In this document: piece after piece, positions 1-64,000 of the stretch
Numbering within the stretch: position 1 is the stretch's first letter
Layout of the letters: every line of letters starts with the position of its first letter
Source of the DNA: Candidatus Thorarchaeota archaeon SMTZ1-45
Lineage (GTDB): Archaea > Asgardarchaeota > Thorarchaeia > Thorarchaeales > Thorarchaeaceae
Direction of reading: 5' to 3'
DNA: 64,000 bases
NCBI GenBank assembly: GCA_001563335.1
Contig: LRSL01000076.1
Coordinates: 5,325-69,324 of the forward strand
Program-made: the position numbers and the translations under genes
Notes under the pieces: generated by a model
Told to the model about the DNA's origin: nothing
What the model saw: the letters and a program-made list of their open reading frames with translations, nothing else
The model's database searches: none

Positions 1-1
1 A

Positions 2-217
2 CGCACATGGGATGTCACTGTCACGATTACATACAAAGATGGTAAAGTTGAGAAGATAGAAACACAATCAATCACTGCTCTTACTACGCCACGAGAGGGA
101 AATCTTCTACTAAAGCTTGCTGGCTTTGAAATTCTGGAAGAATATGGGGGTTGGGATTTTACTCCATACAAGCCCGGCTCATGGCGGAGAATTCTAGTCC
201 TTCAAAAGGAAGGTTGA
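2..217 (+). CDS. 3' end of a CDS entering from upstream of the window; the tail resembles class I SAM-dependent methyltransferase C-termini
   Basis: Frame 2 is open from the window edge to TGA at 215-217. Translated tail: ...TITYKDGKVEKIETQSITALTTPREGNLLLKLAGFEILEEYGGWDFTPYKPGSWRRILVLQKEG. It is absent from the ORF track because its 5' end lies off-window. Confidence 0.35.
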   Translation, partial: RTWDVTVTITYKDGKVEKIETQSITALTTPREGNLLLKLAGFEILEEYGGWDFTPYKPGSWRRILVLQKEG

Positions 218-222
218 TTTGA

Positions 223-621
223 TTACTTAATTCTTCGGACCTCTAAAAGGAGTGTCAGTAGAATCGCATTGATCATCCCCACGATAATATAGTAGATACC
301 AAGTAGTTCAAATGAAGGTTGAAGTATCCAGAAGAATCCGACAATCAGAGAGAAAAGAAGTGCAAGTATCGCTACTACAAGGGAAGCTGAAATGCTATCA
401 TCCACTCTCTGCATCACAACTCTTGTGACAAGCATTTGGATGAATCCGAGGACATAGAGGGTGCCCATGATGACCAACCATTCGATGTCTATGCTCAGTC
501 CTCCGACAAACACTATGAGACTACCGATGGTTAGAATCGCAGAGAGAACTTGCAGCACCAATGCTCTACCAATAAGAGAATTTACTGTGATAGTAGGTCT
601 ATATGACATTAATCTTCCCAA
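223..621 (-). CDS. Small integral membrane protein (about 4 TM helices), function unknown
   Basis: 132-aa ORF with four long hydrophobic segments (e.g. ALVLQVLSAILTIGSLIVFVGGL, LVVAILALLFSLIVGFFWIL). No recognisable catalytic motif. Confidence 0.6.
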   Translation of the reverse strand: MGRLMSYRPTITVNSLIGRALVLQVLSAILTIGSLIVFVGGLSIDIEWLVIMGTLYVLGFIQMLVTRVVMQRVDDSISASLVVAILALLFSLIVGFFWILQPSFELLGIYYIIVGMINAILLTLLLEVRRIK

Positions 622-871
622 CCTTGAGAGCGGGACTTCTCGATATCACTTTAACATTTTCACCTACGCGAATTATCGTTACAGTTATATCCCTAGACCG
701 TGCTGAAGCGTTAACCTACTTTGCTGAAGGCGGGAAAAGAACTCAACGAAAGAAACGACAGAACACTAGTTTCAAAGGTCGCCAATGCGAGACACTCGAG
801 AGTAGAGTATCTCACATCTTTTGCAGATTTTCCGCGTCACTTTAGAGTAGGTTATCAACATCCAAAGGAGT

Positions 872-2935
872 GTGACTAAACTGAGTAATTACCCAACCAA
901 AGATCCAGTGCTTGTGACATGCGGACTTCCATATGCAAGCGGTCAGATGCACATTGGTCACCTCAGGACCTACGTGCCTGCTGACGTGTTTGTCAGACTC
1001 CTAAGGAAAATGCGAACAGATGTGGTCTTCATCTGCGGTTCTGATACCCACGGAACACCAGTTCTCACAACAGCAGAGGCGGAGGGTCTGACACCAAAGG
1101 AAACATACGAGAAGTATAACAAACATTACTTGGAAACCTTCCCTAGATTAAACATCAACTTCGATAACTATGCTACGACAGATGATCCTGAGAATCATGC
1201 TCGAACAATCCAGATTGTAAAAGAGCTTCAGAAGAATGGATACATCTATTCGAAGGAATTGGAAACCCCATACTGTGAAACCTGCGGCAGATCTCAACCT
1301 GATAGATTTGTACGAGGTGTCTGCCCATACTGTGGTGCTGATGCTCGGGGTGATGAGTGCGACCAAGGTTGTGGCAGATATATTGAACCTGGTCTCATCA
1401 TCGACCCTCGTTGTGTTGTCTGCGGTAATCCGACTATTCCTGTAACGCGTACACATTACTTCCTAAAGCTGAGTGCCTTCGAAGACTTTCTCAAAGAATA
1501 CTTGGAGCAAGTCGATGGTACAAAGAATGCAAAGAACTATGCTCTTGGCTGGGTAAAAGAGGGTCTCAAAGACTGGTGCATCACGAGAGACCTTGACTGG
1601 GGAGTCAAGTTCCCTGGTTCAGAGGACCTTGTACTATATGTGTGGGTGGATGCTCCCGTAGGCTACATGTCGAGTACAGAGATCTGGGCGAAGAAGATAG
1701 GCAAGCCTAAGGAATGGGAGAAATACTGGAAACCAGGTAAGGGTAGACTTGTCCACTACATAGGTCAGGACATTGTCTATCACCACTGCATATTCTGGCC
1801 ATCGATGTTGAAGGGCAGTGGCTACAACCTCCCCTTCGCAATTGTAGCCTCAGGAATGGTTAAGGTTGAGGGACATAAGTTTAGCAGAAGCCGTGGATAT
1901 CTTGTGTGGATTCTGGAGGACTATCTCGATAGAGGTCTTGATCCCGATTATCTCAGATACTATATGGCTTCCTATACATCTCAGACAAAGGACCTTGATT
2001 TCAGCTGGGAAACTTATACAGATAAGGTTAACAATGAGCTTGTGGCTACCATTGGAAACTTTCTCTATCGAGGACTATACTTCACTCAAAAACATTTCAA
2101 AGAGGTTCCTACGGGCACTCTCGACCCCTCATTGAAGAAAGAGATAGAATCCTCAATTACTACGATTGTTAGTGCTGTTAATGAGTATGAATTAAAGAAG
2201 GTAGCTGACGAGATACTACGATTAGCATCGATAGGCAACAATTACTTCCAGTCGCAGGAGCCTTGGAGTCTGATTAAAGAAGATAAGGTGAAAGCTGGAA
2301 ACGTATTGTTCAATTCGCTAGCTCTCGCGAAAGCACTCGCAATCTTCATCGAGCCATTTATGCCTACTGTTGCTGAGAAAGTCTGGGATCAGCTAGGGTT
2401 CGAACCAACAACAATTCATGACGTTGCTCTTGAGGACGCTTTGGTTCCCCTCAAGGTGGGTGCAAAGTTTGGTAAAATAAAACCTGTAATATCAAAGATT
2501 GAAGATGACCAGTTAGTAGACCTCAAACACATCATTAAAGACAGAGTAAAAGCTGCTGATGCAAAGCAGAACGGCAAGGTGAAAGTAAAATTGGTACCTA
2601 TCAAGGAAACGATATCATTTGATGATTTCCAGAGGATAGACCTCAGAGCAGGCAAGATTCTGAAATGTGAGAAGATTGAAGGCAAGGACCGGCTTCTACG
2701 CATTGAGGTTGATATAGGGACAGAAAAACGAACCATGGCAACAGGACTTGGACATCTCTATAAGCCGGAGGAGCTTGAGGGTATGACTGCTTTGTTCTTG
2801 GTGAATCTCGAACCCAAGAAGATTGGAGGCGTTGAGAGTCATGGCATGATTCTTGCTGTAGAACGAGCAGACAAAGAAGGTGCTTGGGTACCTGTAAAGC
2901 TCGAGAATCTTCCTCCTGGAAGCAAAGCTGCATAG
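872..2935 (+). CDS. metG: Methionine--tRNA ligase with a C-terminal EMAP/Trbp111-type tRNA-binding domain
   Basis: HIGH-type motif (GQMHIGHLRTY). Zinc knuckles CETCG..CPYCG and CVVCG. KMSKS-equivalent loop (KFSRSRG). C-terminal OB-fold tail DLRAGKILKCEKIEGKDRLLRIEVDIG...GMIL. 687 aa, GTG start per ORF track. Confidence 0.95.
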   Translation: MTKLSNYPTKDPVLVTCGLPYASGQMHIGHLRTYVPADVFVRLLRKMRTDVVFICGSDTHGTPVLTTAEAEGLTPKETYEKYNKHYLETFPRLNINFDNYATTDDPENHARTIQIVKELQKNGYIYSKELETPYCETCGRSQPDRFVRGVCPYCGADARGDECDQGCGRYIEPGLIIDPRCVVCGNPTIPVTRTHYFLKLSAFEDFLKEYLEQVDGTKNAKNYALGWVKEGLKDWCITRDLDWGVKFPGSEDLVLYVWVDAPVGYMSSTEIWAKKIGKPKEWEKYWKPGKGRLVHYIGQDIVYHHCIFWPSMLKGSGYNLPFAIVASGMVKVEGHKFSRSRGYLVWILEDYLDRGLDPDYLRYYMASYTSQTKDLDFSWETYTDKVNNELVATIGNFLYRGLYFTQKHFKEVPTGTLDPSLKKEIESSITTIVSAVNEYELKKVADEILRLASIGNNYFQSQEPWSLIKEDKVKAGNVLFNSLALAKALAIFIEPFMPTVAEKVWDQLGFEPTTIHDVALEDALVPLKVGAKFGKIKPVISKIEDDQLVDLKHIIKDRVKAADAKQNGKVKVKLVPIKETISFDDFQRIDLRAGKILKCEKIEGKDRLLRIEVDIGTEKRTMATGLGHLYKPEELEGMTALFLVNLEPKKIGGVESHGMILAVERADKEGAWVPVKLENLPPGSKAA

Positions 2936-2947
2936 ACTAACGAGTTG

Positions 2948-2971
2948 GAGATAGCATTTGACTGCTATCTC
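2948..2971 (+). terminator. Hairpin plus T-run downstream of metG
   Basis: GAGATAGCA-tttgac-TGCTATCTC (9-bp perfect stem), followed by tattagcattttt. Confidence 0.45.
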
Positions 2972-3055
2972 TATTAGCATTTTTAGTCCTAGTTTCGTTT
3001 AGAGTTAATTTCTGAAAGGCATCTAGCAAACCAAACCAGCCACAAGAGTTATATA

Positions 3056-3069
3056 TTAACAATTGTTAA
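3056..3069. promoter_or_regulatory. Copy 1 of the recurrent palindrome TTAACAATTGTTAA (operator-like), overlapping an AT-rich TATA-like stretch upstream of the ABC exporter operon
   Basis: Perfect 14-nt palindrome. The left-extended 17-mer ATATTAACAATTGTTAA is identical to the copy at 19552. It lies about 50 nt upstream of the ATG at 3118. Confidence 0.4.
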
Positions 3070-3117
3070 ACACAACGTGCGTCTTTTTCGCACGATCTGT
3101 TTCTGAGATGATGGACA

Positions 3118-4911
3118 ATGAAAGTGAATGGAAGTTATAAGCATCAAACTGCAACAGAGTATATACTATCAGGTATGCGAAAGCACCCATTTCTTACCCT
3201 GGGTGCATTCGTACTAACTTTCGTTGCCTCTATCTTCACTGCATTGCCTTTTATCATAGTTGGTCAGGCAATCGATCTCCTACGTCTTGAGGGATTTAGT
3301 TCTGGTTTTGTTTCACTAATTTGGATGATAGTCCTCATTGGACTGGTCTATCTTGCATTCAATTTCATTGCAGGGGCTTCATGGGCGGCTGTGATATCTG
3401 GTTGGGAACGTGACGCAAGACAGGAGCTATTCGAATCACTACAGGATCATAGTATGGCTTTTCATGATCAGATTGATAGTAAGAAGCTTCTATCTATCTC
3501 TATGCAGGATATCAACTGGATACGATGGTCTCTGAATCCAGGCCTCCGAATGATAATTGGCTCATTTGCGACATATGGAATCACTGCTTTCATCCTTTGG
3601 AACATCAGTCAAATATTGAGCTTCATTATGATTGCTGGTCTACCAATCTATCTCTATTTCGCAATTCGATACGCTCAGATTGTTGAACCAGTCAGACGTC
3701 TGAGGGCTGAACGGATGGAGGATCTGACATCAGTTTCTCAAGAGGTCTTTAGAGGTATCGAAGTTGTACGGGCATTTGGTTCTGAAGAGGAAGAGAAGCA
3801 GAAGTTCAGTGATACGAGCCTCAGGTATGCTAGTTCAGTCGAGAAGGAAGGTCGTCTGTCAGCATTCTTCTACCCTCAACTGATACTTATTCTTGTTACA
3901 ACTATCTCTTTCCTCTATGGTGCTACCCTCCTTGTTTCAGGGACAATAAGCGTCGGTGATTTAATTCAGATTCTAACTCTACTCCTTGCTGTTGATGCAC
4001 AGAACTTCATGCTCCCAAGAAATCTTCTTTTGATACGAGGTGCATTCGTGAATGCACAAAGAATCATTGACCTTCTAAATTGGCAAGATCCACTTACTGA
4101 GCCCGAGAAATTTGATGGGCAACTCAATCTAGCAGGAGATATAGTATTCGAGGATGTGTCTTTTAGATATCCGAGTGCGAATGGAAATGGTAGCTCTGCC
4201 CTTAGAAACCTCAACTTTATAATACCTGAGGGGTCGAGAGTTGCACTGATTGGTGGACCAGGAGGCGGCAAGAGTTCGGTTCTGAAGTTGCTTCTCCGGT
4301 TCTATGACCCGACTGAAGGTCGAGTGATGATAGGAGGTACTGACTTGCGTGATGTGCCTTCAGAGGTTGTCAGAAACGCAGTTGGACTGGTTGAGCAAGA
4401 TGTGTTTCTCTTCAAGATGTCTATCAGGGATAACATTGCATATGGATGCGAGAATGCCTCAGATGAATCTATAATAAACGCTGCAAAGAGAGCACAGGCG
4501 CATGAATTCATTGTAGAAACTCCCTCTGGATATGATACAGTTATTGGAGAGCGTGGTATGACTCTCTCTGGTGGTCAACGTCAACGCCTTGCTATTGCAC
4601 GTACCCTTCTCCATAATCCTTCAATTCTTCTTCTTGATGATTCCACGAGCGCAATTGATGCACGAACTGAATACCTCATGCGACGCGCCCTCGATGAAGC
4701 TATGGTTGACAGGACAAGCATAACTGTGACTCAGAGGCTTCGTACACTAATCGAGTCTGATCTAATCATGATAGTAGATAAAGGTCAACTAATCGCTTTT
4801 GGTTCTCATAATGAACTCCTGAGGGACTCTCCTCACTACAGACAGATTTTCGAACAACTTCCTGAAACTCGAAAGATGCTTGAAACAGTACCAATCGTAG
4901 GAGGTGTCTGA
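3118..4911 (+). CDS. ABC exporter fused TMD-NBD subunit 1, carrying the degenerate-site motifs
   Basis: Six-TM N-terminal half. Walker A GGPGGGKSS and signature LSGGQRQR. Walker B is LLLDDSTS (Asp in place of the catalytic Glu). The switch region is TVTQRL (Gln in place of His). Confidence 0.9.
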   Translation: MKVNGSYKHQTATEYILSGMRKHPFLTLGAFVLTFVASIFTALPFIIVGQAIDLLRLEGFSSGFVSLIWMIVLIGLVYLAFNFIAGASWAAVISGWERDARQELFESLQDHSMAFHDQIDSKKLLSISMQDINWIRWSLNPGLRMIIGSFATYGITAFILWNISQILSFIMIAGLPIYLYFAIRYAQIVEPVRRLRAERMEDLTSVSQEVFRGIEVVRAFGSEEEEKQKFSDTSLRYASSVEKEGRLSAFFYPQLILILVTTISFLYGATLLVSGTISVGDLIQILTLLLAVDAQNFMLPRNLLLIRGAFVNAQRIIDLLNWQDPLTEPEKFDGQLNLAGDIVFEDVSFRYPSANGNGSSALRNLNFIIPEGSRVALIGGPGGGKSSVLKLLLRFYDPTEGRVMIGGTDLRDVPSEVVRNAVGLVEQDVFLFKMSIRDNIAYGCENASDESIINAAKRAQAHEFIVETPSGYDTVIGERGMTLSGGQRQRLAIARTLLHNPSILLLDDSTSAIDARTEYLMRRALDEAMVDRTSITVTQRLRTLIESDLIMIVDKGQLIAFGSHNELLRDSPHYRQIFEQLPETRKMLETVPIVGGV

Positions 4912-4913
4912 GT

Positions 4914-6764
4914 ATGAGTCATGATGGTCACACTAGATCAGGGAAAAAGAAGCGAAGTCGACCGATTGGACTTTTACTACGACGTATGGGTGGATACTTC
5001 GCAGGTTTTCGGAGGATTATTATCACTGGCGCGATTCTTGCAATTCTCGCTAGTGCAGTCGATGCAATCAGTCCAATTGTATTATCTCAAGGCATAGATG
5101 CAGCACTCGGAACCACAAATGTTGCTAGCCTTATCATTATGCTGACGCTGGCATATCTTGGACTGCGTTTAGCTTCATGGATTGCTGGGTCATTCTACAC
5201 CCGAGTGATAGCAAAGGCTCAAGCTGGGTTTGTCAACAAGATACAGGAAGACACCTATTCACACCTGATTGATGCAGATTTATCATTCCATAAGAGCGAA
5301 CAGAGTGGAAACGTGACTTCCAGAGTGACCTCAGATACTGACGCTTTGAGCTCTGGAATAGAGGTTTTGATGGATATAGCAAGCCAGTTGGTGCTCCTTG
5401 TCTTGACATTCATTGTACTGTGGGTCACATCTCCAGTGGTTGCGATGACCTCATTGATCACAGTCCCCATCGTAGTGGTAATGGCTGCACTTTATGGAAC
5501 AATAGGTCAGCGAACAATGCTAGCTACACAAAGAGCATATGGTATGGTGTCAGGTCAGATTGCTGAAAATCTAAGTGGAATTCAAATTGCAAAGGCATTC
5601 AATCGGGAGCGTGAAACAAATAGTCACCTGCTTGAGTTGAATAACGAATCATACAAGCATAATTTCCGATTGACATTATTCTTCACATTTCTCTTTCCCA
5701 CTGTTGGCGCAATGAGTGTCTTCATTTTGGCTGCGGTCTTGTTTGTTGGGGCTGGTTTAGCCACAGGAACTGCAGCTGTGCTCAGTATTGGAGAGCTCTT
5801 CCTGGGAGTCATTCTAGTTCAGCGTTTTATGTTTCCACTCTTGATAATTAGTCTTCAAGGCGCACAGATTCAGGCATCTCTAGCTGCAATGGATCGGATA
5901 TCCGATGTCATTGATGCTAAGCCTACTCTTATAGAAGCAAGTGATGCAGTCCCTCTTGACTCATCAAGTGATGGTATTACATTCGAGAATGTTACATTCT
6001 CTTATGTTAATGGAACAGACGTGCTCAAAGATGTGAGCTTTAAGATAGAACCTGGATCTACAGTCGCAATCGTTGGTGCTACTGGAGCAGGAAAAACTAC
6101 CATTACCGCATTAATCAATAGATTCTATGACCCTCCAAAAGGCAGAATCCAAATAGGCGAACAAGACATCTCAAAGGTTACTCTTCGTTCTCTTCATGAT
6201 ACTGTAGCTCTTGTTTCTCAGGAACCATACCTGTTCGATGGCACAGTCATGGAGAATATAAAATATAGCAAACCTGATATCAATGATGATGAGATTAAAC
6301 AACTTTGCCATCTGACAAAGGCTTGTGAGTTTATAGAAACCCTACCAGATGCATACGATTCTCGTGTCTTGGAGGGGGGAAAGAATCTTAGCTCAGGTCA
6401 GAGACAAATGATCACAATAGTGAGAACGCTAGTTGCAAATCCAAGAATACTGATTCTAGATGAAGCCACAAGTAGATTGGATGCCTACTCTGAATCACTT
6501 GTTCAAAAAGCTCAGGAGCGGTTGTTCTCAGGAAGAACTACAATTGTAATCGCCCATCGACTCAGCACAATCGCAAATGCAGATAGAATTCTCGTGTTTG
6601 ATAAAGGTAGGTTGGTTGAGCAGGGTACTCATTCAGAACTACTTCAAACAAAGGGAATCTACGAATCGTTGTACAGGACATACTATGCACATCAGGGGAT
6701 TGAGGAGCTAGACGAAAAACTTCTCGAACAAACCGAAGTGATAGTTGAAGTTAAATCTGCATGA
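4914..6764 (+). CDS. ABC exporter fused TMD-NBD subunit 2, carrying the consensus-site motifs
   Basis: Starts 3 nt after the subunit 1 stop. Walker A GATGAGKTT, Walker B LILDEATS, H-loop IAHRLSTI. The signature is deviant (LSSGQRQM). Confidence 0.9.
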   Translation: MSHDGHTRSGKKKRSRPIGLLLRRMGGYFAGFRRIIITGAILAILASAVDAISPIVLSQGIDAALGTTNVASLIIMLTLAYLGLRLASWIAGSFYTRVIAKAQAGFVNKIQEDTYSHLIDADLSFHKSEQSGNVTSRVTSDTDALSSGIEVLMDIASQLVLLVLTFIVLWVTSPVVAMTSLITVPIVVVMAALYGTIGQRTMLATQRAYGMVSGQIAENLSGIQIAKAFNRERETNSHLLELNNESYKHNFRLTLFFTFLFPTVGAMSVFILAAVLFVGAGLATGTAAVLSIGELFLGVILVQRFMFPLLIISLQGAQIQASLAAMDRISDVIDAKPTLIEASDAVPLDSSSDGITFENVTFSYVNGTDVLKDVSFKIEPGSTVAIVGATGAGKTTITALINRFYDPPKGRIQIGEQDISKVTLRSLHDTVALVSQEPYLFDGTVMENIKYSKPDINDDEIKQLCHLTKACEFIETLPDAYDSRVLEGGKNLSSGQRQMITIVRTLVANPRILILDEATSRLDAYSESLVQKAQERLFSGRTTIVIAHRLSTIANADRILVFDKGRLVEQGTHSELLQTKGIYESLYRTYYAHQGIEELDEKLLEQTEVIVEVKSA

Positions 6765-6881
6765 TATACCGTTGATCTCTCAATCAAATTATACAAGTAT
6801 TTTCAAATCAACTTGATTGAATTCAGTAGGTCACGACATAATTGGTAACTATTCTAAGAGTTCTTATTCATCATCATTTTG

Positions 6882-7832
6882 TTATTTCTTAGTCTTTATC
6901 TCTGATAGTGTTAGATGAATTGATTCCCTTATTGTAAGAAGTTTCTGAGGAATTATCTCCCTGATTCTATTCTCACTGCAAATGGTTTCATGACTTAGTC
7001 CTTCGATTAAAGGACGTGCAATTGATGCTTGAATTGGAGTAATTAGGTTGATCCAATAGCTACTCAATCTCGGTGTTAGAAGAGGTATAGGGACAACCAA
7101 TCTTCTATGGAGTCCTGCCTCTTTTGCGTATACTCTCATCAAATCGTGATATGTTGTGATTTCAGGTCCTCCCATGTCAAATGTATCCCCAACGGTTTCT
7201 GGTTTTTCAAGACATCTGACGAGATATAACACAGTGTCTTCTATTGATATTGGCTGAGTCTTAGTTCTTACCCATCTTGGGGTTATCATTACAGGCAGTC
7301 TGTCAACTAAGTAATGCATGATCTCAAAAGACGCAGAACCCGATCCAATTATCATGGCTGCTTGAAAGGTTGTGACTGGTGTTTTCGATGTTCGGAGTAT
7401 TCTGTCGACTTCTTTTCGAGATAGAAGGTGTTTACTCAGATTGTCTTCCACTTTGCCAAGACCGCTGAAATAAATTATTCTCTTGGTTCCAAGTTCATCT
7501 GCGAGTGACGTAATATTCCTAGCTGCTGTTCTATCCATTTCTTCAAAGTTCTTGCCTGAATACATTGAATGAATTAGGTAGTAAACAACATCACAACCTT
7601 CCATAGCATGTTCCAATTCATCGCGGTTGAAAACATCAACACGAACCGGGTCAAGATTCGTGTGGTTTATCCAAGTTTGCACCAATAGTTTGCTTCTTGT
7701 TCTCCAACCAACGCGTACATTGTATCCCTTATCAAGCAATTTTGGAACAAGCCTTGAACCAACATATCCGGTTGAACCAAGAACCAGAATTTTATACATT
7801 GTAATTTCCTCAGAGTGAAAAAACTGTATCAA
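6882..7832 (-). CDS. NAD(P)-binding NmrA/atypical-SDR family protein
   Basis: Rossmann motif ILVLGSTGYVGSRLVPKLL near the N-terminus. The likely true start is ATG at 7799 (MYKILVLG); the 11 residues upstream in the track ORF are probably not translated. Confidence 0.8.
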   Translation of the reverse strand: MIQFFHSEEITMYKILVLGSTGYVGSRLVPKLLDKGYNVRVGWRTRSKLLVQTWINHTNLDPVRVDVFNRDELEHAMEGCDVVYYLIHSMYSGKNFEEMDRTAARNITSLADELGTKRIIYFSGLGKVEDNLSKHLLSRKEVDRILRTSKTPVTTFQAAMIIGSGSASFEIMHYLVDRLPVMITPRWVRTKTQPISIEDTVLYLVRCLEKPETVGDTFDMGGPEITTYHDLMRVYAKEAGLHRRLVVPIPLLTPRLSSYWINLITPIQASIARPLIEGLSHETICSENRIREIIPQKLLTIRESIHLTLSEIKTKK

Positions 7833-7838
7833 ATCTTA

Positions 7839-8345
7839 CTATTTAGTTCCTAAAATATCTCCAAGGGCAGTTTCAAGAGACTCTGCCTTCTCTTCAGACA
7901 AACCTCCCTGTGTTTCCCAGAGTATTTTTCCCTCTCTATCAATCAAATACACGTAGATTGTTTCCTCTGTCACAATATCCAGAGCTTCTTTGAAGGGATC
8001 TTTGTCGATATATAGTGTGATTGTCCTCTCTCGCGTACCTCTTGACTGAATTCCTGCTCTCATTCCTCCATCGATGAACCGCCTATAGAGCACATTCATC
8101 TTTCGGATGGTTGGAAGCTCATAATAATCCATATTCTCATGGATTTCTATCAATGATTCCAAAAATGGAACCCAACTGTCTACTAATCCTTGTTGCCACT
8201 GTTGAAATGCAACCATTACAATGTTGATCTCCCCTCGAAGTTGGGATGGTATCTCTATCATCTCACGATTGAGATTCTCTGCTTTCAACTGTGGAAAAAC
8301 TCTCATAACATTCACATTCCAATCTTCATTAACAATTGTTATCAA
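7839..8345 (-). CDS. Thioredoxin-fold protein without CxxC, ATP10-like (tentative)
   Basis: FPQLKAENL...IEIP N-terminal pattern and C-terminal YVYLIDREGKILWETQGGLSEEKAESL resemble the ATP10/redoxin-like family signature (YvyLvD..GkIRW..G). The TTG start at 8345 lies inside the palindrome at 8330-8341, so ATG at 8306 (MRVFPQL) is an alternative start. Confidence 0.5.
   Translation of the reverse strand: MITIVNEDWNVNVMRVFPQLKAENLNREMIEIPSQLRGEINIVMVAFQQWQQGLVDSWVPFLESLIEIHENMDYYELPTIRKMNVLYRRFIDGGMRAGIQSRGTRERTITLYIDKDPFKEALDIVTEETIYVYLIDREGKILWETQGGLSEEKAESLETALGDILGTK
8330..8341. promoter_or_regulatory. Copy 2 of the recurrent palindrome (core TAACAATTGTTA; 13/14 match to TTAACAATTGTTAA) in the divergent region between 7839-8345(-) and 8353-8859(+)
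   Basis: Context: aatcttcATTAACAATTGTTATcaatcttc, flanked by the direct repeat aatcttc. It lies 11-24 nt upstream of the ATG at 8353. Confidence 0.4.
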
Positions 8346-8352
8346 TCTTCGG

Positions 8353-8859
8353 ATGAGTCTATTCCAAAGGATTCATCTTACATATTGTTCCACTTTGTTA
8401 GGAGGAATCATCGTGGAGATAAACCCAGAAGTAAAGAAACGCATTAACAAGGTGCTCGATTCTCAGAGCATCGCGGTTCTTGGGACTTCAAATAAAGACG
8501 AACCCTACTCTTGTCTTGTTGGGTTTGCTATAAGTGAGGATTTGAAAGAACTTGTATTTGCGACCATGCGTCAGAGACTGAAATACAAGAATATGATAGC
8601 AAATCCTAGAGTCACTCTCATGATTGATGACCGAGATACACAAGCCAGCGACTTCAATGATACTACATCAATAACAATCGTTGGTTCTGCAAAAGATATG
8701 ACTGGAAATGAACGTGAAAAATATGTATCCATGTTGCTGCAGCGTCAACCAGCTTTGACTGAGTTTGTGAGTTCAGAGGATTGCGCCATCATGAGAGTCA
8801 CAGTAGACAAAATCTATGTTGTGAGTGAGTTTGAATCAGTTGTGAAGATTGGCGTTTAG
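8353..8859 (+). CDS. Pyridoxamine 5'-phosphate oxidase-like FMN-binding split-barrel protein
   Basis: Family-typical pattern: ...SIAVLGTSNKDEPYSCLVGFA...NPRVTLMIDD...ITIVGSAKDM...C-terminal helix. The track ORF starts at 8221, but its first 44 codons overlap the opposite gene. ATG 8353, or GTG 8413 preceded by GGAGG at 8401, are the plausible starts. Confidence 0.7.
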   Translation: MSLFQRIHLTYCSTLLGGIIVEINPEVKKRINKVLDSQSIAVLGTSNKDEPYSCLVGFAISEDLKELVFATMRQRLKYKNMIANPRVTLMIDDRDTQASDFNDTTSITIVGSAKDMTGNEREKYVSMLLQRQPALTEFVSSEDCAIMRVTVDKIYVVSEFESVVKIGV

Positions 8860-9085
8860 CGATTTAATGTTAGCAATGTCCTATCTTGCTACAAATACCA
8901 TTCTTTTTCGGTTTTTATGATTATGAGAATCCTTTAGTAGCATAACATCATAGGAAAACGAGGTGGGCGTCCGCGAAGAATCTTGGTACTTTACATCCAT
9001 TAGTACCACACCCAACTGATTCTTCATTGACGCTCACCCCTTTTGAAGTCATATATTACTTCAGCTAATACAAATTCCCTATAAC

Positions 9086-9664
9086 GTGGATGGAGGAATC
9101 AGATTGTCTAACTCTCTCTACTTTCTTAGACATGCAGAAACTAAGATAGAATTGTCTATACCAGTCCGTGAGTGGTCTATTACAAATGAGGGCATCTTGT
9201 TGACCCGAGAGCTAGCCAAGTCTGATCAACTCAGCGCAATTGATGGAATCATACACTCAAGCGAACCTAAAGCAAGACAGACTGCTGAGATTTTTGCTGA
9301 AGGACTTGATATCCAAATGTATCAAATCTCTGGCTTTGATGAGCTTAGTCGAGAACATGAAGGTAAATTGACGAATGAAGAATATCGAGATCGAGTTAGA
9401 AGAACGCTCACCAATCTGGAGGAAAATGTCATTGGTTGGGAATCTGGAGCTGACGCACTAAAACGATTCGAGGATGCTGTCAAGAAAATAGACATTATGT
9501 TTCATCAGAAAAACATCCTCATTGTTACTCATGGAATAGTGCTCATTCTTTATTTCAGTAAATTGAAAGGGTTACTATCTATCGCTTTTGAGAGATGGAG
9601 TCAGCTAGAATTCCTTGCTTGGGGACTTGTCAGAGATGGCTGTGTTCTTGTGGATATAGTATAA
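9086..9664 (+). CDS. Histidine phosphatase (phosphoglycerate mutase-like) family protein
   Basis: N-terminal LYFLRHAET (RHG-type motif) and a later VTHG motif. An alternative TTG start at 9104 has GGAGG at 9092-9096. Confidence 0.8.
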   Translation: MDGGIRLSNSLYFLRHAETKIELSIPVREWSITNEGILLTRELAKSDQLSAIDGIIHSSEPKARQTAEIFAEGLDIQMYQISGFDELSREHEGKLTNEEYRDRVRRTLTNLEENVIGWESGADALKRFEDAVKKIDIMFHQKNILIVTHGIVLILYFSKLKGLLSIAFERWSQLEFLAWGLVRDGCVLVDIV

Positions 9665-9714
9665 TCACCTAACCTTTTTGAGGGGTGTAAGAATACGAAT
9701 CGGAGTGATTTGTA

Positions 9715-10227
9715 ATGACGAAGGTTACTATGAAAATGCTTTCATCGTTTTCCAAGTTCAAATCCGATTGGGAGAAGGATGTAGGAAAACCAGAGAACAC
9801 GATCATGTATTATCTAATTGCTGCCCTCAATATTGAGAAAAATCCTGACCTCGCAGATGCGATGATGACTGTAGTAGTATCAAAGAAAGACTGTGTTGAA
9901 GACAGTGGGTCTCCATCAGGTCTGAAGTTAGGAAGAAGTGCAAAATATTTCGTTGGTCAGTTTCAGAAGAACAAGAATATTGCCCGGTCTTATGTTGGGG
10001 GAACTCCTCAGAATGGTTACAAGATTGATAATAACCACCTCATCATGACTGTCACCAAGAAACAGGAACATGGCAAGGGCCTAAAGATCTTCATCGATAG
10101 TGGTGGCAAAGATATGGACACTCCAGTACAGCTCCAAAAGAACAATGCCGGTCAATGGAAACTAACAGAGTATAGCTCTATTTGTACCGGTGTGCGAAAG
10201 ACTCTGCAAGAAGAGGGTGACTTCTGA
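9715..10227 (+). CDS. Hypothetical protein, 170 aa
   Basis: ATG preceded by GGAGTGA. The composition looks soluble. No motif recognised. Confidence 0.55.
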   Translation: MTKVTMKMLSSFSKFKSDWEKDVGKPENTIMYYLIAALNIEKNPDLADAMMTVVVSKKDCVEDSGSPSGLKLGRSAKYFVGQFQKNKNIARSYVGGTPQNGYKIDNNHLIMTVTKKQEHGKGLKIFIDSGGKDMDTPVQLQKNNAGQWKLTEYSSICTGVRKTLQEEGDF

Positions 10228-10274
10228 AGATAGACGGATTTCATCAACCCGTACATCCTTTCTTGATTCCAGTC

Positions 10275-10766
10275 TTATTGAAGAGTGCTCAGCATCTGAA
10301 ATACATCTGGGCATGCTCCTGCATCGCTAGACTGGACTTCAATATGACGTATAATTCCCTTCTTATCGATGACAAAGATACCTCTCTTCCCATAACCCTC
10401 CTTTGGTACAAAACAGTCGTACCTTAGGGTAACTTTTCCTGGAGGATCATGATCTGATAAAACCGGAAACCCAAGACCGCGAAGACTTTTTACCCATTTC
10501 CTGTTTTTGGATATGGAGTCCATGTTCATGCCCAAGACTTGTGTGTCCAATTCTTTGAATTTCATTATACTATCTCTATATAGCAGAAGATAGTTCTTAC
10601 AGGAATCGTTGAGTTCACCAGGGTTCAAAGCCAACAGGACATTATGCTTCCCTCGGTAGTCCGAAAGACGTATCATCTTGCCATCCTGATCAGGTAACTC
10701 GAAATCAGGAGCTTCTTCTCCAACATTCAAACACACATTTTGTTGACGTAGCAGCATTTGAATCAC
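10275..10766 (-). CDS. Peroxiredoxin-like (AhpC/TSA, Bcp-type) redoxin with an atypical active-site motif
   Basis: [25 protein letters not shown]...FPVLSDHD...[13 protein letters not shown] is the classic Bcp layout. The PxxxTxxC motif reads PGELNDSC (Thr replaced by Asn). ATG at 10757 is an alternative start to GTG at 10766. Confidence 0.75.
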
Positions 10767-10778
10767 ATCTAATCATAG

Positions 10779-10792
10779 TTAACAATAGTTAA
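10779..10792. promoter_or_regulatory. Copy 3 (variant) of the recurrent palindrome, TTAACAATAGTTAA, immediately upstream of the peroxiredoxin-like gene
   Basis: 13/14 match to TTAACAATTGTTAA. It can also be read as the direct repeat ATAGTTAA-ca-ATAGTTAA. It lies 13-35 nt upstream of the candidate starts of the minus-strand gene. Confidence 0.35.
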
Positions 10793-10857
10793 AGATTTTC
10801 TCCTATGGTCTTTTTTTAATTATAGTACATTATATTGGTAACCGTAATACTTTTATA

Positions 10858-10872
10858 TGTAATACTATTACA
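10858..10872. promoter_or_regulatory. 15-nt perfect palindrome TGTAATACTATTACA in an AT-rich spacer; GTAATACT also occurs 15 nt upstream
   Basis: Seven-nt arms around a central C. The direct repeat GTAATACT is at 10844-10851 and 10859-10866. It lies in the 528-bp gene-poor gap at 10767-11294. Confidence 0.3.
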
Positions 10873-10934
10873 AATTACATAATAACTGTAAGAGTTCGTG
10901 TGTGATTGGCACAGTTGGAGGAGATGCAGCAAAA

Positions 10935-11042
10935 ATGGCTGATGGTGCAGCGAACAACGAGTCCTTCGCAAAACGAGGGAAAAGAAATCCGAGACTCAGA
11001 ACGCTTGATTCCCTGTACTACGACTTTGCTCGAATAAAATGA
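10935..11042 (+). CDS. Candidate micro-ORF (35 aa, basic)
   Basis: MADGAANNESFAKRGKRNPRLRTLDSLYYDFARIK. GGAGGAG at 10917-10923 lies upstream. Below the ORF-track size cutoff and unverified. Confidence 0.25.
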   Translation: MADGAANNESFAKRGKRNPRLRTLDSLYYDFARIK

Positions 11043-11064
11043 GCATGAATGGAGGTGAAGTGTA

Positions 11065-11160
11065 ATGGCACTTGCAAAAACCGATAAGAAAAAACTGCAC
11101 TATGGTAAGAAGCTTCAAAGTACAGAAGCATTGGCTTATGCATATCTCTATAACAAGTAG
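11065..11160 (+). CDS. Candidate micro-ORF (31 aa, Lys-rich)
   Basis: MALAKTDKKKLHYGKKLQSTEALAYAYLYNK. A strong SD-like GGAGGTGA at 11051-11058 sits 6 nt before the ATG. It competes with the 69-aa track ORF 11072-11281 in another frame. Confidence 0.3.
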   Translation: MALAKTDKKKLHYGKKLQSTEALAYAYLYNK

Positions 11161-11294
11161 AGGTCGTAGCATCAGCCATTCAGATCAATCAATGATGAGG
11201 TTGTGCCTGCTCATATCGCGGGCACTCTCATTGTCATTTTCTATAAGCTTGTTTTTCTTGGTGATTTTATACCCTTGTTAATGTACTAAGATTC

Positions 11295-11636
11295 ATGGGG
11301 ACACAAGTCAATGCAAGAGTTGCATCCTTTATCGTCTATGACACCCGAGGTCTCTCAGAAGCGGATGTTGTCTACGAGTCTGCAGTTAAAATTACAAATG
11401 ATATCATGGAGGGGATAGAACGGCTGGCTCTTTCAGACACCATAAAGACTGCTACTCTCTTTATTCATGGATCTGGAGCACAACTCATTCTTCTTGTGCA
11501 CGCATTCGATGAAGAGTTGATTGCACCCGAATTTGAAAGCACTCTCAAGAGTGTGACTTATGATTCTGAAACTGGATATATCCAACGACATGTGATTCCT
11601 ATCCTTGATATCGATTCTTCTATGAATTCACCCTAG
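11295..11636 (+). CDS. Hypothetical small alpha/beta protein, 113 aa
   Basis: Compact soluble ORF. The size and alternating beta/alpha-like pattern only weakly recall Roadblock/LC7-type domains; no motif-level support. Confidence 0.5.
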   Translation: MGTQVNARVASFIVYDTRGLSEADVVYESAVKITNDIMEGIERLALSDTIKTATLFIHGSGAQLILLVHAFDEELIAPEFESTLKSVTYDSETGYIQRHVIPILDIDSSMNSP

Positions 11637-11701
11637 CTTGTGAATCCGAAATTTGGCTCGAGAGCAGGGTTCTTATGGTGCTCTACCAATGAAGACTTTG
11701 G

Positions 11702-12844
11702 GTGTCTGGGTATTTGAAACTTGAACGCTTTGAGCTTGAACGTTTCCAGTCTGAATGGGAACATCGTGTTGAGTACAACCTGAGTGAAAGTGGAGTCGAA
11801 CCACTCCGCATCAATGAACTACTTCAAACTCAGGATTTGAAAAACCAACTCTTAGAGATTCAACTTGGATACTCTCAAACAAATGGAACTATTCAACTTC
11901 GTGAAGCAATATCTTATCATTATCCTGGAACTAGTGCTGAACACATTCTAGCAACCTCTGGAGGGGCTGAAGCCAACTTTTTGGTAACATGGTGGTTGCA
12001 TAGAGAAAGTCCAGAGCATGATGAGCTCATCTTCATGATTCCAAACTATATGCAGATTGGCGGCATATGGAAAAACCTTGGCGGGAAGGTGATACCCTTC
12101 AAGCTCGAGATGGTCAATGGCAAGTGGACTCCTGATATTGAAGGCCTAAAGGCTACGATTTCAAGGAAGACTGCTGCTATTGCTATATGCACTCCTAACA
12201 ATCCCACAGGTAAAATCCTTTCAGAGGGTGATCTAAATGCCATCATTGACATTGCTGGTGAACATGATGTATGGGTTGCATCAGATGAAATCTATCGTGG
12301 TGCTGAGCTTCAGGGTAACAAAGCTCCATCAATGCATGGCCTCTATAATAAGACTCTCATCACCTCAAGCCTATCCAAGGCTTATGGTCTACCTGGTCTC
12401 AGAATAGGCTGGATTGTTTGCCCGACACCTGAGGTTGCTAAGGAACTATGGACTTATTCTGATTATACGACCATATGCCCGACAAAGACAAGCGACTGGT
12501 TAGCAACAATTGCTTTGCAGCCCAAAGTTCAGTCTATGATTGAAGAACGTACTCGGAAGGTGGTCAGTGAGAATTGGATGGTCATGGAGAAATGGATTGC
12601 TTCAAATTCCGATCTGCTGTCAGGACTAGCCCCTGAGGCTGCAGCTATCTGTTTCATCAAGCTCAAGGATGGTATTAATTCGCTTGACTTCGTTCATCGA
12701 CTTCTGAATGAAAAGAGTGTCCTAATCTCACCTGGTGACCACTTTGATACACCTGGGTTTATTCGCATTGGATTCGGAAGCAAGCAAGAGTATCTTGAAC
12801 ATGCGTTAGAGAGGATTAGTGAACTTCTGGATACATATCGTTGA
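11702..12844 (+). CDS. Class I/II PLP-dependent aminotransferase
   Basis: PNNPTG, DEIY and SLSKAYGLPGLRIGW (PLP-lysine motif) in the canonical order. 380 aa. Confidence 0.9.
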   Translation: MSGYLKLERFELERFQSEWEHRVEYNLSESGVEPLRINELLQTQDLKNQLLEIQLGYSQTNGTIQLREAISYHYPGTSAEHILATSGGAEANFLVTWWLHRESPEHDELIFMIPNYMQIGGIWKNLGGKVIPFKLEMVNGKWTPDIEGLKATISRKTAAIAICTPNNPTGKILSEGDLNAIIDIAGEHDVWVASDEIYRGAELQGNKAPSMHGLYNKTLITSSLSKAYGLPGLRIGWIVCPTPEVAKELWTYSDYTTICPTKTSDWLATIALQPKVQSMIEERTRKVVSENWMVMEKWIASNSDLLSGLAPEAAAICFIKLKDGINSLDFVHRLLNEKSVLISPGDHFDTPGFIRIGFGSKQEYLEHALERISELLDTYR

Positions 12845-13068
12845 ATTTTCTCTCTTACTATTGCACTTTTATCCTCTTGATAAACTCAAAGTTATTTATG
12901 ACTCCCCAAAAATGAAAAATAAAGTTTCATATATCATTAAAAATGAACGCAAACAATTTTGGAATCTTTTACCTATTAATTCGAGTTTTGGGATGTTCAA
13001 TGTGTTAAACGTATATTTTGAATATATTTGTTTCATACCAAGAATTGCAGTTGAATGAAGACTGCAGG

Positions 13069-13200
13069 ATGCAAGATAAAGTGACAACAGAGATTAAACA
13101 GCCTAAGAGCGAGCGGATGCATGAAGAAGTCATTGATAAAGAGAGACGGAGGCTTGCACTGCTTATAGAATTGGCGAAGGTTTACTATGATGGTCCATAA
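13069..13200 (+). CDS. Small ORF (43 aa from ATG 13069) whose stop overlaps the start of the next TPR gene
   Basis: TAATG overlap at 13198-13202. Charged helical sequence ...ERRRLALLIELAKVYYDGP. It could be a detached N-terminus of the TPR gene. Confidence 0.3.
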   Translation: MQDKVTTEIKQPKSERMHEEVIDKERRRLALLIELAKVYYDGP

Positions 13201-13736
13201 TGGAGGTCATAGGAAAAGCTGGACGTGTCGATAGATTGTCAGGACTGGAGATTGAGAATGAGAATATATTAGGACATTTCAAAGAAGCGATACATAGGTC
13301 TGATGATTCTGAAGAAGCGAAGTCCGTGGTTAGTGCTGAATATTCATGCTTGAGATCTATGATGCTTGAACCTCAGAATACAACAATGTGGAATTCACTT
13401 GCCTTGGTCTATATGTTGTCAGACAATGTAAGTGATGCTGAAGAGGCTATTGAGAGGTCTCTAGATATCGATACATCAAATGCATGGACTTGGTCTATTT
13501 GGGGTGATCTCCTCAAACATATGGGAAGGTTAGTTGACGCAGAACGTGCTTTTCGAATGGTATTAGAGCTAGATCCGAATGACACACATGCTTTGCATCA
13601 ATCAGTAACAATCTATACTTTGAGAGATGCTTATCCTGAAGTACTTGATATGCTCCAGAGATTAATCCCACTCACACCAAATGATCAAGAACTGTGGGAT
13701 GCATATTCTGCTTGTCTTCGAATCATCAGATATTAA
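13200..13736 (+). CDS. TPR repeat protein
   Basis: Repeated W/L-x2-L-G/A-x2-Y...A...F/Y..AL..DP 34-residue pattern (e.g. AWTWSIWGDLLKHMGRLVDAERAFRMVLELDPND). Confidence 0.75.
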   Translation: MEVIGKAGRVDRLSGLEIENENILGHFKEAIHRSDDSEEAKSVVSAEYSCLRSMMLEPQNTTMWNSLALVYMLSDNVSDAEEAIERSLDIDTSNAWTWSIWGDLLKHMGRLVDAERAFRMVLELDPNDTHALHQSVTIYTLRDAYPEVLDMLQRLIPLTPNDQELWDAYSACLRIIRY

Positions 13737-13799
13737 CATTTCTTTACATTTCGTTCTCTTACCAAAACAATAAAGCAGTATCATCTATTCACCTACTTC

Positions 13800-14999
13800 A
13801 TGGAAATAAGAATAATCCCATTCTTTTCACCCATCTCACCTAAAGATGTAAGGGATGAGGTGCTCGCAGAGTTGTCCACCACCAAGGTAAAGATCATTGA
13901 TCCAAAAGACTACAAATTCGAATCTTCTACTGAGAGAAACTATCTATTAATTGGAACTGGCGGCACTGAGAATGATGTTCGAAACTTCTTGGCAAAACAT
14001 CCTTTGCCCGAACCAGTTATTATTCTCAGCTATGATCTTCGTAATTCCCTTCCAGCGGCAATGGAGATTAGATCATACCTCCAGCAACAAGAAACCAACT
14101 CTAGGATAATTCATTCTACACTTCCTGAGCTTGTCCAGCTGATCTCTGATTGGTCCAATTTTGCTGAGATCCTTACAAAACTAAGAGAGAGCTCACTAGG
14201 TATAGTTGGTCAACCTTCCTCTTGGCTTATAGCATCGATAATCCGCCCTGACAAGGTAAAGAAACGTTGGGGTTTGTCCATAAAGCAACTACCTTTAGAT
14301 ACACTCATAGAGGCTGTAAAATCAACTGGAAATTCAGAATACTCAGACTCATTCAAAAGGTCATCCACATTATGTACCCCCTCTGATGATGAAATTCGTA
14401 AGGCAGGGCTAGTGGCTCAAGCCCTGAATAAATTGACGTATGAACATGAATTGAACGCAGTCACTGTTGAATGCTTCAATCTTCTCATGGAAACAAGAGT
14501 TTCGGGTTGTTTTGCGCTTTCTCTTCTTAATGACTTGAAGGAATCAACTGCTGGTTGCGAGGGCGATATTCCTGCGACTTTCACAATGATGTTGGGACAT
14601 ATGCTCACTGGACAAATTGGTTTTATGTCGAATGTCACCCATGTTGATAAAGTAGAAAACACTGCTGTATTCGCTCACTGCACACTCCCCACAACACTAG
14701 CAGAAAGCTATGAGATCACCTCTCATTTTGAAACAGGACTAAGTATCGGAATACGTGGAACCTTCAAACATCAACCAGTCACAATATTCAAAGTATTTGG
14801 AGAGGACTTGAGCGAGTATTGGGTTTCTGATGGTGAGATCATTGAGAACCTAGTGAACGAGACAGGTTGTCGAACACAGATTCGTGTTAGAATGAATGAA
14901 TCCGTAGACTATTTCTTAGAACGCTCTCTAGCAAATCATCACATTATCTTCTTGGGTAGACACGCAGAAAGAATTCGTAGGTTCTTCTCTTTTACATAG
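13800..14999 (+). CDS. L-fucose/L-arabinose isomerase-like family protein (tentative)
   Basis: N-terminal Rossmann-like part, then ...VECFNLL...GCFALSLLND...AGCEGDIPATFTMML, typical of the FucI-like family. 399 aa. Confidence 0.55.
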   Translation: MEIRIIPFFSPISPKDVRDEVLAELSTTKVKIIDPKDYKFESSTERNYLLIGTGGTENDVRNFLAKHPLPEPVIILSYDLRNSLPAAMEIRSYLQQQETNSRIIHSTLPELVQLISDWSNFAEILTKLRESSLGIVGQPSSWLIASIIRPDKVKKRWGLSIKQLPLDTLIEAVKSTGNSEYSDSFKRSSTLCTPSDDEIRKAGLVAQALNKLTYEHELNAVTVECFNLLMETRVSGCFALSLLNDLKESTAGCEGDIPATFTMMLGHMLTGQIGFMSNVTHVDKVENTAVFAHCTLPTTLAESYEITSHFETGLSIGIRGTFKHQPVTIFKVFGEDLSEYWVSDGEIIENLVNETGCRTQIRVRMNESVDYFLERSLANHHIIFLGRHAERIRRFFSFT

Positions 15000-15171
15000 A
15001 GTTTTCCATCTACAGTAATATTGCGACAAAAATGTAATCCATCACTCCTATTAAAGTCCCATAGAAATGTGATAAAGCTAACTCACGAATGGTCGTCACT
15101 GCTCATTCAGTCACGTTAGACTGCAAATCTTTCTATCGAATCTCTCTAGACCTGCTTTGAACCATTAATGG

Positions 15172-15942
15172 ATGAGAAGAGAATTGGGATTGACTGAAAT
15201 GCTACTGACGCCCTTCCAGACTGCTGATAAGATTCATCGAATCATGTGCAAGACAGGGATCCCTACTCTCGACAGTCTACTTGATGGTGGTTTTGAGAGG
15301 GGTCTTGTCTACTTGTTTTATGGTTCTGAGTGTCTTCACACTGACCTTCTAAGAGCTGCTGTACATGCGCAACTTCCTCTTACTAGTGGAGGATTTTCAA
15401 GTCCAACAATCATGATAGATAGTTCGAATGTGGTGGATATGGTAAAGCTAAGGGACCTCTCCTTCCAACTGGGTCTTGAGCCAGAAAGCGTTATGGATAT
15501 GATCTATATCTCACGAGCATTCAACTCAACTCAGACCTATGACCTTGTCATCAATCATCTCGATGAGTTCTTTGAGCGAATACCTGCAAAAATCTTAATC
15601 CTTCCAGGTTTAATTGACCTCTTTATCAACGAAGGTTTGGAGTCTGAACGAACAAGGCAGATGACTCATCTAGCTGCGAGAATCAATGCATTCACTCTAA
15701 GACATAATTTAGTCACTTTGATTTCAACCCGTATCAATAACACTCACAAAAAATATCCTCCAGTTGGAAGGACTCTCGCTAGTTCTGCGCAAGTCCATAT
15801 CCACGTTGATGAAACTCCAATGCGAATTGTTTATTCACTTACAAAACATCCAAGCTTGCCAATACGAAGCGAATCATTACTGAAACTGGGTTCTGCGTTT
15901 GGTACTACACTTCCCCTGGACTACTTCTTCAGTGATAAGTAA
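15172..15942 (+). CDS. RadB/KaiC-like RecA-superfamily protein with degenerate Walker A and B (probable pseudo-ATPase)
   Basis: GIPTLDSLLDGGFERGLVYLFYG aligns with the RadB N-terminus (GvksLDelLgGGfe.Gv.tq.yG). The following P-loop reads SECLHTDL instead of GxxGxGKT. The Walker B position reads KILILPGLID. Confidence 0.65.
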   Translation: MRRELGLTEMLLTPFQTADKIHRIMCKTGIPTLDSLLDGGFERGLVYLFYGSECLHTDLLRAAVHAQLPLTSGGFSSPTIMIDSSNVVDMVKLRDLSFQLGLEPESVMDMIYISRAFNSTQTYDLVINHLDEFFERIPAKILILPGLIDLFINEGLESERTRQMTHLAARINAFTLRHNLVTLISTRINNTHKKYPPVGRTLASSAQVHIHVDETPMRIVYSLTKHPSLPIRSESLLKLGSAFGTTLPLDYFFSDK

Positions 15943-15943
15943 T

Positions 15944-17602
15944 CTACTTGAGTGATTTTCCACACTCTGGACAGAACTTTGAGGTTGCAGTGATTTCTGC
16001 TTTGCATTCAGGACATTTACCAACGAGCTTTGTGTAGAGTGGTTCTAATTTATCACGAACTCCTTCTTTCAACAATTGTCTATTCCAAATGTCATCAATT
16101 CCCTTTTGGAATGATTTGATGGAATTTGGGATCTGAAGCACATTACCAGAGTCGCAAGCCACATGAAATGATGTTTTGAAGGACGCACTGTCCTTCATCT
16201 GCTTGTTCACAGTCTTTCGAACGAAGCTTTCTAGCCTATCATCAAGTGGACGGTGCGTATAAGGTAGACCGAATCGATCCTCTGGCATGATGATTGGTGG
16301 GAATACGATAGGATTTCCTGAGGTATATGTCGCAACCCATGTCTGGATGTTCATTAAAGTTAAAGGTGCTAGACCTTTAATCGAGTCATTTTCAAGTGTG
16401 AGTTTCTGAATGTTCTTAAGCTCAAGTTGTAATGATTTAACACGCTTTTCGACAATTCCATCCATTTTCTCAATTGCATCAATAACTTGCTTCTGAAGGT
16501 TCTTGAACTCAAGCTCCTTTGCATTCTTTTCGTCGTGCAATTCCTCTAACTTTGCTTGAAGGTCTTTGGTTTGAGTATTGACCAATTCTTCTTCTTTATT
16601 GATGTCTTCTTGAAGTTTGGACTCTAGATCTCCAACACGTCCAATAGCTGCGTCAGCAAGATCATTGAGTGAGTCAATGACATCGGTATATGTTGGTACA
16701 GTTACTGAGAGCTCATCGACGAGGACTCTATATCTCTCGATTGCATCTTCAAGTTCAAGCTGACTCAATGCTTCACGTGTGGATTTTATATCCTCTATCA
16801 ATTGGTTAAAGAACCGTTCAAGCTCGACGCTATCTCTAACAAACTCTGCTAAGATGACTCTTCTGTCCTTCTGGAGTTTGTCCTTCAGACTGTATACTTT
16901 CTCAGACATGCGATCCTGAATTTTTTCGATCCGAAGTCGAGATGAGTCCTCATGTGTATTGAGACGTTTTTCCCAACGGCTCATTTCTGCAGCCATTACA
17001 TTTTCCATTACTTTGATTTGGTCGGTGAGTTTTTCTTTGGTAATCTTCTGAAGTCCTTCCATCGTACCAAGCCGCTGACGTGCACCTTCAATCAGATTCT
17101 GAAAGTCTTCGCTGACAGTAAGAGCAAGCTGTGAGTCAATCTTCAAATCCAGCAGGTTAAGTTTCTCGTTTGGATCAACCTCTCTTACACGATTTCCCTG
17201 AGCAACAAAGAGGTTTGGCTCCTGGACATTTCTAATTTGATGGACTTTTGGTACCACATCTCGTAGCAACGGGAGTGCTTTCTCAACTCCTGGAGGAATG
17301 TCCTCGAATCTGGTTATCTCAGTACTTAATATCCGCCGGACAGGTCCAGATGCAGTGTCCTCACTTAGCTCCATCTTTATTGTTGACTCACCAATTGCTG
17401 AGAGAACAATAGAGTTGGTGTCTGATATTTGGACTATCCAAAAAGGTACAGACACAGGTGATAGGAACTTGAGATTTGCTTTCCCTTTCTTGTTTGATTC
17501 GGCTAGAATGAATGCCATTGCAAGGGCTGCTTCATTTGTATCAACTACCAGTTTATTCCCTTTTTCACGAAAGAGATAATCCAACGTAATCTGTCGGACC
17601 AT
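15944..17602 (-). CDS. Coiled-coil protein with globular N- and C-terminal regions and a C-terminal zinc ribbon
   Basis: 552 aa. About 250 central residues are heptad-like and E/K/L/Q-rich. The C-terminus is CPECKAEITATSKFCPECG. Same strand as the two arrestin-fold genes, 84 nt downstream of them. Confidence 0.8.
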   Translation of the reverse strand: MVRQITLDYLFREKGNKLVVDTNEAALAMAFILAESNKKGKANLKFLSPVSVPFWIVQISDTNSIVLSAIGESTIKMELSEDTASGPVRRILSTEITRFEDIPPGVEKALPLLRDVVPKVHQIRNVQEPNLFVAQGNRVREVDPNEKLNLLDLKIDSQLALTVSEDFQNLIEGARQRLGTMEGLQKITKEKLTDQIKVMENVMAAEMSRWEKRLNTHEDSSRLRIEKIQDRMSEKVYSLKDKLQKDRRVILAEFVRDSVELERFFNQLIEDIKSTREALSQLELEDAIERYRVLVDELSVTVPTYTDVIDSLNDLADAAIGRVGDLESKLQEDINKEEELVNTQTKDLQAKLEELHDEKNAKELEFKNLQKQVIDAIEKMDGIVEKRVKSLQLELKNIQKLTLENDSIKGLAPLTLMNIQTWVATYTSGNPIVFPPIIMPEDRFGLPYTHRPLDDRLESFVRKTVNKQMKDSASFKTSFHVACDSGNVLQIPNSIKSFQKGIDDIWNRQLLKEGVRDKLEPLYTKLVGKCPECKAEITATSKFCPECGKSLK

Positions 17603-17686
17603 TAAATCACCCTTTAGATGAAAAGTTGTGAACCTTCAGTCTTTATTTACGTTTGTTGGGTTGCCCCTCACGAGGTTATGTACTAT

Positions 17687-18589
17687 TTACCATTCAAACT
17701 CCATATCCGTGGAGTCAATGCGAAGGTCATCTCTGAGTTTCTCGCCGGAAGTCTGCAATGGAAACTCAACAAACGGATCAATGGACAATCCAACTTCCAA
17801 AACCACCTTTAGAAGCAGTGAAGTCTTGATGAGTTTACCCGCAAAAGGAATCATTGTAAGCCAATCAAAATGTATTGTTTCATCAATCCAACGACCATAA
17901 TCATTCGATGTTAGTGGTATACGTTTCTCAGTGATCCCAATTTTTGAGTCCAATTTATTACCTTTGCAGATAATATCTTCACGACGTAGAATTTCTATTC
18001 GAAGTCCCTTTATTCGAGACCTCTCCATCACTAGATATCGGATTTCAAATCCCCTTTTGGGTCTGAGAATATTTGTAGGAATTTCAACCTGGAGATTGTC
18101 AGTTTCTTTTCCAATTGGTAATGGCTCTGGAACAGGTTCAGGGATGTACTGTGGTAATTTTGATTTTACATTAAGCTGAATCTTTGATTTTGGATCCAAT
18201 GCTCGGTCAATCTCGATGACTGCTTCAATAGTATAGTCAATCTTACCACGAAAGCCTATGTGGACCGGAGGTATGTTTTCGGGAAGCTTGAACTCAAACT
18301 CGAATCGTGTATTCCCTGAGTAAAATTCCCCTCCCTCACAGATTGAAATGTCTTTATGTAGAAACTCATGAGTTTCACTAATATGGACCTTTCCTGCTTG
18401 ATAGTGTGTATATTCCTTTCCTCGAACCTTCAGAATAATTCTATTACATGAAAAATCCTTGTCAGTGGCTATCATGACATGTCCACTGACTAGGTCGCCT
18501 GGAACAAAATTGTCTTTCTCAGTATGGATTGTTACTTCTCTCATGTCTGACTCAGCCAACCAATTATCTCTAATTCTACTCGAGACCAA
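17687..18589 (-). CDS. Arrestin-fold (arrestin N+C / Vps26 / Spo0M-like) protein, paralog B
   Basis: VTIHTEKDNFVPGDLVSGHVMIATDKDFSCNRIILKVRGKE ... FEFEFKLPENIPPVHIGFRGKIDYTIEAVIEID matches the arrestin-N signature (y.pGe.v.G.v.l......i.l.l.G.e...fpF.f.lP...ppSf.g..G.i.Y.l.a.l). A second beta-rich lobe follows a Pro-rich linker. ATG at 18544 (MREVTIH) is the likely start. Confidence 0.7.
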   Translation of the reverse strand: MVSSRIRDNWLAESDMREVTIHTEKDNFVPGDLVSGHVMIATDKDFSCNRIILKVRGKEYTHYQAGKVHISETHEFLHKDISICEGGEFYSGNTRFEFEFKLPENIPPVHIGFRGKIDYTIEAVIEIDRALDPKSKIQLNVKSKLPQYIPEPVPEPLPIGKETDNLQVEIPTNILRPKRGFEIRYLVMERSRIKGLRIEILRREDIICKGNKLDSKIGITEKRIPLTSNDYGRWIDETIHFDWLTMIPFAGKLIKTSLLLKVVLEVGLSIDPFVEFPLQTSGEKLRDDLRIDSTDMEFEW

Positions 18590-18609
18590 ATAGGGTTTTC
18601 TTCCAGTAT

Positions 18610-19539
18610 CTAGATAAAACCAAGATCGAGTTCTATTGACTCAAGAATATCATTAACTGTTTCTTCTGGCTTCTCACCTGAAATTCTAATTTTGAAAGAT
18701 ACATTCGGGTCAAGTTCCCACTTCATCTCAAGAACAACTTTGAGAAAATACGATGTTCTCACGAGCTTTGATTCGAAAGGAACACGCTGCCATCCCTTTC
18801 CCATTATTTCCTCTCTCCAACGATGAAAGTCTCCAGTGGTAAGAGGGATGAACTTCTTTGTTATGACAACGTCATGAGTACCATTTCTACTCCGACACTT
18901 GATGTGTTCTTTTCTCCTTATCTCTAAACGTACTCCATTCACACGTGAATGTTCATCTACCATAAACCGAACTGGAAGACCCTGCTTCATTCTTAGAATA
19001 TCACTTAGTAGCTCAACATGAAGAACATCTAAATCTTTGTTCATTGGATTGTAGCCATCTGCTTCAGGGATATATGCAGGTTGGATTGGCAATACTCTGA
19101 ATCGTCTTGTCATCTTTGGATCAATTGCCCAATCCATCTCCACAACAGCTTCCGCACTATACTCAATGAAACCACCATACCCAGAATAAGTCGGCGGAAG
19201 CTCGTTGTCTAATTTGAACTTGAACGGGAACTCACTCTTACCAATAGGAATCTCAGTTGCTTCACATAGCTCAATCTTCCCTTGAAGATGTATAACATCA
19301 TCAGTTATCCTTGAGTCGCCTGACCCCATCTCGGTTCTTTCCTTACCTTTGAGCTTCAAAATGACTCGGTTACACTCAAACGCTTTGTCAGTTTCCACAA
19401 CAACCACACCGCTTATACAATCCCCTGGTTTGGCATTCCGTTGCGAGAACTTGATGTCGATAAACCTCATTTGATGTTCCAACCACTTTGCAAATCTTCT
19501 CGTGGAAGTAAATATTCTTTTGCAGCGAAAAACGAACAA
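18610..19539 (-). CDS. Arrestin-fold (arrestin N+C / Vps26 / Spo0M-like) protein, paralog A
   Basis: MRFIDIKFSQRNAKPGDCISGVVVVETDKAFECNRVILKLKGKE ... FPFKFKLDNELPPTYSGYGGFIEYSAEAVVEMD is collinear with paralog B. The likely start is ATG 19470; the TTG start at 19539 adds 23 residues with no counterpart in B. Confidence 0.7.
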   Translation of the reverse strand: MFVFRCKRIFTSTRRFAKWLEHQMRFIDIKFSQRNAKPGDCISGVVVVETDKAFECNRVILKLKGKERTEMGSGDSRITDDVIHLQGKIELCEATEIPIGKSEFPFKFKLDNELPPTYSGYGGFIEYSAEAVVEMDWAIDPKMTRRFRVLPIQPAYIPEADGYNPMNKDLDVLHVELLSDILRMKQGLPVRFMVDEHSRVNGVRLEIRRKEHIKCRSRNGTHDVVITKKFIPLTTGDFHRWREEIMGKGWQRVPFESKLVRTSYFLKVVLEMKWELDPNVSFKIRISGEKPEETVNDILESIELDLGFI

Positions 19540-19551
19540 AGCAGAAAATTA

Positions 19552-19571
19552 ATATTAACAATTGTTAATAT
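19552..19571. promoter_or_regulatory. Copy 4 (longest) of the recurrent palindrome: ATATTAACAATTGTTAATAT
   Basis: 20-nt perfect palindrome in the divergent region between the arrestin operon (start 19470/19539, minus) and the membrane protein gene. It ends 9 nt before the ATG at 19580. Confidence 0.45.
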
Positions 19572-19579
19572 CCTTCAAC

Positions 19580-20614
19580 ATGAGCCGACTAATTTTTGGA
19601 CTTACGATATTTCTCACATTGTTCCTTGTGATACCTCCAATTGCAGCCCATGTACCAATTTCTACGCAAGATGGTGAAACATTGGAAACTGCGTTCTTCA
19701 TCGAAGACCCTACAAAGAGCTGGGTGATCTATTCTGATTTACATAAAGGTGCAGAGCCTCGATATTTTGGATTTGAGATGGATGTCGGAGAAAGAATCAG
19801 AATATTGCTCTCAATTCCTATCATTACAGATCCAAATGCGTTTCAACCCTCTATCGCATTAATGGGTCCTGGTTTCACAAATTCAAGTTCAATTCCTGCA
19901 TTTCTAGAAGTTCCAGAATCTGCTGGTGTAATGATTTTCGAAAGTGAACCAGCAACTCCTGAGTACGAAGGATTCACACCTACGAGTTTCTATGCACTTA
20001 TTGATATCGACATGGAAGTCGTAGTATCTGGTGACTATTATTTTGCTGTCTTTGAAGAAGATGAAAGCGGTCCATTTTCTGTTGCTCTCGGTTATGTGGA
20101 ATCCTTTACCTTCGATGAATGGCTACTTGTGCCATTTGATGTGATGATAATCCATCAGTGGAATGGTCAGAGCTTGGTATTGATACTTGCTCCAATGATC
20201 ATAAGTGTCCTGCTAGGTATAGGCTATCTCTTAAGCAGAAGGCGTGATTTATTGGAATTAGAAAGCACGGTTTCATGGCTAGGTGTCCTTGGAGGATTGC
20301 TATTCTTTGGTAGTGGAATAACCATTTTCTATCAGATGATAGTTGCCTCGTTAACAGCGATAAATGCCCAACTCATAATCACTGCAATCTTCGGTATTAT
20401 TCCAATTCTATTGGGATTCTACACATTGAGAATTGTTTTAACTGATGGTTGGAAAAAGCAACGTGGTAAACGAATCCGCCTCTTAATTTTGGGTATAGTT
20501 GCCCCATTCCTATGGTCAGGTCTATTGATTGGACCTGCTTTAGTTATTCTTAGTGGAATTGTAGCATCAGTTGGAGCTTCAGAGACCTATGAGAGAAGGT
20601 ATGCTCCTCATTAG
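19580..20614 (+). CDS. Secreted/membrane-anchored protein: signal peptide, ~190-aa extracytoplasmic domain, 4-5 C-terminal TM helices
   Basis: MSRLIFGLTIFLTLFLVIPPIAA|HVPIS is a signal-peptide-like N-terminus. The C-terminal half is strongly hydrophobic. The track ORF starts at TTG 19562, inside the palindrome, so ATG 19580 is preferred. Confidence 0.7.
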   Translation: MSRLIFGLTIFLTLFLVIPPIAAHVPISTQDGETLETAFFIEDPTKSWVIYSDLHKGAEPRYFGFEMDVGERIRILLSIPIITDPNAFQPSIALMGPGFTNSSSIPAFLEVPESAGVMIFESEPATPEYEGFTPTSFYALIDIDMEVVVSGDYYFAVFEEDESGPFSVALGYVESFTFDEWLLVPFDVMIIHQWNGQSLVLILAPMIISVLLGIGYLLSRRRDLLELESTVSWLGVLGGLLFFGSGITIFYQMIVASLTAINAQLIITAIFGIIPILLGFYTLRIVLTDGWKKQRGKRIRLLILGIVAPFLWSGLLIGPALVILSGIVASVGASETYERRYAPH

Positions 20615-20632
20615 CTATGTTATATCGATTAC

Positions 20633-21334
20633 TCATTCAATTGAAATGGGTAATTCTTCTCCACTAACGAAAATGATAGCCCCTGGACTTGCTAGTGTTA
20701 TACCTAGCCCTCCCAGAAATGGCTCTCGATCTCTTTCTGATAGAGTTCTCTTTAGTAGAATCCTCTTTGCGCACATCATAGCTAGGTCATGTGTGACATG
20801 AACATAGGTGCTGGCTTCTCTGTTGCTGAACAATCTCTTGACTGTATCCGTCAGCAATCTATCTTGGTATTCAATAAAAGGTTCCATTCTTTCACCAAAA
20901 TCCCCATCCACCCATTTGTTTACAAAATCAGTGACATTCCCTCCATCTGGATGAAGATTTGTCCAGACTTCCATTTCAATGATATGAGGACCCACAAGCG
21001 ATGGAAGTAAATCAATATCAATTACTTCTCCGCCTTGCTCCTTGAATCCTGCAGCAATAGCTTCTGCAGTTTCGAAACATCTAGGAACGAAACTCGTGAA
21101 GATGTGCATCTTTCCCTTTCGATCTATTCTCTTCCCAAGTTCAAAAGACATCCTCTTACCTAGCTCAGTCAGACCCCCACTCATCATCTCATCATGGTTC
21201 TGGAGAGTATCTCTGTGAGAGTGTCTAACAAGAAGCATAAGTGGTTGATTCTGATCTATTGTTGAAACCCATTCAAGAACTCGCTTGGCATTGGTGAGCC
21301 AGTCTTCTGTGTTCCATTTCTGTTCATCATTCAT
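20633..21334 (-). CDS. Histidine phosphatase family protein
   Basis: LMLLVRHSHRD (RH-type catalytic motif) and a downstream VTHD motif. 233 aa. Confidence 0.7.
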   Translation of the reverse strand: MNDEQKWNTEDWLTNAKRVLEWVSTIDQNQPLMLLVRHSHRDTLQNHDEMMSGGLTELGKRMSFELGKRIDRKGKMHIFTSFVPRCFETAEAIAAGFKEQGGEVIDIDLLPSLVGPHIIEMEVWTNLHPDGGNVTDFVNKWVDGDFGERMEPFIEYQDRLLTDTVKRLFSNREASTYVHVTHDLAMMCAKRILLKRTLSERDREPFLGGLGITLASPGAIIFVSGEELPISIE

Positions 21335-21354
21335 TTGTGTCTAATCTCCTCCAA

Positions 21355-21810
21355 TCAAAAATTCTCTCGCACACCAATCTGGATAACGCGATAGCAACTC
21401 GGACATGTAAGTTCGTTTGAACCTATCCATTTGGCTTTGCCAAGCTCAAGCTTGTCCATGCAATGAGGACAATACAACGGTATAACATAGACAGCTCCAG
21501 TTATTACACTATCATGGGTCGGATACTCAGTTGATGTAGTGTCATATCCAGAATATGGTGGATAAAAGGCGTGCTGGACCATTTCTTGATCACTTGGTAC
21601 ATTACATCCTTTACTCAATACAAGTCCAACTATACAAAACGTAAACAACATTAATCCAAATGTGCCTCCTAGAATTGGGAATAGGATTGGCCAAACATAT
21701 TCTGAAAGGTCCAATGTTTCAAACAAGATGAATAAAAAGAGGAATGTGACGCTAAATCCAATGATTATTGGGAGGAAGACGCGGGTCCAGACATAGCTAC
21801 TCAAGTGCAA
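21355..21810 (-). CDS. Membrane protein (2-3 TM) with a C-terminal zinc ribbon
   Basis: Hydrophobic N-terminal half. C-terminus CPHCMDKLELGKAKWIGSNELTCPSC. TTG start per track. Confidence 0.55.
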   Translation of the reverse strand: MHLSSYVWTRVFLPIIIGFSVTFLFLFILFETLDLSEYVWPILFPILGGTFGLMLFTFCIVGLVLSKGCNVPSDQEMVQHAFYPPYSGYDTTSTEYPTHDSVITGAVYVIPLYCPHCMDKLELGKAKWIGSNELTCPSCYRVIQIGVRENF

Positions 21811-22005
21811 TCACTGTTTGCCCTCAAGATTCTTGTCCTATAAAGAAGTCGCCTAAGTTGAGAAACATAGTGTATCTCGGAAGAACCGAGCTTCAAAGAT
21901 TAATAGAAGTGCCAGTCGAGTACTCGAGTTGACAGTGCTCCTCCTGTTAGTTTCGACTATCTCTCTCGGTCTGGCTAGTACATTGGAAAGTATCTCTAGG
22001 TCTAA

Positions 22006-22029
22006 GAAAACCCTTGTACAAGCGTTTTC
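22006..22029. promoter_or_regulatory. 24-nt near-perfect palindrome GAAAACCCTTGTACAAGCGTTTTC in the long uvrB upstream region
   Basis: 11 of 12 arm positions pair. It lies about 90 nt upstream of the uvrB ATG (22117), within a 306-bp divergent intergenic region. Confidence 0.3.
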
Positions 22030-22116
22030 CACGGAGCGATATCGAGGCGTGGCAGGTACCGTAAAGGTTACTTACAGTCAGGTGTGTGCAGACCTGAATG
22101 GTCGAGGTCAAAACAG

Positions 22117-24099
22117 ATGAGTGATTTCAAACTGGAGGCTCCGTTCAAACCCACTGGCGATCAACCTCAAGCTATACAAAAACTAGTGGAGGGTCTCGAG
22201 AGCGGACTCCAACATCAAACTCTTCTCGGAGTCACTGGATCTGGCAAGACATTCACCATGGCAAACGTCATTGAAGCATATAATATGCCCACACTCGTCA
22301 TTTCCCACAACAAGACCCTAGCTGCTCAATTGACCTCAGAATACAAACAATTCTTTCCTGATGCAGGAGTAGAGTACTTCGTCAGTTACTATGATTACTA
22401 CCAGCCTGAGGCCTATGTTCCCAGTAAGGACATGTACATAGAGAAGGAAACAGACATCAATCAGGAGATTGAGAGACTTCGCCATTCAGCAACTCATTCT
22501 TTGAGGTCTCGAAAAGATACTATTGTCGTGGCCTCAGTTTCCTGTATCTATGGTGTAGGAAACCCGAGTGAGTATGATTATTTCAGGATGTTTCTAGAGC
22601 GAGGAAACCAGATAGACCGGCGAGAGATCCTAGAACGCTTAGTGGCTATGCAATATGAGCGAAATGATATGGAGATCAAACCTGGTATTTTTCGGGTTCG
22701 TGGTGATGTGATTGATGTCTACCCTGCAGGCTCAGAGAATAGCATTAGAATTGAATTAGATGGAGATCGAGTTGATCGGCTCACTGTTTTGGAAGGACTG
22801 TCAGCTAAAAGACTGTATGAACCTAATTGGATTGAGTTGTTCCCAGCTAAACATCACATCGCGCAACATGAAACTATCATAAAAGCCCTTGAGCCAATTG
22901 AACAGGAGATGCAAGAACGTGTTGAGTGGTTCAAGAAACAGGGTAAGCTTGTGGAGGCTGACCGACTCAAGAGACGAACCATGTACGACATTGAGATGCT
23001 CAGAGAGATAGGGATGTGTTCGGGAATCGAGAACTATTCCCGATATATTGATGGACGTGTTGAGGGTGAGAAACCATACACCCTTCTTGATTACTTTCCT
23101 GATGACTTTCTGATGATTATTGATGAGAGCCATATGACGATCCCTCAGATTCGAGGTATGTTCAATGGTGACTTATCTCGAAAACAGAACTTGGTCGATT
23201 ATGGCTTCAGACTACCTTCTGCAATTGATAACAGACCACTGAAATTCCATGAATTCGAGAAGTACATGAAACATGTCATATACACAAGTGCAACTCCTGG
23301 TCCATATGAGAGTAGGAAGAGTCAACAGATTGTGGAACAGCTTCTCCGGCCTACAGGACTTCTTGATCCTGCAATCACAGTAAGACCAGTTGTGGGACAA
23401 GTGGACCACCTGCTAGGTGAGATCAACAAGACTGTTGATATGGGTGACCGTGTCCTTGTCACAACACTCACAAAGAAGACCTCTGAGATGTTGAGTGAGT
23501 ACCTTGTCGAGGCAGGAGTTAAGGCAAGATATCTACACTCAGATATCGGAACAGTCGAACGAATCGAGATAATACGTCAATTACGTCAAGGTAAGTTTGA
23601 TGTTCTCGTGGGAATCAATCTCCTACGGGAGGGATTGGATCTTCCTGAAGTGGGTCTTGTAGCAATTTTAGATGCAGACAAGGAAGGATTCCTTAGGACT
23701 GACTGGGCTCTCATTCAAACAATGGGCCGTGCTGCTCGGAATGTGAATGGCCGGGTCATCTTGTATGGGGACCATGTTTCAACAGCGATGCAGACAGCTA
23801 TTGACGAAACCAATCGTAGACGGGTATATCAGCTTCAGTATAATGAGGAGCATGGCATCGAACCTGAGTCGATAGTCAAGTCGATTCGGGATATAGCTGA
23901 AGGAATTAAGACGCCAGAGAAGACCACCCAGACGAGGCTTGATGACTTTGATCCATTCGAGGTCGATGAGTTAGCTGATTACATCATTGATCTTGAAGAG
24001 CAGATGAAGGAGGCTGCAAGAAATCTGGAGTTTGAAAAAGCCGCAAAACTTCGGGATCAGATTGCAGGTCTCCGAAAGAGAATCGAGGGAATGGAATAG
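22117..24099 (+). CDS. uvrB: Excinuclease ABC subunit B
   Basis: FKPTGDQPQAI, GVTGSGKTFT (Walker A), the beta-hairpin region YYDYYQPEAY, DESH, and the C-terminal UVR motif (FEKAAKLRDQI). ATG 22117 is preceded by GAGGT; the track ORF starts 33 nt earlier. Confidence 0.95.
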   Translation: MSDFKLEAPFKPTGDQPQAIQKLVEGLESGLQHQTLLGVTGSGKTFTMANVIEAYNMPTLVISHNKTLAAQLTSEYKQFFPDAGVEYFVSYYDYYQPEAYVPSKDMYIEKETDINQEIERLRHSATHSLRSRKDTIVVASVSCIYGVGNPSEYDYFRMFLERGNQIDRREILERLVAMQYERNDMEIKPGIFRVRGDVIDVYPAGSENSIRIELDGDRVDRLTVLEGLSAKRLYEPNWIELFPAKHHIAQHETIIKALEPIEQEMQERVEWFKKQGKLVEADRLKRRTMYDIEMLREIGMCSGIENYSRYIDGRVEGEKPYTLLDYFPDDFLMIIDESHMTIPQIRGMFNGDLSRKQNLVDYGFRLPSAIDNRPLKFHEFEKYMKHVIYTSATPGPYESRKSQQIVEQLLRPTGLLDPAITVRPVVGQVDHLLGEINKTVDMGDRVLVTTLTKKTSEMLSEYLVEAGVKARYLHSDIGTVERIEIIRQLRQGKFDVLVGINLLREGLDLPEVGLVAILDADKEGFLRTDWALIQTMGRAARNVNGRVILYGDHVSTAMQTAIDETNRRRVYQLQYNEEHGIEPESIVKSIRDIAEGIKTPEKTTQTRLDDFDPFEVDELADYIIDLEEQMKEAARNLEFEKAAKLRDQIAGLRKRIEGME

Positions 24100-27044
24100 T
24101 GAATTCAGCAGCAGATAAGAACAATGGAGCCATTGATACTGAGGTAGATGGCCCTAGGTCTATCATTGTTATGGGTGCTGCTGAGCATAATCTGAAGCAT
24201 ATTGATGTCACAATTCCAAAGAACACACTCACTGTTGTCACCGGATTATCGGGATCTGGAAAGAGTTCACTTGTCTTTGATACGATCTACAGTGAGGGGC
24301 AGAGAAGGTTCGTGGAGTCTCTCTCTCCTTACGCACGTCAATTTCTGGGGATGCTTGAGAAACCCAAAGTTGATCTTATGACAGGTCTTTCACCGTCAAT
24401 CTCTATTGACCAGAAGAGCGTGAGTAGGAATCCTAGATCGAGTGTTGGAACAATCACAGAAATCTATGATTATCTTCGGCTCCTATATGCCAGGGTGGGA
24501 GAACCCCATTGTCCTCAGTGTAAGAAGAAAATAGAACCCCAGACATCTCAACAGATAGTTGACCGTATTCTAAATCTCAAGGAAGGTTCGCGTATCATAA
24601 TTCTAGCCCCCATCGTGAGAGGTAGAAAGGGAGAATATAGGAAAGAGTTTCGAGACCTCATCAAGAAGGGTTTTGTACGAGCTCGTGTCGATGGAAAGCT
24701 TACCGAACTTGAAGAGGGAATGTCACTCGACAGATACTTTGAGCACACCATTGAGGTCGTCATCGATAGAATCGCAGTGAAGGAGTCTGAACGAGGTCGC
24801 ATCTCAGAGGCTGTAGAGACCGCCCTTAACATGGCTGACAGGGTTGTCACGATTATAACACCTGAAGGAGATATCACACTTTCAGAGCAATTCGCTTGTG
24901 TAGAATGCGGCATTAGCCTTCCTGAGATGGAACCGCGTATTTTCAGTTGGAATACTCCCCAGGGCGCCTGCCCTCACTGTACTGGAATTGGTGTCATTCG
25001 TGAGTTCGATCCTGACTTATTCATCACAAACTCGGACCGTTCACTAAACAACGGTCTTTTCGAGCTGGATCAGTGGAAGATAAGACGTGTCTTTACCAAT
25101 AAGGTCGTGCAAAAGTATGGGTTTACCATGGACACCCCCTGGAAAGACATGACAAAGAAGCAGAAAGACCTCCTTCTCCATGGGTCTGGTAGCAGAAAGT
25201 TTGAGGCTACATGGGAGGGTGACAATCCAGAATTTGAGGTCCAATATAAGGGAACCTTCCAGAGACCCTTTGAGGGATGGATAGAACGCGCAAAGCGGCT
25301 CTACAAGACAACTAAATCGGACTATGGAAGACGTATCCTAGAGAAGTATATGTCGACGCAAACATGCCCTGTTTGCTTGGGTGGACGATTGAGACCTGAA
25401 TCAAAAGCTGTCACTTTTAATGATAAATCCATCACAGAGATTAACAATCTCTCAATCAAGGCTCTACGTGAGTTCTTCGAGAATGCTAAGATTGATCCGA
25501 GGCTCAAACCAGTAGCAGAACCCATTCTTCGCGAGATTATGGGACGTATTGGGTTCCTAGAGGACGTAGGGCTTGAGTACCTCACTCTCGATAGGTCTGC
25601 TCCCAGCTTGGCTGGTGGTGAAGCACAGAGAATTCGATTGGCTAGTCAAATTGGGTCGAATCTTGTTGGTGTGACCTATGTGTGTGACGAACCATCAATT
25701 GGTTTACACAGTCGCGACAATATACGACTCCTGAAGTCTTTGCTACGACTTAGAAACCTCGGAAACAATGTCCTCGTTGTGGAACATGATGAAGAAACTA
25801 TACGCACAGCAGACTATATCATCGATTTAGGACCAGGCGCAGGCTCAGAGGGGGGTGAGGTTGTAGTCACTGGAACTCTTGATGATGTTCTGAAATCGAA
25901 GAAGTCTATCACTGCGAGATACCTTAGAGGTGAAGAGAAGATACCCGTGCCTGAGCATCGAAGGCAACTGAATGGGCGGTTCATTGAGTTAAGAGGCTGC
26001 AAGCATAACAACCTCAAGAATCTGAATATTCGAATACCACTCGGGATGTTTATCGCAACAACTGGAGTTTCAGGGTCCGGCAAATCTTCCTTGATTGTGG
26101 AAACATTGCAGCGAGAACTTGCTCGACGATTCCACAATGCTGAAGCTAAGCCTGGCAAGTTTGATGAGATTCTAGGCATTGAACAATTGGACAAAGTCAT
26201 TGTCATTGATCAGAGTCCCATTGGAAGAACCCCGCGCTCTAACCCTGCCACCTACGTAGGTCTATGGTCTCCGTTAAGAGACCTATTTTCAAATCTTCCT
26301 GAATCTCTAATACGCGGATACAAACCAGGTCGATTCAGTTTCAATGTAAAAGGTGGCCGCTGTGAAACCTGCAAAGGTGCAGGTGTAGAAGTCATTGAGA
26401 TGCAGTTCTTGCCGCCAGTTCAGGTAACGTGCAGTGAGTGCAAAGGACGGCGTTACAACAGAGAAACTCTTCAAGTGCGATTCAAGGGAAAGAACATTGC
26501 TGATATTCTCGATATGCGAATCGATGAGGCTGTAAAGTTCTTCGAGGGTATTCCCTCAGTACATCGCAGGCTTGAGACCCTATGCGAGGTAGGCATGGGT
26601 TATGTAAAATTGGGACAACCCGCAACTACTCTATCAGGTGGTGAAGCCCAGCGTATCAAACTGAGCAAGTTCCTCTCAAGACCTGCAACAGGGCAGACAC
26701 TAATTCTGCTGGACGAACCCACAACAGGTTTGCACTTTGCAGACATCAAGAAGCTGTTAGAGGTTCTGCACCGGCTTGTGGATCTTGGAAACACAGTTCT
26801 CGTTATTGAACATCAATTGGATGTTGTAAAAACCGCGGATTGGATCATTGATCTTGGACCAGAGGGCGGAGATGATGGTGGTTATCTCGTTGCAGAAGGG
26901 ACTCCTGAAGATATTGTTTCATGTGATAGGTCCTATACTGGTCAATACCTCCGAGGATTACTAAAACCTGTGATTCCAAACAAAGTGTCCTCTATTAAAC
27001 AACCAGCGCCTCCAATTACTAACGAGGGGAGGTCTAAGAAATGA
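24099..27044 (+). CDS. uvrA: Excinuclease ABC subunit A (full-length, class I-like), copy 1
   Basis: Two complete ABC modules: GLSGSGKSS/LSGGEAQRIRLA/DEPSIGLH and GVSGSGKSS/LSGGEAQRIKL/LDEPTTGLH. All Zn modules are present (CPQC, CVECG..CPHC, CPVC, CETC..CSEC). The GTG start shares 1 nt with the uvrB stop. Confidence 0.95.
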   Translation: MNSAADKNNGAIDTEVDGPRSIIVMGAAEHNLKHIDVTIPKNTLTVVTGLSGSGKSSLVFDTIYSEGQRRFVESLSPYARQFLGMLEKPKVDLMTGLSPSISIDQKSVSRNPRSSVGTITEIYDYLRLLYARVGEPHCPQCKKKIEPQTSQQIVDRILNLKEGSRIIILAPIVRGRKGEYRKEFRDLIKKGFVRARVDGKLTELEEGMSLDRYFEHTIEVVIDRIAVKESERGRISEAVETALNMADRVVTIITPEGDITLSEQFACVECGISLPEMEPRIFSWNTPQGACPHCTGIGVIREFDPDLFITNSDRSLNNGLFELDQWKIRRVFTNKVVQKYGFTMDTPWKDMTKKQKDLLLHGSGSRKFEATWEGDNPEFEVQYKGTFQRPFEGWIERAKRLYKTTKSDYGRRILEKYMSTQTCPVCLGGRLRPESKAVTFNDKSITEINNLSIKALREFFENAKIDPRLKPVAEPILREIMGRIGFLEDVGLEYLTLDRSAPSLAGGEAQRIRLASQIGSNLVGVTYVCDEPSIGLHSRDNIRLLKSLLRLRNLGNNVLVVEHDEETIRTADYIIDLGPGAGSEGGEVVVTGTLDDVLKSKKSITARYLRGEEKIPVPEHRRQLNGRFIELRGCKHNNLKNLNIRIPLGMFIATTGVSGSGKSSLIVETLQRELARRFHNAEAKPGKFDEILGIEQLDKVIVIDQSPIGRTPRSNPATYVGLWSPLRDLFSNLPESLIRGYKPGRFSFNVKGGRCETCKGAGVEVIEMQFLPPVQVTCSECKGRRYNRETLQVRFKGKNIADILDMRIDEAVKFFEGIPSVHRRLETLCEVGMGYVKLGQPATTLSGGEAQRIKLSKFLSRPATGQTLILLDEPTTGLHFADIKKLLEVLHRLVDLGNTVLVIEHQLDVVKTADWIIDLGPEGGDDGGYLVAEGTPEDIVSCDRSYTGQYLRGLLKPVIPNKVSSIKQPAPPITNEGRSKK

Positions 27045-29899
27045 CAGGCTATATCAGTGTTCGTAAAGCTGAAGAACACAACCTCAAGTCAATTGATGTA
27101 GACATCCCGAGAGACCGCCTTGTAGTTGTAACCGGCCCAAGTGGGTCTGGGAAGTCCACCCTCGTCCTGGATACAATCTTTGCAGAGGGGCAGAGGAGGT
27201 ATGTTGAGAGTCTTAGCTCCTATGCTAGAAGATTTCTAGGTCGGCTCGATAAACCGAAGGTTGAGAAGATTACAGGTCTTCCTCCAGCTATTTCAATTGA
27301 ACAGAAGGGCAGAACAAAGAACCCCCGGTCAACAGTTTCAACAAGCACAGAGATTCATGACTATCTCAGGCTGCTCTATGCGAACATAGGAATTGCTCAT
27401 TGCGTGGAATGCGGTCTTCCTATGGAACAACTCACTGCTGAGTCTGCAGCACGACTTCTCCTTGATGAAAATGGTGGGCAACGAATTCACATCCTCGCAC
27501 CTGTCGTCTGCGGCGAGGTTGGAAAACATGAGGAATGCCTAGAAGGGCTTCACAAGAACGGATTTGTGCGTGTCCGTGTTGATGGAGAGATTATGGACAT
27601 CGACCAGGTCGATCTTGATGCCAGGAAGAAGCATGATATTGATGTTGTTGTTGACAGGCTTGAGTTGAATCAAAAGAATCGAGAGCGCTTGATTGGCTCA
27701 CTAGAAACCGCTCTCGAAACAGGTGATGGTAGAGCGATTATTTCACGAGAAGGCACAGATGACTTGACCTTTGCTGAGCAGTTGATGTGTCCAAAGTGCG
27801 GTATACAATATGAGAAGTTGGGTCCAAAGGCGTTCTCTTTCAACAGACCTGATGGCGCATGCCCTGTCTGCAATGGCCTTGGAGTGACAATGTCTATCGA
27901 TCCTGACCTCATAATTCCCGACAACGATATGACAATCCATGAGATTAGTCGACGTATCAATGCCGGAGAACGTTCTTGGTGGACTGAACGAATTGATGCA
28001 CTAGGCGAGCTTCTCGGATTCTCTATAGAACACCGATTTAGTGAGCTCGATGCAGCTCAAGCCGAAGCTCTTATCTGGGGGCGTCCTGAGTACACTCTCC
28101 ATTATATCCATCAGGGTGATGAGTCGACCTGGGAGATTACAAGAAGATGGTATGGTATTGTTCCATGGCTTGAACGAATGTTTGACCGAGGTAAGAGTAG
28201 TGAAAAAGCATACCAACGCTGGTGGGCGAATCGTATTGCGAACGAATTTTCTCGAAAGACTAACTGCGAGGCTTGCAATGGCAGAAAGCTCAAGCCTGAG
28301 AGTCTTGCTGTGACTGTTGCTGGTAAGTCAATTGACGAAATCGCATCCATGACCATTGAAGGAGCGGCTGAGTTCTTCAGGAACATCTCACTGACTGAAC
28401 GAGAGTTCAAGATAGCTGAACTTGTACTAAAGGAGATACGAGCACGTCTCAATTTTCTCCTTGCTGTTGGCCTTGACTACCTTAGTCTTGACAGAGCATC
28501 CATGACACTATCAGGTGGAGAGAGCCAAAGGATCCGACTGGCTACACAGATTGGCTCTGCTCTTACAGGAGTTCTATACTGTCTCGATGAACCTTCAATT
28601 GGGCTCCACCCCCGTGATATTGGCAAGCTCATTGAAACCTTCTATCACTTGAGGTCTCTTGGCAACACTGTGGTGGTCATTGAGCACGACAGAGACACAA
28701 TCACAGCAGCGGATCACCTCATCGACCTAGGTCCTCTTGCAGGAGTGAATGGCGGGCAACTTGTTGCTGAAGGCTCCCCGACGAAGGTCCTTGCTGATCC
28801 GAAATCCTTGACAGCTCAATATCTTGCTGGAACTAAGCAGATTCCAATACCTGAGAAAAGGCGTCAAGGGAATGGTCAGAAAATCATAGTTCATGGAGCA
28901 CGTGTTAATAATCTCAAGAATATCGATGTAGACTTCCCTCTTGGCACAATGATTTGTGTATCTGGAGTGTCAGGTGCAGGCAAGAGTTCCTTAACCTATG
29001 AAACCCTCTACAAAGCTTTAGCCCAGAAAATCAATAAGGCAAGCATGGTCCCCGGCGATCACGATACAATCGATGGTATTGATTACATTGATAGAATAAT
29101 CCTCGTAGACCAGTCACCCATAGGACGAACACCTCGTAGTAATCCTGCGACTTATACTAGGACCTTTGGTGAAATCCGAGAGCTTTTTGCAAAGATGCCT
29201 GAAGCGAAGAAACGAGGTTTCGGTCCTGGACGTTTCAGCTTCAACACAAGAGATGGTCGATGCGAAAAGTGCAAGGGCAGTGGAGTCCTCCAAGTAGAGA
29301 TGCACTTTATGTCAGATGTTTTCATGACCTGTGATGTCTGCAAGGGTGACCGCTTTGACAGAGAAACCCTGGAGGTGACATATAAAGGAAAGAACATCAC
29401 TCAGGTACTTGAACTGACAATTGATGAAGCTCTGGAGTTCTTTGGTGACATACCAAAGATTGCAGATCGACTCCAGACCTTGGTTGATGTTGGGCTCGGA
29501 TATCTCCAGCTTGGGCAACCCGCAACCACACTGTCAGGGGGAGAAGCACAACGAATGAAACTGGCTGCAGAACTCGCACGAAAAGCCACTGGAAACACAC
29601 TCTACATTATGGATGAGCCTTCCACTGGACTCTCAGCTTCAGATGTGCATGTTCTGTTGGGAGTTGTTAACCGTTTAGTCGATGCTGGCAATACGATTGT
29701 GATAGTCGAACACAACCTCGAGATTGTCAAGACTGCAGACTGGGTCATTGATCTGGGTCCTGATGGTGGCGATGGTGGAGGTGAAGTTGTAGCTCAAGGT
29801 CCTCCCGAAGCGATTAGTGAGGTTTGGAAATCATACACAGGTAACCATTTGCGAGCCGCACTTTTTGGTCCAAATGTTCGATATGGTTCTTTGAGCTAA
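27041..29899 (+). CDS. uvrA: Excinuclease ABC subunit A paralog (full-length), copy 2
   Basis: ATGA start/stop overlap with copy 1. Motifs: GPSGSGKST/LSGGESQRIRLA/LDEPSIGLH and GVSGAGKSS/LSGGEAQRMKLA/MDEPSTGLS. The Zn modules are conserved (CVECG, CPKCG..CPVC, CEAC, CEKC..CDVC). Confidence 0.95.
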   Translation: MTGYISVRKAEEHNLKSIDVDIPRDRLVVVTGPSGSGKSTLVLDTIFAEGQRRYVESLSSYARRFLGRLDKPKVEKITGLPPAISIEQKGRTKNPRSTVSTSTEIHDYLRLLYANIGIAHCVECGLPMEQLTAESAARLLLDENGGQRIHILAPVVCGEVGKHEECLEGLHKNGFVRVRVDGEIMDIDQVDLDARKKHDIDVVVDRLELNQKNRERLIGSLETALETGDGRAIISREGTDDLTFAEQLMCPKCGIQYEKLGPKAFSFNRPDGACPVCNGLGVTMSIDPDLIIPDNDMTIHEISRRINAGERSWWTERIDALGELLGFSIEHRFSELDAAQAEALIWGRPEYTLHYIHQGDESTWEITRRWYGIVPWLERMFDRGKSSEKAYQRWWANRIANEFSRKTNCEACNGRKLKPESLAVTVAGKSIDEIASMTIEGAAEFFRNISLTEREFKIAELVLKEIRARLNFLLAVGLDYLSLDRASMTLSGGESQRIRLATQIGSALTGVLYCLDEPSIGLHPRDIGKLIETFYHLRSLGNTVVVIEHDRDTITAADHLIDLGPLAGVNGGQLVAEGSPTKVLADPKSLTAQYLAGTKQIPIPEKRRQGNGQKIIVHGARVNNLKNIDVDFPLGTMICVSGVSGAGKSSLTYETLYKALAQKINKASMVPGDHDTIDGIDYIDRIILVDQSPIGRTPRSNPATYTRTFGEIRELFAKMPEAKKRGFGPGRFSFNTRDGRCEKCKGSGVLQVEMHFMSDVFMTCDVCKGDRFDRETLEVTYKGKNITQVLELTIDEALEFFGDIPKIADRLQTLVDVGLGYLQLGQPATTLSGGEAQRMKLAAELARKATGNTLYIMDEPSTGLSASDVHVLLGVVNRLVDAGNTIVIVEHNLEIVKTADWVIDLGPDGGDGGGEVVAQGPPEAISEVWKSYTGNHLRAALFGPNVRYGSLS

Positions 29900-31755
29900 T
29901 CTTGCTCTCTAATTTTGAAACGAATCATCTCTGCTACCATCACAAAAATCACTGCAGATGAAAATCCTACCACTAGTGTTGTTATCGGAGCGATAAGATT
30001 CATTTGTTCACCATTTGATGTAGTATTTTGGGTTATGACTGGATGGTCTGTTGTAAGCGGTTCAAAGTATGCAAACTCCGTGTTGGTTGTGAGCTGGTAA
30101 AACTCTCCAACCTCAAAGTCATGAAGTTCAAACGGACCTGATGTCACATGAGGTTCTAGTTCATTAAACACAGGGTTCCAAGTATTCCATTCATCATATC
30201 TAATGTTAGCTATAAAGATGTGCTTTGGTATGATATACTGGTAGGCAAAATGTGAGAAATGCCAGTACGACTCGGTGAAGAACTCTATTACAAACCTGTA
30301 TGGATTTGGCGCAAGGGCTGTTACGATGTTCCCCAATTTGTCAGCTGCAGGATTTCCATAAGCACCAGACTCAATGATGTAGGTCATAGTATAAGCCACA
30401 TCTTCTGCTGTCAAAGGCACCCCATCACTCCAGGTGGCATTCCTAATGATGTCGATGGTGAATCGAGTATGCCCTTCTCGTACTTGGGGATTATCTGAAT
30501 GAGTTTCTTTGAGCATCTTTTCAGCAATATAGGGATAGGGTGTCAAGTCCGGAGCATACGAGTATAGTGAAGGCCAGAGCTCGCAAAGTATGGAAGTTGA
30601 TGTCGGATTCGAAGTGACCCAGAAGTTGCTCTCTGCCCAATAAGAGGTGCCTATTTGAACAATACCTCCTCGGGTGCCATCAAGCTTGTGGATTTTCCTC
30701 AAAGTCCAGGGACCAGAGATTTGTCTCAAGAGGTCTGGAACATGACCTGTGAATCTATCGTTTCTATAAGCTTGCATGTATATGTTCTCATATACAACAA
30801 GTCGAGGTACATTGTAGTGCAATATTTTCTGCATCTCTAGTGCGGCTTCGTATACTTCTTCGTAGGTTGCACTGTATAGAAGCCTGTCCCGCAAGTTGTC
30901 GTAGGTTGTATTCCTGAAGTTACATTGATTCTTGCCACGAACACCAACTGACTCCCCCCAGAATTCATCCATCAGCCATTCAATATCATCATCATAAAAG
31001 CTATGTCCAAAAAAGACCATGTCGTAGGAGTAGCGGTATGAACCCCATGCGTCAATCCAACTGAAATCAACTTCATGTGCCCTCGAATCAATATGTAGTG
31101 ATTGAAGAGCTTCCACGCCTAACTGTGCTATTGGTCCTCCAAACCGAGACCCCCAATGGTAGTCTATTGAGATGTCGAATGCTGATCCTTCTGGAGTCAG
31201 TCTATATCCGGTTCCGGGGTCAATAGTGAAATTCAAGCTATCAAGAATCTGATTGCCAAGATCTGATTGATTCGTGTAGTAGTGCCATGCGAATTCATTC
31301 TCTGCACACCAAGTATTAACCTGCGGAACAAGAGAATCATGCTCAATTGAATAACCTTCAAACAAATCGGTGACTGCGGTCTTGTCAAAGGCATATGCAA
31401 ATGCACGTCTAAAACCACTAATATTCAATGGATACTTGGCGCAGTTTATAGTTATAGAACCATAACCATTTCTCAAATAGCTGTAAATGTCTATATCAGG
31501 ATCGTTATCTAATGAGGAATAGTAGTAGATTGGATCTATGTATCCAAGATTCATATCAATCGATCCAGTCAGGAGCTCAGACACAATCCTCTCTTGACCA
31601 AGTATTTTATAGATTATATTGTTCACATATGGTCCATTGTTCAAGTTACTAAATTGTTCAGACAAAGCGACTGAGAGATTAGGATATAGCGTCGATGATG
31701 ACACAAGCACAATGAGCGACAATGGGATGACCCACTGCTTTCTCAACTTTCTCAC
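29896..31755 (-). CDS. Family-5 (Opp/Dpp-type) ABC substrate-binding protein with N-terminal signal and C-terminal TM anchor
   Basis: 619 aa with an SBP_bac_5-like layout (GYGSITINCAKYPLN..., YMQAYRND...). C-terminal hydrophobic helix LVVGFSSAVIFVMVAEMI followed by basic residues. No permease or ATPase genes are adjacent. Confidence 0.8.
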   Translation of the reverse strand: MRKLRKQWVIPLSLIVLVSSSTLYPNLSVALSEQFSNLNNGPYVNNIIYKILGQERIVSELLTGSIDMNLGYIDPIYYYSSLDNDPDIDIYSYLRNGYGSITINCAKYPLNISGFRRAFAYAFDKTAVTDLFEGYSIEHDSLVPQVNTWCAENEFAWHYYTNQSDLGNQILDSLNFTIDPGTGYRLTPEGSAFDISIDYHWGSRFGGPIAQLGVEALQSLHIDSRAHEVDFSWIDAWGSYRYSYDMVFFGHSFYDDDIEWLMDEFWGESVGVRGKNQCNFRNTTYDNLRDRLLYSATYEEVYEAALEMQKILHYNVPRLVVYENIYMQAYRNDRFTGHVPDLLRQISGPWTLRKIHKLDGTRGGIVQIGTSYWAESNFWVTSNPTSTSILCELWPSLYSYAPDLTPYPYIAEKMLKETHSDNPQVREGHTRFTIDIIRNATWSDGVPLTAEDVAYTMTYIIESGAYGNPAADKLGNIVTALAPNPYRFVIEFFTESYWHFSHFAYQYIIPKHIFIANIRYDEWNTWNPVFNELEPHVTSGPFELHDFEVGEFYQLTTNTEFAYFEPLTTDHPVITQNTTSNGEQMNLIAPITTLVVGFSSAVIFVMVAEMIRFKIREQD

Positions 31756-31871
31756 CCTCGTCCACTCTTATTATGTATTCATTCTCCTAAAACTTCTTTG
31801 AATCAATCAAAAATGGTTTTCAAATGCCCTTTTTTTGGGGGGATCATGTATAGCCTTATGCTCTGGTGAAT

Positions 31872-32516
31872 TCATAATTTTACAGCAATAGTGCAACCTT
31901 CACCAATTGGAAGAATCGTGCTGATTGTATTTAGTTTCAGTAAGTTTCTGTTGAACTTGTCAATTGCTCTATCAGATTCATTCCACCTATCCGGATGTCT
32001 TATGACAGGAAACAGCGTATCATCTATGAGAAAGAGTCCTCCCTTTTTCAATACCCTAATACAGTCTTCAAGCATGACAGGGTAGAGGCGCTTTGAAGAA
32101 TCTTGGAAGACAACATCGAATGTTTCAGAGTCCATCTTGGAGATGATTTCTCTTGCATCACCAAGGACAATCTCAATGATATCCGACACACCCTCTCTCT
32201 CAAAGCCCCTTCGGGCTGTTTCAACTATTGACTCATCAATCTCAATCGTAGTCACAGTTCCACCAAATCTCTCCGCTGCAAGTGCCAAGACTGTTGTCGA
32301 AAAACCAATGCTCATCCCAATTTCTAAGATCTTCTTTGGTTTAGTGAGATTCAGAAGTAATTTGAAGAGTCGAGATATCTCATCTTCAATCACTGGTTCG
32401 AAGCTTTCAAGACCTGTGGCTTCTGCATAATCTTGCATCCTTGGTCTGTCTGTTTCTTTGTAAATTTCATCAACATAATCCAAGGCCTTTTGACAATCAA
32501 AGGGTACTTCGCTCAT
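31872..32516 (-). CDS. Class I SAM-dependent O-methyltransferase (caffeoyl-CoA OMT / YrrM-like)
   Basis: ILEIGMSIGFSTTVLA (motif I), TIEID, FDVVFQDSSKRLYP, GGLFLIDDTLF. Confidence 0.85.
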   Translation of the reverse strand: MSEVPFDCQKALDYVDEIYKETDRPRMQDYAEATGLESFEPVIEDEISRLFKLLLNLTKPKKILEIGMSIGFSTTVLALAAERFGGTVTTIEIDESIVETARRGFEREGVSDIIEIVLGDAREIISKMDSETFDVVFQDSSKRLYPVMLEDCIRVLKKGGLFLIDDTLFPVIRHPDRWNESDRAIDKFNRNLLKLNTISTILPIGEGCTIAVKL

Positions 32517-32611
32517 GCAAGAATGTCACGAGTGCTCCCTTAAGTGAATTAGGAAAGGTCTGTCTTGAAATTCAAAAAAGGAAAATTGTATAGAAACGCG
32601 CCATCCACTTT

Positions 32612-32633
32612 CGATTTGTCGAACGATTTGTCG
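32612..32633. repeat. Tandem direct repeat CGATTTGTCG-aa-CGATTTGTCG in a divergent promoter region
   Basis: Two identical 10-mers with a 12-nt period. They lie about 100 nt upstream of the minus-strand OMT start (32516), in the 388-bp divergent region. Confidence 0.35.
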
Positions 32634-32904
32634 GATTATCTACAGGCTTTTTCAAGATGTACAATGATTAAGTGATACCATATTTCCAATTTATTAAAAA
32701 TAAGAAATAAAACCATCAAAAATGACTATATGGGACATAATAAATAATTAAATTATATAAAAGGGATTATTGCCGTTCTTTTTGGGCGATATTAATATGC
32801 GAATACAATACGCACACGGTATATAACGGCTTCTCGAACAATCGTTTATGGTTGTGTCTCTCTGACAACCAGTTCGCACTGTCCGCCGGGAGGACACTGG
32901 ACTA

Positions 32905-33420
32905 ATGATACAACGAAAGGAGTCTTCTGACTCAACGCCTACAATGGCTTCAACGACAAAGACATCGAGTGCGATATACGAAGCAGACCTCAGAACGAGA
33001 TTAGCTACTTTTCCACGGGATGTGCTCGCTTGGTTTGCTTTGGGACGATACCTACGTTCCGTAGGTCGACTCAGGGAAGCAGAAGATGCACTTCGAAAAG
33101 CGGTTGCTATCAATCCCAAGCCTATGCCATTTTGGGAAGAGCTTGCCTTGACCCTAGTGGATCTAGGACGGATTGATGAGGCTTATGCCATATGCGACAA
33201 GAACTTACGTAGGAACGATGACTCGATTCAGAAGAGAGTTGCTGAATTAAGAAGATTAGAGAGGTCCGCTGATACACAATATCCAGCTGAGACCTCCCCC
33301 TGCGTCGCATGTCCAGAGTACACCTATTATGGATGCTCAAGAGGAGCAGAATGCGATGCAATTGTTCGTTGGCGGTCTGCCATGGCAAACATTATGCCAA
33401 GTACAAAAGATCGTACTTGA
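32905..33420 (+). CDS. TPR-like protein with a Cys-rich C-terminus
   Basis: AWFALGRYLRSVGRLREAEDALRKAVAINP is TPR-like. C-terminus CVACPEYTYYGCSRGAEC. ATG at 32944 is an alternative start. Confidence 0.55.
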   Translation: MIQRKESSDSTPTMASTTKTSSAIYEADLRTRLATFPRDVLAWFALGRYLRSVGRLREAEDALRKAVAINPKPMPFWEELALTLVDLGRIDEAYAICDKNLRRNDDSIQKRVAELRRLERSADTQYPAETSPCVACPEYTYYGCSRGAECDAIVRWRSAMANIMPSTKDRT

Positions 33421-33510
33421 GAAATCGACTTCTATCTCATGAGTACCTTCCGAATGACTGATTTATGGTAACCTTATCTGGGAGTTGAAAGCATAGACAG
33501 TTGATGGCTG

Positions 33511-35322
33511 ATGTCTGATCTCAAGTCCTTGGTCGAAGACCTTCCAGATTCTCCCGGAGTCTACCTCTGGAAGAACGAGAAAGGCAAGATTCTATACATT
33601 GGAAAGGCCAAGTTCCTGAGAAAGCGTGTTGGGTCATATATGAGAAAGACAGGTCTTTATCGTCGGATATGGGATATGATGCAAGAAGCACGAGACCTTG
33701 AAACTATTCTCACAAACACTGAACGAGAAGCACTAGTCCTTGAACAGACCCTCATCAAGAAGCACCAACCAAAGTACAACATTGCTTTGAAAGATGATAG
33801 ACGACATGCATGGGTTAGAGTTGATCTCTCTAGACCAATTCCAACATTTGAGATAACTCGCGAAGCACAGAAAGACGGTGCGAATTATTACGGGCCTTAT
33901 GGTAGTACGAAACGACTTGAGCGATTCTTGGACACTATTAGAAAATCCATACCCATCGCCATGTGTAAAGAGCCTGCGAAGGTAAAACGCGAATGCATGG
34001 ATTATCATCTGGACCGGTGCTCTGGACCATGCAAGGAACATGTACCGTTAGCTGAATATCGCTCCCTAGTTGAACAGATGTGTTACTATCTCGAAGGCCG
34101 CCCTGCGGACCTTATCAAGATCCTTAGGACTGAGATGAGTAGCGCATCCGAAGAAATGAACTTTGAGAAGGCTGCTGAACTCCGTGACAGATTGGCAGAC
34201 CTTGAGATTCTCATGAGTAGGCAAAAAGTCGTTGAATTTGAAGGTGCAAATAGAGATGTCCTTGGAATCTCTCGGACAGAACAGGCAGCTCTTATTGAGA
34301 TGTTGATTGTTCGAAATGGAAGATTGATTGGGCATGATAATTTCTATTTCGAAGTGGATCTTGATACGAAAGATACAGAGGTGCTAACAGCTTTTGTTGA
34401 ACAATTCTACTTTACAATTCCACGATTGCCAGAGGAAATAGTTCTTCCATGTGAAATTCCAGAGGCAAAGCAACTCAGTCTTTGGTTAAGTGAAGCAAAT
34501 GGACATCCTGTTAGAATTACTGTTGCTGAAGATGACAGAGGACAAGATCTCGTTGATATGGCCAATAAGAATGCGCATAGAGCTCTCCGAAAAATGTTAA
34601 TTATTGGAGATAGTGAGGATGAGATAGTCCATGAAGGAGTCAAGGAGCTGAAAGAGGCTCTAGGCTTGACTCAAGCTCCTATGCGAATTGAAGGATTTGA
34701 CATAGCCAACATTCAAGGAACCGATCCAACTGGTTCATGCGTCGTCTTTAAGAATGGTGAGCCCTACAATAAACGATATCGTATGTTTAAGGTTCGAGTG
34801 AAAGAAACTCCTGATGATTATACAATGATGCGTGAGGTTGTATACCGTCGCTATTATGGTGTACTTGAGCGACGTGATGTACTTCCGGATTTGATACTAA
34901 TTGATGGAGGAAAAGGACAGCTCAAAATGGCTTTGGAAGCTCTCGAAGAACTTGGTCTTGATTATCTACCAGTAGTAGCGCTTGCGAAGAGGGAGGAGAT
35001 ATTATACACTCGTGATAATACAGAAGGAATTCATCTCGATGATGGTTCTGAAGGACTACATCTTGTCCAGCGAATTCGGGACGAAGCACATCGCTTTGCA
35101 CAGAAATATCATCACAAACTAAGAGAGAAAAGATTCACTGGATCTATCCTTGAAGAAGCTCCTGGAATTGGACCGAAAAGAAGATCTGCACTACTTCAAG
35201 AGTTTGGAAGTTTTGAAAAGGTAAAGGAAGCCACTGTCGAACAGCTTGCCCAAGTAGATGGGATGTCAGAAAAGGCGGCTCGTACCCTTAGAGAATGGCT
35301 CGATAATGATGAGGGAAATTGA
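33511..35322 (+). CDS. uvrC: Excinuclease ABC subunit C
   Basis: GIY-YIG N-terminus (PGVYLWKN..GKILYIGKA), UVR domain (FEKAAELRDRL), an endonuclease V-like/RNase H-like region, and a C-terminal (HhH)2 (GIGPKRRSALLQEFGS...). Confidence 0.95.
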   Translation: MSDLKSLVEDLPDSPGVYLWKNEKGKILYIGKAKFLRKRVGSYMRKTGLYRRIWDMMQEARDLETILTNTEREALVLEQTLIKKHQPKYNIALKDDRRHAWVRVDLSRPIPTFEITREAQKDGANYYGPYGSTKRLERFLDTIRKSIPIAMCKEPAKVKRECMDYHLDRCSGPCKEHVPLAEYRSLVEQMCYYLEGRPADLIKILRTEMSSASEEMNFEKAAELRDRLADLEILMSRQKVVEFEGANRDVLGISRTEQAALIEMLIVRNGRLIGHDNFYFEVDLDTKDTEVLTAFVEQFYFTIPRLPEEIVLPCEIPEAKQLSLWLSEANGHPVRITVAEDDRGQDLVDMANKNAHRALRKMLIIGDSEDEIVHEGVKELKEALGLTQAPMRIEGFDIANIQGTDPTGSCVVFKNGEPYNKRYRMFKVRVKETPDDYTMMREVVYRRYYGVLERRDVLPDLILIDGGKGQLKMALEALEELGLDYLPVVALAKREEILYTRDNTEGIHLDDGSEGLHLVQRIRDEAHRFAQKYHHKLREKRFTGSILEEAPGIGPKRRSALLQEFGSFEKVKEATVEQLAQVDGMSEKAARTLREWLDNDEGN

Positions 35323-35417
35323 TGCATTATTCGCTGTCCGACAGAATGATATACAGGCATGACATCATATTCTCCATATTTAATCTATGAAACTATAATC
35401 ACTGGAGAACACTTCAA

Positions 35418-35657
35418 ATGCCCATCAAAGTATTCCTAGCTGTTGTAACAAAATCTGGCAAGGAAAAAGAAGTTCAAAAGAATCTAAGGGCGATTGATGA
35501 AGTTACGCTTGCATGCACTGTTTCTGACGGGATGTTTGATGTAGTAGCTATGATTGAAGTCCCAACACTTGATGAATATCGAACTTTTTCTATTGACAAA
35601 GTGAGTGCAGTGCCCAACATAGTCGATTATACATCATTCATTATTATGGATCAGTAG
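35418..35657 (+). CDS. Stand-alone Lrp/AsnC-type ligand-binding (RAM) domain protein
   Basis: 79 aa with a beta-alpha-beta-beta-alpha-beta pattern (VFLAVVTKSGKEKEV...DVVAMIEVPTLDEYRTF...) typical of the AsnC C-terminal domain. No HTH. Confidence 0.7.
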   Translation: MPIKVFLAVVTKSGKEKEVQKNLRAIDEVTLACTVSDGMFDVVAMIEVPTLDEYRTFSIDKVSAVPNIVDYTSFIIMDQ

Positions 35658-36999
35658 TTCCAATCTCACCATTTAGCCAATCAACATACGCTTTGTTCCG
35701 CTTTCTTCCATAGACAAGGAACACCAAAAAACCAATTGCTGTCAGAATCCCACCCAACTGTAAAACAAAATAATCCAATGATGGAATAAGAAGCAGACAA
35801 ATGATACAACCAATCAATGGAATTGTTGGAAAGAAAGGTGCCTTGAATGTTCCGGGAACGCTGAGTCCTTTTCTGCGAAGTATAATGACAGCAAAATTCA
35901 CCATGGCTTGCGCAATAAGGTATCCAAAGACAGCGAGCTGAGCCACTAACACAACATCAGCAGTCAATGCAAAAAGTGATACTAGAATTAGAACTAGAAC
36001 CAAGGCAGGAATTGGAGTTTTCAATCGCTTATTTACTCGATTGAAAGACTTTGGAAGGAAACGGTCTCTTCCCATCGAATAGACAATTCTTGCGCCCGCT
36101 AGAAATGTTGCATTCAAAGCAGCATAGTTCGATGCTGCCATACCCGCCAAACCTAGCACAAGCGCATTGGGTCCTAACATGACAGCAAAGACATCAGCTA
36201 TGGGTGTGAATGTTTCTGCAACTGCGGTAAATGGAACAACACCGACAATTACCAATGATGCAGCCATGTAGACTCCTGTGCCTATTGCTACAGTGAGGAA
36301 TATGGCCCTGGGGACATTCTTTGCAGGCTTCTTAATCTCCTCAGAAGCAGAAGTAACAAGCTCAAACCCTACAAATGAAATGTAGATGAATGCCACTGTA
36401 GACATGAACTCCAGAAATCCTGCACTCTCAGCAAAGATTGGTATCAGATTCGATGAATCTATGAACAACAAGCCTACAGCTACAAAGGTGAAGAGGATTA
36501 TTGCTTGCACAATGTTCAGAATGCTTAGAACACCTGACACACTCTTCACACTGATTAGATTTGTCACAAATGTGACTCCAATTATTACTAACGCAATCAG
36601 TGCGATATGCTGAACGCCATTTGGAACGAATACAACAAGCGTATGTGCAACAGCTAATGCATATAATCCACAAGCAACTATATTCCCAATCATCAGAAAC
36701 CAACCCGTGAGGAAAGCCGGTAAGCCACCCACTGTATCATGTGCAAATGTATAACCTCCACCCTGTTTTGGAATAGAACTAGCAATCTCTGCATAGTTAA
36801 CAGCGGTAAACATTGCTAGAACTCCAGTGAAGAAATACGCAAAGACTAGCGCAGGACCGATGATTCCTGCAGCTGCTCCAGAGATGACGTAGATACCTCC
36901 GCCAAGCATCGCGCCTAGTCCAATGTTTGTTGCACCAATAAGACCAAGATGTCGACCAAACTTGCCACTCGCTCGTTTGTCACTGCTGGTCTCTGTCAA
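35644..36999 (-). CDS. APC-superfamily amino acid permease
   Basis: About 12 TM segments. N-terminal GLIGATNIGLGAMLGGGIYVISG is the APC signature. The 3' end overlaps the RAM-domain gene by 14 nt (convergent). Confidence 0.85.
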   Translation of the reverse strand: MTETSSDKRASGKFGRHLGLIGATNIGLGAMLGGGIYVISGAAAGIIGPALVFAYFFTGVLAMFTAVNYAEIASSIPKQGGGYTFAHDTVGGLPAFLTGWFLMIGNIVACGLYALAVAHTLVVFVPNGVQHIALIALVIIGVTFVTNLISVKSVSGVLSILNIVQAIILFTFVAVGLLFIDSSNLIPIFAESAGFLEFMSTVAFIYISFVGFELVTSASEEIKKPAKNVPRAIFLTVAIGTGVYMAASLVIVGVVPFTAVAETFTPIADVFAVMLGPNALVLGLAGMAASNYAALNATFLAGARIVYSMGRDRFLPKSFNRVNKRLKTPIPALVLVLILVSLFALTADVVLVAQLAVFGYLIAQAMVNFAVIILRRKGLSVPGTFKAPFFPTIPLIGCIICLLLIPSLDYFVLQLGGILTAIGFLVFLVYGRKRNKAYVDWLNGEIGTTDP

Positions 37000-37204
37000 T
37001 TAATGCACCGTCATAGTGTATCGCTCATAACTCCCTTGGGATCTCTGAACCGTTCTAGGCTCCCTTTTTGAAACTCTTTTGAAGGTTTTGAATAGGCTCT
37101 TCTCGAATCTTAAGGTGAACCCACACACCCCGAAGTTTAAATGGGACTGCACTCCGACAAAACGTCGGCGGACTTGCATAAAGTCCAAGGACAGAGTGGT
37201 CAAA

Positions 37205-37384
37205 ATGATCTGGAAAGTCAACGATAACTGTACTGCATGTGGAACCTGCGCTGATGTTTGCCCTGTTGATCCTACTCTATACGTGGTCAACGACAAAGCT
37301 GTATACCAGGTAGACCGTGCAGACGAGTGCACTGAGTGCTATGCCTGTGTTGATAGTTGTCCTGAAGGCGCTATTGAGGAGTAG
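37205..37384 (+). CDS. 2x[4Fe-4S] ferredoxin (59 aa)
   Basis: CTACGTCADVCP and CTECYACVDSCP. The track ORF (37079) carries an implausible basic N-terminal extension, so ATG 37205 is preferred. Confidence 0.85.
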   Translation: MIWKVNDNCTACGTCADVCPVDPTLYVVNDKAVYQVDRADECTECYACVDSCPEGAIEE

Positions 37385-37432
37385 TACTCAATAACAGCGA
37401 CCCGATCTTACAATGTAAGTGAGGGGTGGTCC

Positions 37433-37464
37433 GACAGGAGCATCTATTATAGGGTGCTCCTGTC
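37433..37464. terminator. 10-bp perfect hairpin between convergent genes
   Basis: GACAGGAGCA-12 nt-TGCTCCTGTC, located between the ferredoxin stop (37384) and the stop of 37490-37828(-). Confidence 0.45.
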
Positions 37465-37489
37465 AGCGACATTCATTCATCTTTCTAGT

Positions 37490-37828
37490 TCATCTCACAT
37501 TATATGGTTCTCCAAGTACAGAATCGAAGAACTCCTTAAGCGACTCATCATTGATGTTGACTCTTACATGAGCAAAATCATCATGGCTTGGATCAAATGT
37601 CCCCATGACCCTTTCAATCTGTGAATCATCATCAAGCATAAGGATTGTTCTGGCTTCGTCAACCTCTTCATGCATCTCGAATTTCTCACGAATCTTGTTC
37701 ATGCATTCTCGAAATTTATCCGGACTCACTTTGTAGAAGAGTTTCATGATGCTGAACAGACCATTTCTAACATTTGAATATAGAGGAAGGTATAAGTTAT
37801 TACATCTGTTAGAAATTTGACCAGACAA
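37490..37828 (-). CDS. Hypothetical small acidic protein
   Basis: 112-aa ORF. The likely start is ATG 37747 (MKLFYKV...). No motif recognised. Confidence 0.45.
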   Translation of the reverse strand: MSGQISNRCNNLYLPLYSNVRNGLFSIMKLFYKVSPDKFRECMNKIREKFEMHEEVDEARTILMLDDDSQIERVMGTFDPSHDDFAHVRVNINDESLKEFFDSVLGEPYNVR

Positions 37829-37845
37829 GTCGGGAGGACTTTTAC

Positions 37846-39495
37846 TTGATAAATAACCACCACAGAATAATCAGTATATTTATGGTCACACTTCTGTTAT
37901 CTGGGTTCATACCTCTCCTGGTATCCTCAGACTCTTTCATGGTTGAACCACCGAGGGTGTTTACACCCTCTGAATTCACCTGGCAGACCTTAAACAGGAA
38001 CATGAATGTGACCACATTTGTATCACCTGATGGAAGTCATGATGCACTTTGGCACTTCTTGAACAGTGCGCAAGAGAGCATCTATGTCGAGATTTTCGGA
38101 ATAAACAACCCGTACCTGTTAGATTTGATACACGAGCTGCACTCAACTAAACCCACACTTGAAATGAAATTCCTCATTGGATGGAACAGTATTGGCTACT
38201 TCAACCCCAACGATTATGTGGCTAACAACCTAACTCTTCTAGGATACCCAGTCAGGTGGACTAGTGATACAGAGTTTGATTACGCGCATCAGAAATTCGT
38301 GATAATTGACAATAAGACGACGATAGTGCATTCGGGTAACTGGGCAAAGACAAGCTTTCCAGAGGATGGCATGAAAGCCAACAGAGAGTGGAGTATTGCA
38401 ATGACTGATACTGAGGTCACTCAGTATTACAGAAATGTCTTTGATTATGACTGGAGTAATGGTATTGAATATGATGCTGGTACTCATGGAACAGGCGACC
38501 CACTTAGTTACTCAGAAACCAGTAGTACCTATCTCAGACCTTTCGCAACACCAGGTAAGTTCTCTGGTCCTATGAATGTCACACCGATATTTAGTCCAGA
38601 TACAAGTCTTGAGGGCATTCTGTATTGCATCAATGCTGCACAGGTAACTCTGGATATTCAAATACCCTACTTTACCAATTGGAATGCGTCAGGAAGTGTT
38701 GAACAGATTCTCGATGCCATAATCGCCGCCAAGAACCGCGGTGTTACTGTTCGAGTCATCTCTGAGGAGGACTATGATTATGAAGAAGTTGCAGCACTAT
38801 TTCATGTTAATAAAATCCCCATAGTTTGGCAAGACACTCGTTGGTTCTCTGCAAATCACAATAAGGGAATAATAGTTGATGGTAGAATAGTACTAATAAG
38901 TAGTATTAACTACAGTGACAACAGCATTGAGGATAATCGTGAGGCTGGAGTCATTATAGAAAATGAAGAAGTTGCTCAATGGTATCAAGAAGTCTTCGAT
39001 TTTGATTGGAGTATTGCTGACTTTGATCATATAGGCGATGTAAACCTATACTGGACTCCTAATATCCCAACCAGCACATCTGAGATCAATGTGACAGTCT
39101 ATGCTCATGAGTTGTTTTCTACTGGAGTAACTGATGTAAGTTTAGGTATCAAGATTGGAGCTGGAAGTTGGAATAATTACTCAATCACATCAAATGTGTT
39201 TGAATCTGCAGAAGGTGATCTTGAGAATTACTTCTACGTGATCTCTCCGCAAGCTGATGGAACTAATATTACTGTTCAGGCTTCTGTCACAGCAGGGGGA
39301 GTTATGCATGTAGGTATGGAAATGGTCATTCGAGTTCGCGATTCGATTGGATCTGTTATCACAACTCCAACATCCCCTACAACTCCACCAACCACCGCTG
39401 ATCCTTTAATGGAATTAATTATGGAATTGCTCCCATACATCGTGATGGGCCTTGTAGCAATTATTGCAGCTGTCTTCGTCAAAAGACGTAGATAG
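37846..39495 (+). CDS. Phospholipase D-family protein (two HKD motifs), N-terminal signal/TM, Pro/Thr stalk and C-terminal TM anchor
   Basis: HQKFVIIDNKTTIVHSGNW and HNKGIIVDGRIVLISSINYS (HxK..D...G/SxN). C-terminal TTPTSPTTPPTTADP linker plus LLPYIVMGLVAIIAAVFV-KRRR. Confidence 0.85.
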   Translation: MINNHHRIISIFMVTLLLSGFIPLLVSSDSFMVEPPRVFTPSEFTWQTLNRNMNVTTFVSPDGSHDALWHFLNSAQESIYVEIFGINNPYLLDLIHELHSTKPTLEMKFLIGWNSIGYFNPNDYVANNLTLLGYPVRWTSDTEFDYAHQKFVIIDNKTTIVHSGNWAKTSFPEDGMKANREWSIAMTDTEVTQYYRNVFDYDWSNGIEYDAGTHGTGDPLSYSETSSTYLRPFATPGKFSGPMNVTPIFSPDTSLEGILYCINAAQVTLDIQIPYFTNWNASGSVEQILDAIIAAKNRGVTVRVISEEDYDYEEVAALFHVNKIPIVWQDTRWFSANHNKGIIVDGRIVLISSINYSDNSIEDNREAGVIIENEEVAQWYQEVFDFDWSIADFDHIGDVNLYWTPNIPTSTSEINVTVYAHELFSTGVTDVSLGIKIGAGSWNNYSITSNVFESAEGDLENYFYVISPQADGTNITVQASVTAGGVMHVGMEMVIRVRDSIGSVITTPTSPTTPPTTADPLMELIMELLPYIVMGLVAIIAAVFVKRRR

Positions 39496-39510
39496 ACTAA
39501 GGAGTTCATA

Positions 39511-39533
39511 AAGGCCCCTCATACTGGGGCCTT
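39511..39533. terminator. Bidirectional hairpin terminator between convergent genes
   Basis: AAGGCCCC-tcatact-GGGGCCTT (8-bp stem), followed by ctcattttattttt. Confidence 0.55.
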
Positions 39534-39565
39534 CTCATTTTATTTTTAAAATCAAATGTGATTCA

Positions 39566-40159
39566 CTATTCAGATTTTTCAGCCATTTCTGCAAATTTGA
39601 AACAGCTCTCAGCTTCCTGAGTTTCACCACGTTTCTGATGAAGTCCACCAGCAATACGATAGGCTCTTGCAACAGCAGCCCAGTTTTGTTGAGCATCAAG
39701 GCATAGAGCCAGAGCTTTCCATGTTTCAGGGTCATTTGAATCATACTTGATTGCTTCATTATATGCATGAATTGCTTCATCTATTTTCAACAAACTCTCT
39801 AGAGCTCTTGCTTTCTTTGCCCAAAGTTCTGCACTCTCCGGAGCATACTTGAGACCCTCATCTGCAACACTATTTGCATCTTCAAATGAACCAAGAGTGA
39901 GATATGCTTCTGCTTTGTTTGAATGAGCTCTGAAGTCTTCTTCTGATATACTGATTGCCAAGTCAAAGGTGATGATCGCTTCCCTCTGTTCACCAATGTG
40001 GATGTGAATCAACCCCATCTCATTGAGCGCATCAAGGCTATCAGGTTCGAGCTGGAGTGCACTGCGGTATGTCTCAATCGCTTTCTTGTTCTGACCTTGT
40101 GATCTTAGAGTCCTAGCTCTCTCTACTAGTTCATCGAAGGTCTGCTCAGCTTGAGACAT
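39566..40159 (-). CDS. TPR repeat protein
   Basis: Five or more 34-residue repeats (e.g. AEAYLTLGSFEDANSVADEGLKYAPES, PETWKALALCLDAQQNWAAVARAY). Confidence 0.8.
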   Translation of the reverse strand: MSQAEQTFDELVERARTLRSQGQNKKAIETYRSALQLEPDSLDALNEMGLIHIHIGEQREAIITFDLAISISEEDFRAHSNKAEAYLTLGSFEDANSVADEGLKYAPESAELWAKKARALESLLKIDEAIHAYNEAIKYDSNDPETWKALALCLDAQQNWAAVARAYRIAGGLHQKRGETQEAESCFKFAEMAEKSE

Positions 40160-40295
40160 GATTAGCTCTCAGCGACTTCTTGTTTTAATCATATTTCGGT
40201 CAGATGTATTGAATTTCCATCAATCCGCAGCAGACGTAAGGATTTTAACAGAGCCACTCTCTCTCCAGTCCATCCTTAATCTAGAGGAAACGCGA

Positions 40296-40859
40296 ATGAA
40301 CACCGATGAAGATACATTCTTCGAAGATGATGACTACGAGGAAGAAGATGAAGAAGACTTCCCTGATGAGGAATTCGATGAAGACGAGGACTACGAAGAA
40401 GACGATTTTGAACCAACAGACACTCTATATGAACCACGTACTGTACGACTCGCTAAGTTTGCTGAAGATCCTTGGCCACCAACAACTTTCATCCTTGTAA
40501 TAATTGGTCTTGTGATGGTTATATTTACGCCACCCGATCTTTGGGCTCTTTGGAATTACTTCCTTATAGCTAATTATTTCATGATTATCGTTGGTGGTGC
40601 AGCATTAGCATTCTCAATTGTTACTTGGAGTCGTGCTGGAAAGCACAGATTGCGATGGGCAGCCGTCACGAATGTATTCGTTGTTATTGCATTAATAATC
40701 TTGGCCACACTAGATACCTTCAGTTGGATGATCTTTCTACAATCTATAATTCCTGGTGTTCAAACACCCATCATCAGCTTAGCTATGGTGTTGGCAGTGT
40801 TTTCGATATACTCACTGTGGGTCATTCAAAGAAACTTTGCAGCTCCCAAGCGAAAGTAA
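40296..40859 (+). CDS. Membrane protein (4 TM) with an extremely acidic ~45-aa N-terminal tail
   Basis: MNTDEDTFFEDDDYEEEDEEDFPDEEFDEDEDYEEDDFEPTD, then four hydrophobic helices. The track ORF starts at 40158, but ATG 40296 is the first Met before the acidic tail. Confidence 0.6.
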   Translation: MNTDEDTFFEDDDYEEEDEEDFPDEEFDEDEDYEEDDFEPTDTLYEPRTVRLAKFAEDPWPPTTFILVIIGLVMVIFTPPDLWALWNYFLIANYFMIIVGGAALAFSIVTWSRAGKHRLRWAAVTNVFVVIALIILATLDTFSWMIFLQSIIPGVQTPIISLAMVLAVFSIYSLWVIQRNFAAPKRK

Positions 40860-40869
40860 GGTGATTGAA

Positions 40870-41238
40870 ATGAGTGATAGCGTGGCAACGCTAGATGAGC
40901 TCATCTCTCTCATTCGTGAATTTATACAAGAGAGAAATTGGGAGCAATACAATAAACCATCTGCTTTAGCTGTTTCAGCAGCTATTGAAGTAGGTGAACT
41001 TCTCGAGCTATTTCAATGGAAGTCCGATAACGAGATATTAGAAGCTATAGAAACTGAGGAGTTCAGCACAGCACTTGCGAGTGAGATTGCTGATGTGATG
41101 GTCTATCTACTTCGAATCTGTGATAAAGCAGGTATTGACCCGACAAAGGCAATAATTGAGAAAATGAGAGAAAACTCAAAAAAGTACCCTGTCGAAGATT
41201 GGAAGGGAAAGGCTCCTAGTAAGCTCAATAGGACCTAA
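40870..41238 (+). CDS. MazG-like nucleotide pyrophosphohydrolase (dCTPase/house-cleaning type)
   Basis: ERNWEQYNKPSALAVSAAIEVGELLELFQWK ... EIADVMVYLLRICD is the EExxE/D four-helix MazG signature. Confidence 0.85.
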   Translation: MSDSVATLDELISLIREFIQERNWEQYNKPSALAVSAAIEVGELLELFQWKSDNEILEAIETEEFSTALASEIADVMVYLLRICDKAGIDPTKAIIEKMRENSKKYPVEDWKGKAPSKLNRT

Positions 41239-42022
41239 CGAGTCGACTATATAGTTCTGGTTTCCTATCAGATATCACATGATTACGCTTTGTCATCATT
41301 TTATCATCAGCTACATGAGGGTCAATATCAACAAAAGCAAGTTCCACTTCATCTTCAGATAGGCTTGCTAACCTTGTCCCAATTGTATTAGTAATCTGCG
41401 ACTTACCTGAGAATTCTATCCCTCTCTCGATTCCAACCCTATTTGCTGTGGCTGTAAATACAGAATTTTCAATAGACCTAGTAATCATTGCATCTTGACA
41501 ATAGGGAAGGACAAGATTCGCTGGATGTAGTATCACTTGTGCCCCTTTGAGCATTAGTACTCTTGATATTTCTGGAAACGCCCAGTCAAAACAAATCATT
41601 ACACCAAATTTGGCATTCTTGAAGTCAACCACAGGAGGCTCCTCATCTCCTGAAATAAACCAATCCTTCTCGTTCATGAAAAGATGGATCTTTCGATATG
41701 TTGTAATATGAGTCCCATTGGCGAAGACAGCAGCAGAATTGAATAGTCCTCTTCGAGTTCGTTCACAAATACCCGCTACAACAAGTCGGTCTGCCTTTGA
41801 CCAAGAGCGAAGCTCCCTTGAGAAACTACCCTGAGATATTTCCTCCGCTGCGAATTTTGCCTCATCCATATTCTCAAAGGCATAGCCAGAATTACAAAGT
41901 TCTGGAAGAACAAGTACATCAACCTGATTATCTTCCGCCTTCTTGAGAATCGATTTCACTCTCAAGAGGTTCTCATAGGCATCAATGAGTAATGGTTCCA
42001 TTTGTCCAACTGCAAGTCTCAT
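41225..42022 (-). CDS. Carbon-nitrogen hydrolase (nitrilase superfamily; omega-amidase/MtnU-like by context)
   Basis: Catalytic E-K-C triad contexts LPELCNSGY, YRKIHLF and VMICFDWAFPE. Confidence 0.85.
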   Translation of the reverse strand: MRLAVGQMEPLLIDAYENLLRVKSILKKAEDNQVDVLVLPELCNSGYAFENMDEAKFAAEEISQGSFSRELRSWSKADRLVVAGICERTRRGLFNSAAVFANGTHITTYRKIHLFMNEKDWFISGDEEPPVVDFKNAKFGVMICFDWAFPEISRVLMLKGAQVILHPANLVLPYCQDAMITRSIENSVFTATANRVGIERGIEFSGKSQITNTIGTRLASLSEDEVELAFVDIDPHVADDKMMTKRNHVISDRKPELYSRLVRSY

Positions 42023-42125
42023 CCTAGTTTCGCCTTATTTCCACATAATTTAGTACGCTTTGTTTCCTTCGGTTGAAACAGAGAATATGCTGCGCCTACA
42101 AGGTGTAGGCGCATATCAAGGCGAA

Positions 42126-43019
42126 CTAGAAAAGACCGTTCTTCATTGCAGTTTGACAGTCACAACTTGCATCCTTGGGAATGTTCGAAATCATCTCGAA
42201 TGTGAGCTTCCTAACTCTCTCAACATTCTCCGACATTGTCTTCAAGACCATCGCGTGTGTGACATGTTCCTCTCCATGAACATCATAGTCAGTTGGCATA
42301 GAGATGTTCACGAAACAAATACCAGCCTCACGAGCTAATGCTGCTTCGGGATAAGCGGTCATTCCAATCACTTCCCATCCCTGGTTATGATAGAACATTG
42401 ATTCTGCAGCAGTTGAGAATCTTGGTCCGTTGATGCACACATATGTACCTTTCTCATGGACCTTGTATCCTACCTGTGCTGCTGTGTCGATTGCAACTTT
42501 TCTAAGTTCAGGACAGAATGGTTCTGCAAAAGGAAGATGGGCAATTGTTCCCTCTTCAAAGAAGGTGTCTTTTCGAACTCCAAAGGTTCTATCAAAGAGT
42601 TGATCAGCTATCACAAACTCACCAAGCTTGATTCTCTTTGGCTGAAGACTTCCACAAGCTGCAGGACTGATAATTCGTCTTACACCAAGGGCTTTCATTC
42701 CCCAAATGTTCGCTCGATAATTGATCATATGCGGCGCAATTGTATGTCCTCTCGCATGTCTTGCAAGAAATGCAAATGATCTGCCCTTTACTATTCCAAG
42801 AATGAAACTATCAGATGGTGCTCCAAATGGTGTGAACACCTTGACCTCAATCGGATTCTCAATAACGTCCGAATCATAATTTCCAGAACCGCCAAACATA
42901 CCAATCTCAATGGGCAGTATTTTGTTGATCTCATCTGACTTAGTCTTATCTATTGGAACCACAGATAGTTTTGCTTCAAACGCCATACTACATTTCCACC
43001 CTATTTCTTCATTCTCCAC
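42126..43019 (-). CDS. mtnP: S-methyl-5'-thioadenosine phosphorylase
   Basis: IGMFGGSG..., FLARHARGHTIAPHMINYRANIWGMKALGVRRIISPAACGSL, and a C-terminal NISMPTDYD. ATG 42986 is an alternative start. Confidence 0.9.
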   Translation of the reverse strand: MENEEIGWKCSMAFEAKLSVVPIDKTKSDEINKILPIEIGMFGGSGNYDSDVIENPIEVKVFTPFGAPSDSFILGIVKGRSFAFLARHARGHTIAPHMINYRANIWGMKALGVRRIISPAACGSLQPKRIKLGEFVIADQLFDRTFGVRKDTFFEEGTIAHLPFAEPFCPELRKVAIDTAAQVGYKVHEKGTYVCINGPRFSTAAESMFYHNQGWEVIGMTAYPEAALAREAGICFVNISMPTDYDVHGEEHVTHAMVLKTMSENVERVRKLTFEMISNIPKDASCDCQTAMKNGLF

Positions 43020-43666
43020 GCTTTGTCGAGAGGGTACTCGATGACGCCTAGAAAACCCATGTGTGCTTTAATTTTAGATAGCTGGTCATCGGAAACTACG
43101 ACATTGTTATACTCACGTAGATGTTTCTTCAATTCCTGGGTGCTTAGTTCCTTCACTTTCTCTCCTTCAAAGATCTTAGTAATGAGCGCAGTCATGTCTT
43201 CGTAGAAATTCCATGGCCAAATCTCCCATGCCCATGCTACCTCTACACCAAAATAGTCTGGAACGAATTTAGACCCAGCAATATGCATCAATGTTGCACT
43301 TCTAACATCAGATGGTCCGCACTCTTTCACATGGTTGACTGCCATGGTGAGGCTCTCTCCAGTATCTGTGATGTCATCAACAACGAGCACACTCTTACCA
43401 ACAACATCACCTGTGAGAGGGCAGGTAAGCTTAGCTCTACCATCCTTTGTTGCTGTAACTCCCCAGTGATCAATCTTCACAGAGAAGAGATCCTTGACGC
43501 CAAGAAGATCACATTGAATTCTTGCATGGACCCACCCACCTCGTGCAATACCAACGATTGCATCAGGCTTCCATCCTGACTCTTTGATTCTTGCAGCAGT
43601 TTGGTATGCATAGTTATAGATGTCATCAAAATCAAGCACATAACATAATGAACCTTTCAGTTCCAT
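43001..43666 (-). CDS. Purine phosphoribosyltransferase (type I PRT)
   Basis: PRPP-binding loop VLVVDDITDTGESL. Archaeal-style C-terminal extension. The 3' end overlaps or abuts the MTAP start. Confidence 0.85.
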   Translation of the reverse strand: MELKGSLCYVLDFDDIYNYAYQTAARIKESGWKPDAIVGIARGGWVHARIQCDLLGVKDLFSVKIDHWGVTATKDGRAKLTCPLTGDVVGKSVLVVDDITDTGESLTMAVNHVKECGPSDVRSATLMHIAGSKFVPDYFGVEVAWAWEIWPWNFYEDMTALITKIFEGEKVKELSTQELKKHLREYNNVVVSDDQLSKIKAHMGFLGVIEYPLDKAWRMKK

Positions 43667-43781
43667 AATAGTCAGCCACCGAGGTAACGATGTCTTTCAG
43701 ACTATGATAAAAAGATGTTCATACCAATATGACCAGTAACAATAATAGGGTACCCCGCACTTGTTGACACTTTGAATCATC

Positions 43782-44096
43782 ATGTCGAATGAAGAGAAAT
43801 GTGTGGGCAAAGAACCTAGAAAGGTTATTGCGCGAGTGATAAGTCAGGAAGGGTACTGTGCAATCGGTCATAAAGTGGGCGACATTGTTGAGTTTGACCA
43901 TTTTGGTGTGAAGGGTGATATCTGTGTGAATGCATTGTTCACCATGTTGCCAGTTGTCTATGCAATGATGCACAATGCCTATTTCCCCTGGGCTGAGGAC
44001 CAATGCAAAGAACTCCATGCATGCCCAGATCCTAAGAATCCTGTTGTCTTTGAATTAGACAGGACTCAACCCATGGAGCGCAAAGCATCGGGCTGA
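43782..44096 (+). CDS. TIGR04076-like small Cys/His-rich protein
   Basis: CAIGHKVGD...GDICVNAL...AYFPW...ACPDPKNPVVFEL matches my memory of the TIGR04076 family pattern. Preferred over the overlapping antisense ORF 43719-44018. Confidence 0.55.
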   Translation: MSNEEKCVGKEPRKVIARVISQEGYCAIGHKVGDIVEFDHFGVKGDICVNALFTMLPVVYAMMHNAYFPWAEDQCKELHACPDPKNPVVFELDRTQPMERKASG

Positions 44097-44098
44097 TT

Positions 44099-44956
44099 CT
44101 ACAATAGTTCAACTGATAAAGAGTCAAACTTCCCTGGTTGATAGGATACTTGTATTGAAAAAGCCTCTCCTTCTTCGACTTCAATTGGATTGACTAATGG
44201 TATGAAGAGCTGTTTCCATCCATCTTCCATCTGAAGGTGTATATTATTCCATAGCTTTGATTCAAACACTCCTACAAGTCCATGGACAGTCCCACTATCT
44301 ACAGCTTTGAAATGCAAAGTCCTATCAACCACAGTTTTTTCTTTCAGATTCATTAAATCAAAGGTTTCCAGAATTTCCATATCCGCCAGGTCTCTTATAG
44401 CACTGGGAGTTACTGTTTGAACAACTCGTGGAAACTGTAGGTTCCCATAGTAGAATCTCTCCCATATTTCAGAACTTTCAACTGGTACGATAAACACTGT
44501 AATCTCTTGAGGTAGAATCACTCCATCGATTTTCAGTACATACTCTACAGCATGGTGGCATGCAGGTATCTGCTGTTCAACGAGCATTATGGATGAAAGC
44601 ATCTCGCAAATCACAACATCTGCCTTTTCGATAGGAATGAAGTCTGAAAAGCTCCCCTCAAAGAAATCAATGATGTTTTCCACAGAGTTCATCATCACAG
44701 CTTTTCTTGCATAATCCAAAGACTCCGGGTTTACGTCTATTGCTGTAACTCTATTTGCTCCCGCCTTTGCAGCAAGTATCGCTAAGACTCCCGATCCAGT
44801 TCCAATATCGACAACATAATCCCCTTTCTTTACGACGTTCCTGATAGCCTGATGGAACTTGTCCAAACGAGATCTCTGACCAAGGAGACTAGCTGCATGT
44901 AACACACTGAATGGAGTTGCATACTCTCGGTCGGTCATCGTTTTTTGCCATATCAC
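44099..44956 (-). CDS. Protein arginine N-methyltransferase (PRMT)-like class I methyltransferase
   Basis: Collinear with the PRMT1 core. Motif I is VVDIGTGSGVLAILAAKAGA; post-I is VTAID. The double-E loop is ADVVICEMLSSIMLVEQQ (PRMT1: VDIIISEWMGYCLFYESM). Also DGVILPQE (PDGLIFPD), VHGLVGVF (VHALVAYF), and DGWKQLFIPL at the THW-loop position (THWKQTVFYM). Confidence 0.75.
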   Translation of the reverse strand: MIWQKTMTDREYATPFSVLHAASLLGQRSRLDKFHQAIRNVVKKGDYVVDIGTGSGVLAILAAKAGANRVTAIDVNPESLDYARKAVMMNSVENIIDFFEGSFSDFIPIEKADVVICEMLSSIMLVEQQIPACHHAVEYVLKIDGVILPQEITVFIVPVESSEIWERFYYGNLQFPRVVQTVTPSAIRDLADMEILETFDLMNLKEKTVVDRTLHFKAVDSGTVHGLVGVFESKLWNNIHLQMEDGWKQLFIPLVNPIEVEEGEAFSIQVSYQPGKFDSLSVELL

Positions 44957-45052
44957 ATCTTACTTATAATACAGATGTGAGCCAACAACTGTCACACAAG
45001 AAGACAAGTTCTTGATGGACAACCGACACTGAGTGAGAAGGTTAGTACTGAC

Positions 45053-46213
45053 GTGTCTGAAGAAATCATCAACTCAGCAATGAAGGCTCTCGAGGAAGGA
45101 CGTCCTCAAGATGCAATAGATGCACTTAAGCCACTTGTTGAAGAGGATGATGAGAATGTGGATGCACTTGTCTGTCTTGGAATGGCATATGTTCAAGCAG
45201 AAATGCCAAAAGAAGCTGTCAACGTTCTTGAACAGGCAGAGGAGCTTGTTGAACAACATTGCATTGTTGAACTATTCCTAGGCAGGGCTCTCTGGGCACT
45301 TGGCAAGATTGACCATGCAGAAGATAGGATTCGAGAAGCTCATAGACTCGATTCTTCAGAACCAGAGGTCTGGCTTGACTTGGCACGAATTCTATACAGA
45401 AAAAATGAGTATAGAGAAGCATTAGGATATCTCCAACAAGCTACTGAGAGATTTCCTGATGAAGTTGAATTGGTAGGTCTCTTTGCACTTACACTATACC
45501 GGTTAGGCGATTTTACAGCTGCTACTGAGGAGTGGGCTAAGGTCCACAGACTGAACACGGATCTAATGTCTGCAGTATCAAACTACGCTTACCTTTTACT
45601 TATTCAAAATAGGATTTTTGAAGCTGCACCATTCGTTGGGCATGCGAATATTGTTGATCCTGATGACTATCGTGCCCAAATTCTTCTCGGTGAGCTTAGA
45701 TTTCTAGCTGGTGAGCACGATGGTGCAAAGGAATGTTTCCAGCGTGTGGTTGATGAAGATCCCACGAATATTGAGGCTCTTTCCAGACTCGCTGTTCTTG
45801 CTCACTTGGCATGTGATGATCGTACATGCCAACATTTCTTGATGCGTGCAGAAGCTGAGCTTGGAAGAGATCCTGAATCTTGGAGAGGTCTATGCGGAGT
45901 CTACCCTCTTTTAGGAATGAACGAAAAGTACATCGAATGTTTGGTTCGATGGACGAAATCAGATCTTGGAGCAGCTTCTCCTTGGGTGGCATTAGCTATT
46001 GAATATGATAAGCAAGGAAAACTAGAATATGCTCGAAATGCTTGGAGAGTTGTTTTCGAGCTAAGAGGGTACGTTAAGATACACTGCAAAAGTTGTAACA
46101 CCGAGTCTAGATTTCCATACGATGAAACAAATGGATTTGATATTTACCAGTCTAAAGTATGTCATACCTGTGGTGCAAAGATTAACATGCCAGCTGGCCT
46201 CGCAGCTACATAA
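45053..46213 (+). CDS. TPR repeat protein with a C-terminal zinc ribbon
   Basis: Multiple TPR units. C-terminus CKSCNTESRF...CHTCGAKI. Confidence 0.8.
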   Translation: MSEEIINSAMKALEEGRPQDAIDALKPLVEEDDENVDALVCLGMAYVQAEMPKEAVNVLEQAEELVEQHCIVELFLGRALWALGKIDHAEDRIREAHRLDSSEPEVWLDLARILYRKNEYREALGYLQQATERFPDEVELVGLFALTLYRLGDFTAATEEWAKVHRLNTDLMSAVSNYAYLLLIQNRIFEAAPFVGHANIVDPDDYRAQILLGELRFLAGEHDGAKECFQRVVDEDPTNIEALSRLAVLAHLACDDRTCQHFLMRAEAELGRDPESWRGLCGVYPLLGMNEKYIECLVRWTKSDLGAASPWVALAIEYDKQGKLEYARNAWRVVFELRGYVKIHCKSCNTESRFPYDETNGFDIYQSKVCHTCGAKINMPAGLAAT

Positions 46214-46226
46214 TGAGATGCTATAG

Positions 46227-46676
46227 ATGAACGAGAGAAGATATCCTTCTATTCCTATTCCTGGAGTAGGGGCAATTGTTGTAGGACAAAAAGGTGTTCT
46301 TTTAGCCAGGCGTGATAAAGATCCAGGAAAGGGTCTCTGGAGCATCCCGGGAGGGGGTGTCGAGCTTGGCGAAACACAGGAGGCTTCTGTAATTCGAGAA
46401 GTGGAAGAAGAAACTGGAGTGGAGTGTGAGGTAGTGGATTTTGTGAGTACTGCTGATTTAATAACTAGGGACTCATCCGGAGCGGTTGAATTCCATTTTC
46501 TTCTAAACCATTTTCTCGCACGCGCAATTACTGAGAAGATACGTTCTGAAACTGAGGAGGGTGAGGTTAACTGGTTTCATCCTGATAGTCTTCCTGATGA
46601 CATGGCTAGTCAAAGAATTGTAGATCTTATTCAATCAGTACATGATAGAATTCTCGTAATTATGAACGAAACATAA
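46227..46676 (+). CDS. NUDIX hydrolase
   Basis: Nudix box GGGVELGETQEASVIREVEEETGV. Confidence 0.9.
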   Translation: MNERRYPSIPIPGVGAIVVGQKGVLLARRDKDPGKGLWSIPGGGVELGETQEASVIREVEEETGVECEVVDFVSTADLITRDSSGAVEFHFLLNHFLARAITEKIRSETEEGEVNWFHPDSLPDDMASQRIVDLIQSVHDRILVIMNET

Positions 46677-46698
46677 GACACCAGTATTATACTACTAT

Positions 46699-46715
46699 AT
46701 ATCAATAATTGATAT
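46699..46715. promoter_or_regulatory. 17-nt palindrome ATATCAATAATTGATAT upstream of 46791
   Basis: Perfect 8-nt arms around a central A, about 75 nt upstream of the ATG. The CAAT-ATTG core is reminiscent of, but not identical to, the TTAACAATTGTTAA motif. Confidence 0.25.
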
Positions 46716-46790
46716 TGCCACGAAATATAAAAGCCAACAGATAATCAGAGAGTACGAGTCTTTCCAGACATAAGGACGTGTAGAAATACT

Positions 46791-47258
46791 ATGTTCAGAA
46801 CAATAATGGCGTTACTAATTTGTTTAGTGACCGCAATCATAATCGGGGCTTTCCAAATACTTGGCCTCGACCTTGCAGGAATTCAAGCTATAATTGGTAG
46901 CTCAAATATCACTAATGAATTGATGGCAAGAGGCGCACTACTCTTTGGAACAATGTTGTTCCCATATACCGCAGCGACCTCCGCAACACCCATTTACTCG
47001 CCACTTGTGGCACTTGGTGTTGCTGGTTTCATAGCTGGTCTTATTTCTAAGAGTGGAGTTAGGATGCTCTTTGTTTCAATCATTGCAATGGTTCTTTTCT
47101 TCCTTGGATTTTATGTCCTAAGCTACGCTGGAGATCCAACCAATGTTTCTGAAATGCTGAACATAGCTCGAACTTTTGCTATAGATTTCGGTGTTTCATT
47201 TGCGCTACTCTTTATACCTGGAATAATTGGTGCATCACTTACATCTGAGGACTACTAG
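46791..47258 (+). CDS. Integral membrane protein (4-5 TM), unknown function
   Basis: 155 aa, almost entirely hydrophobic helices. Confidence 0.6.
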   Translation: MFRTIMALLICLVTAIIIGAFQILGLDLAGIQAIIGSSNITNELMARGALLFGTMLFPYTAATSATPIYSPLVALGVAGFIAGLISKSGVRMLFVSIIAMVLFFLGFYVLSYAGDPTNVSEMLNIARTFAIDFGVSFALLFIPGIIGASLTSEDY

Positions 47259-47274
47259 TTCTCTTGAGTGAAAT

Positions 47275-47291
47275 GGGGGCCTGTTGCCCCC
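47275..47291. terminator. GC hairpin plus T-run between convergent genes
   Basis: GGGGGC-ctgtt-GCCCCC, followed by aatgacctttttt. Confidence 0.55.
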
Positions 47292-47302
47292 AATGACCTT
47301 TT

Positions 47303-48802
47303 TTAATCTGATTTACTAAGTTGATTTGCTAATCTATCTGAAGTCAGCTGTAAAAATTCATTCAAGTGAGTCTTCTGAATGAACGCTCCTGCAGCCATGG
47401 GATGTCCTCCAGCTTCGGCAACCAATGCACCAATTCTCTCATTAAGCATGTCTGCAACTTCTACAAATACTTCTTTGAGATTCACACCAATTTCTACAAG
47501 TTGTTTGTGAGCTCGACCAGATAACTTAGCCAAGGGACTATCATCAGTTGTGTTTGTACTGATCCCGATAACTGGTTTATTTATTGGGATAATCATAGAT
47601 CCTTGCGCCATACCGATTACAATACCAATTATAGTATCAGGAGTATCTGGATCATCAACAACATACATACCCTGCATCTCAATGTAACCATCCTCCTCGA
47701 GGCGTCGGAGTGCACTTGCTAGGTTCACTCTATGTTGTTGAAGTAGCGTTGTTCCTTCAGCAAAAGCCTCAGAGTCTTGCATACATACTCTTACTCCTAC
47801 TTCTGGACGTCTGTTTCTTCCACACGCATTCAATAGCGTTGAGAATTCCTTTGCGCTTCGCATCTCCGTCTTTGGGGGTCTATGAGTGAGTACAATGGTA
47901 TCACCAATTATTCCCTGAGCGATACTTGGATCATCATAATGCTCAAGAACTACTTGGATGACGCCTTGAATTGCTATTTGTTTCTCCTCTGATTCAAGGT
48001 CCACCCATGTCCTCCACTCATCCCCAGCCTTAAGGTCAATGCTGAGGTTCTGAAAGAATGCATAACATGCCTCCTCAGATCCAGTTAATCCAGGAAGGTA
48101 CGGGTCTGTCGCATATTGAAGAAGATATGGTAAAGGTCGAGTGTGAATACCAAAGAAAGTGAGGTCTCTAACAACTTGGAGGTATCCATATGTTTCTCCT
48201 AATTCTACTATTTTTCTATTGAGTCCAACAAAACCTCTTCCATAGTAATCTTGCAGGTCTCCAGTAGCTCCCACAATAGCCAACTCTGTTAGGTCTATAT
48301 TCTTATTCGAAACAAAGAGAGCAAGAAGAAAAGCTGTTCCCGCTCCTGAAAGGTCATAACTTCCACTTATGCCATGCTGCCAAGGATTGATTTCTATTAT
48401 TTTAGATGATACAGCTTGTTGAGTTGACTCCACGGAATCATCAGACGGTAAATGATGGTCAAGAATGATCACAGAGTTGACACTATCAATATCGTGTACG
48501 TGATTCATTACCAACTCCATTTGACCAGTTCCAAAGTCGCTGAAAATCACCAAATCTGGTCCATAATTTCGAATATTCTCCTCAATTTGAATAATAGATT
48601 CAGAATTGATTTGGTGAACATTCTTCCACTCAAAGTCTTTTTTTTCTCGCTCCAACATAATTGAGATTATAGCAAGAGCAGAGATACCATCCGCATCTAT
48701 GTGTGAGAAAGCAAAGACCCTTCTTGCCCTCTTAACTTCTTTAGCAGCTTTAAGAAGTAACTTCCCCATTGACTCTGGTATAGACTCGTATAGGCTCTCC
48801 AT
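47303..48802 (-). CDS. DHH/DHHA1 phosphoesterase, archaeal RecJ/Cdc45 (GAN)-like
   Basis: FAFSHIDADGISA (motifs I/II), VIILDHH (DHH), GGHPMAAGA (DHHA1). 499 aa. Confidence 0.8.
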   Translation of the reverse strand: MESLYESIPESMGKLLLKAAKEVKRARRVFAFSHIDADGISALAIISIMLEREKKDFEWKNVHQINSESIIQIEENIRNYGPDLVIFSDFGTGQMELVMNHVHDIDSVNSVIILDHHLPSDDSVESTQQAVSSKIIEINPWQHGISGSYDLSGAGTAFLLALFVSNKNIDLTELAIVGATGDLQDYYGRGFVGLNRKIVELGETYGYLQVVRDLTFFGIHTRPLPYLLQYATDPYLPGLTGSEEACYAFFQNLSIDLKAGDEWRTWVDLESEEKQIAIQGVIQVVLEHYDDPSIAQGIIGDTIVLTHRPPKTEMRSAKEFSTLLNACGRNRRPEVGVRVCMQDSEAFAEGTTLLQQHRVNLASALRRLEEDGYIEMQGMYVVDDPDTPDTIIGIVIGMAQGSMIIPINKPVIGISTNTTDDSPLAKLSGRAHKQLVEIGVNLKEVFVEVADMLNERIGALVAEAGGHPMAAGAFIQKTHLNEFLQLTSDRLANQLSKSD

Positions 48803-48877
48803 TTTTCCCAGTAGAGTGTCTATACATGCAGAATATAAGTTGGGTGCTCTTTTATAGCGAGTAAGAAAAGGTCGAAG

Positions 48878-49219
48878 TTATTCAGTCACTCTCATTGCTC
48901 TTGATAGTGCAAGAAATATTACTAGAAACACACTCGCAACAGCAGCCAGTGTCTTTGCCACTTTTTGCCACATTTTCAGAGGAATCTCCATTTCTCTTAG
49001 TTCATTTTTGATCTTCCTTAGATAAACTCGTGTTTCTGTGTATAGCGCGTCTTGATCATCCATCTTAGAAGAATATTGAGCCCAACTTTCATACAGTGGT
49101 GATTCTGGTTTTTGCTTGAGCCATTCATCCCAAAGCTGAAGAATTTCATCGCGATGTGGTGAAGGGAATCCCTTGATTGTTTCCCGGATTCGATTCTCCC
49201 AATCATCTGGCATTCTCAT
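48878..49219 (-). CDS. Tail-anchored small protein (C-terminal TM), unknown function
   Basis: Charged helical N-terminus, then TLAAVASVFLVIFLALS near the C-terminus. Confidence 0.45.
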   Translation of the reverse strand: MRMPDDWENRIRETIKGFPSPHRDEILQLWDEWLKQKPESPLYESWAQYSSKMDDQDALYTETRVYLRKIKNELREMEIPLKMWQKVAKTLAAVASVFLVIFLALSRAMRVTE

Positions 49220-49388
49220 ATATGTGCACCTCTTTTATTCCCGGCAGAGGGTTACTAGAGTGTTACTTTGTTTATTATTAAGTTTTGACTGGTTTTTGTT
49301 TAATTTGTCATTTCGCGCGCGGAATTCCTTTTTATTTAAATATGGCTATTTTTTGTCTTCAAATCAGACCAAACAGGCAACTATTGTT

Positions 49389-49913
49389 CTATCTCATTTT
49401 TGAGATATCTTTGCTCCATTCCTTAATATCAGTTCGAAGTTTTGACAAATCTGCTGGACTTATTGTGTCCACTCTTCCGTAGGTTCGGAGGATTCGTGTC
49501 CATCTTTGCATCTTTACAATGATGGCGCTTGCGGCTCCTTTACCTTCGAGGATTTCAGCTGATTCATTGATCTTCTGAGCTAAATCACTGGCAATCACAC
49601 CTTCTCTTACTTGCGTTTCAAGTGTGTCAAGTACTGATTGAAGATTGGACACAGCACTTTTGTCAGCTAAGCTCGGTCCTCCAGCTCCGGCAGCTACAGG
49701 AGCAGCTAGCTCTAGCTCCTTGACAAGTCGTATAATCTCATCAAGTCTCTCTGTGTTTGCATTGACTGCAAGAGTGAGCTCTGATGTGTTCTCTTGAACC
49801 TCAGTGATAGCTGAGATGACCTCAATCATTCTATTTAACATCTGAGTGAGTCTCTCGATAGCTCCATTAATGTCTGTGAGTTTTGCTCTGATGTATGTGT
49901 CTTCTTCGCTCAT
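49389..49913 (-). CDS. Hypothetical all-helical protein with a central Ala/Gly/Pro linker
   Basis: 174 aa. Two helical halves are separated by AAPVAAGAGGPS. No motif recognised. Confidence 0.5.
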   Translation of the reverse strand: MSEEDTYIRAKLTDINGAIERLTQMLNRMIEVISAITEVQENTSELTLAVNANTERLDEIIRLVKELELAAPVAAGAGGPSLADKSAVSNLQSVLDTLETQVREGVIASDLAQKINESAEILEGKGAASAIIVKMQRWTRILRTYGRVDTISPADLSKLRTDIKEWSKDISKMR

Positions 49914-50106
49914 TGTATTATCCCCGAATAAGAGAGCGCCTTTCCTGGCATGTAATGTCAGGTCTTTCCAATGTTTGAAGATTAAGCTTTCTGTGTTGTT
50001 TAATACGGAAGTCTATTTTCTTTCAAGTCCATAACCGAATACTAATATCTACTTTGTTGATTTTTGGGTTCTAATATGGAGATTAAATTGGGAGGTCTAC
50101 AGCATC

Positions 50107-50457
50107 GTGTATGTCATTAATTATAAAGAACGAGAAGAAACTTATGTTGAATTAGCTGGTTCAAAGAATGTTATGATGCGCTGGCTTGTTGGTAGAAGGA
50201 CTGGGGCAAAGACATACGCTATGCGTCATTTTGAGGTAAAACCTGGTGGAATAATCCCTCTACATTCACATCATGAAGAACATGAAATCTTTGTCCTGGA
50301 AGGAGAGGCTAAAGTCCTTGGTGATGTTGAAGGCTTAATTGCAAAAAAAGATGATGTCGTTTATGTTCCATCAGATTTGCCGCATGGTTATGACAATACA
50401 AAAGGTACGAAACCTTTTCGTTTCATTTGTGTAATTCCACTTCTCGAAAAAGAGTAG
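50107..50457 (+). CDS. Cupin domain protein
   Basis: GGIIPLHSHHEEHEIFVLEGEA ... VYVPSDLPHG (cupin motifs 1 and 2). Confidence 0.8.
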   Translation: MYVINYKEREETYVELAGSKNVMMRWLVGRRTGAKTYAMRHFEVKPGGIIPLHSHHEEHEIFVLEGEAKVLGDVEGLIAKKDDVVYVPSDLPHGYDNTKGTKPFRFICVIPLLEKE

Positions 50458-50505
50458 GTACTTTTTTCTTTGTGACTACACATTCGTGAAGGTGGAGCTG
50501 ATATC

Positions 50506-51312
50506 ATGAATCTGCGTGATAAAAAACTCTGGGTCTTTGATGTTGATAATACGTTAATTCATGATGTTGAGCATCCCACTCCCTTCGATGATGCTTTGAA
50601 GTTGTGGAATGCACTGATCGAAAAAGGATACAATGTCGCGATTCTTACGAATGTTGGTCGACTTTCATCTCGACAAGTCTACCAGGCAATTTCAAAAGCT
50701 GGTTTCAAGATACCTGTAGAACAAGTTTTCACTGCTGGTGCAGCAGCCGCTGCTTATGTACACAACAGAGCACCAGGAGCAAGATGTTTCGTAATTGGCG
50801 AAGGTGGGGCTCAGGAAGACTTTATCGCAAGGGGCTTAGACGTTACTAATAATCCGCCAATTGATTTTGTCGCAGTTGCTGCTGACCGAGGGATGACATT
50901 TCAGGAGCTTAATTTTGCCACTAGAATGGTCAAAGAAGGAGCCCAACTAATCTGTATTAGTGGAAGTAAGGACTATCCTGGAATCTATCTAGGGACTGAA
51001 GATACTTTCATAGGTGAGCGGTCTATTGTAGCTGCGATAGAACATGCTACTGGTGTGGATTCTGTCGTTGTTGGAAAACCACTTCCAGAGATTCTCATTG
51101 AAACTGTAAAGGTTCTTGGATACAAAACCTCGGACTCTGTAATGGTTGGTGATAATCCAAAATCTGATATTGCTGGTGGGAATGCGGCAGGGATGACTAC
51201 AATCTTGGTTAAGCGAGACCCTAATAACATTGTGGCTTTTGAATCAGAGGATTATGATAGCACACCAACAATCACTGTAGAATCTCTTGAAGAGTTAATA
51301 TCACAAATATAG
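50506..51312 (+). CDS. HAD-superfamily subfamily IIA hydrolase (NagD-like)
   Basis: VFDVDNTLI (DxDxT), TN, GKP, and MVGDNPKSDIAGG. Confidence 0.85.
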   Translation: MNLRDKKLWVFDVDNTLIHDVEHPTPFDDALKLWNALIEKGYNVAILTNVGRLSSRQVYQAISKAGFKIPVEQVFTAGAAAAAYVHNRAPGARCFVIGEGGAQEDFIARGLDVTNNPPIDFVAVAADRGMTFQELNFATRMVKEGAQLICISGSKDYPGIYLGTEDTFIGERSIVAAIEHATGVDSVVVGKPLPEILIETVKVLGYKTSDSVMVGDNPKSDIAGGNAAGMTTILVKRDPNNIVAFESEDYDSTPTITVESLEELISQI

Positions 51313-51356
51313 GCAACTCGCAATACTCAAAGGGACGGTAGCGAAATACCTCATTC

Positions 51357-52049
51357 ATGACGCATTTGGAAAGACCGAATATTCGTTTCGAAGTAGACAG
51401 ACCTGGACTCAGTGTTGGAATGGTCATACTTAAGGACATTAAGGTTGGTCAATCTACTTCATCATTCGAAATGTATGAGATGGAAACATTCAAAGAAATT
51501 CGGTCTAGCATGACACTCGAGGAAGCGAAGGACGATCCAATTTTCCGGTCGTATCGAGACCTCTACTGGACTTTTGGTATGGATCCAACAAAGCTTCGTG
51601 TGTCCAGTGAGGCAGTTCTACGTAGAATTCTCAAGGGCTTGAATCTATGGCGAATATCTGACATTGTAGATATTATCAACCTTGCATCAGCTTATCACAA
51701 GATACCAATCGGTCTTATCGACGCATCAAAGTTGAAAGGGAACCTTGTTATTCGAACAGCGAGCAAGGGGGAAGTATTCCAAAGGATTGGAGGAAAGACA
51801 ATCGTCTGTCGAGGACGAGAAATTGTCGTAGCAGATGACGAGAAGATAGTATGTTTTGGCTATGCTACTCATGACTCAGAGCGTACGATGATCACTAAGA
51901 CGAGTAAAAGAGTTCTTGTCCTTCTTTATGGAGCCAAGGGAGTTTCAAAACCAATGATGAATGAAGCATTGAGAATAACACTTGATATGATTGACCAATG
52001 GTTGGACTGCAAAGTTTCTGAACCATTGATTTTCGATTCAGAATCTTAA
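51357..52049 (+). CDS. B3/B4 tRNA-binding domain protein (PheRS-beta B3_4-like, stand-alone)
   Basis: YRDLYWTFGMDPTKLRVSSEAVLRRILKG..LWRISDIVDIINLAS...PIGLID... is typical of the B3_4 domain. Confidence 0.7.
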   Translation: MTHLERPNIRFEVDRPGLSVGMVILKDIKVGQSTSSFEMYEMETFKEIRSSMTLEEAKDDPIFRSYRDLYWTFGMDPTKLRVSSEAVLRRILKGLNLWRISDIVDIINLASAYHKIPIGLIDASKLKGNLVIRTASKGEVFQRIGGKTIVCRGREIVVADDEKIVCFGYATHDSERTMITKTSKRVLVLLYGAKGVSKPMMNEALRITLDMIDQWLDCKVSEPLIFDSES

Positions 52050-54127
52050 AACTCTAGAAATGGCTGCCCAAGGATTATTCTCTCGAGTAGGCTATTCTTA
52101 CTCGCTTTATTCACCATCTGTTCGAATTCTTTCTTTAATCGATTTTCATCAACATATTCTGGTTCCTTGATACCCATACTATTGACAACCATCTTGAGCA
52201 TATACTCAAACTCATAGATGAGGTAGTCTTCCTTTCGAGTTTTGCCCTTTCTTGTCACTTCTTTCTTGACCTTCTTGGCCAATCCTTGTTTGATTGCCTC
52301 CCTTGTTTCAGTCAAATAGAATGACATCGATTTCTCATAATGCAGCTCCCCTCTTGTGACGAGTTCCTTCAAGAATGGCAAGCCAAAAGTCCTTCTAGCA
52401 ATTGCTTCAATCCTAGCGACAAATCCATTGATGATATCTTCATAGGAGAGCAGTCCTGCTTGCCCTCGTGTTTCAAAGACCTTGTCTGTAACCTTTGCAG
52501 ACTTGAACTTCTCCTTCTTCTCAGCTAGAAGTTTCTCTCTCTCTAGGCGGGCTGCTTCATCTGCTTTTCTTTTCTCCTCCTCCAGACGTTTTCTTTCAGC
52601 CTCTTTCTTTGCCTCCTCAATCTTCTTCAGTTTCTCTTGTCTGGCTTTCTCCCTCTCAGCAGCCTCTTGTTTTTCTCGTGCTATGCGTTCCTCCTCGAGC
52701 TTCTTGAGGATTTTCTCTTGCTCTGTCCTCAATTTTTGCATATGAGTCTGAACATCCTTCTCAGTAAGTGTGATGTGTTTTGTGAGAAGCCAACGAACAC
52801 CTATGTGATTCACTTTGGGTTTAAGGTCCGCGGAGGAGAAGATGAAGCTGGCAGTTTGCTGGCCTGGAAGTTGAGTTATGATTTCTTCTGATTCTTTTTC
52901 ACCAGCAATTGGCTCTAATATTCGTTCGAGAACCTTTAGTGATTGCTCGCTACTAATTCTGCCTGCTGAAATTGTGTTGAATTGTTCGAATGCTTTGTAA
53001 TCAATATCTTTTGGGCTTTGAGTGGCAATAAGACACTCGACACCATATTTCCGTGCTTGTCGGAAAAGTAGTAGAAATGTTTCCTTGGGCCCTGGAGCTC
53101 TCATTCCTGCGGGAATGAATGGAGCCGCTTCATCTTGGAAAATCATCATACGTGGCTTCTCAGTAAAGCCTTGTCTTAGCATCCATGAGTATAACTGATT
53201 TAGAACAATTGCAATGAAGAAATGTTTCTCTTCTTCGCTCCTTAGTGTTTTGAGAAAAATAACATTGATTGGGGTCTTACCATTAACCGGTTGAGTTAGA
53301 TAATCAAAATCTATCTCACCTTCTTCTTTGAAGAGGAGTTGCGAAGAACCGACTGTAAGACTTCTTATTCGAGTCGCTAAAGTTTGTCTCTCAGAGAACT
53401 TCATAAAAGGTTCAAGATCGACTCCTACCGTTTCTTTATCTGCAACTAACATATCCGCTAATTCTGATAATTCATCAATCTCAGTCTTCTCGTCTTCCCA
53501 TATTGTTCTAAGAAGTTCATATATTGCTGCAAATGACTTTCCTTCCCAAGACCTTGACAGGCCTGAAACTTTCATCAGTACCTTGACTAGAGTCCTTGCT
53601 GAGTTATCTAGGAGTCGAATAATGTCATCTTGATCTGCATTTCTATCAGGAAGCTTCAATGGATTGATAGAGATGGCTAGTCCTTTGCTACTTGCGGGTG
53701 TATAGACTCTGACCAGAACTTTATCCATATACTCTTTGAGTCTTTCAGGTGGAACACCTTTCTCCGAAAGTTCCTTGGGATCGCCTGGTATCATTAGGGA
53801 TGCAATGTCACCTTGTGGATCGAATGCAAGAATTGGAATTCCTTGCATAGCTGCTTCTTCTAAGATACACTTTGAGAGAACAGTCTTGCCCGATCCAGTC
53901 GAACCGAAAACTCCTCCATGTCGTCTAAGGAGATCAACACTCACTTCAAATTTTTCATCGGTTCGTTTTCCTTGCTCATCAAGCTTGTATCCTAACCAGA
54001 GTTTGTCACCCATGTCAAACACCAAACATCCTGCTATCGATTTTTTAGTTTTAAGAGCCTTTCCACGATAAAAAAGAGATGAAGTGGATGGGGAAAACCC
54101 CATCCAACTTGGGTTTTTATTCTCCAA
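52046..54127 (-). CDS. HerA/FtsK-class (DUF87-like) P-loop ATPase with an ER/K-type charged helix and an extra C-terminal domain
   Basis: Walker A GSTGSGKT (aa 75-82) and Walker B MMIFQDEA (aa 327-334), with ATQSPKDID downstream. Aa ~463-542 are an uninterrupted E/K/R-rich stretch (nt 52502-52741). About 150 further residues follow. Confidence 0.8.
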   Translation of the reverse strand: MENKNPSWMGFSPSTSSLFYRGKALKTKKSIAGCLVFDMGDKLWLGYKLDEQGKRTDEKFEVSVDLLRRHGGVFGSTGSGKTVLSKCILEEAAMQGIPILAFDPQGDIASLMIPGDPKELSEKGVPPERLKEYMDKVLVRVYTPASSKGLAISINPLKLPDRNADQDDIIRLLDNSARTLVKVLMKVSGLSRSWEGKSFAAIYELLRTIWEDEKTEIDELSELADMLVADKETVGVDLEPFMKFSERQTLATRIRSLTVGSSQLLFKEEGEIDFDYLTQPVNGKTPINVIFLKTLRSEEEKHFFIAIVLNQLYSWMLRQGFTEKPRMMIFQDEAAPFIPAGMRAPGPKETFLLLFRQARKYGVECLIATQSPKDIDYKAFEQFNTISAGRISSEQSLKVLERILEPIAGEKESEEIITQLPGQQTASFIFSSADLKPKVNHIGVRWLLTKHITLTEKDVQTHMQKLRTEQEKILKKLEEERIAREKQEAAEREKARQEKLKKIEEAKKEAERKRLEEEKRKADEAARLEREKLLAEKKEKFKSAKVTDKVFETRGQAGLLSYEDIINGFVARIEAIARRTFGLPFLKELVTRGELHYEKSMSFYLTETREAIKQGLAKKVKKEVTRKGKTRKEDYLIYEFEYMLKMVVNSMGIKEPEYVDENRLKKEFEQMVNKASKNSLLERIILGQPFLEF

Positions 54128-54746
54128 CTGGTTCGTATCTTCTACCTAAGAAGAATACAATTACAACAACTAGTACTACAGCTAATAGAAACAGAGCTCC
54201 TGACGCCCATCCATATGACCAGGTGTTTTTGATTATACTCATTAGAAGGTAGACGCCTGCCATGATTACACCTAAAACAAGTGAAACCAGCATGAACCGT
54301 GAGGTCATTTCCTTCACTTGTCCTGTTTCAGCACCCTCTGCAATCTTACTTCCAAAGAATACAAACACAAAGAGGAAGATGTATGCGATCACAATCATGG
54401 TCCCCATGTCAAACAGGTAACCTTGAGTGACTTCATCCGCATCAATACCTTCAAGCATTCCAAAGGTGAGTAAAGTTCCTAGGGCATGAATGTAAACAAG
54501 CATATTAGATAACAGCTTATCATCGGGATGCACAAATCCTGTCATTTCAGTGAATGTGTTGATTATACTGATAATCAAAACAACTCCTAGAATACCAAGT
54601 GCTCCAATCCATATGTAGAACGGATACTGCATTTGCTCAGGAGTTGCAGATAGTGATTCAAGCAGATATTTCACACCAATAGTAACACCAAGCAGTGTTA
54701 GTCCAATTCCAGAAAGGAAGTTGCCAATAGTCGTAAGCCTAACCAT
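54117..54746 (-). CDS. Polytopic membrane protein (about 6 TM) co-transcribed with the HerA-like ATPase
   Basis: 209 aa with six hydrophobic helices. Its stop overlaps the ATPase ATG at 54127 by 11 nt, or precedes the alternative ATG at 54103 by 13 nt. Confidence 0.7.
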   Translation of the reverse strand: MVRLTTIGNFLSGIGLTLLGVTIGVKYLLESLSATPEQMQYPFYIWIGALGILGVVLIISIINTFTEMTGFVHPDDKLLSNMLVYIHALGTLLTFGMLEGIDADEVTQGYLFDMGTMIVIAYIFLFVFVFFGSKIAEGAETGQVKEMTSRFMLVSLVLGVIMAGVYLLMSIIKNTWSYGWASGALFLLAVVLVVVIVFFLGRRYEPVGE

Positions 54747-54836
54747 ATTTGACTCTCCCCTGTCGGAGTATCTGAAGGCTCACTGTGCCTAGTTTCTATT
54801 AACTCTTTGCAATATCTCAGAAAGCATGTAATCTCT

Positions 54837-56045
54837 TTAATCATACGTGTGAATGACTGGTGCTGCTTCCTTGAGGAAATAGGTACCAATGCATGCAACT
54901 GCAATTAGAGCTGCTACTAAGATAGCTAAGCCAAGGAGACTTCCCATTTCATATGCAATTTGGCCTGCTAATGGTCCAATGATCATCCCTGAGCCAAAGA
55001 AGATACTATACACACCCATAGTGCTTCCCCGAGCCTCTTCACTTGAAATATCAGTGAGATAAGCCATAGCCGCAGGAGGGAAAGATCCCGCAACGAATCC
55101 TAGAATTGGTAATAAAGGCCAAATCGACCAGACAGCTGAGAAATTTTCTGAATTTGCGACGAGAATATATGAAAGGGCACCAAATCCAATAAGACCCACA
55201 ACAATGAATGGTCTTCTTTTCATTAGGTGATCTGAGAGATGTCCCATCGTAATGATTCCCAGAATTAGCGAAATCCCAAGCATAGCAAAGATGACTAGCA
55301 TATCAAACTCTGTGAGTGAGAAGTGTTCCTCAATTATTTGTTTCAGTTTTGAAATCATGAGACCATATAGAGAGATTATTGGTACGTAGACTGGTAGCAT
55401 AAGTTGGATTCTTCGATCACCTGCAACCTCCTTCAAAAGAGCAGTCATGCTTACCTCAGTTTTTGAAACCACTCGAGTTTCCTTAATTAGAAAGAGTGCA
55501 AGAAAACCACTAATTGTGCATGCTCCTGCGGCGGCAAATAGAAGTATGTGAGGCTCCCACCCGAATTCCAATAATAGAATTCCCAGACCAAAACCACCAG
55601 CAAGTCCTACTAGGGTCGACAGGTCATAATATCCCATTAATCGTGCTCGATTGAATTCTGAAGAAGCATCGGCAATCATTGAGAGAGTAGTGGTGACCTT
55701 TGATGCTGCACCTATACCAAAGAGAACAGCTAGAATGTACGCAAGAAACTCAAAAGAAGCAATCCCAAACAGAAAGGCTGCTAGTCCTGTAAGGAATAGA
55801 CTTGCAACAAAAATGGGTTTTCTTCCAATCTTATCGCTATATGTGCCAAAGAATGAAACTGTGCTCAACTCTGATATTGGATAGATGATGAGAATAAGAG
55901 TAACACTCCATCCTTGCAAGATGCCACCCATGTATGCGTTACTCGAGATTACAGCTATTGTCACGTAGAACGATGCTCGCATTATCAATGTCACAATATA
56001 TAGCATCATTAAGGTCAGGAAATGACCAGATTTTCTAAGTCCCAT
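54837..56045 (-). CDS. MFS transporter
   Basis: 12 TM segments. The loop 2-3 motif is GTYSDKIGRKP (MFS signature G-x3-D-[RK]-x-G-R-[RK]). Confidence 0.85.
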   Translation of the reverse strand: MGLRKSGHFLTLMMLYIVTLIMRASFYVTIAVISSNAYMGGILQGWSVTLILIIYPISELSTVSFFGTYSDKIGRKPIFVASLFLTGLAAFLFGIASFEFLAYILAVLFGIGAASKVTTTLSMIADASSEFNRARLMGYYDLSTLVGLAGGFGLGILLLEFGWEPHILLFAAAGACTISGFLALFLIKETRVVSKTEVSMTALLKEVAGDRRIQLMLPVYVPIISLYGLMISKLKQIIEEHFSLTEFDMLVIFAMLGISLILGIITMGHLSDHLMKRRPFIVVGLIGFGALSYILVANSENFSAVWSIWPLLPILGFVAGSFPPAAMAYLTDISSEEARGSTMGVYSIFFGSGMIIGPLAGQIAYEMGSLLGLAILVAALIAVACIGTYFLKEAAPVIHTYD

Positions 56046-56196
56046 TCTTTTGGTCTCCGCGTAATGTAGGTCTGGCCGATGCGTTAGCGTTTATAAGCTT
56101 GGTAGGTGCAACAATTGAACTATGGCTGGCAGTAGGATTTCAGGGGACATTGGTTCAACAGAGTATGTATACCTCTCACTCTATAGGCTAAGAATC

Positions 56197-56484
56197 ATGG
56201 ATGATGAAGACAAGAAGAAGTGGTTCAAATCTTGGAGAGAGATAAGAGGTCAATTACCAAAAGGTATGAAGATTGTTACTGAAGCGACAAGTGCATTTGG
56301 AACAGAATACACTGGGTTTACAGTTTATGAAGGACCTCTTGAGAAATTCCAAGAGCTTGTTGATAAAATCGAAGAATATTCAGCAGGGTTTGTTGAAAAG
56401 TCCCTGACTATTATTGGAACGAAGGGACTCTCTCTTCCAACTGCCGAGTTTCAAAAGATACTCGATGGGCGACCAGTAGATTAA
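56197..56484 (+). CDS. Small soluble protein (DUF3303-like, tentative)
   Basis: 95 aa from ATG 56197 (MDDEDKKKWFKSWREI...). The track ORF starts at 56122. Confidence 0.45.
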   Translation: MDDEDKKKWFKSWREIRGQLPKGMKIVTEATSAFGTEYTGFTVYEGPLEKFQELVDKIEEYSAGFVEKSLTIIGTKGLSLPTAEFQKILDGRPVD

Positions 56485-56497
56485 GAGGGTCATAGGA

Positions 56498-58261
56498 GTG
56501 AAGCACAAGTTTTCGCGCAGGACTGCGGTCATTCTTGTCTTTGCTATCTTTGTAGGCTTTGTGATGTACAATATTGCACCAACTGAGATTGAACCTGGTC
56601 AGTATAGTCTGGCGTTAGAGATTCACTCCCCAGGCATTGATGTTTCTCAAATCTATAATATTTCATTTGTCAGTGAGATCTCTGATGGCAGCTCCAACTA
56701 TCTTCTCACTGGATCTTTGACGAATGTCACTGTGACAATCCCTCGATCTATTGTTATTTCTCCCAACAATCCTTTCAGAATCATTCTTAGTGCAAGCGGT
56801 GAGAGTTTGTCTGCAAGTGATATTGTTGCGACACTCACAAATGATGATGAGTTTAATCTAACACTTCGTCCCAATAGACAATCCGGTCAAATCTTCATTA
56901 TCGAATATCAACCATTGGTCAACTCCAATTCTGCAGTGATGATTCTAGCAGTCGTTGCCATTCTTTGGTTCTCAGAAGGAATCAGTCTAGTAGCAACCTC
57001 TCTTCTCATTCCTATCTTGATCGTCCTCTCAAATATACGCACACCCGATGCTGCTCTAGCACCCTTCTTTGACCCTGCTGTGGCGCTAATACTTGGAGGA
57101 TTTCTAATAGGTCGAGCATTGGACAAATATGAACTTGATAAACGACTCGCTCTTCTGATACTATCAAGGAGTGCTGGATCTGGTTCTAGCCTAATTCTCA
57201 GTGTGATGAGTATCACAGCATTCCTATCGATGTGGATAAGTAACACAGCATCTGCAGCAATTATGATTCCAATCGCTCTTGCGGTAATTAGTCGTATTCG
57301 AAGCTTAGAAACAAGAGACAAATATGGGAAAGCACTTGTGTTGGGTGTAGCTTATTCAGCGACACTTGGTGGAGTTGCAAGCCTTGTTGGTTCTCCCCCC
57401 AATCCTTTGGCTGCTACATACATCAACTCATTCCTTGGGATTCAATTCTCATTCATGAGTTGGTTGCCCTTTGGACTTCCTGTCGTTTTGATTATGTTGC
57501 CGCTGATCTGGCGATGGATAATGTTTCGATTCAAACTACCAAAGAACATCGAGGAAATGAACGAGTTGAGAGAGATCTCATTCAAGGAGTATCTGAAACT
57601 TGGTCCAATGCCTATGGAACAAAAGTTAGTCGTAGTAGTTTTCATTTCAACTGTAGCACTCTGGTTCACAGAGAAACTGCCAGATTTCATAGCTAGTGCA
57701 ATTGGTTGGTCTGGACATGGAATCTCAAGTTCAATAGTTGCATTGATGGGTGGTCTCTCATTAATGGTGCTTCGTCTCATTGATGAAAAAGATGTGTCTT
57801 CTGGCATAAACTGGTCATCACTGATGATTCTTGGTGGTGGAATCGCATTAGGTGGTGCAATGATTGATACTGGTCTGTCAGCTTTCATCGCACACCAGAT
57901 GATCGGACTTGGTATACTTCCCTCATTCCTTGTGATAATCATAATCGGTACCTTAGCAGTACTTGTGACAATGGTAGCTTCGAATACTGGTGCGGCAGTT
58001 ATTTTGATACCAATTGCGATACCATTAGCCACAGGTCTTGGTATTGACCCTCTCCTCATAGTGATGGTGATAGCTATAGCTGTTTCCATGGACTTCGCAT
58101 TACCAACTGGGACTCCACCATCAACTATAGCTTATAGCACTGGCAAGGTTCAGATTCGCGAGATGATAACGACCGGTCTAATTGTAGATTTAATTGCAAT
58201 TCTAGTTGTTACAATTCTTGCAGTATGGTTGTGGGGTATCCTAGGGTTAGTCGTGCTCTGA
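56498..58261 (+). CDS. DASS/SLC13-family anion:sodium symporter with a ~140-aa N-terminal extracytoplasmic domain
   Basis: Two hairpin-tip SNT motifs (WISNTASAAIMIPIA and VASNTGAAVILIPIA). More than 10 TM helices. Confidence 0.85.
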   Translation: MKHKFSRRTAVILVFAIFVGFVMYNIAPTEIEPGQYSLALEIHSPGIDVSQIYNISFVSEISDGSSNYLLTGSLTNVTVTIPRSIVISPNNPFRIILSASGESLSASDIVATLTNDDEFNLTLRPNRQSGQIFIIEYQPLVNSNSAVMILAVVAILWFSEGISLVATSLLIPILIVLSNIRTPDAALAPFFDPAVALILGGFLIGRALDKYELDKRLALLILSRSAGSGSSLILSVMSITAFLSMWISNTASAAIMIPIALAVISRIRSLETRDKYGKALVLGVAYSATLGGVASLVGSPPNPLAATYINSFLGIQFSFMSWLPFGLPVVLIMLPLIWRWIMFRFKLPKNIEEMNELREISFKEYLKLGPMPMEQKLVVVVFISTVALWFTEKLPDFIASAIGWSGHGISSSIVALMGGLSLMVLRLIDEKDVSSGINWSSLMILGGGIALGGAMIDTGLSAFIAHQMIGLGILPSFLVIIIIGTLAVLVTMVASNTGAAVILIPIAIPLATGLGIDPLLIVMVIAIAVSMDFALPTGTPPSTIAYSTGKVQIREMITTGLIVDLIAILVVTILAVWLWGILGLVVL

Positions 58262-58277
58262 AATTACTAGTGCATCT

Positions 58278-59108
58278 TTGGAATTCACGAAGGGTTTAAA
58301 TCGCTCAAAGGACCGCTCCTCACAAAGGTGCCTAAACATGAGTTGGGTAATGAAGATAATCAAAGGAAGTCCAGATGAACATACCCACGCTAAGCTGGTG
58401 AAATATGGTATTGGTTCTCATCCTGGTCCCCGAACAAAACTGACCTTGAGTAAAGCCAGTATCAAATTCAAGGCTGATCTTGATCAAGAAAAAGATATTC
58501 TTCGGGGATATCTCTTGGGTGCACCTGCTGGGACTCATAAGGTTAAGGGTACAATAATCACCTATAGTGATCGCACTAACGAATTTAGTCAGCTGAATAT
58601 GCCTATTTCATGGTCGAAATCAAAAGGTAAGGGAACTCCTGTCTTCAAAGCGAAAGTGGATGAAGTTGCTCCAATCGAAGATATCCGCGCATTATTTGAA
58701 GTAGATGATCCAACCACATTCTATCTTCTCTCAATCAATCCTCGTGACGGAACCAAACCATGGAAAGTAACAACCAAGACTTCTTTCCCAAAAGGTGGCT
58801 CATCGGAAGAGGATGAGGAATCTGACGAAAAGGATCCTGTCTTCACAAAAGGTGCCTTAGGCAACACACCTAAAGTTCTTGATTATTTACTAAACACATA
58901 TCTTCCGGACTTGAAGGACAAAGTGGAGCCCAAGACCAAAAACATCATGATTAGGAACAATATTGAGATTCTGGATATTGAAATACCGGATGATCCCTCT
59001 CTAAGTTTCGCTGAGAAACGGCGTCTTGCCAAAAAACATGGTAAACTGATTCGTGCTGTAACAATCGATGGGAAAGACCATACTCTTGAGTACGATTTCT
59101 TAGTATGA
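58278..59108 (+). CDS. Hypothetical protein (beta-rich N-terminal part, acidic linker, C-terminal domain)
   Basis: 276-aa ORF. The likely start is ATG 58338 (MSWVMKIIKGSPDEH...). Central SSEEDEESDEKD linker. No motif recognised. Confidence 0.55.
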   Translation: MEFTKGLNRSKDRSSQRCLNMSWVMKIIKGSPDEHTHAKLVKYGIGSHPGPRTKLTLSKASIKFKADLDQEKDILRGYLLGAPAGTHKVKGTIITYSDRTNEFSQLNMPISWSKSKGKGTPVFKAKVDEVAPIEDIRALFEVDDPTTFYLLSINPRDGTKPWKVTTKTSFPKGGSSEEDEESDEKDPVFTKGALGNTPKVLDYLLNTYLPDLKDKVEPKTKNIMIRNNIEILDIEIPDDPSLSFAEKRRLAKKHGKLIRAVTIDGKDHTLEYDFLV

Positions 59109-59176
59109 TTTCAGTACCGTGACGTTTAAATTCGAAACAAAAGGGGTGCCCTATACTAAAAGAAGAGGCGAAATAC

Positions 59177-59377
59177 ATGCTCCAAGGATTTGAAGGATAC
59201 TACTTCCCAATATCACTTTTGTTCATTTTCCTAGGTTTATTTGCAGCAGCTTGGTTGATAATCCATATTGAGCATGGACGTCACTTCTCAAAATTTAAAG
59301 TAGGATCTGCTCTATTTCTTGCATCAATCTTAATCGGCTTTGGTATTCATTTTCTACTGCTCTCAGCAGGAATTTAG
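59177..59377 (+). CDS. Small two-TM membrane protein (66 aa)
   Basis: YYFPISLLFIFLGLFAAAWLIIHI and ALFLASILIGFGIHFLLLSAG. Ends 8 nt upstream of the next ORF. Confidence 0.5.
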   Translation: MLQGFEGYYFPISLLFIFLGLFAAAWLIIHIEHGRHFSKFKVGSALFLASILIGFGIHFLLLSAGI

Positions 59378-59385
59378 AAAAATAT

Positions 59386-60699
59386 ATGACACCATCTCAA
59401 CACATCAACTCTTGTTCAATCTGCACGAAATACCATTATTTAGCCACTTACAGACTTACTTTTGCTATCTTCTACTGGATGGCAAATTTTGAGTCTAAGA
59501 GGAATCCCGACGTGTTACTCGAACCCGATATTGAGAAACTAGCTATTGAAAGCCGCCAAAAGCTAGTTCAAGAATTCGCTGATAAATACGCTAACCTTCG
59601 TGAGCGTGTAAAACGGGTTCCTGAAGCAGATGCACAAAGAATTTCTGAACAATTATGTTGTCCTTCAGAAATTGCTATGATAGCGTATCTGATCAACATG
59701 GATGGCATAATGGGGGTAAAGCAGGCAGTTCGACTTCTCAGTGAAGAACTGCAGCGAAGGGCTATAGTGGGTGACAGTATTCCGAATCTTCCTGGGAATA
59801 TAATGGAATTCGCTCTCACTGAAGGTAGGTGGGTTTCCCATATTTATGGAAGCTTTGTTAGGCAACTTGAAATTCATGTTCGGGGACTTGCGAATCTTGA
59901 GGAGGGAATTGAAGGTCCCGCTGTTGAAGTTGAGAAGGCTCTCTCAATCATAGCTGCAAGGACAAAGATGTCTGAAACAATTATTGCTCCTGTCGCAGAT
60001 GAATGGCAAAAAGAACATCCAAAAGCAACCAGCAAAGACGCACTCATGTTTTTTGGACAAGCAATTACCAAGTGGAACATAAGTACTCTGAATGGAAAGT
60101 TCTTACAAATTCAGCGTAGGACTCAAGCACTATTTCGAGTTCTAAGAGAAAGTCTGCTAACAGCATCCGACTCCTTTACAATGGATGCGGCAATTAATCG
60201 CATCGATATGTTAATCGAAGAACTCGGACGCTCATTTGAGGAAATGACATTAAGAGCTGTTTCCCATCTATTACTCCATATAGCTCCACGACAGGCTACT
60301 GGAAGGGGGGATAGGTCCCCGTATGTTTCTGTGGGTGTGACATCAACAAGAGGGAACAAAGCAGAGCCTGATCTTGCGTCTCCATTTGATTTCCTTGAGC
60401 GAGATGTCAAGTTAGCAAAACGACGTCTGGGCATTGAGCGGGAGGAATATCTGAAACACAAGATTGCACGTGTATTACGTGTTTTGAAGTATCAGGAGCA
60501 CACACATGTAGAGAGTGTCGAAAAATGTTTGACAGAAATTGTTGATAGACTTGAGATTGATGGCTCTCAACTGGAAAAGATTATCGAGGATTTCAAGGTC
60601 ACCATTGCTAATGCACAAGAAGCTGAGAGAGACAATCTCTCTGTGGTTACAATTCTTAGTTTTGTGACCTCAAATGTCTATGGAGCGGATTCAGTTTGA
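59386..60699 (+). CDS. Hypothetical helical protein (about 406-437 aa)
   Basis: Long ORF. ATG 59479 (MANFESKRNPD) is a plausible start. No motif recognised. Its stop overlaps the next start (TTGA). Confidence 0.6.
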   Translation: MTPSQHINSCSICTKYHYLATYRLTFAIFYWMANFESKRNPDVLLEPDIEKLAIESRQKLVQEFADKYANLRERVKRVPEADAQRISEQLCCPSEIAMIAYLINMDGIMGVKQAVRLLSEELQRRAIVGDSIPNLPGNIMEFALTEGRWVSHIYGSFVRQLEIHVRGLANLEEGIEGPAVEVEKALSIIAARTKMSETIIAPVADEWQKEHPKATSKDALMFFGQAITKWNISTLNGKFLQIQRRTQALFRVLRESLLTASDSFTMDAAINRIDMLIEELGRSFEEMTLRAVSHLLLHIAPRQATGRGDRSPYVSVGVTSTRGNKAEPDLASPFDFLERDVKLAKRRLGIEREEYLKHKIARVLRVLKYQEHTHVESVEKCLTEIVDRLEIDGSQLEKIIEDFKVTIANAQEAERDNLSVVTILSFVTSNVYGADSV

Positions 60700-61472
60700 G
60701 CAATGTCCGAACTCCCCTCTACTGGTTGATTGATATTGAGAGTTATGATTTCCAGGTAGGCGCTTTCAAAGATGCTGACTTAAAGGGTAAAGCACTAATT
60801 CTATCAAATCAGCTTTGGTCAATCATCCGTGGGACTCTTGTCTATTCTGTCCTAATAGGTCCTGGAATCTTCAAGGGTTTAGCCACAAGAGGGAAGATTC
60901 AGATTGATGTGCTGGAATACCTTTCAGCTCTGATTTTTGATCCAACAATGCTTCGTCTAGACGAGCCATTACCGCAGGTAGACATTGTTAACCCAGAAGT
61001 AATTGATCCTCTTGGTGCAAGGAAACAGGAGGAGATTGTCACAGTCATCCGTAACTTGGTTGTGGAAAAAGGGAATATTCTTGCAGCTGACACTTTAGCT
61101 ACAGTACAAATGAAAGCTAATGTACCACAAATTGCTCATTATGAGGAGATTTACAAGCGAATCAATGTTTCACATGTTTCAGGTCTTCAACGAGCAAAGT
61201 TCATTCTAGCTGGTACAAATGGACCAATGTACAAACCTTTTGTCGAGTATTATAATAACCGCAAGTTTTGGCAACGAGAGCGAACATTGGTCATGGCTAC
61301 TCCCTTTAACAAGTTTAGTAGTTTTGTTGATATTGATGTGATGTCCGATTGGATGATTGTAGAAAAGGCGGGATCGGACTCAAAGACTGGGATGGAAGCA
61401 ATTGGGGACGAGTTTGAGCGAACGCTATCCATAATTGATAAAGAAAGTGAGTCCTATATTTTCGAGATATGA
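60696..61472 (+). CDS. Hypothetical protein, 258 aa
   Basis: TTG start overlapping the upstream stop (translational coupling). No motif recognised. Ends 55 nt before the helicase gene. Confidence 0.6.
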   Translation: MSNVRTPLYWLIDIESYDFQVGAFKDADLKGKALILSNQLWSIIRGTLVYSVLIGPGIFKGLATRGKIQIDVLEYLSALIFDPTMLRLDEPLPQVDIVNPEVIDPLGARKQEEIVTVIRNLVVEKGNILAADTLATVQMKANVPQIAHYEEIYKRINVSHVSGLQRAKFILAGTNGPMYKPFVEYYNNRKFWQRERTLVMATPFNKFSSFVDIDVMSDWMIVEKAGSDSKTGMEAIGDEFERTLSIIDKESESYIFEI

Positions 61473-61526
61473 TGCAACCACAAGAGTCTTTGGTATAATA
61501 TTTTGCTCCATGGATGAGGACTCTAA

Positions 61527-64000
61527 TTGGAAATTGCTGATGCAGATATTCAAAAGCGGCTCAAGAAGCCTTATACACTTGTTTTTAGGGCTGGTAAACA
61601 AGAGCTGACAACTAGAGTCGATGTTTTTTCAGATGTATTAAGAGACCGTCAAAGATCAGTTCTTGGTGGAATGGTGGAATATGGTTACCGTGAGTCCGGC
61701 CTTTTAGAAATCAAGCGTTTCTGGTTTATTAAATACAATAAGCCAATCTATTATCAACCAAAGGAAACTCACGATATAATAAGAAAAGCGAAGACCATTA
61801 TTATTCCCATGGAACAAAAGCCTGATTTTTTGAAGGACCTTAAAAATATGTTATCTCGTTTAGATGCCCAGAAACAAAGAGTTGTACCTACATGTCAACA
61901 TTGTCTTCGCGATGATAGACTTACCATTTTGACAAGACGAAATGCTGTGAAAATTACTGAGAAACAGGTTGCTTGCACGCATTGCGCTCAAGGTGACCTA
62001 AGGTTGGAATTGAAGAACATGGGTATTCATCTCTCAAAAGCTATGTTGAATCAGCTTGAGAAACAAGTGTCAAAGGTAAAATCAATTCCAAGAATGATTG
62101 AGATGATGACTCCAGGATTTGATCCAACAAACGAGCCTGATTTGACCCTGATTGACACAGTGGTCGCTGAGGAAACTAGAATTTCTCGTATGATATCTGA
62201 ATTGCCAATCCCCTCTCAATTCAAAGACAAGCTTGTGTCAGAAGGATATGAACAACTACTGCCTATTCAATCTCAAGTTGTTGATGCTGGGCTCTTCAAA
62301 GATGTAAATCTGCTGATTGTTTCCTCCACCTCATCAGGAAAGACCTTGTTAGGAGAACTAGCTGGGGTACCAAAAGCCATGCAGGGATTGAAAATGATAT
62401 ACATGTCCCCTTTGGTGGCTTTGACAAATGAGAAATATGAACAGTTTCGAAAACGGTACAAATCTATCGGATTGCGAGTGGGTATCAAAGTTGGAATGTC
62501 CCGCCTTGATGTTGGTGACGAAGGAAAACCAATTGTTGATACGGACATTACAAAATCTGACATCATTTGCGCAACATATGAAGCTCTAGATCTCATTTTC
62601 AGATCAGGCTGCATATCTGATCTTGGAGAAGTGGGAACTGTTGTTATCGACGAGATTCAGAATCTGGCTGACCCTGAGAGAGGTCCTGAACTTGATGGAA
62701 TTTTAACCCGGATGCGTATGCACTATCCAAAAGCGCAGTATCTCGCACTTTCAGCTACTGTCGGCTCACCAGAGGTTTTAGCAAAAGAATTACAAATGAA
62801 GCTGGTGAACTTTGAAGGCCGCCCTGTACCTCTTGAACGACATCTTGTTTTCGCTCGTTCTGATGAGGAAAAAAGGTCTTTAATACGTAGACTTGTTAAT
62901 CAGGAGTTTCGCCATGTTAGCAGCTATGGTAATAAGGGTCAATCAATCATTTTTACCTACTCGAGACGTCGAGCTCATGCTCTGAGCGATTGGTTAAGAG
63001 AGCATAACGTTTCAACATCAGTATACCATGGTGGTCTATCATACTCTCGTCGTCGCAGAATAGAGTATTCATTTTCAAAACAACGATTTGCTTGTATTGT
63101 TACAACCGCAGCTCTTGGTGCTGGAGTGGATTTAGCAGCATCTCAGGTCATCTTTGAATCACTAGCGATGGGTGCAGATTGGTTATCTACTGCAGAGTTT
63201 GAACAAATGCTAGGCAGAGCAGGGCGCCTTGGTAAGCATGACCGAGGTAAAGTCTACATAATTGTTCAACCTGAAAAGAAATACCATGGTGGTCAAGATA
63301 AATCTGAAGATGAGATTGCAGTAGAATTGCTAAATGGCATTATCGAAGATGTTGAGCCTTTTGCAGACAAAGAAGCCAGTGCTGAACAAATACTCGCTAC
63401 GATTTGTTCAACTGGTCTTGTAGACCTAAAAGCAGTTGCTCGAGCATACAAAAGGATGCTCTCAATGTCTGTCCCTCCTTCCGAAGCTCTAAAACATCTT
63501 GTTCGTACACACATGGTTCGTGTGAAGGAGGGTGGTGTCCATCCAACAGATCTAGGAAAGGCTACATCACTATCTTTCCTACCCCCAAGTATGGGTCTTG
63601 AAGTCATGAAGCTCGCCTCTACTTATGACGTTACAGATATTGCTATCATGCTTGAACCATTTGAGAATGTCTACCTTACATCCAAGCTTCAGGAGGAGGT
63701 GAATTCAGCTTTTAGAACTCATATGCCAACTCGGCTCTTCTCAGGGGTCTTTATCGAGATAGGCGATGCAAGTCATCCAAAGAGTGGGGCTGGAAGACTG
63801 CCTCAATGGGTGTTTGAGGTGTTTGGCAAGTGGACTACCACATTCTTCAATTGTGGGTGTCGCGAGTATCCAGAATGTGACCATGGTAAGATCAGTCTGG
63901 GCAGATGGCTTGTTGAGAAACGAAAAGAGGGCTTGAATCCCTCAGGACTTGCACAGAAGCTTCATGATGATTTTGAACTGTGGGCATATCCTGGAGATAT
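61527..64000 (+). CDS. Ski2/Hel308-like SF2 helicase with a ~250-aa N-terminal extension containing a zinc ribbon (archaea-specific COG1202-like); 3' end off-window
   Basis: Hand-translated. The frame is open from TTG 61527, just after the in-frame stops at 61515 and 61524, to the window end. Motif I VSSTSSGKT, motif II VVIDEIQ, motif III LSATVG, motif VI QMLGRAGR. N-terminal CQHC..x24..CTHC; C-terminal CGCREYPECDH. It is not in the ORF track because it is open-ended. Confidence 0.85.
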   Translation, partial: MEIADADIQKRLKKPYTLVFRAGKQELTTRVDVFSDVLRDRQRSVLGGMVEYGYRESGLLEIKRFWFIKYNKPIYYQPKETHDIIRKAKTIIIPMEQKPDFLKDLKNMLSRLDAQKQRVVPTCQHCLRDDRLTILTRRNAVKITEKQVACTHCAQGDLRLELKNMGIHLSKAMLNQLEKQVSKVKSIPRMIEMMTPGFDPTNEPDLTLIDTVVAEETRISRMISELPIPSQFKDKLVSEGYEQLLPIQSQVVDAGLFKDVNLLIVSSTSSGKTLLGELAGVPKAMQGLKMIYMSPLVALTNEKYEQFRKRYKSIGLRVGIKVGMSRLDVGDEGKPIVDTDITKSDIICATYEALDLIFRSGCISDLGEVGTVVIDEIQNLADPERGPELDGILTRMRMHYPKAQYLALSATVGSPEVLAKELQMKLVNFEGRPVPLERHLVFARSDEEKRSLIRRLVNQEFRHVSSYGNKGQSIIFTYSRRRAHALSDWLREHNVSTSVYHGGLSYSRRRRIEYSFSKQRFACIVTTAALGAGVDLAASQVIFESLAMGADWLSTAEFEQMLGRAGRLGKHDRGKVYIIVQPEKKYHGGQDKSEDEIAVELLNGIIEDVEPFADKEASAEQILATICSTGLVDLKAVARAYKRMLSMSVPPSEALKHLVRTHMVRVKEGGVHPTDLGKATSLSFLPPSMGLEVMKLASTYDVTDIAIMLEPFENVYLTSKLQEEVNSAFRTHMPTRLFSGVFIEIGDASHPKSGAGRLPQWVFEVFGKWTTTFFNCGCREYPECDHGKISLGRWLVEKRKEGLNPSGLAQKLHDDFELWAYPGD

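Follow-up and report, generated by a model that had tools for sequence, protein, structure and literature searches.

Arrestin-fold proteins of Asgard archaea have been catalogued before. They were named as eukaryotic signature proteins (ESPs; Zaremba-Niedzwiedzka 2017, cited in 10.1101/2021.04.02.438162), and the ESP table of Eme et al. 2023 (PMC10307638) lists thorarchaeal sequences of the two types described below, ArrA (FECNRV) and ArrB (YTHYQAGK), as Arrestin_N PF00339, including the ortholog from one of our comparison loci (L011). Because the exact family already stands in that table, we rejected the idea that ArrA and ArrB are novel arrestins. These works catalogue the domain only: in their searched text we found no description of the tandem duplication, of the C-terminal tail conserved in both proteins or of the coiled-coil zinc-ribbon (CC-Zn) family reported here, and the searched parts of their supplementary material contain neither of the CC motifs PFWIVQ and PYWIVQ. 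Other described relatives include Spo0M, recognised as the branch of the arrestin clan in bacteria and archaea (Alvarez 2008, PMC2515105), and VPS26C of the retriever–CCC assembly, in which an arrestin-fold subunit works with coiled-coil scaffolds in endosomal sorting (PMC13392464). By the criteria of the latter study, CCDC22, CCDC93 and VPS26C have no prokaryotic homologs.

We analysed a 64,000-nt stretch of DNA (the window) from a Thorarchaeota (Asgard) chromosome; all homologs that we found are proteins of Thorarchaeota or Asgard metagenome-assembled genomes (MAGs). On balance, and with moderate confidence, we explain the locus as duplicates of a catalogued thorarchaeal arrestin next to a separate coiled-coil protein of an apparently Asgard-only family and with a presumed scaffold role, neighbours that have promoter-like boxes of their own.

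Two arrestin paralogs

The initial annotation placed two arrestin-type paralogs and a coiled-coil zinc-ribbon protein on one strand. All three open reading frames are present on the minus strand, and a fourth gene diverges from them:

ArrA, 19470..18610, minus strand: 286 aa, predicted two-lobe arrestin-fold protein; start ATG (MRFIDIK)
ArrB, 18544..17687, minus strand: 285 aa, predicted two-lobe arrestin-fold protein, ArrA paralog
CC-Zn, 17602..15944, minus strand: 552-aa soluble coiled-coil zinc-ribbon protein
Multi-TM protein, 19580..20614, plus strand: 344 aa, signal peptide and hydrophobic segments; divergent from ArrA

The position previously given as the ArrA start, 19539, is an upstream TTG; the ATG lies at 19470. 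Spacers of 65 nt (ArrA–ArrB) and 84 nt (ArrB–CC-Zn) separate the genes, the second exactly as first reported. The multi-TM protein has no match in Pfam, and of the loci compared only the window and L004 have its gene at this position, which makes it a neighbour rather than a conserved part of the locus.

ArrA and ArrB share 42% identity across 269 aa (E 8e-72), and both score above the Arrestin_N (PF00339) gathering score of 24.9 bits (ArrA, 66.1 bits, E 4.6e-18; ArrB, 54.3 bits, E 1.9e-14). An AF2 model of ArrB (pLDDT 89.5, pTM 0.80) superposed on full-length Vps26 over both lobes, with a TM score of 0.73–0.74 across roughly 300 aligned columns (E 1e-17). Foldseek matches of this model comprised Vps26, ARRD-6, VPS26C, TXNIP and beta-arrestins (E 1e-17 to 1e-12), and a PDB profile search returned VPS26C as the top match (1.1e-8), with ARRDC3 and TXNIP also found. 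The C-lobe of ArrB is identified from the structure model because Pfam gives no match there: the Arrestin_C (PF02752) match of ArrB (39.6 bits) sits on the N-lobe, at residues 4–122. The C-lobe of ArrA (166–264) reaches 20.2 bits, below the Arrestin_C cut-off of 27.7 bits, and we infer its two-lobe architecture from the 42% identity to ArrB, which extends over both lobes. Together, profile and structure searches support the two-lobe arrestin-type fold first proposed for the pair and predict that ArrA and ArrB are soluble proteins nearest to Vps26 and alpha-arrestins.

The resemblance to these families has limits. Vps26 and VPS26C, the cargo-selective subunits of retromer and retriever, are of similar length (about 290 aa) and are the top structural matches over both lobes, but they share only 16–19% identity with ArrB. 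The Vps26 profile (PF03643, cut-off 27 bits) scores 20.2 bits on ArrB and does not match ArrA, and no Vps35- or Vps29-like gene occurs among the scanned neighbours of the arrestin locus. Alpha-arrestins (ARTs) such as ARRDC3, TXNIP and Caenorhabditis elegans ARRD-6 share the Arrestin_N/C fold (TM 0.74 for ARRD-6). The PPxY and LPxY motifs of alpha-arrestins recruit the WW domains of Nedd4/Rsp5. Whereas these proteins carry long, PY-bearing tails, ArrA and ArrB have a short acidic-aromatic tail and no conserved PPxY or LPxY. It could also be argued that ArrA and ArrB belong to the prokaryotic arrestin-like proteins of the Spo0M type and act in stress or the cell cycle, with no relation to trafficking of the eukaryotic kind, given that Spo0M is an established prokaryotic branch of the clan (PMC2515105), that NCBI names the orthologs 'sporulation protein' and that PF07070 scores (22.0 and 21.4 bits) fall just below the 23-bit cut-off. 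In every search, nevertheless, Spo0M came behind Arrestin_N and Vps26: the Arrestin_N profile gives much higher scores (54–66 bits), the Spo0M structure 5cl2 reached E 0.056 in the PDB profile search as against 1e-8 for VPS26C, and Spo0M is absent from the best 50 Foldseek matches. We therefore regard this reading as highly improbable.

The YIPE core noted earlier in the linker between the lobes is near-invariant among orthologs, where conservation is limited to P-x-[YF]-[IL]-P-[ED]. The window's LPQY, which had been read as an LPxY-type PY motif, does not hold up as one: LPxY is not conserved, LPxY and PPxY occur sporadically in orthologs, and in the ArrB model the segment forms an ordered part of the linker (pLDDT 81–95). 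LPQY is peculiar to the window's ortholog. The C-terminal tail of about 15 aa has the consensus [DE][ILV][FL][DE]x[ILM]xx[DE][LF]G[WFL]; in ArrA it reads DILESIELDLGFI. Its pLDDT is below 50, yet it is conserved across the ArrA, ArrB and single-arrestin clades. We take its xIE[LM]D[LF]G[WF] pattern to bear only a loose likeness to the LIELD clathrin box.

Orthologs of ArrA (n=36) were found in Thorarchaeota MAGs at 61–83% identity. ArrB evolves faster than the other two: relative to the orthologs in L001 it is 59% identical, as against 74% for ArrA and 84% for CC-Zn. A clade of loci with a single arrestin, 31–44% identical to the window's ArrA and ArrB, is the sister of ArrA plus ArrB in a neighbour-joining (NJ) tree, and both paralogs persist as distinct lines of orthologs. 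The paralogy first noted is confirmed, and by this tree the pair arose through tandem duplication of one ancestral arrestin gene within Thorarchaeia.

An Asgard coiled-coil family

The AF2 model of CC-Zn (pLDDT 90.8), with Pfam for the ribbon, divides the protein as follows:

Residues 1–150: alpha/beta head (AF2 model)
Residues 157–279 and 284–399: helices of an antiparallel coiled-coil hairpin (AF2 model)
Residues 400–527: beta-plus-four-helix globular tail (AF2 model)
Residues 529–551: zinc ribbon (AF2 model and Pfam)

The hairpin is about 120 residues long and joins the N- and C-terminal globular parts. The CPEC-x10-CPEC ribbon (C530-x2-C533-x10-C544-x2-C547) matches Zn_Ribbon_1 (PF13240) over residues 529–551 with 25.6 bits against a cut-off of 25. 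Head, coiled coil, second globular region and ribbon are therefore all as first described. Neither head nor tail has a match in Pfam, NCBIfam, PADLOC or the PDB. Homologs of CC-Zn (n=113), nearly all exactly 552 aa long, carry no annotation, and homolog searches found the family only in Asgard archaea; its distant members belong to Ranarchaeia, Helarchaeota, Hermodarchaeota and 'Promethearchaeota'. The ribbon is present in 14 of the 16 members examined. By these comparisons, CC-Zn represents an apparently Asgard-only, previously undescribed family whose thorarchaeal members usually have a zinc ribbon at the C terminus.

Like SMC and Rad50, CC-Zn connects its terminal globular parts through a long intramolecular coiled coil of antiparallel helices, and Foldseek returned only coiled-coil or SMC-like matches (SMC, Rad50 and MukB arms, phage SMC-like proteins). 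CC-Zn might accordingly act on the chromosome or in DNA repair, as a rod of the SMC/Rad50 kind that bears a zinc ribbon and has nothing to do with the arrestins, its relevant neighbours being UvrABC and RadB. The surroundings would suit such a role: a Rad51-fold gene adjoins CC-Zn tail to tail, UvrB, two UvrA genes and UvrC lie within 18 kb, UvrB is still close to CC in L022 (41% identity), and in L008 the gene divergent to CC encodes an XPB-type helicase. The protein itself argues otherwise. The Foldseek matches have TM scores of at most 0.3 on the query and reflect the coiled coil only; no SMC_N or ABC_tran match was found in any of 16 members, and the family alignment has no conserved Walker-type P-loop (GxxxxGK[ST]). 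CC-Zn is only 552 aa long, lacks ABC ATPase head, hinge and zinc hook, carries its ribbon at the C terminus next to the head, unlike SMC/Rad50, and is acidic overall (pI 5.5); two family members have no ribbon, and other homologs are fused to a longin domain or encoded behind gelsolin and Roadblock genes, as set out next. We consider a chromosome or DNA-repair role very unlikely.

In some Asgard lineages, CC homologs carry a longin domain as a fused extension (hhalign probability 99.5%, E 1.9e-22, 490 columns); the extension matches Clat_adaptor_s (25.5 bits, cut-off 22.5) as well as Longin and Fuz_longin_1. In the paralog clade, CC lies behind a gene with a gelsolin domain (PDB 7c2f_B, 3.3e-13) and a Roadblock/LC7 gene (2.7e-10), and in another clade behind a leucine-rich repeat (LRR) gene. 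Each association is confined to one narrow lineage, and together they suggest a trafficking or cytoskeletal scaffold role for the family. The likeness to retriever–CCC (VPS26C plus CCDC22/CCDC93, in Commander), which also combines an arrestin-fold subunit with long coiled-coil scaffolds, is a functional analogy only: we detected no homology between CC-Zn and CCDC22/93, and neither was among the Foldseek matches.

Gene order and promoter-like boxes

An arrestin gene lies directly upstream of CC-Zn, co-oriented with it, in 19 of the 24 loci of clade A, one thorarchaeal subclade, and this adjacency spans CC-Zn identities of 65–84% and arrestin identities of 31–44% (the single-arrestin clade compared with the window's ArrA and ArrB). 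The triad is syntenic in L001, L010, L012, L013, L014, L063 and L065. At least five breaks of the adjacency have occurred: L004, L066, L068 and L074 lack CC-Zn at this position, and CC has no upstream arrestin in L015. ArrA is absent from L004 and L011. Flanks of the other CC clades (about 35 loci) contain no arrestin, except in L007, a very distant Thor genome with an arrestin about 3 kb from a 27%-identical CC homolog. The triad thus has the conserved neighbourhood predicted for related genomes, but within one subclade and with repeated breaks. The triad subclade preserves the whole UvrB-HisPhos-...-RadB block as well, so the adjacency may be inherited gene order, and a functional tie between CC-Zn and the arrestins is a plausible hypothesis.

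The upstream regions contain the following elements:

BRE/TATA-like box of ArrA, 19508..19524, minus strand: GCAAAAGAATATTTAC, −54..−38; conserved in L001, L012, L013 and L014, where the flanks diverge
BRE/TATA-like box of ArrB, 18586..18604, minus strand: GGAAGAAAACCCTATTTGG, −60..−42, within the 65-nt ArrA–ArrB spacer
Promoter-like box of CC-Zn, 17639..17667, minus strand: GGGGCAACCCAACAAACGTAAATAAAGAC, −65..−37
Shine-Dalgarno site of CC-Zn, 17613..17606, minus strand: AGGGTGAT, downstream of the CC-Zn box
TGGTTGG in the ArrA leader, 19479..19485, minus strand: −15..−9
TGGTTGG in the ArrB leader, 18556..18562, minus strand: −18..−12
Palindrome of 20 nt, 19552-19571, no strand: ATATTAACAATTGTTAATAT, exact; 9–28 nt upstream of the divergent membrane-protein ATG (19580)

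A promoter role for the boxes is suggested by their conservation and by the archaeal BRE/TATA consensus. The ArrB box is near-identical in eight orthologous loci, two of which, L004 and L011, have no ArrA; the CC-Zn box is conserved in 13 loci, including the single-arrestin clade and L015. The initial annotation spoke of an operon. Because each gene has its own conserved box, and that of CC persists in L015 without an arrestin, ArrA, ArrB and CC-Zn are probably three transcription units instead. No clear terminator was seen between them, so read-through co-transcription may occur. TGGTTGG does precede both ATGs, and the orthologs of ArrA and of ArrB conserve GTGGTYGG; in the ArrA leader it is possibly a degenerate Shine-Dalgarno site. 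The palindrome reported in the divergent promoter is real and exact (chance expectation 0; a copy with 17/20 matches lies at 3053-3072), but it is absent from all related loci compared, being unique to the window's genome, and is not part of a conserved arrestin promoter.

These observations bear on whether the three proteins form a physical module. Vps26 dimerises in membrane-bound retromer, and by analogy an ArrA–ArrB heterodimer could dock on a CC-Zn scaffold, perhaps via the C-terminal tails, as one co-regulated adaptor-scaffold unit. The 19/24 adjacency over a wide identity range and the proximity in L007 (within 3.3 kb) would fit a tighter functional module than our preferred explanation assumes; the retention of both arrestin lines and the pairing of CC relatives with other adaptor-type modules (longin fusion, Roadblock, LRR) are consistent with it too. 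Against it stand the three separate boxes, that of CC retained without an arrestin in L015, the conservation of the UvrB...RadB block in the same genomes, the lack of flanking arrestins in the other CC clades outside L007, and the arrestin tail motif, which is kept in L004, L066, L068 and L074 where CC-Zn is missing from the site. Direct arrestin–CC-Zn contact is possible, and the module as a whole seems to us a tentative reading, distinctly less probable than independent neighbours.

Proposed adaptor and scaffold roles

Beyond the identity, fold, duplication history and gene-order statistics described above, our preferred explanation of neighbouring but separate genes draws adaptor and scaffold roles from homology and neighbourhood. 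The arrestins would act as adaptors whose beta-sandwich lobes bind client or partner proteins at the membrane, a role that the basic C-lobe of ArrA (charge +8) would fit, and the disordered acidic-aromatic tail may be a peptide for docking or for self-inhibition. In the same trafficking- or cytoskeleton-type network, CC-Zn would act as an elongated tether or scaffold, a proposal based on relatives that are fused to longin or encoded directly behind Roadblock/LC7 and gelsolin or LRR genes.

A broader and, in our view, unlikely extension would make the CC family the hub of an Asgard-specific adaptor-scaffold system, an elongated, non-ATPase coiled-coil tether whose head and tail recruit interchangeable adaptors of eukaryotic type and on which ArrA and ArrB dock via their tails. 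The interchangeable modules would be arrestins here, the fused longin in other Asgard lineages and, elsewhere in Thorarchaeia, either Roadblock/LC7 with gelsolin or LRR proteins. If so, the system would represent a forerunner in prokaryotes, or an analogue, of sorting assemblies that combine arrestin-fold and coiled-coil proteins, for example retromer–SNX and retriever–CCC.

Fold and family membership of the arrestin pair

Three open reading frames lie in the same orientation on the minus strand between positions 15944 and 19539, with spacers of 65 nt (ArrA–ArrB) and 84 nt (ArrB–CC-Zn):

19470..18610, minus strand: ArrA, arrestin-fold paralog, 286 aa counted from the ATG used by orthologs
18544..17687, minus strand: ArrB, arrestin-fold paralog, 285 aa
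17602..15944, minus strand: CC-Zn, coiled-coil zinc-ribbon protein, 552 aa

No hydrophobic segment was found in any of the three proteins, and all of their homologs came from Thorarchaeota or other Asgard MAGs. The initial annotation had proposed that the arrestin pair and the coiled-coil protein form an adaptor or scaffold module; the sequence features that it listed (TGGTTGG, YIPE, CPEC-x10-CPEC and a 20-nt palindrome) were each found as described. ArrA and ArrB are paralogs, with 42% identity over 269 residues (E 8e-72). Both matched Pfam Arrestin_N several-fold over the gathering score of 24.9 bits (ArrA, 66.1 bits; ArrB, 54.3 bits), and their matches below threshold, to Spo0M, Vps26, Rgp1 and LDB19, were all to arrestin-clan families. 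The family-specific thresholds of Vps26 (20.2 bits versus 27) and Spo0M (22 versus 23) were missed, and the Arrestin_C match of ArrB fell on the N-lobe. An AF2 model of ArrB built from 47 sequences was all-beta with two lobes (pLDDT 89.5, pTM 0.80). Foldseek comparison of this model with the PDB placed Vps26 at the top (6h7w_C, E 1.1e-17), with a TM of 0.74 over ~300 columns to Vps26B (2r51) and of 0.74 to the alpha-arrestin ARRD-6; VPS26C and TXNIP also matched, as did beta-arrestins at about 1e-12. PDB sequence profile searches returned VPS26C (1.1e-8), ARRD (5.8e-7), ARRDC3 and TXNIP, with Spo0M only at 0.056. Because of these structural and profile matches, we assign ArrA and ArrB to the arrestin clan.

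Arrestin-fold eukaryotic signature proteins (ESPs) serve the argument that Asgard archaea had membrane-trafficking elements, and we know of none in Asgard archaea with a known partner or function. As cited in one preprint (10.1101/2021.04.02.438162), Asgard arrestin-domain proteins have been listed as ESPs since 2017, and they appear as such in another (10.1101/2025.11.06.686947). Eme et al. 2023 (PMC10307638) include in their supplementary ESP table at least 13 sequences bearing YTHYQAGK, the signature of ArrB, and at least 13 bearing FECNRV, that of ArrA, labelled Arrestin_N PF00339, Thorarchaeota. One entry there, Thor AB_25 (MEHG01000042:1072-1926), is the ArrB ortholog of the related locus L011. 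The arrestins are not an undescribed family; since this table already lists ArrA- and ArrB-type sequences, the arrestin half of the finding is a re-discovery.

Two short segments of the arrestins stood out in the ortholog comparison. The inter-lobe linker keeps P-x-[YF]-[IL]-P-[ED] and was modelled with high confidence in ArrB. The LPQY of the window had been read as a PY motif of the LPxY type; its leucine is not conserved, PPxY and LPxY occur only sporadically among orthologs, and we rejected the motif as a defining feature. We read the linker as structural. The last ~15 residues come out as disordered when modelled (pLDDT below 50), yet ArrA, ArrB and the single arrestins of related loci share a tail of the form [DE][ILV][FL][DE]x[ILM]xx[DE][LF]G[WFL]. 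The C-terminus of ArrB (17687-17740) is the most degenerate copy, DDLRIDSTDMEFEW versus the consensus DDLFDSIEMDLGW present in all orthologs. The net charge of ArrA is +8 in the C-lobe and -6 in the tail. Such conservation in a disordered tail is characteristic of a short linear motif, which would serve docking or self-inhibition.

Gene order and predicted promoters

The arrestins of the loci compared, 37 in all, were placed in an NJ tree. Single arrestins, which are 38-44% identical to ArrA and 31-39% to ArrB, formed a clade sister to the ArrA and ArrB clades together; the tandem duplication therefore occurred inside Thorarchaeia. ArrA was secondarily lost from the related loci L004, L011 and L064. 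Of the two paralogs, ArrB evolves fast, and CC-Zn shows the conservation of a housekeeping protein; identities to the orthologs in the related locus L001 are 59% for ArrB, 74% for ArrA, 84% for CC-Zn, 85% for the RadB-like protein and 87% for UvrB.

We examined synteny in CC-centred loci, one genome per species, and in arrestin-centred metagenome loci, scored by tblastn. In clade A, the thorarchaeal subclade whose CC-Zn is at least 65% identical to that of the window, 24 loci had both sides visible. An arrestin lay directly upstream of CC-Zn and co-oriented with it in 19 of these 24 (8 tandem pairs, 2 ArrB only and 9 single arrestins). Four loci lacked CC, so that the convergent RadB-like gene came next after the arrestin gene or genes (L004, L066, L068 and L074), and in one, HisPhos adjoined CC with no arrestin (L015). 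The same genomes keep the whole block from UvrB through a 151-aa protein and HisPhos to RadB-like, isomerase-like and TPR genes, so the conservation of the arrestin–CC adjacency is no greater than that of its surroundings. In the flanks of other CC clades we found no arrestin, with the sole exception of L007, the most distant Thor homolog (CC identity 27%); there, 3.3 kb from CC, the opposite strand encodes an arrestin (26-28%) next to a Ras-like GTPase. In that locus (L007:2081-8668) the arrestin is divergent to the Ras/Roc small GTPase, and an OST3/OST6-like thioredoxin gene lies directly upstream of CC. In the other clades the gene immediately upstream of CC varies: it encodes an LRR protein at 41-52% CC identity and a phosphoribosyltransferase at ~34%; in the ~30% paralog clade, a gelsolin-domain gene is followed by Roadblock/LC7 and a small gene of unknown function. 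The proposed synteny of the triad stands for part of clade A and is broken in the five loci named. An arrestin-scaffold module is a reasonable hypothesis, which we consider possible and on balance rather doubtful.

Elsewhere the window has the content of an ordinary chromosome, with genes for MetRS, a pair each of ABC exporters and UvrA proteins, UvrB, UvrC, permeases and TPR proteins; no tRNA and no Rfam match turned up anywhere in the window. The UvrA paralogs are full-length (981 and 952 aa) and tandem (24099-27044 and 27041-29899, plus strand, 4-nt overlap), directly preceded by UvrB (22084-24099); UvrC lies at 33511-35322. Tail to tail with CC-Zn, 1 nt from its stop, is a Rad51/RadB-fold gene (15172-15942, plus strand) whose position is kept in most clade-A loci. 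The Walker A site of its product reads YGSECLHTD, without the GK[ST] lysine, and the protein resembles a RadA paralog whose ATPase is dead.

When the 100 nt upstream of each gene were aligned by eye across loci, an A/T-rich box 40-65 nt ahead of every ATG proved to be conserved, within a spacer that otherwise diverges.

Conserved A/T-rich boxes upstream of the three genes
ArrA box: TGCAAAAGAATATTTGT, conserved upstream
ArrB box: GGAAGAAAACCCTATTT, retained in L004 and L011, both without ArrA
CC-Zn box: GGACAACCCAACAAACGTAATTAAAGAC, retained in L015, without any arrestin, and in the single-arrestin clade

The archaeal BRE/TATA rule is the basis for calling such boxes promoters, and by this rule they are three predicted promoters. 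Given the three promoter-like boxes, we regard ArrA, ArrB and CC-Zn as three probable transcription units, with read-through possible, in place of the single operon first suggested: each gene has its own box, and that of CC-Zn persists where the arrestins are missing. A good Shine-Dalgarno site (AGGTGRT) is present at CC-Zn as well; the arrestin genes have GTGGTYGG in common, and this accounts for the TGGTTGG noticed upstream of both.

The exact 20-nt palindrome ATATTAACAATTGTTAATAT (19552-19571; zero matches expected by chance) lies 9-28 nt upstream of the ATG (19580) of a divergent membrane-protein gene. It was absent from all related loci, including the close relative L004. Being unique to the genome of the window and sited at the membrane-protein start, it has no conserved role as an arrestin operator. 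The ABC-exporter pair 3118..6764 is preceded, at a distance of 46-65 nt, by a 17/20 copy with the core ATATTAACAATTGTTAA (3053-3072), and the palindrome may be a shared operator of a small membrane-protein regulon. The divergent gene (19580-20614, plus strand) encodes a protein of 344 aa, secreted or multi-TM, that matched no family. Only the window and L004 (L004:4642-5673) carry it between HisPhos and the arrestins, and L014 has other genes inserted at the same spot. The block is otherwise conserved, and this spot within it is a site of variable insertions.

The CC-Zn family and its associations

CC-Zn has 113 homologs, all thorarchaeal and nearly all exactly 552 aa. The AF2 model (64 sequences, pLDDT 90.8) bore out the architecture read from the sequence, a head, a coiled coil, a second globular part and a zinc ribbon, and a rod of about 18 nm is predicted.

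Parts of CC-Zn in the AF2 model
Residues 1-150: a/b head
Helices 157-279 and 284-399: antiparallel hairpin, ~120 residues each arm
Residues 400-527: beta-plus-four-helix tail
Following the tail: zinc ribbon

Many invariant residues fall in the coiled coil itself. Beyond the ribbon, CC-Zn had no match in Pfam, NCBIfam, PADLOC or PDB sequence profiles, and PDB profile searches with the head and the tail were empty. Foldseek of the whole model (PDB, BFVD) was dominated by the coiled coil and uninformative on the globular parts; every match was a coiled-coil or SMC/Rad50-like rod, with a TM on the query no higher than 0.3. Several identities were considered and rejected. An SMC-type ATPase was dismissed for lack of ATPase motifs. 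An origin of head and tail from one another by internal duplication (hhalign probability 0.4%) and a defence system (weak ZorA coiled-coil noise only in PADLOC, E 0.005; nothing in NCBIfam) were also discarded. A longin/roadblock head, suggested by the strand-helix order bbb-a-bbb-aa, may still apply; hhalign of the head profile with the longin extension of fused homologs gave no match (probability 0.1%).

Profile searching of 1.84 billion representative proteins yielded 33 below 1e-30 and full-length relatives to about 1e-10. Distant relatives came from Ranarchaeia, Helarchaeota and 'Promethearchaeota' MAGs, and one locus is labelled Hermodarchaeota (L041). The family has no annotation, and all the members found are from Asgard archaea; in many Thor genomes there are two paralogs of about 30% mutual identity. 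Neither the family nor a locus combining arrestin and coiled-coil genes was described in any paper that we found, which, with incomplete literature coverage, is absence of evidence only.

Four homologs of 680-701 aa from 'Promethearchaeota' MAGs (proteins P0246, P0278, P0268 and P0294; loci L077-L080) can be aligned to the Thor family from the head through to the tail (hhalign probability 99.5%, E 1.9e-22, 490 columns) and lack the zinc ribbon. Their ~125 extra N-terminal residues score as a longin domain, matching Clat_adaptor_s at 25.5 bits (cut-off 22.5), with Longin and Fuz_longin_1 matches in two of the four; their gene contexts were uninformative. Five loci (L035, L042, L043, L047 and L054) hold a conserved run in which a gelsolin-domain protein containing a Pro-rich linker (PDB 7c2f_B, E 3.3e-13) comes first, followed by Roadblock/LC7 (E 2.7e-10), a 136-aa unknown and, at the end, the ~30% CC-Zn paralog (for example, L042:6126-9668). 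In Helarchaeota (L058, L059 and L060), CC belongs to a conserved cluster of unknowns: it follows an 803-aa protein encoded divergently and precedes a 351-aa coiled-coil protein, proteins of 190, 113 and 108 aa and a radical SAM protein, with an Arf/Ras-like GTPase 3 kb upstream in L058 and L059.

The company of the family thus comprises a longin fusion and Roadblock/LC7, gelsolin-domain, LRR and arrestin neighbours, every one a kind of module that eukaryote-like systems for trafficking, GTPase platforms and the cytoskeleton typically use. These associations point in that direction and are suggestive, not conclusive, because each is confined to one narrow lineage. The alternative is that CC-Zn is a DNA-related rod, for which the SMC-like outline and the UvrABC/RadB/XPB neighbours speak, and nothing beyond these.

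The most useful new items are the conserved arrestin tail peptide, which is directly testable as a docking motif, and the unannotated CC family, including its relatives with a longin fusion or a Roadblock/gelsolin linkage. This Asgard-only, well-conserved family, with its high-confidence model, is a candidate arrestin partner, and the locus offers a dated tandem duplication that led to two stable paralog lines. If the arrestins and CC-Zn do not bind, the locus would be an ordinary conserved gene order with catalogued ESPs; if they do, it would provide a first handle on archaeal arrestin function.
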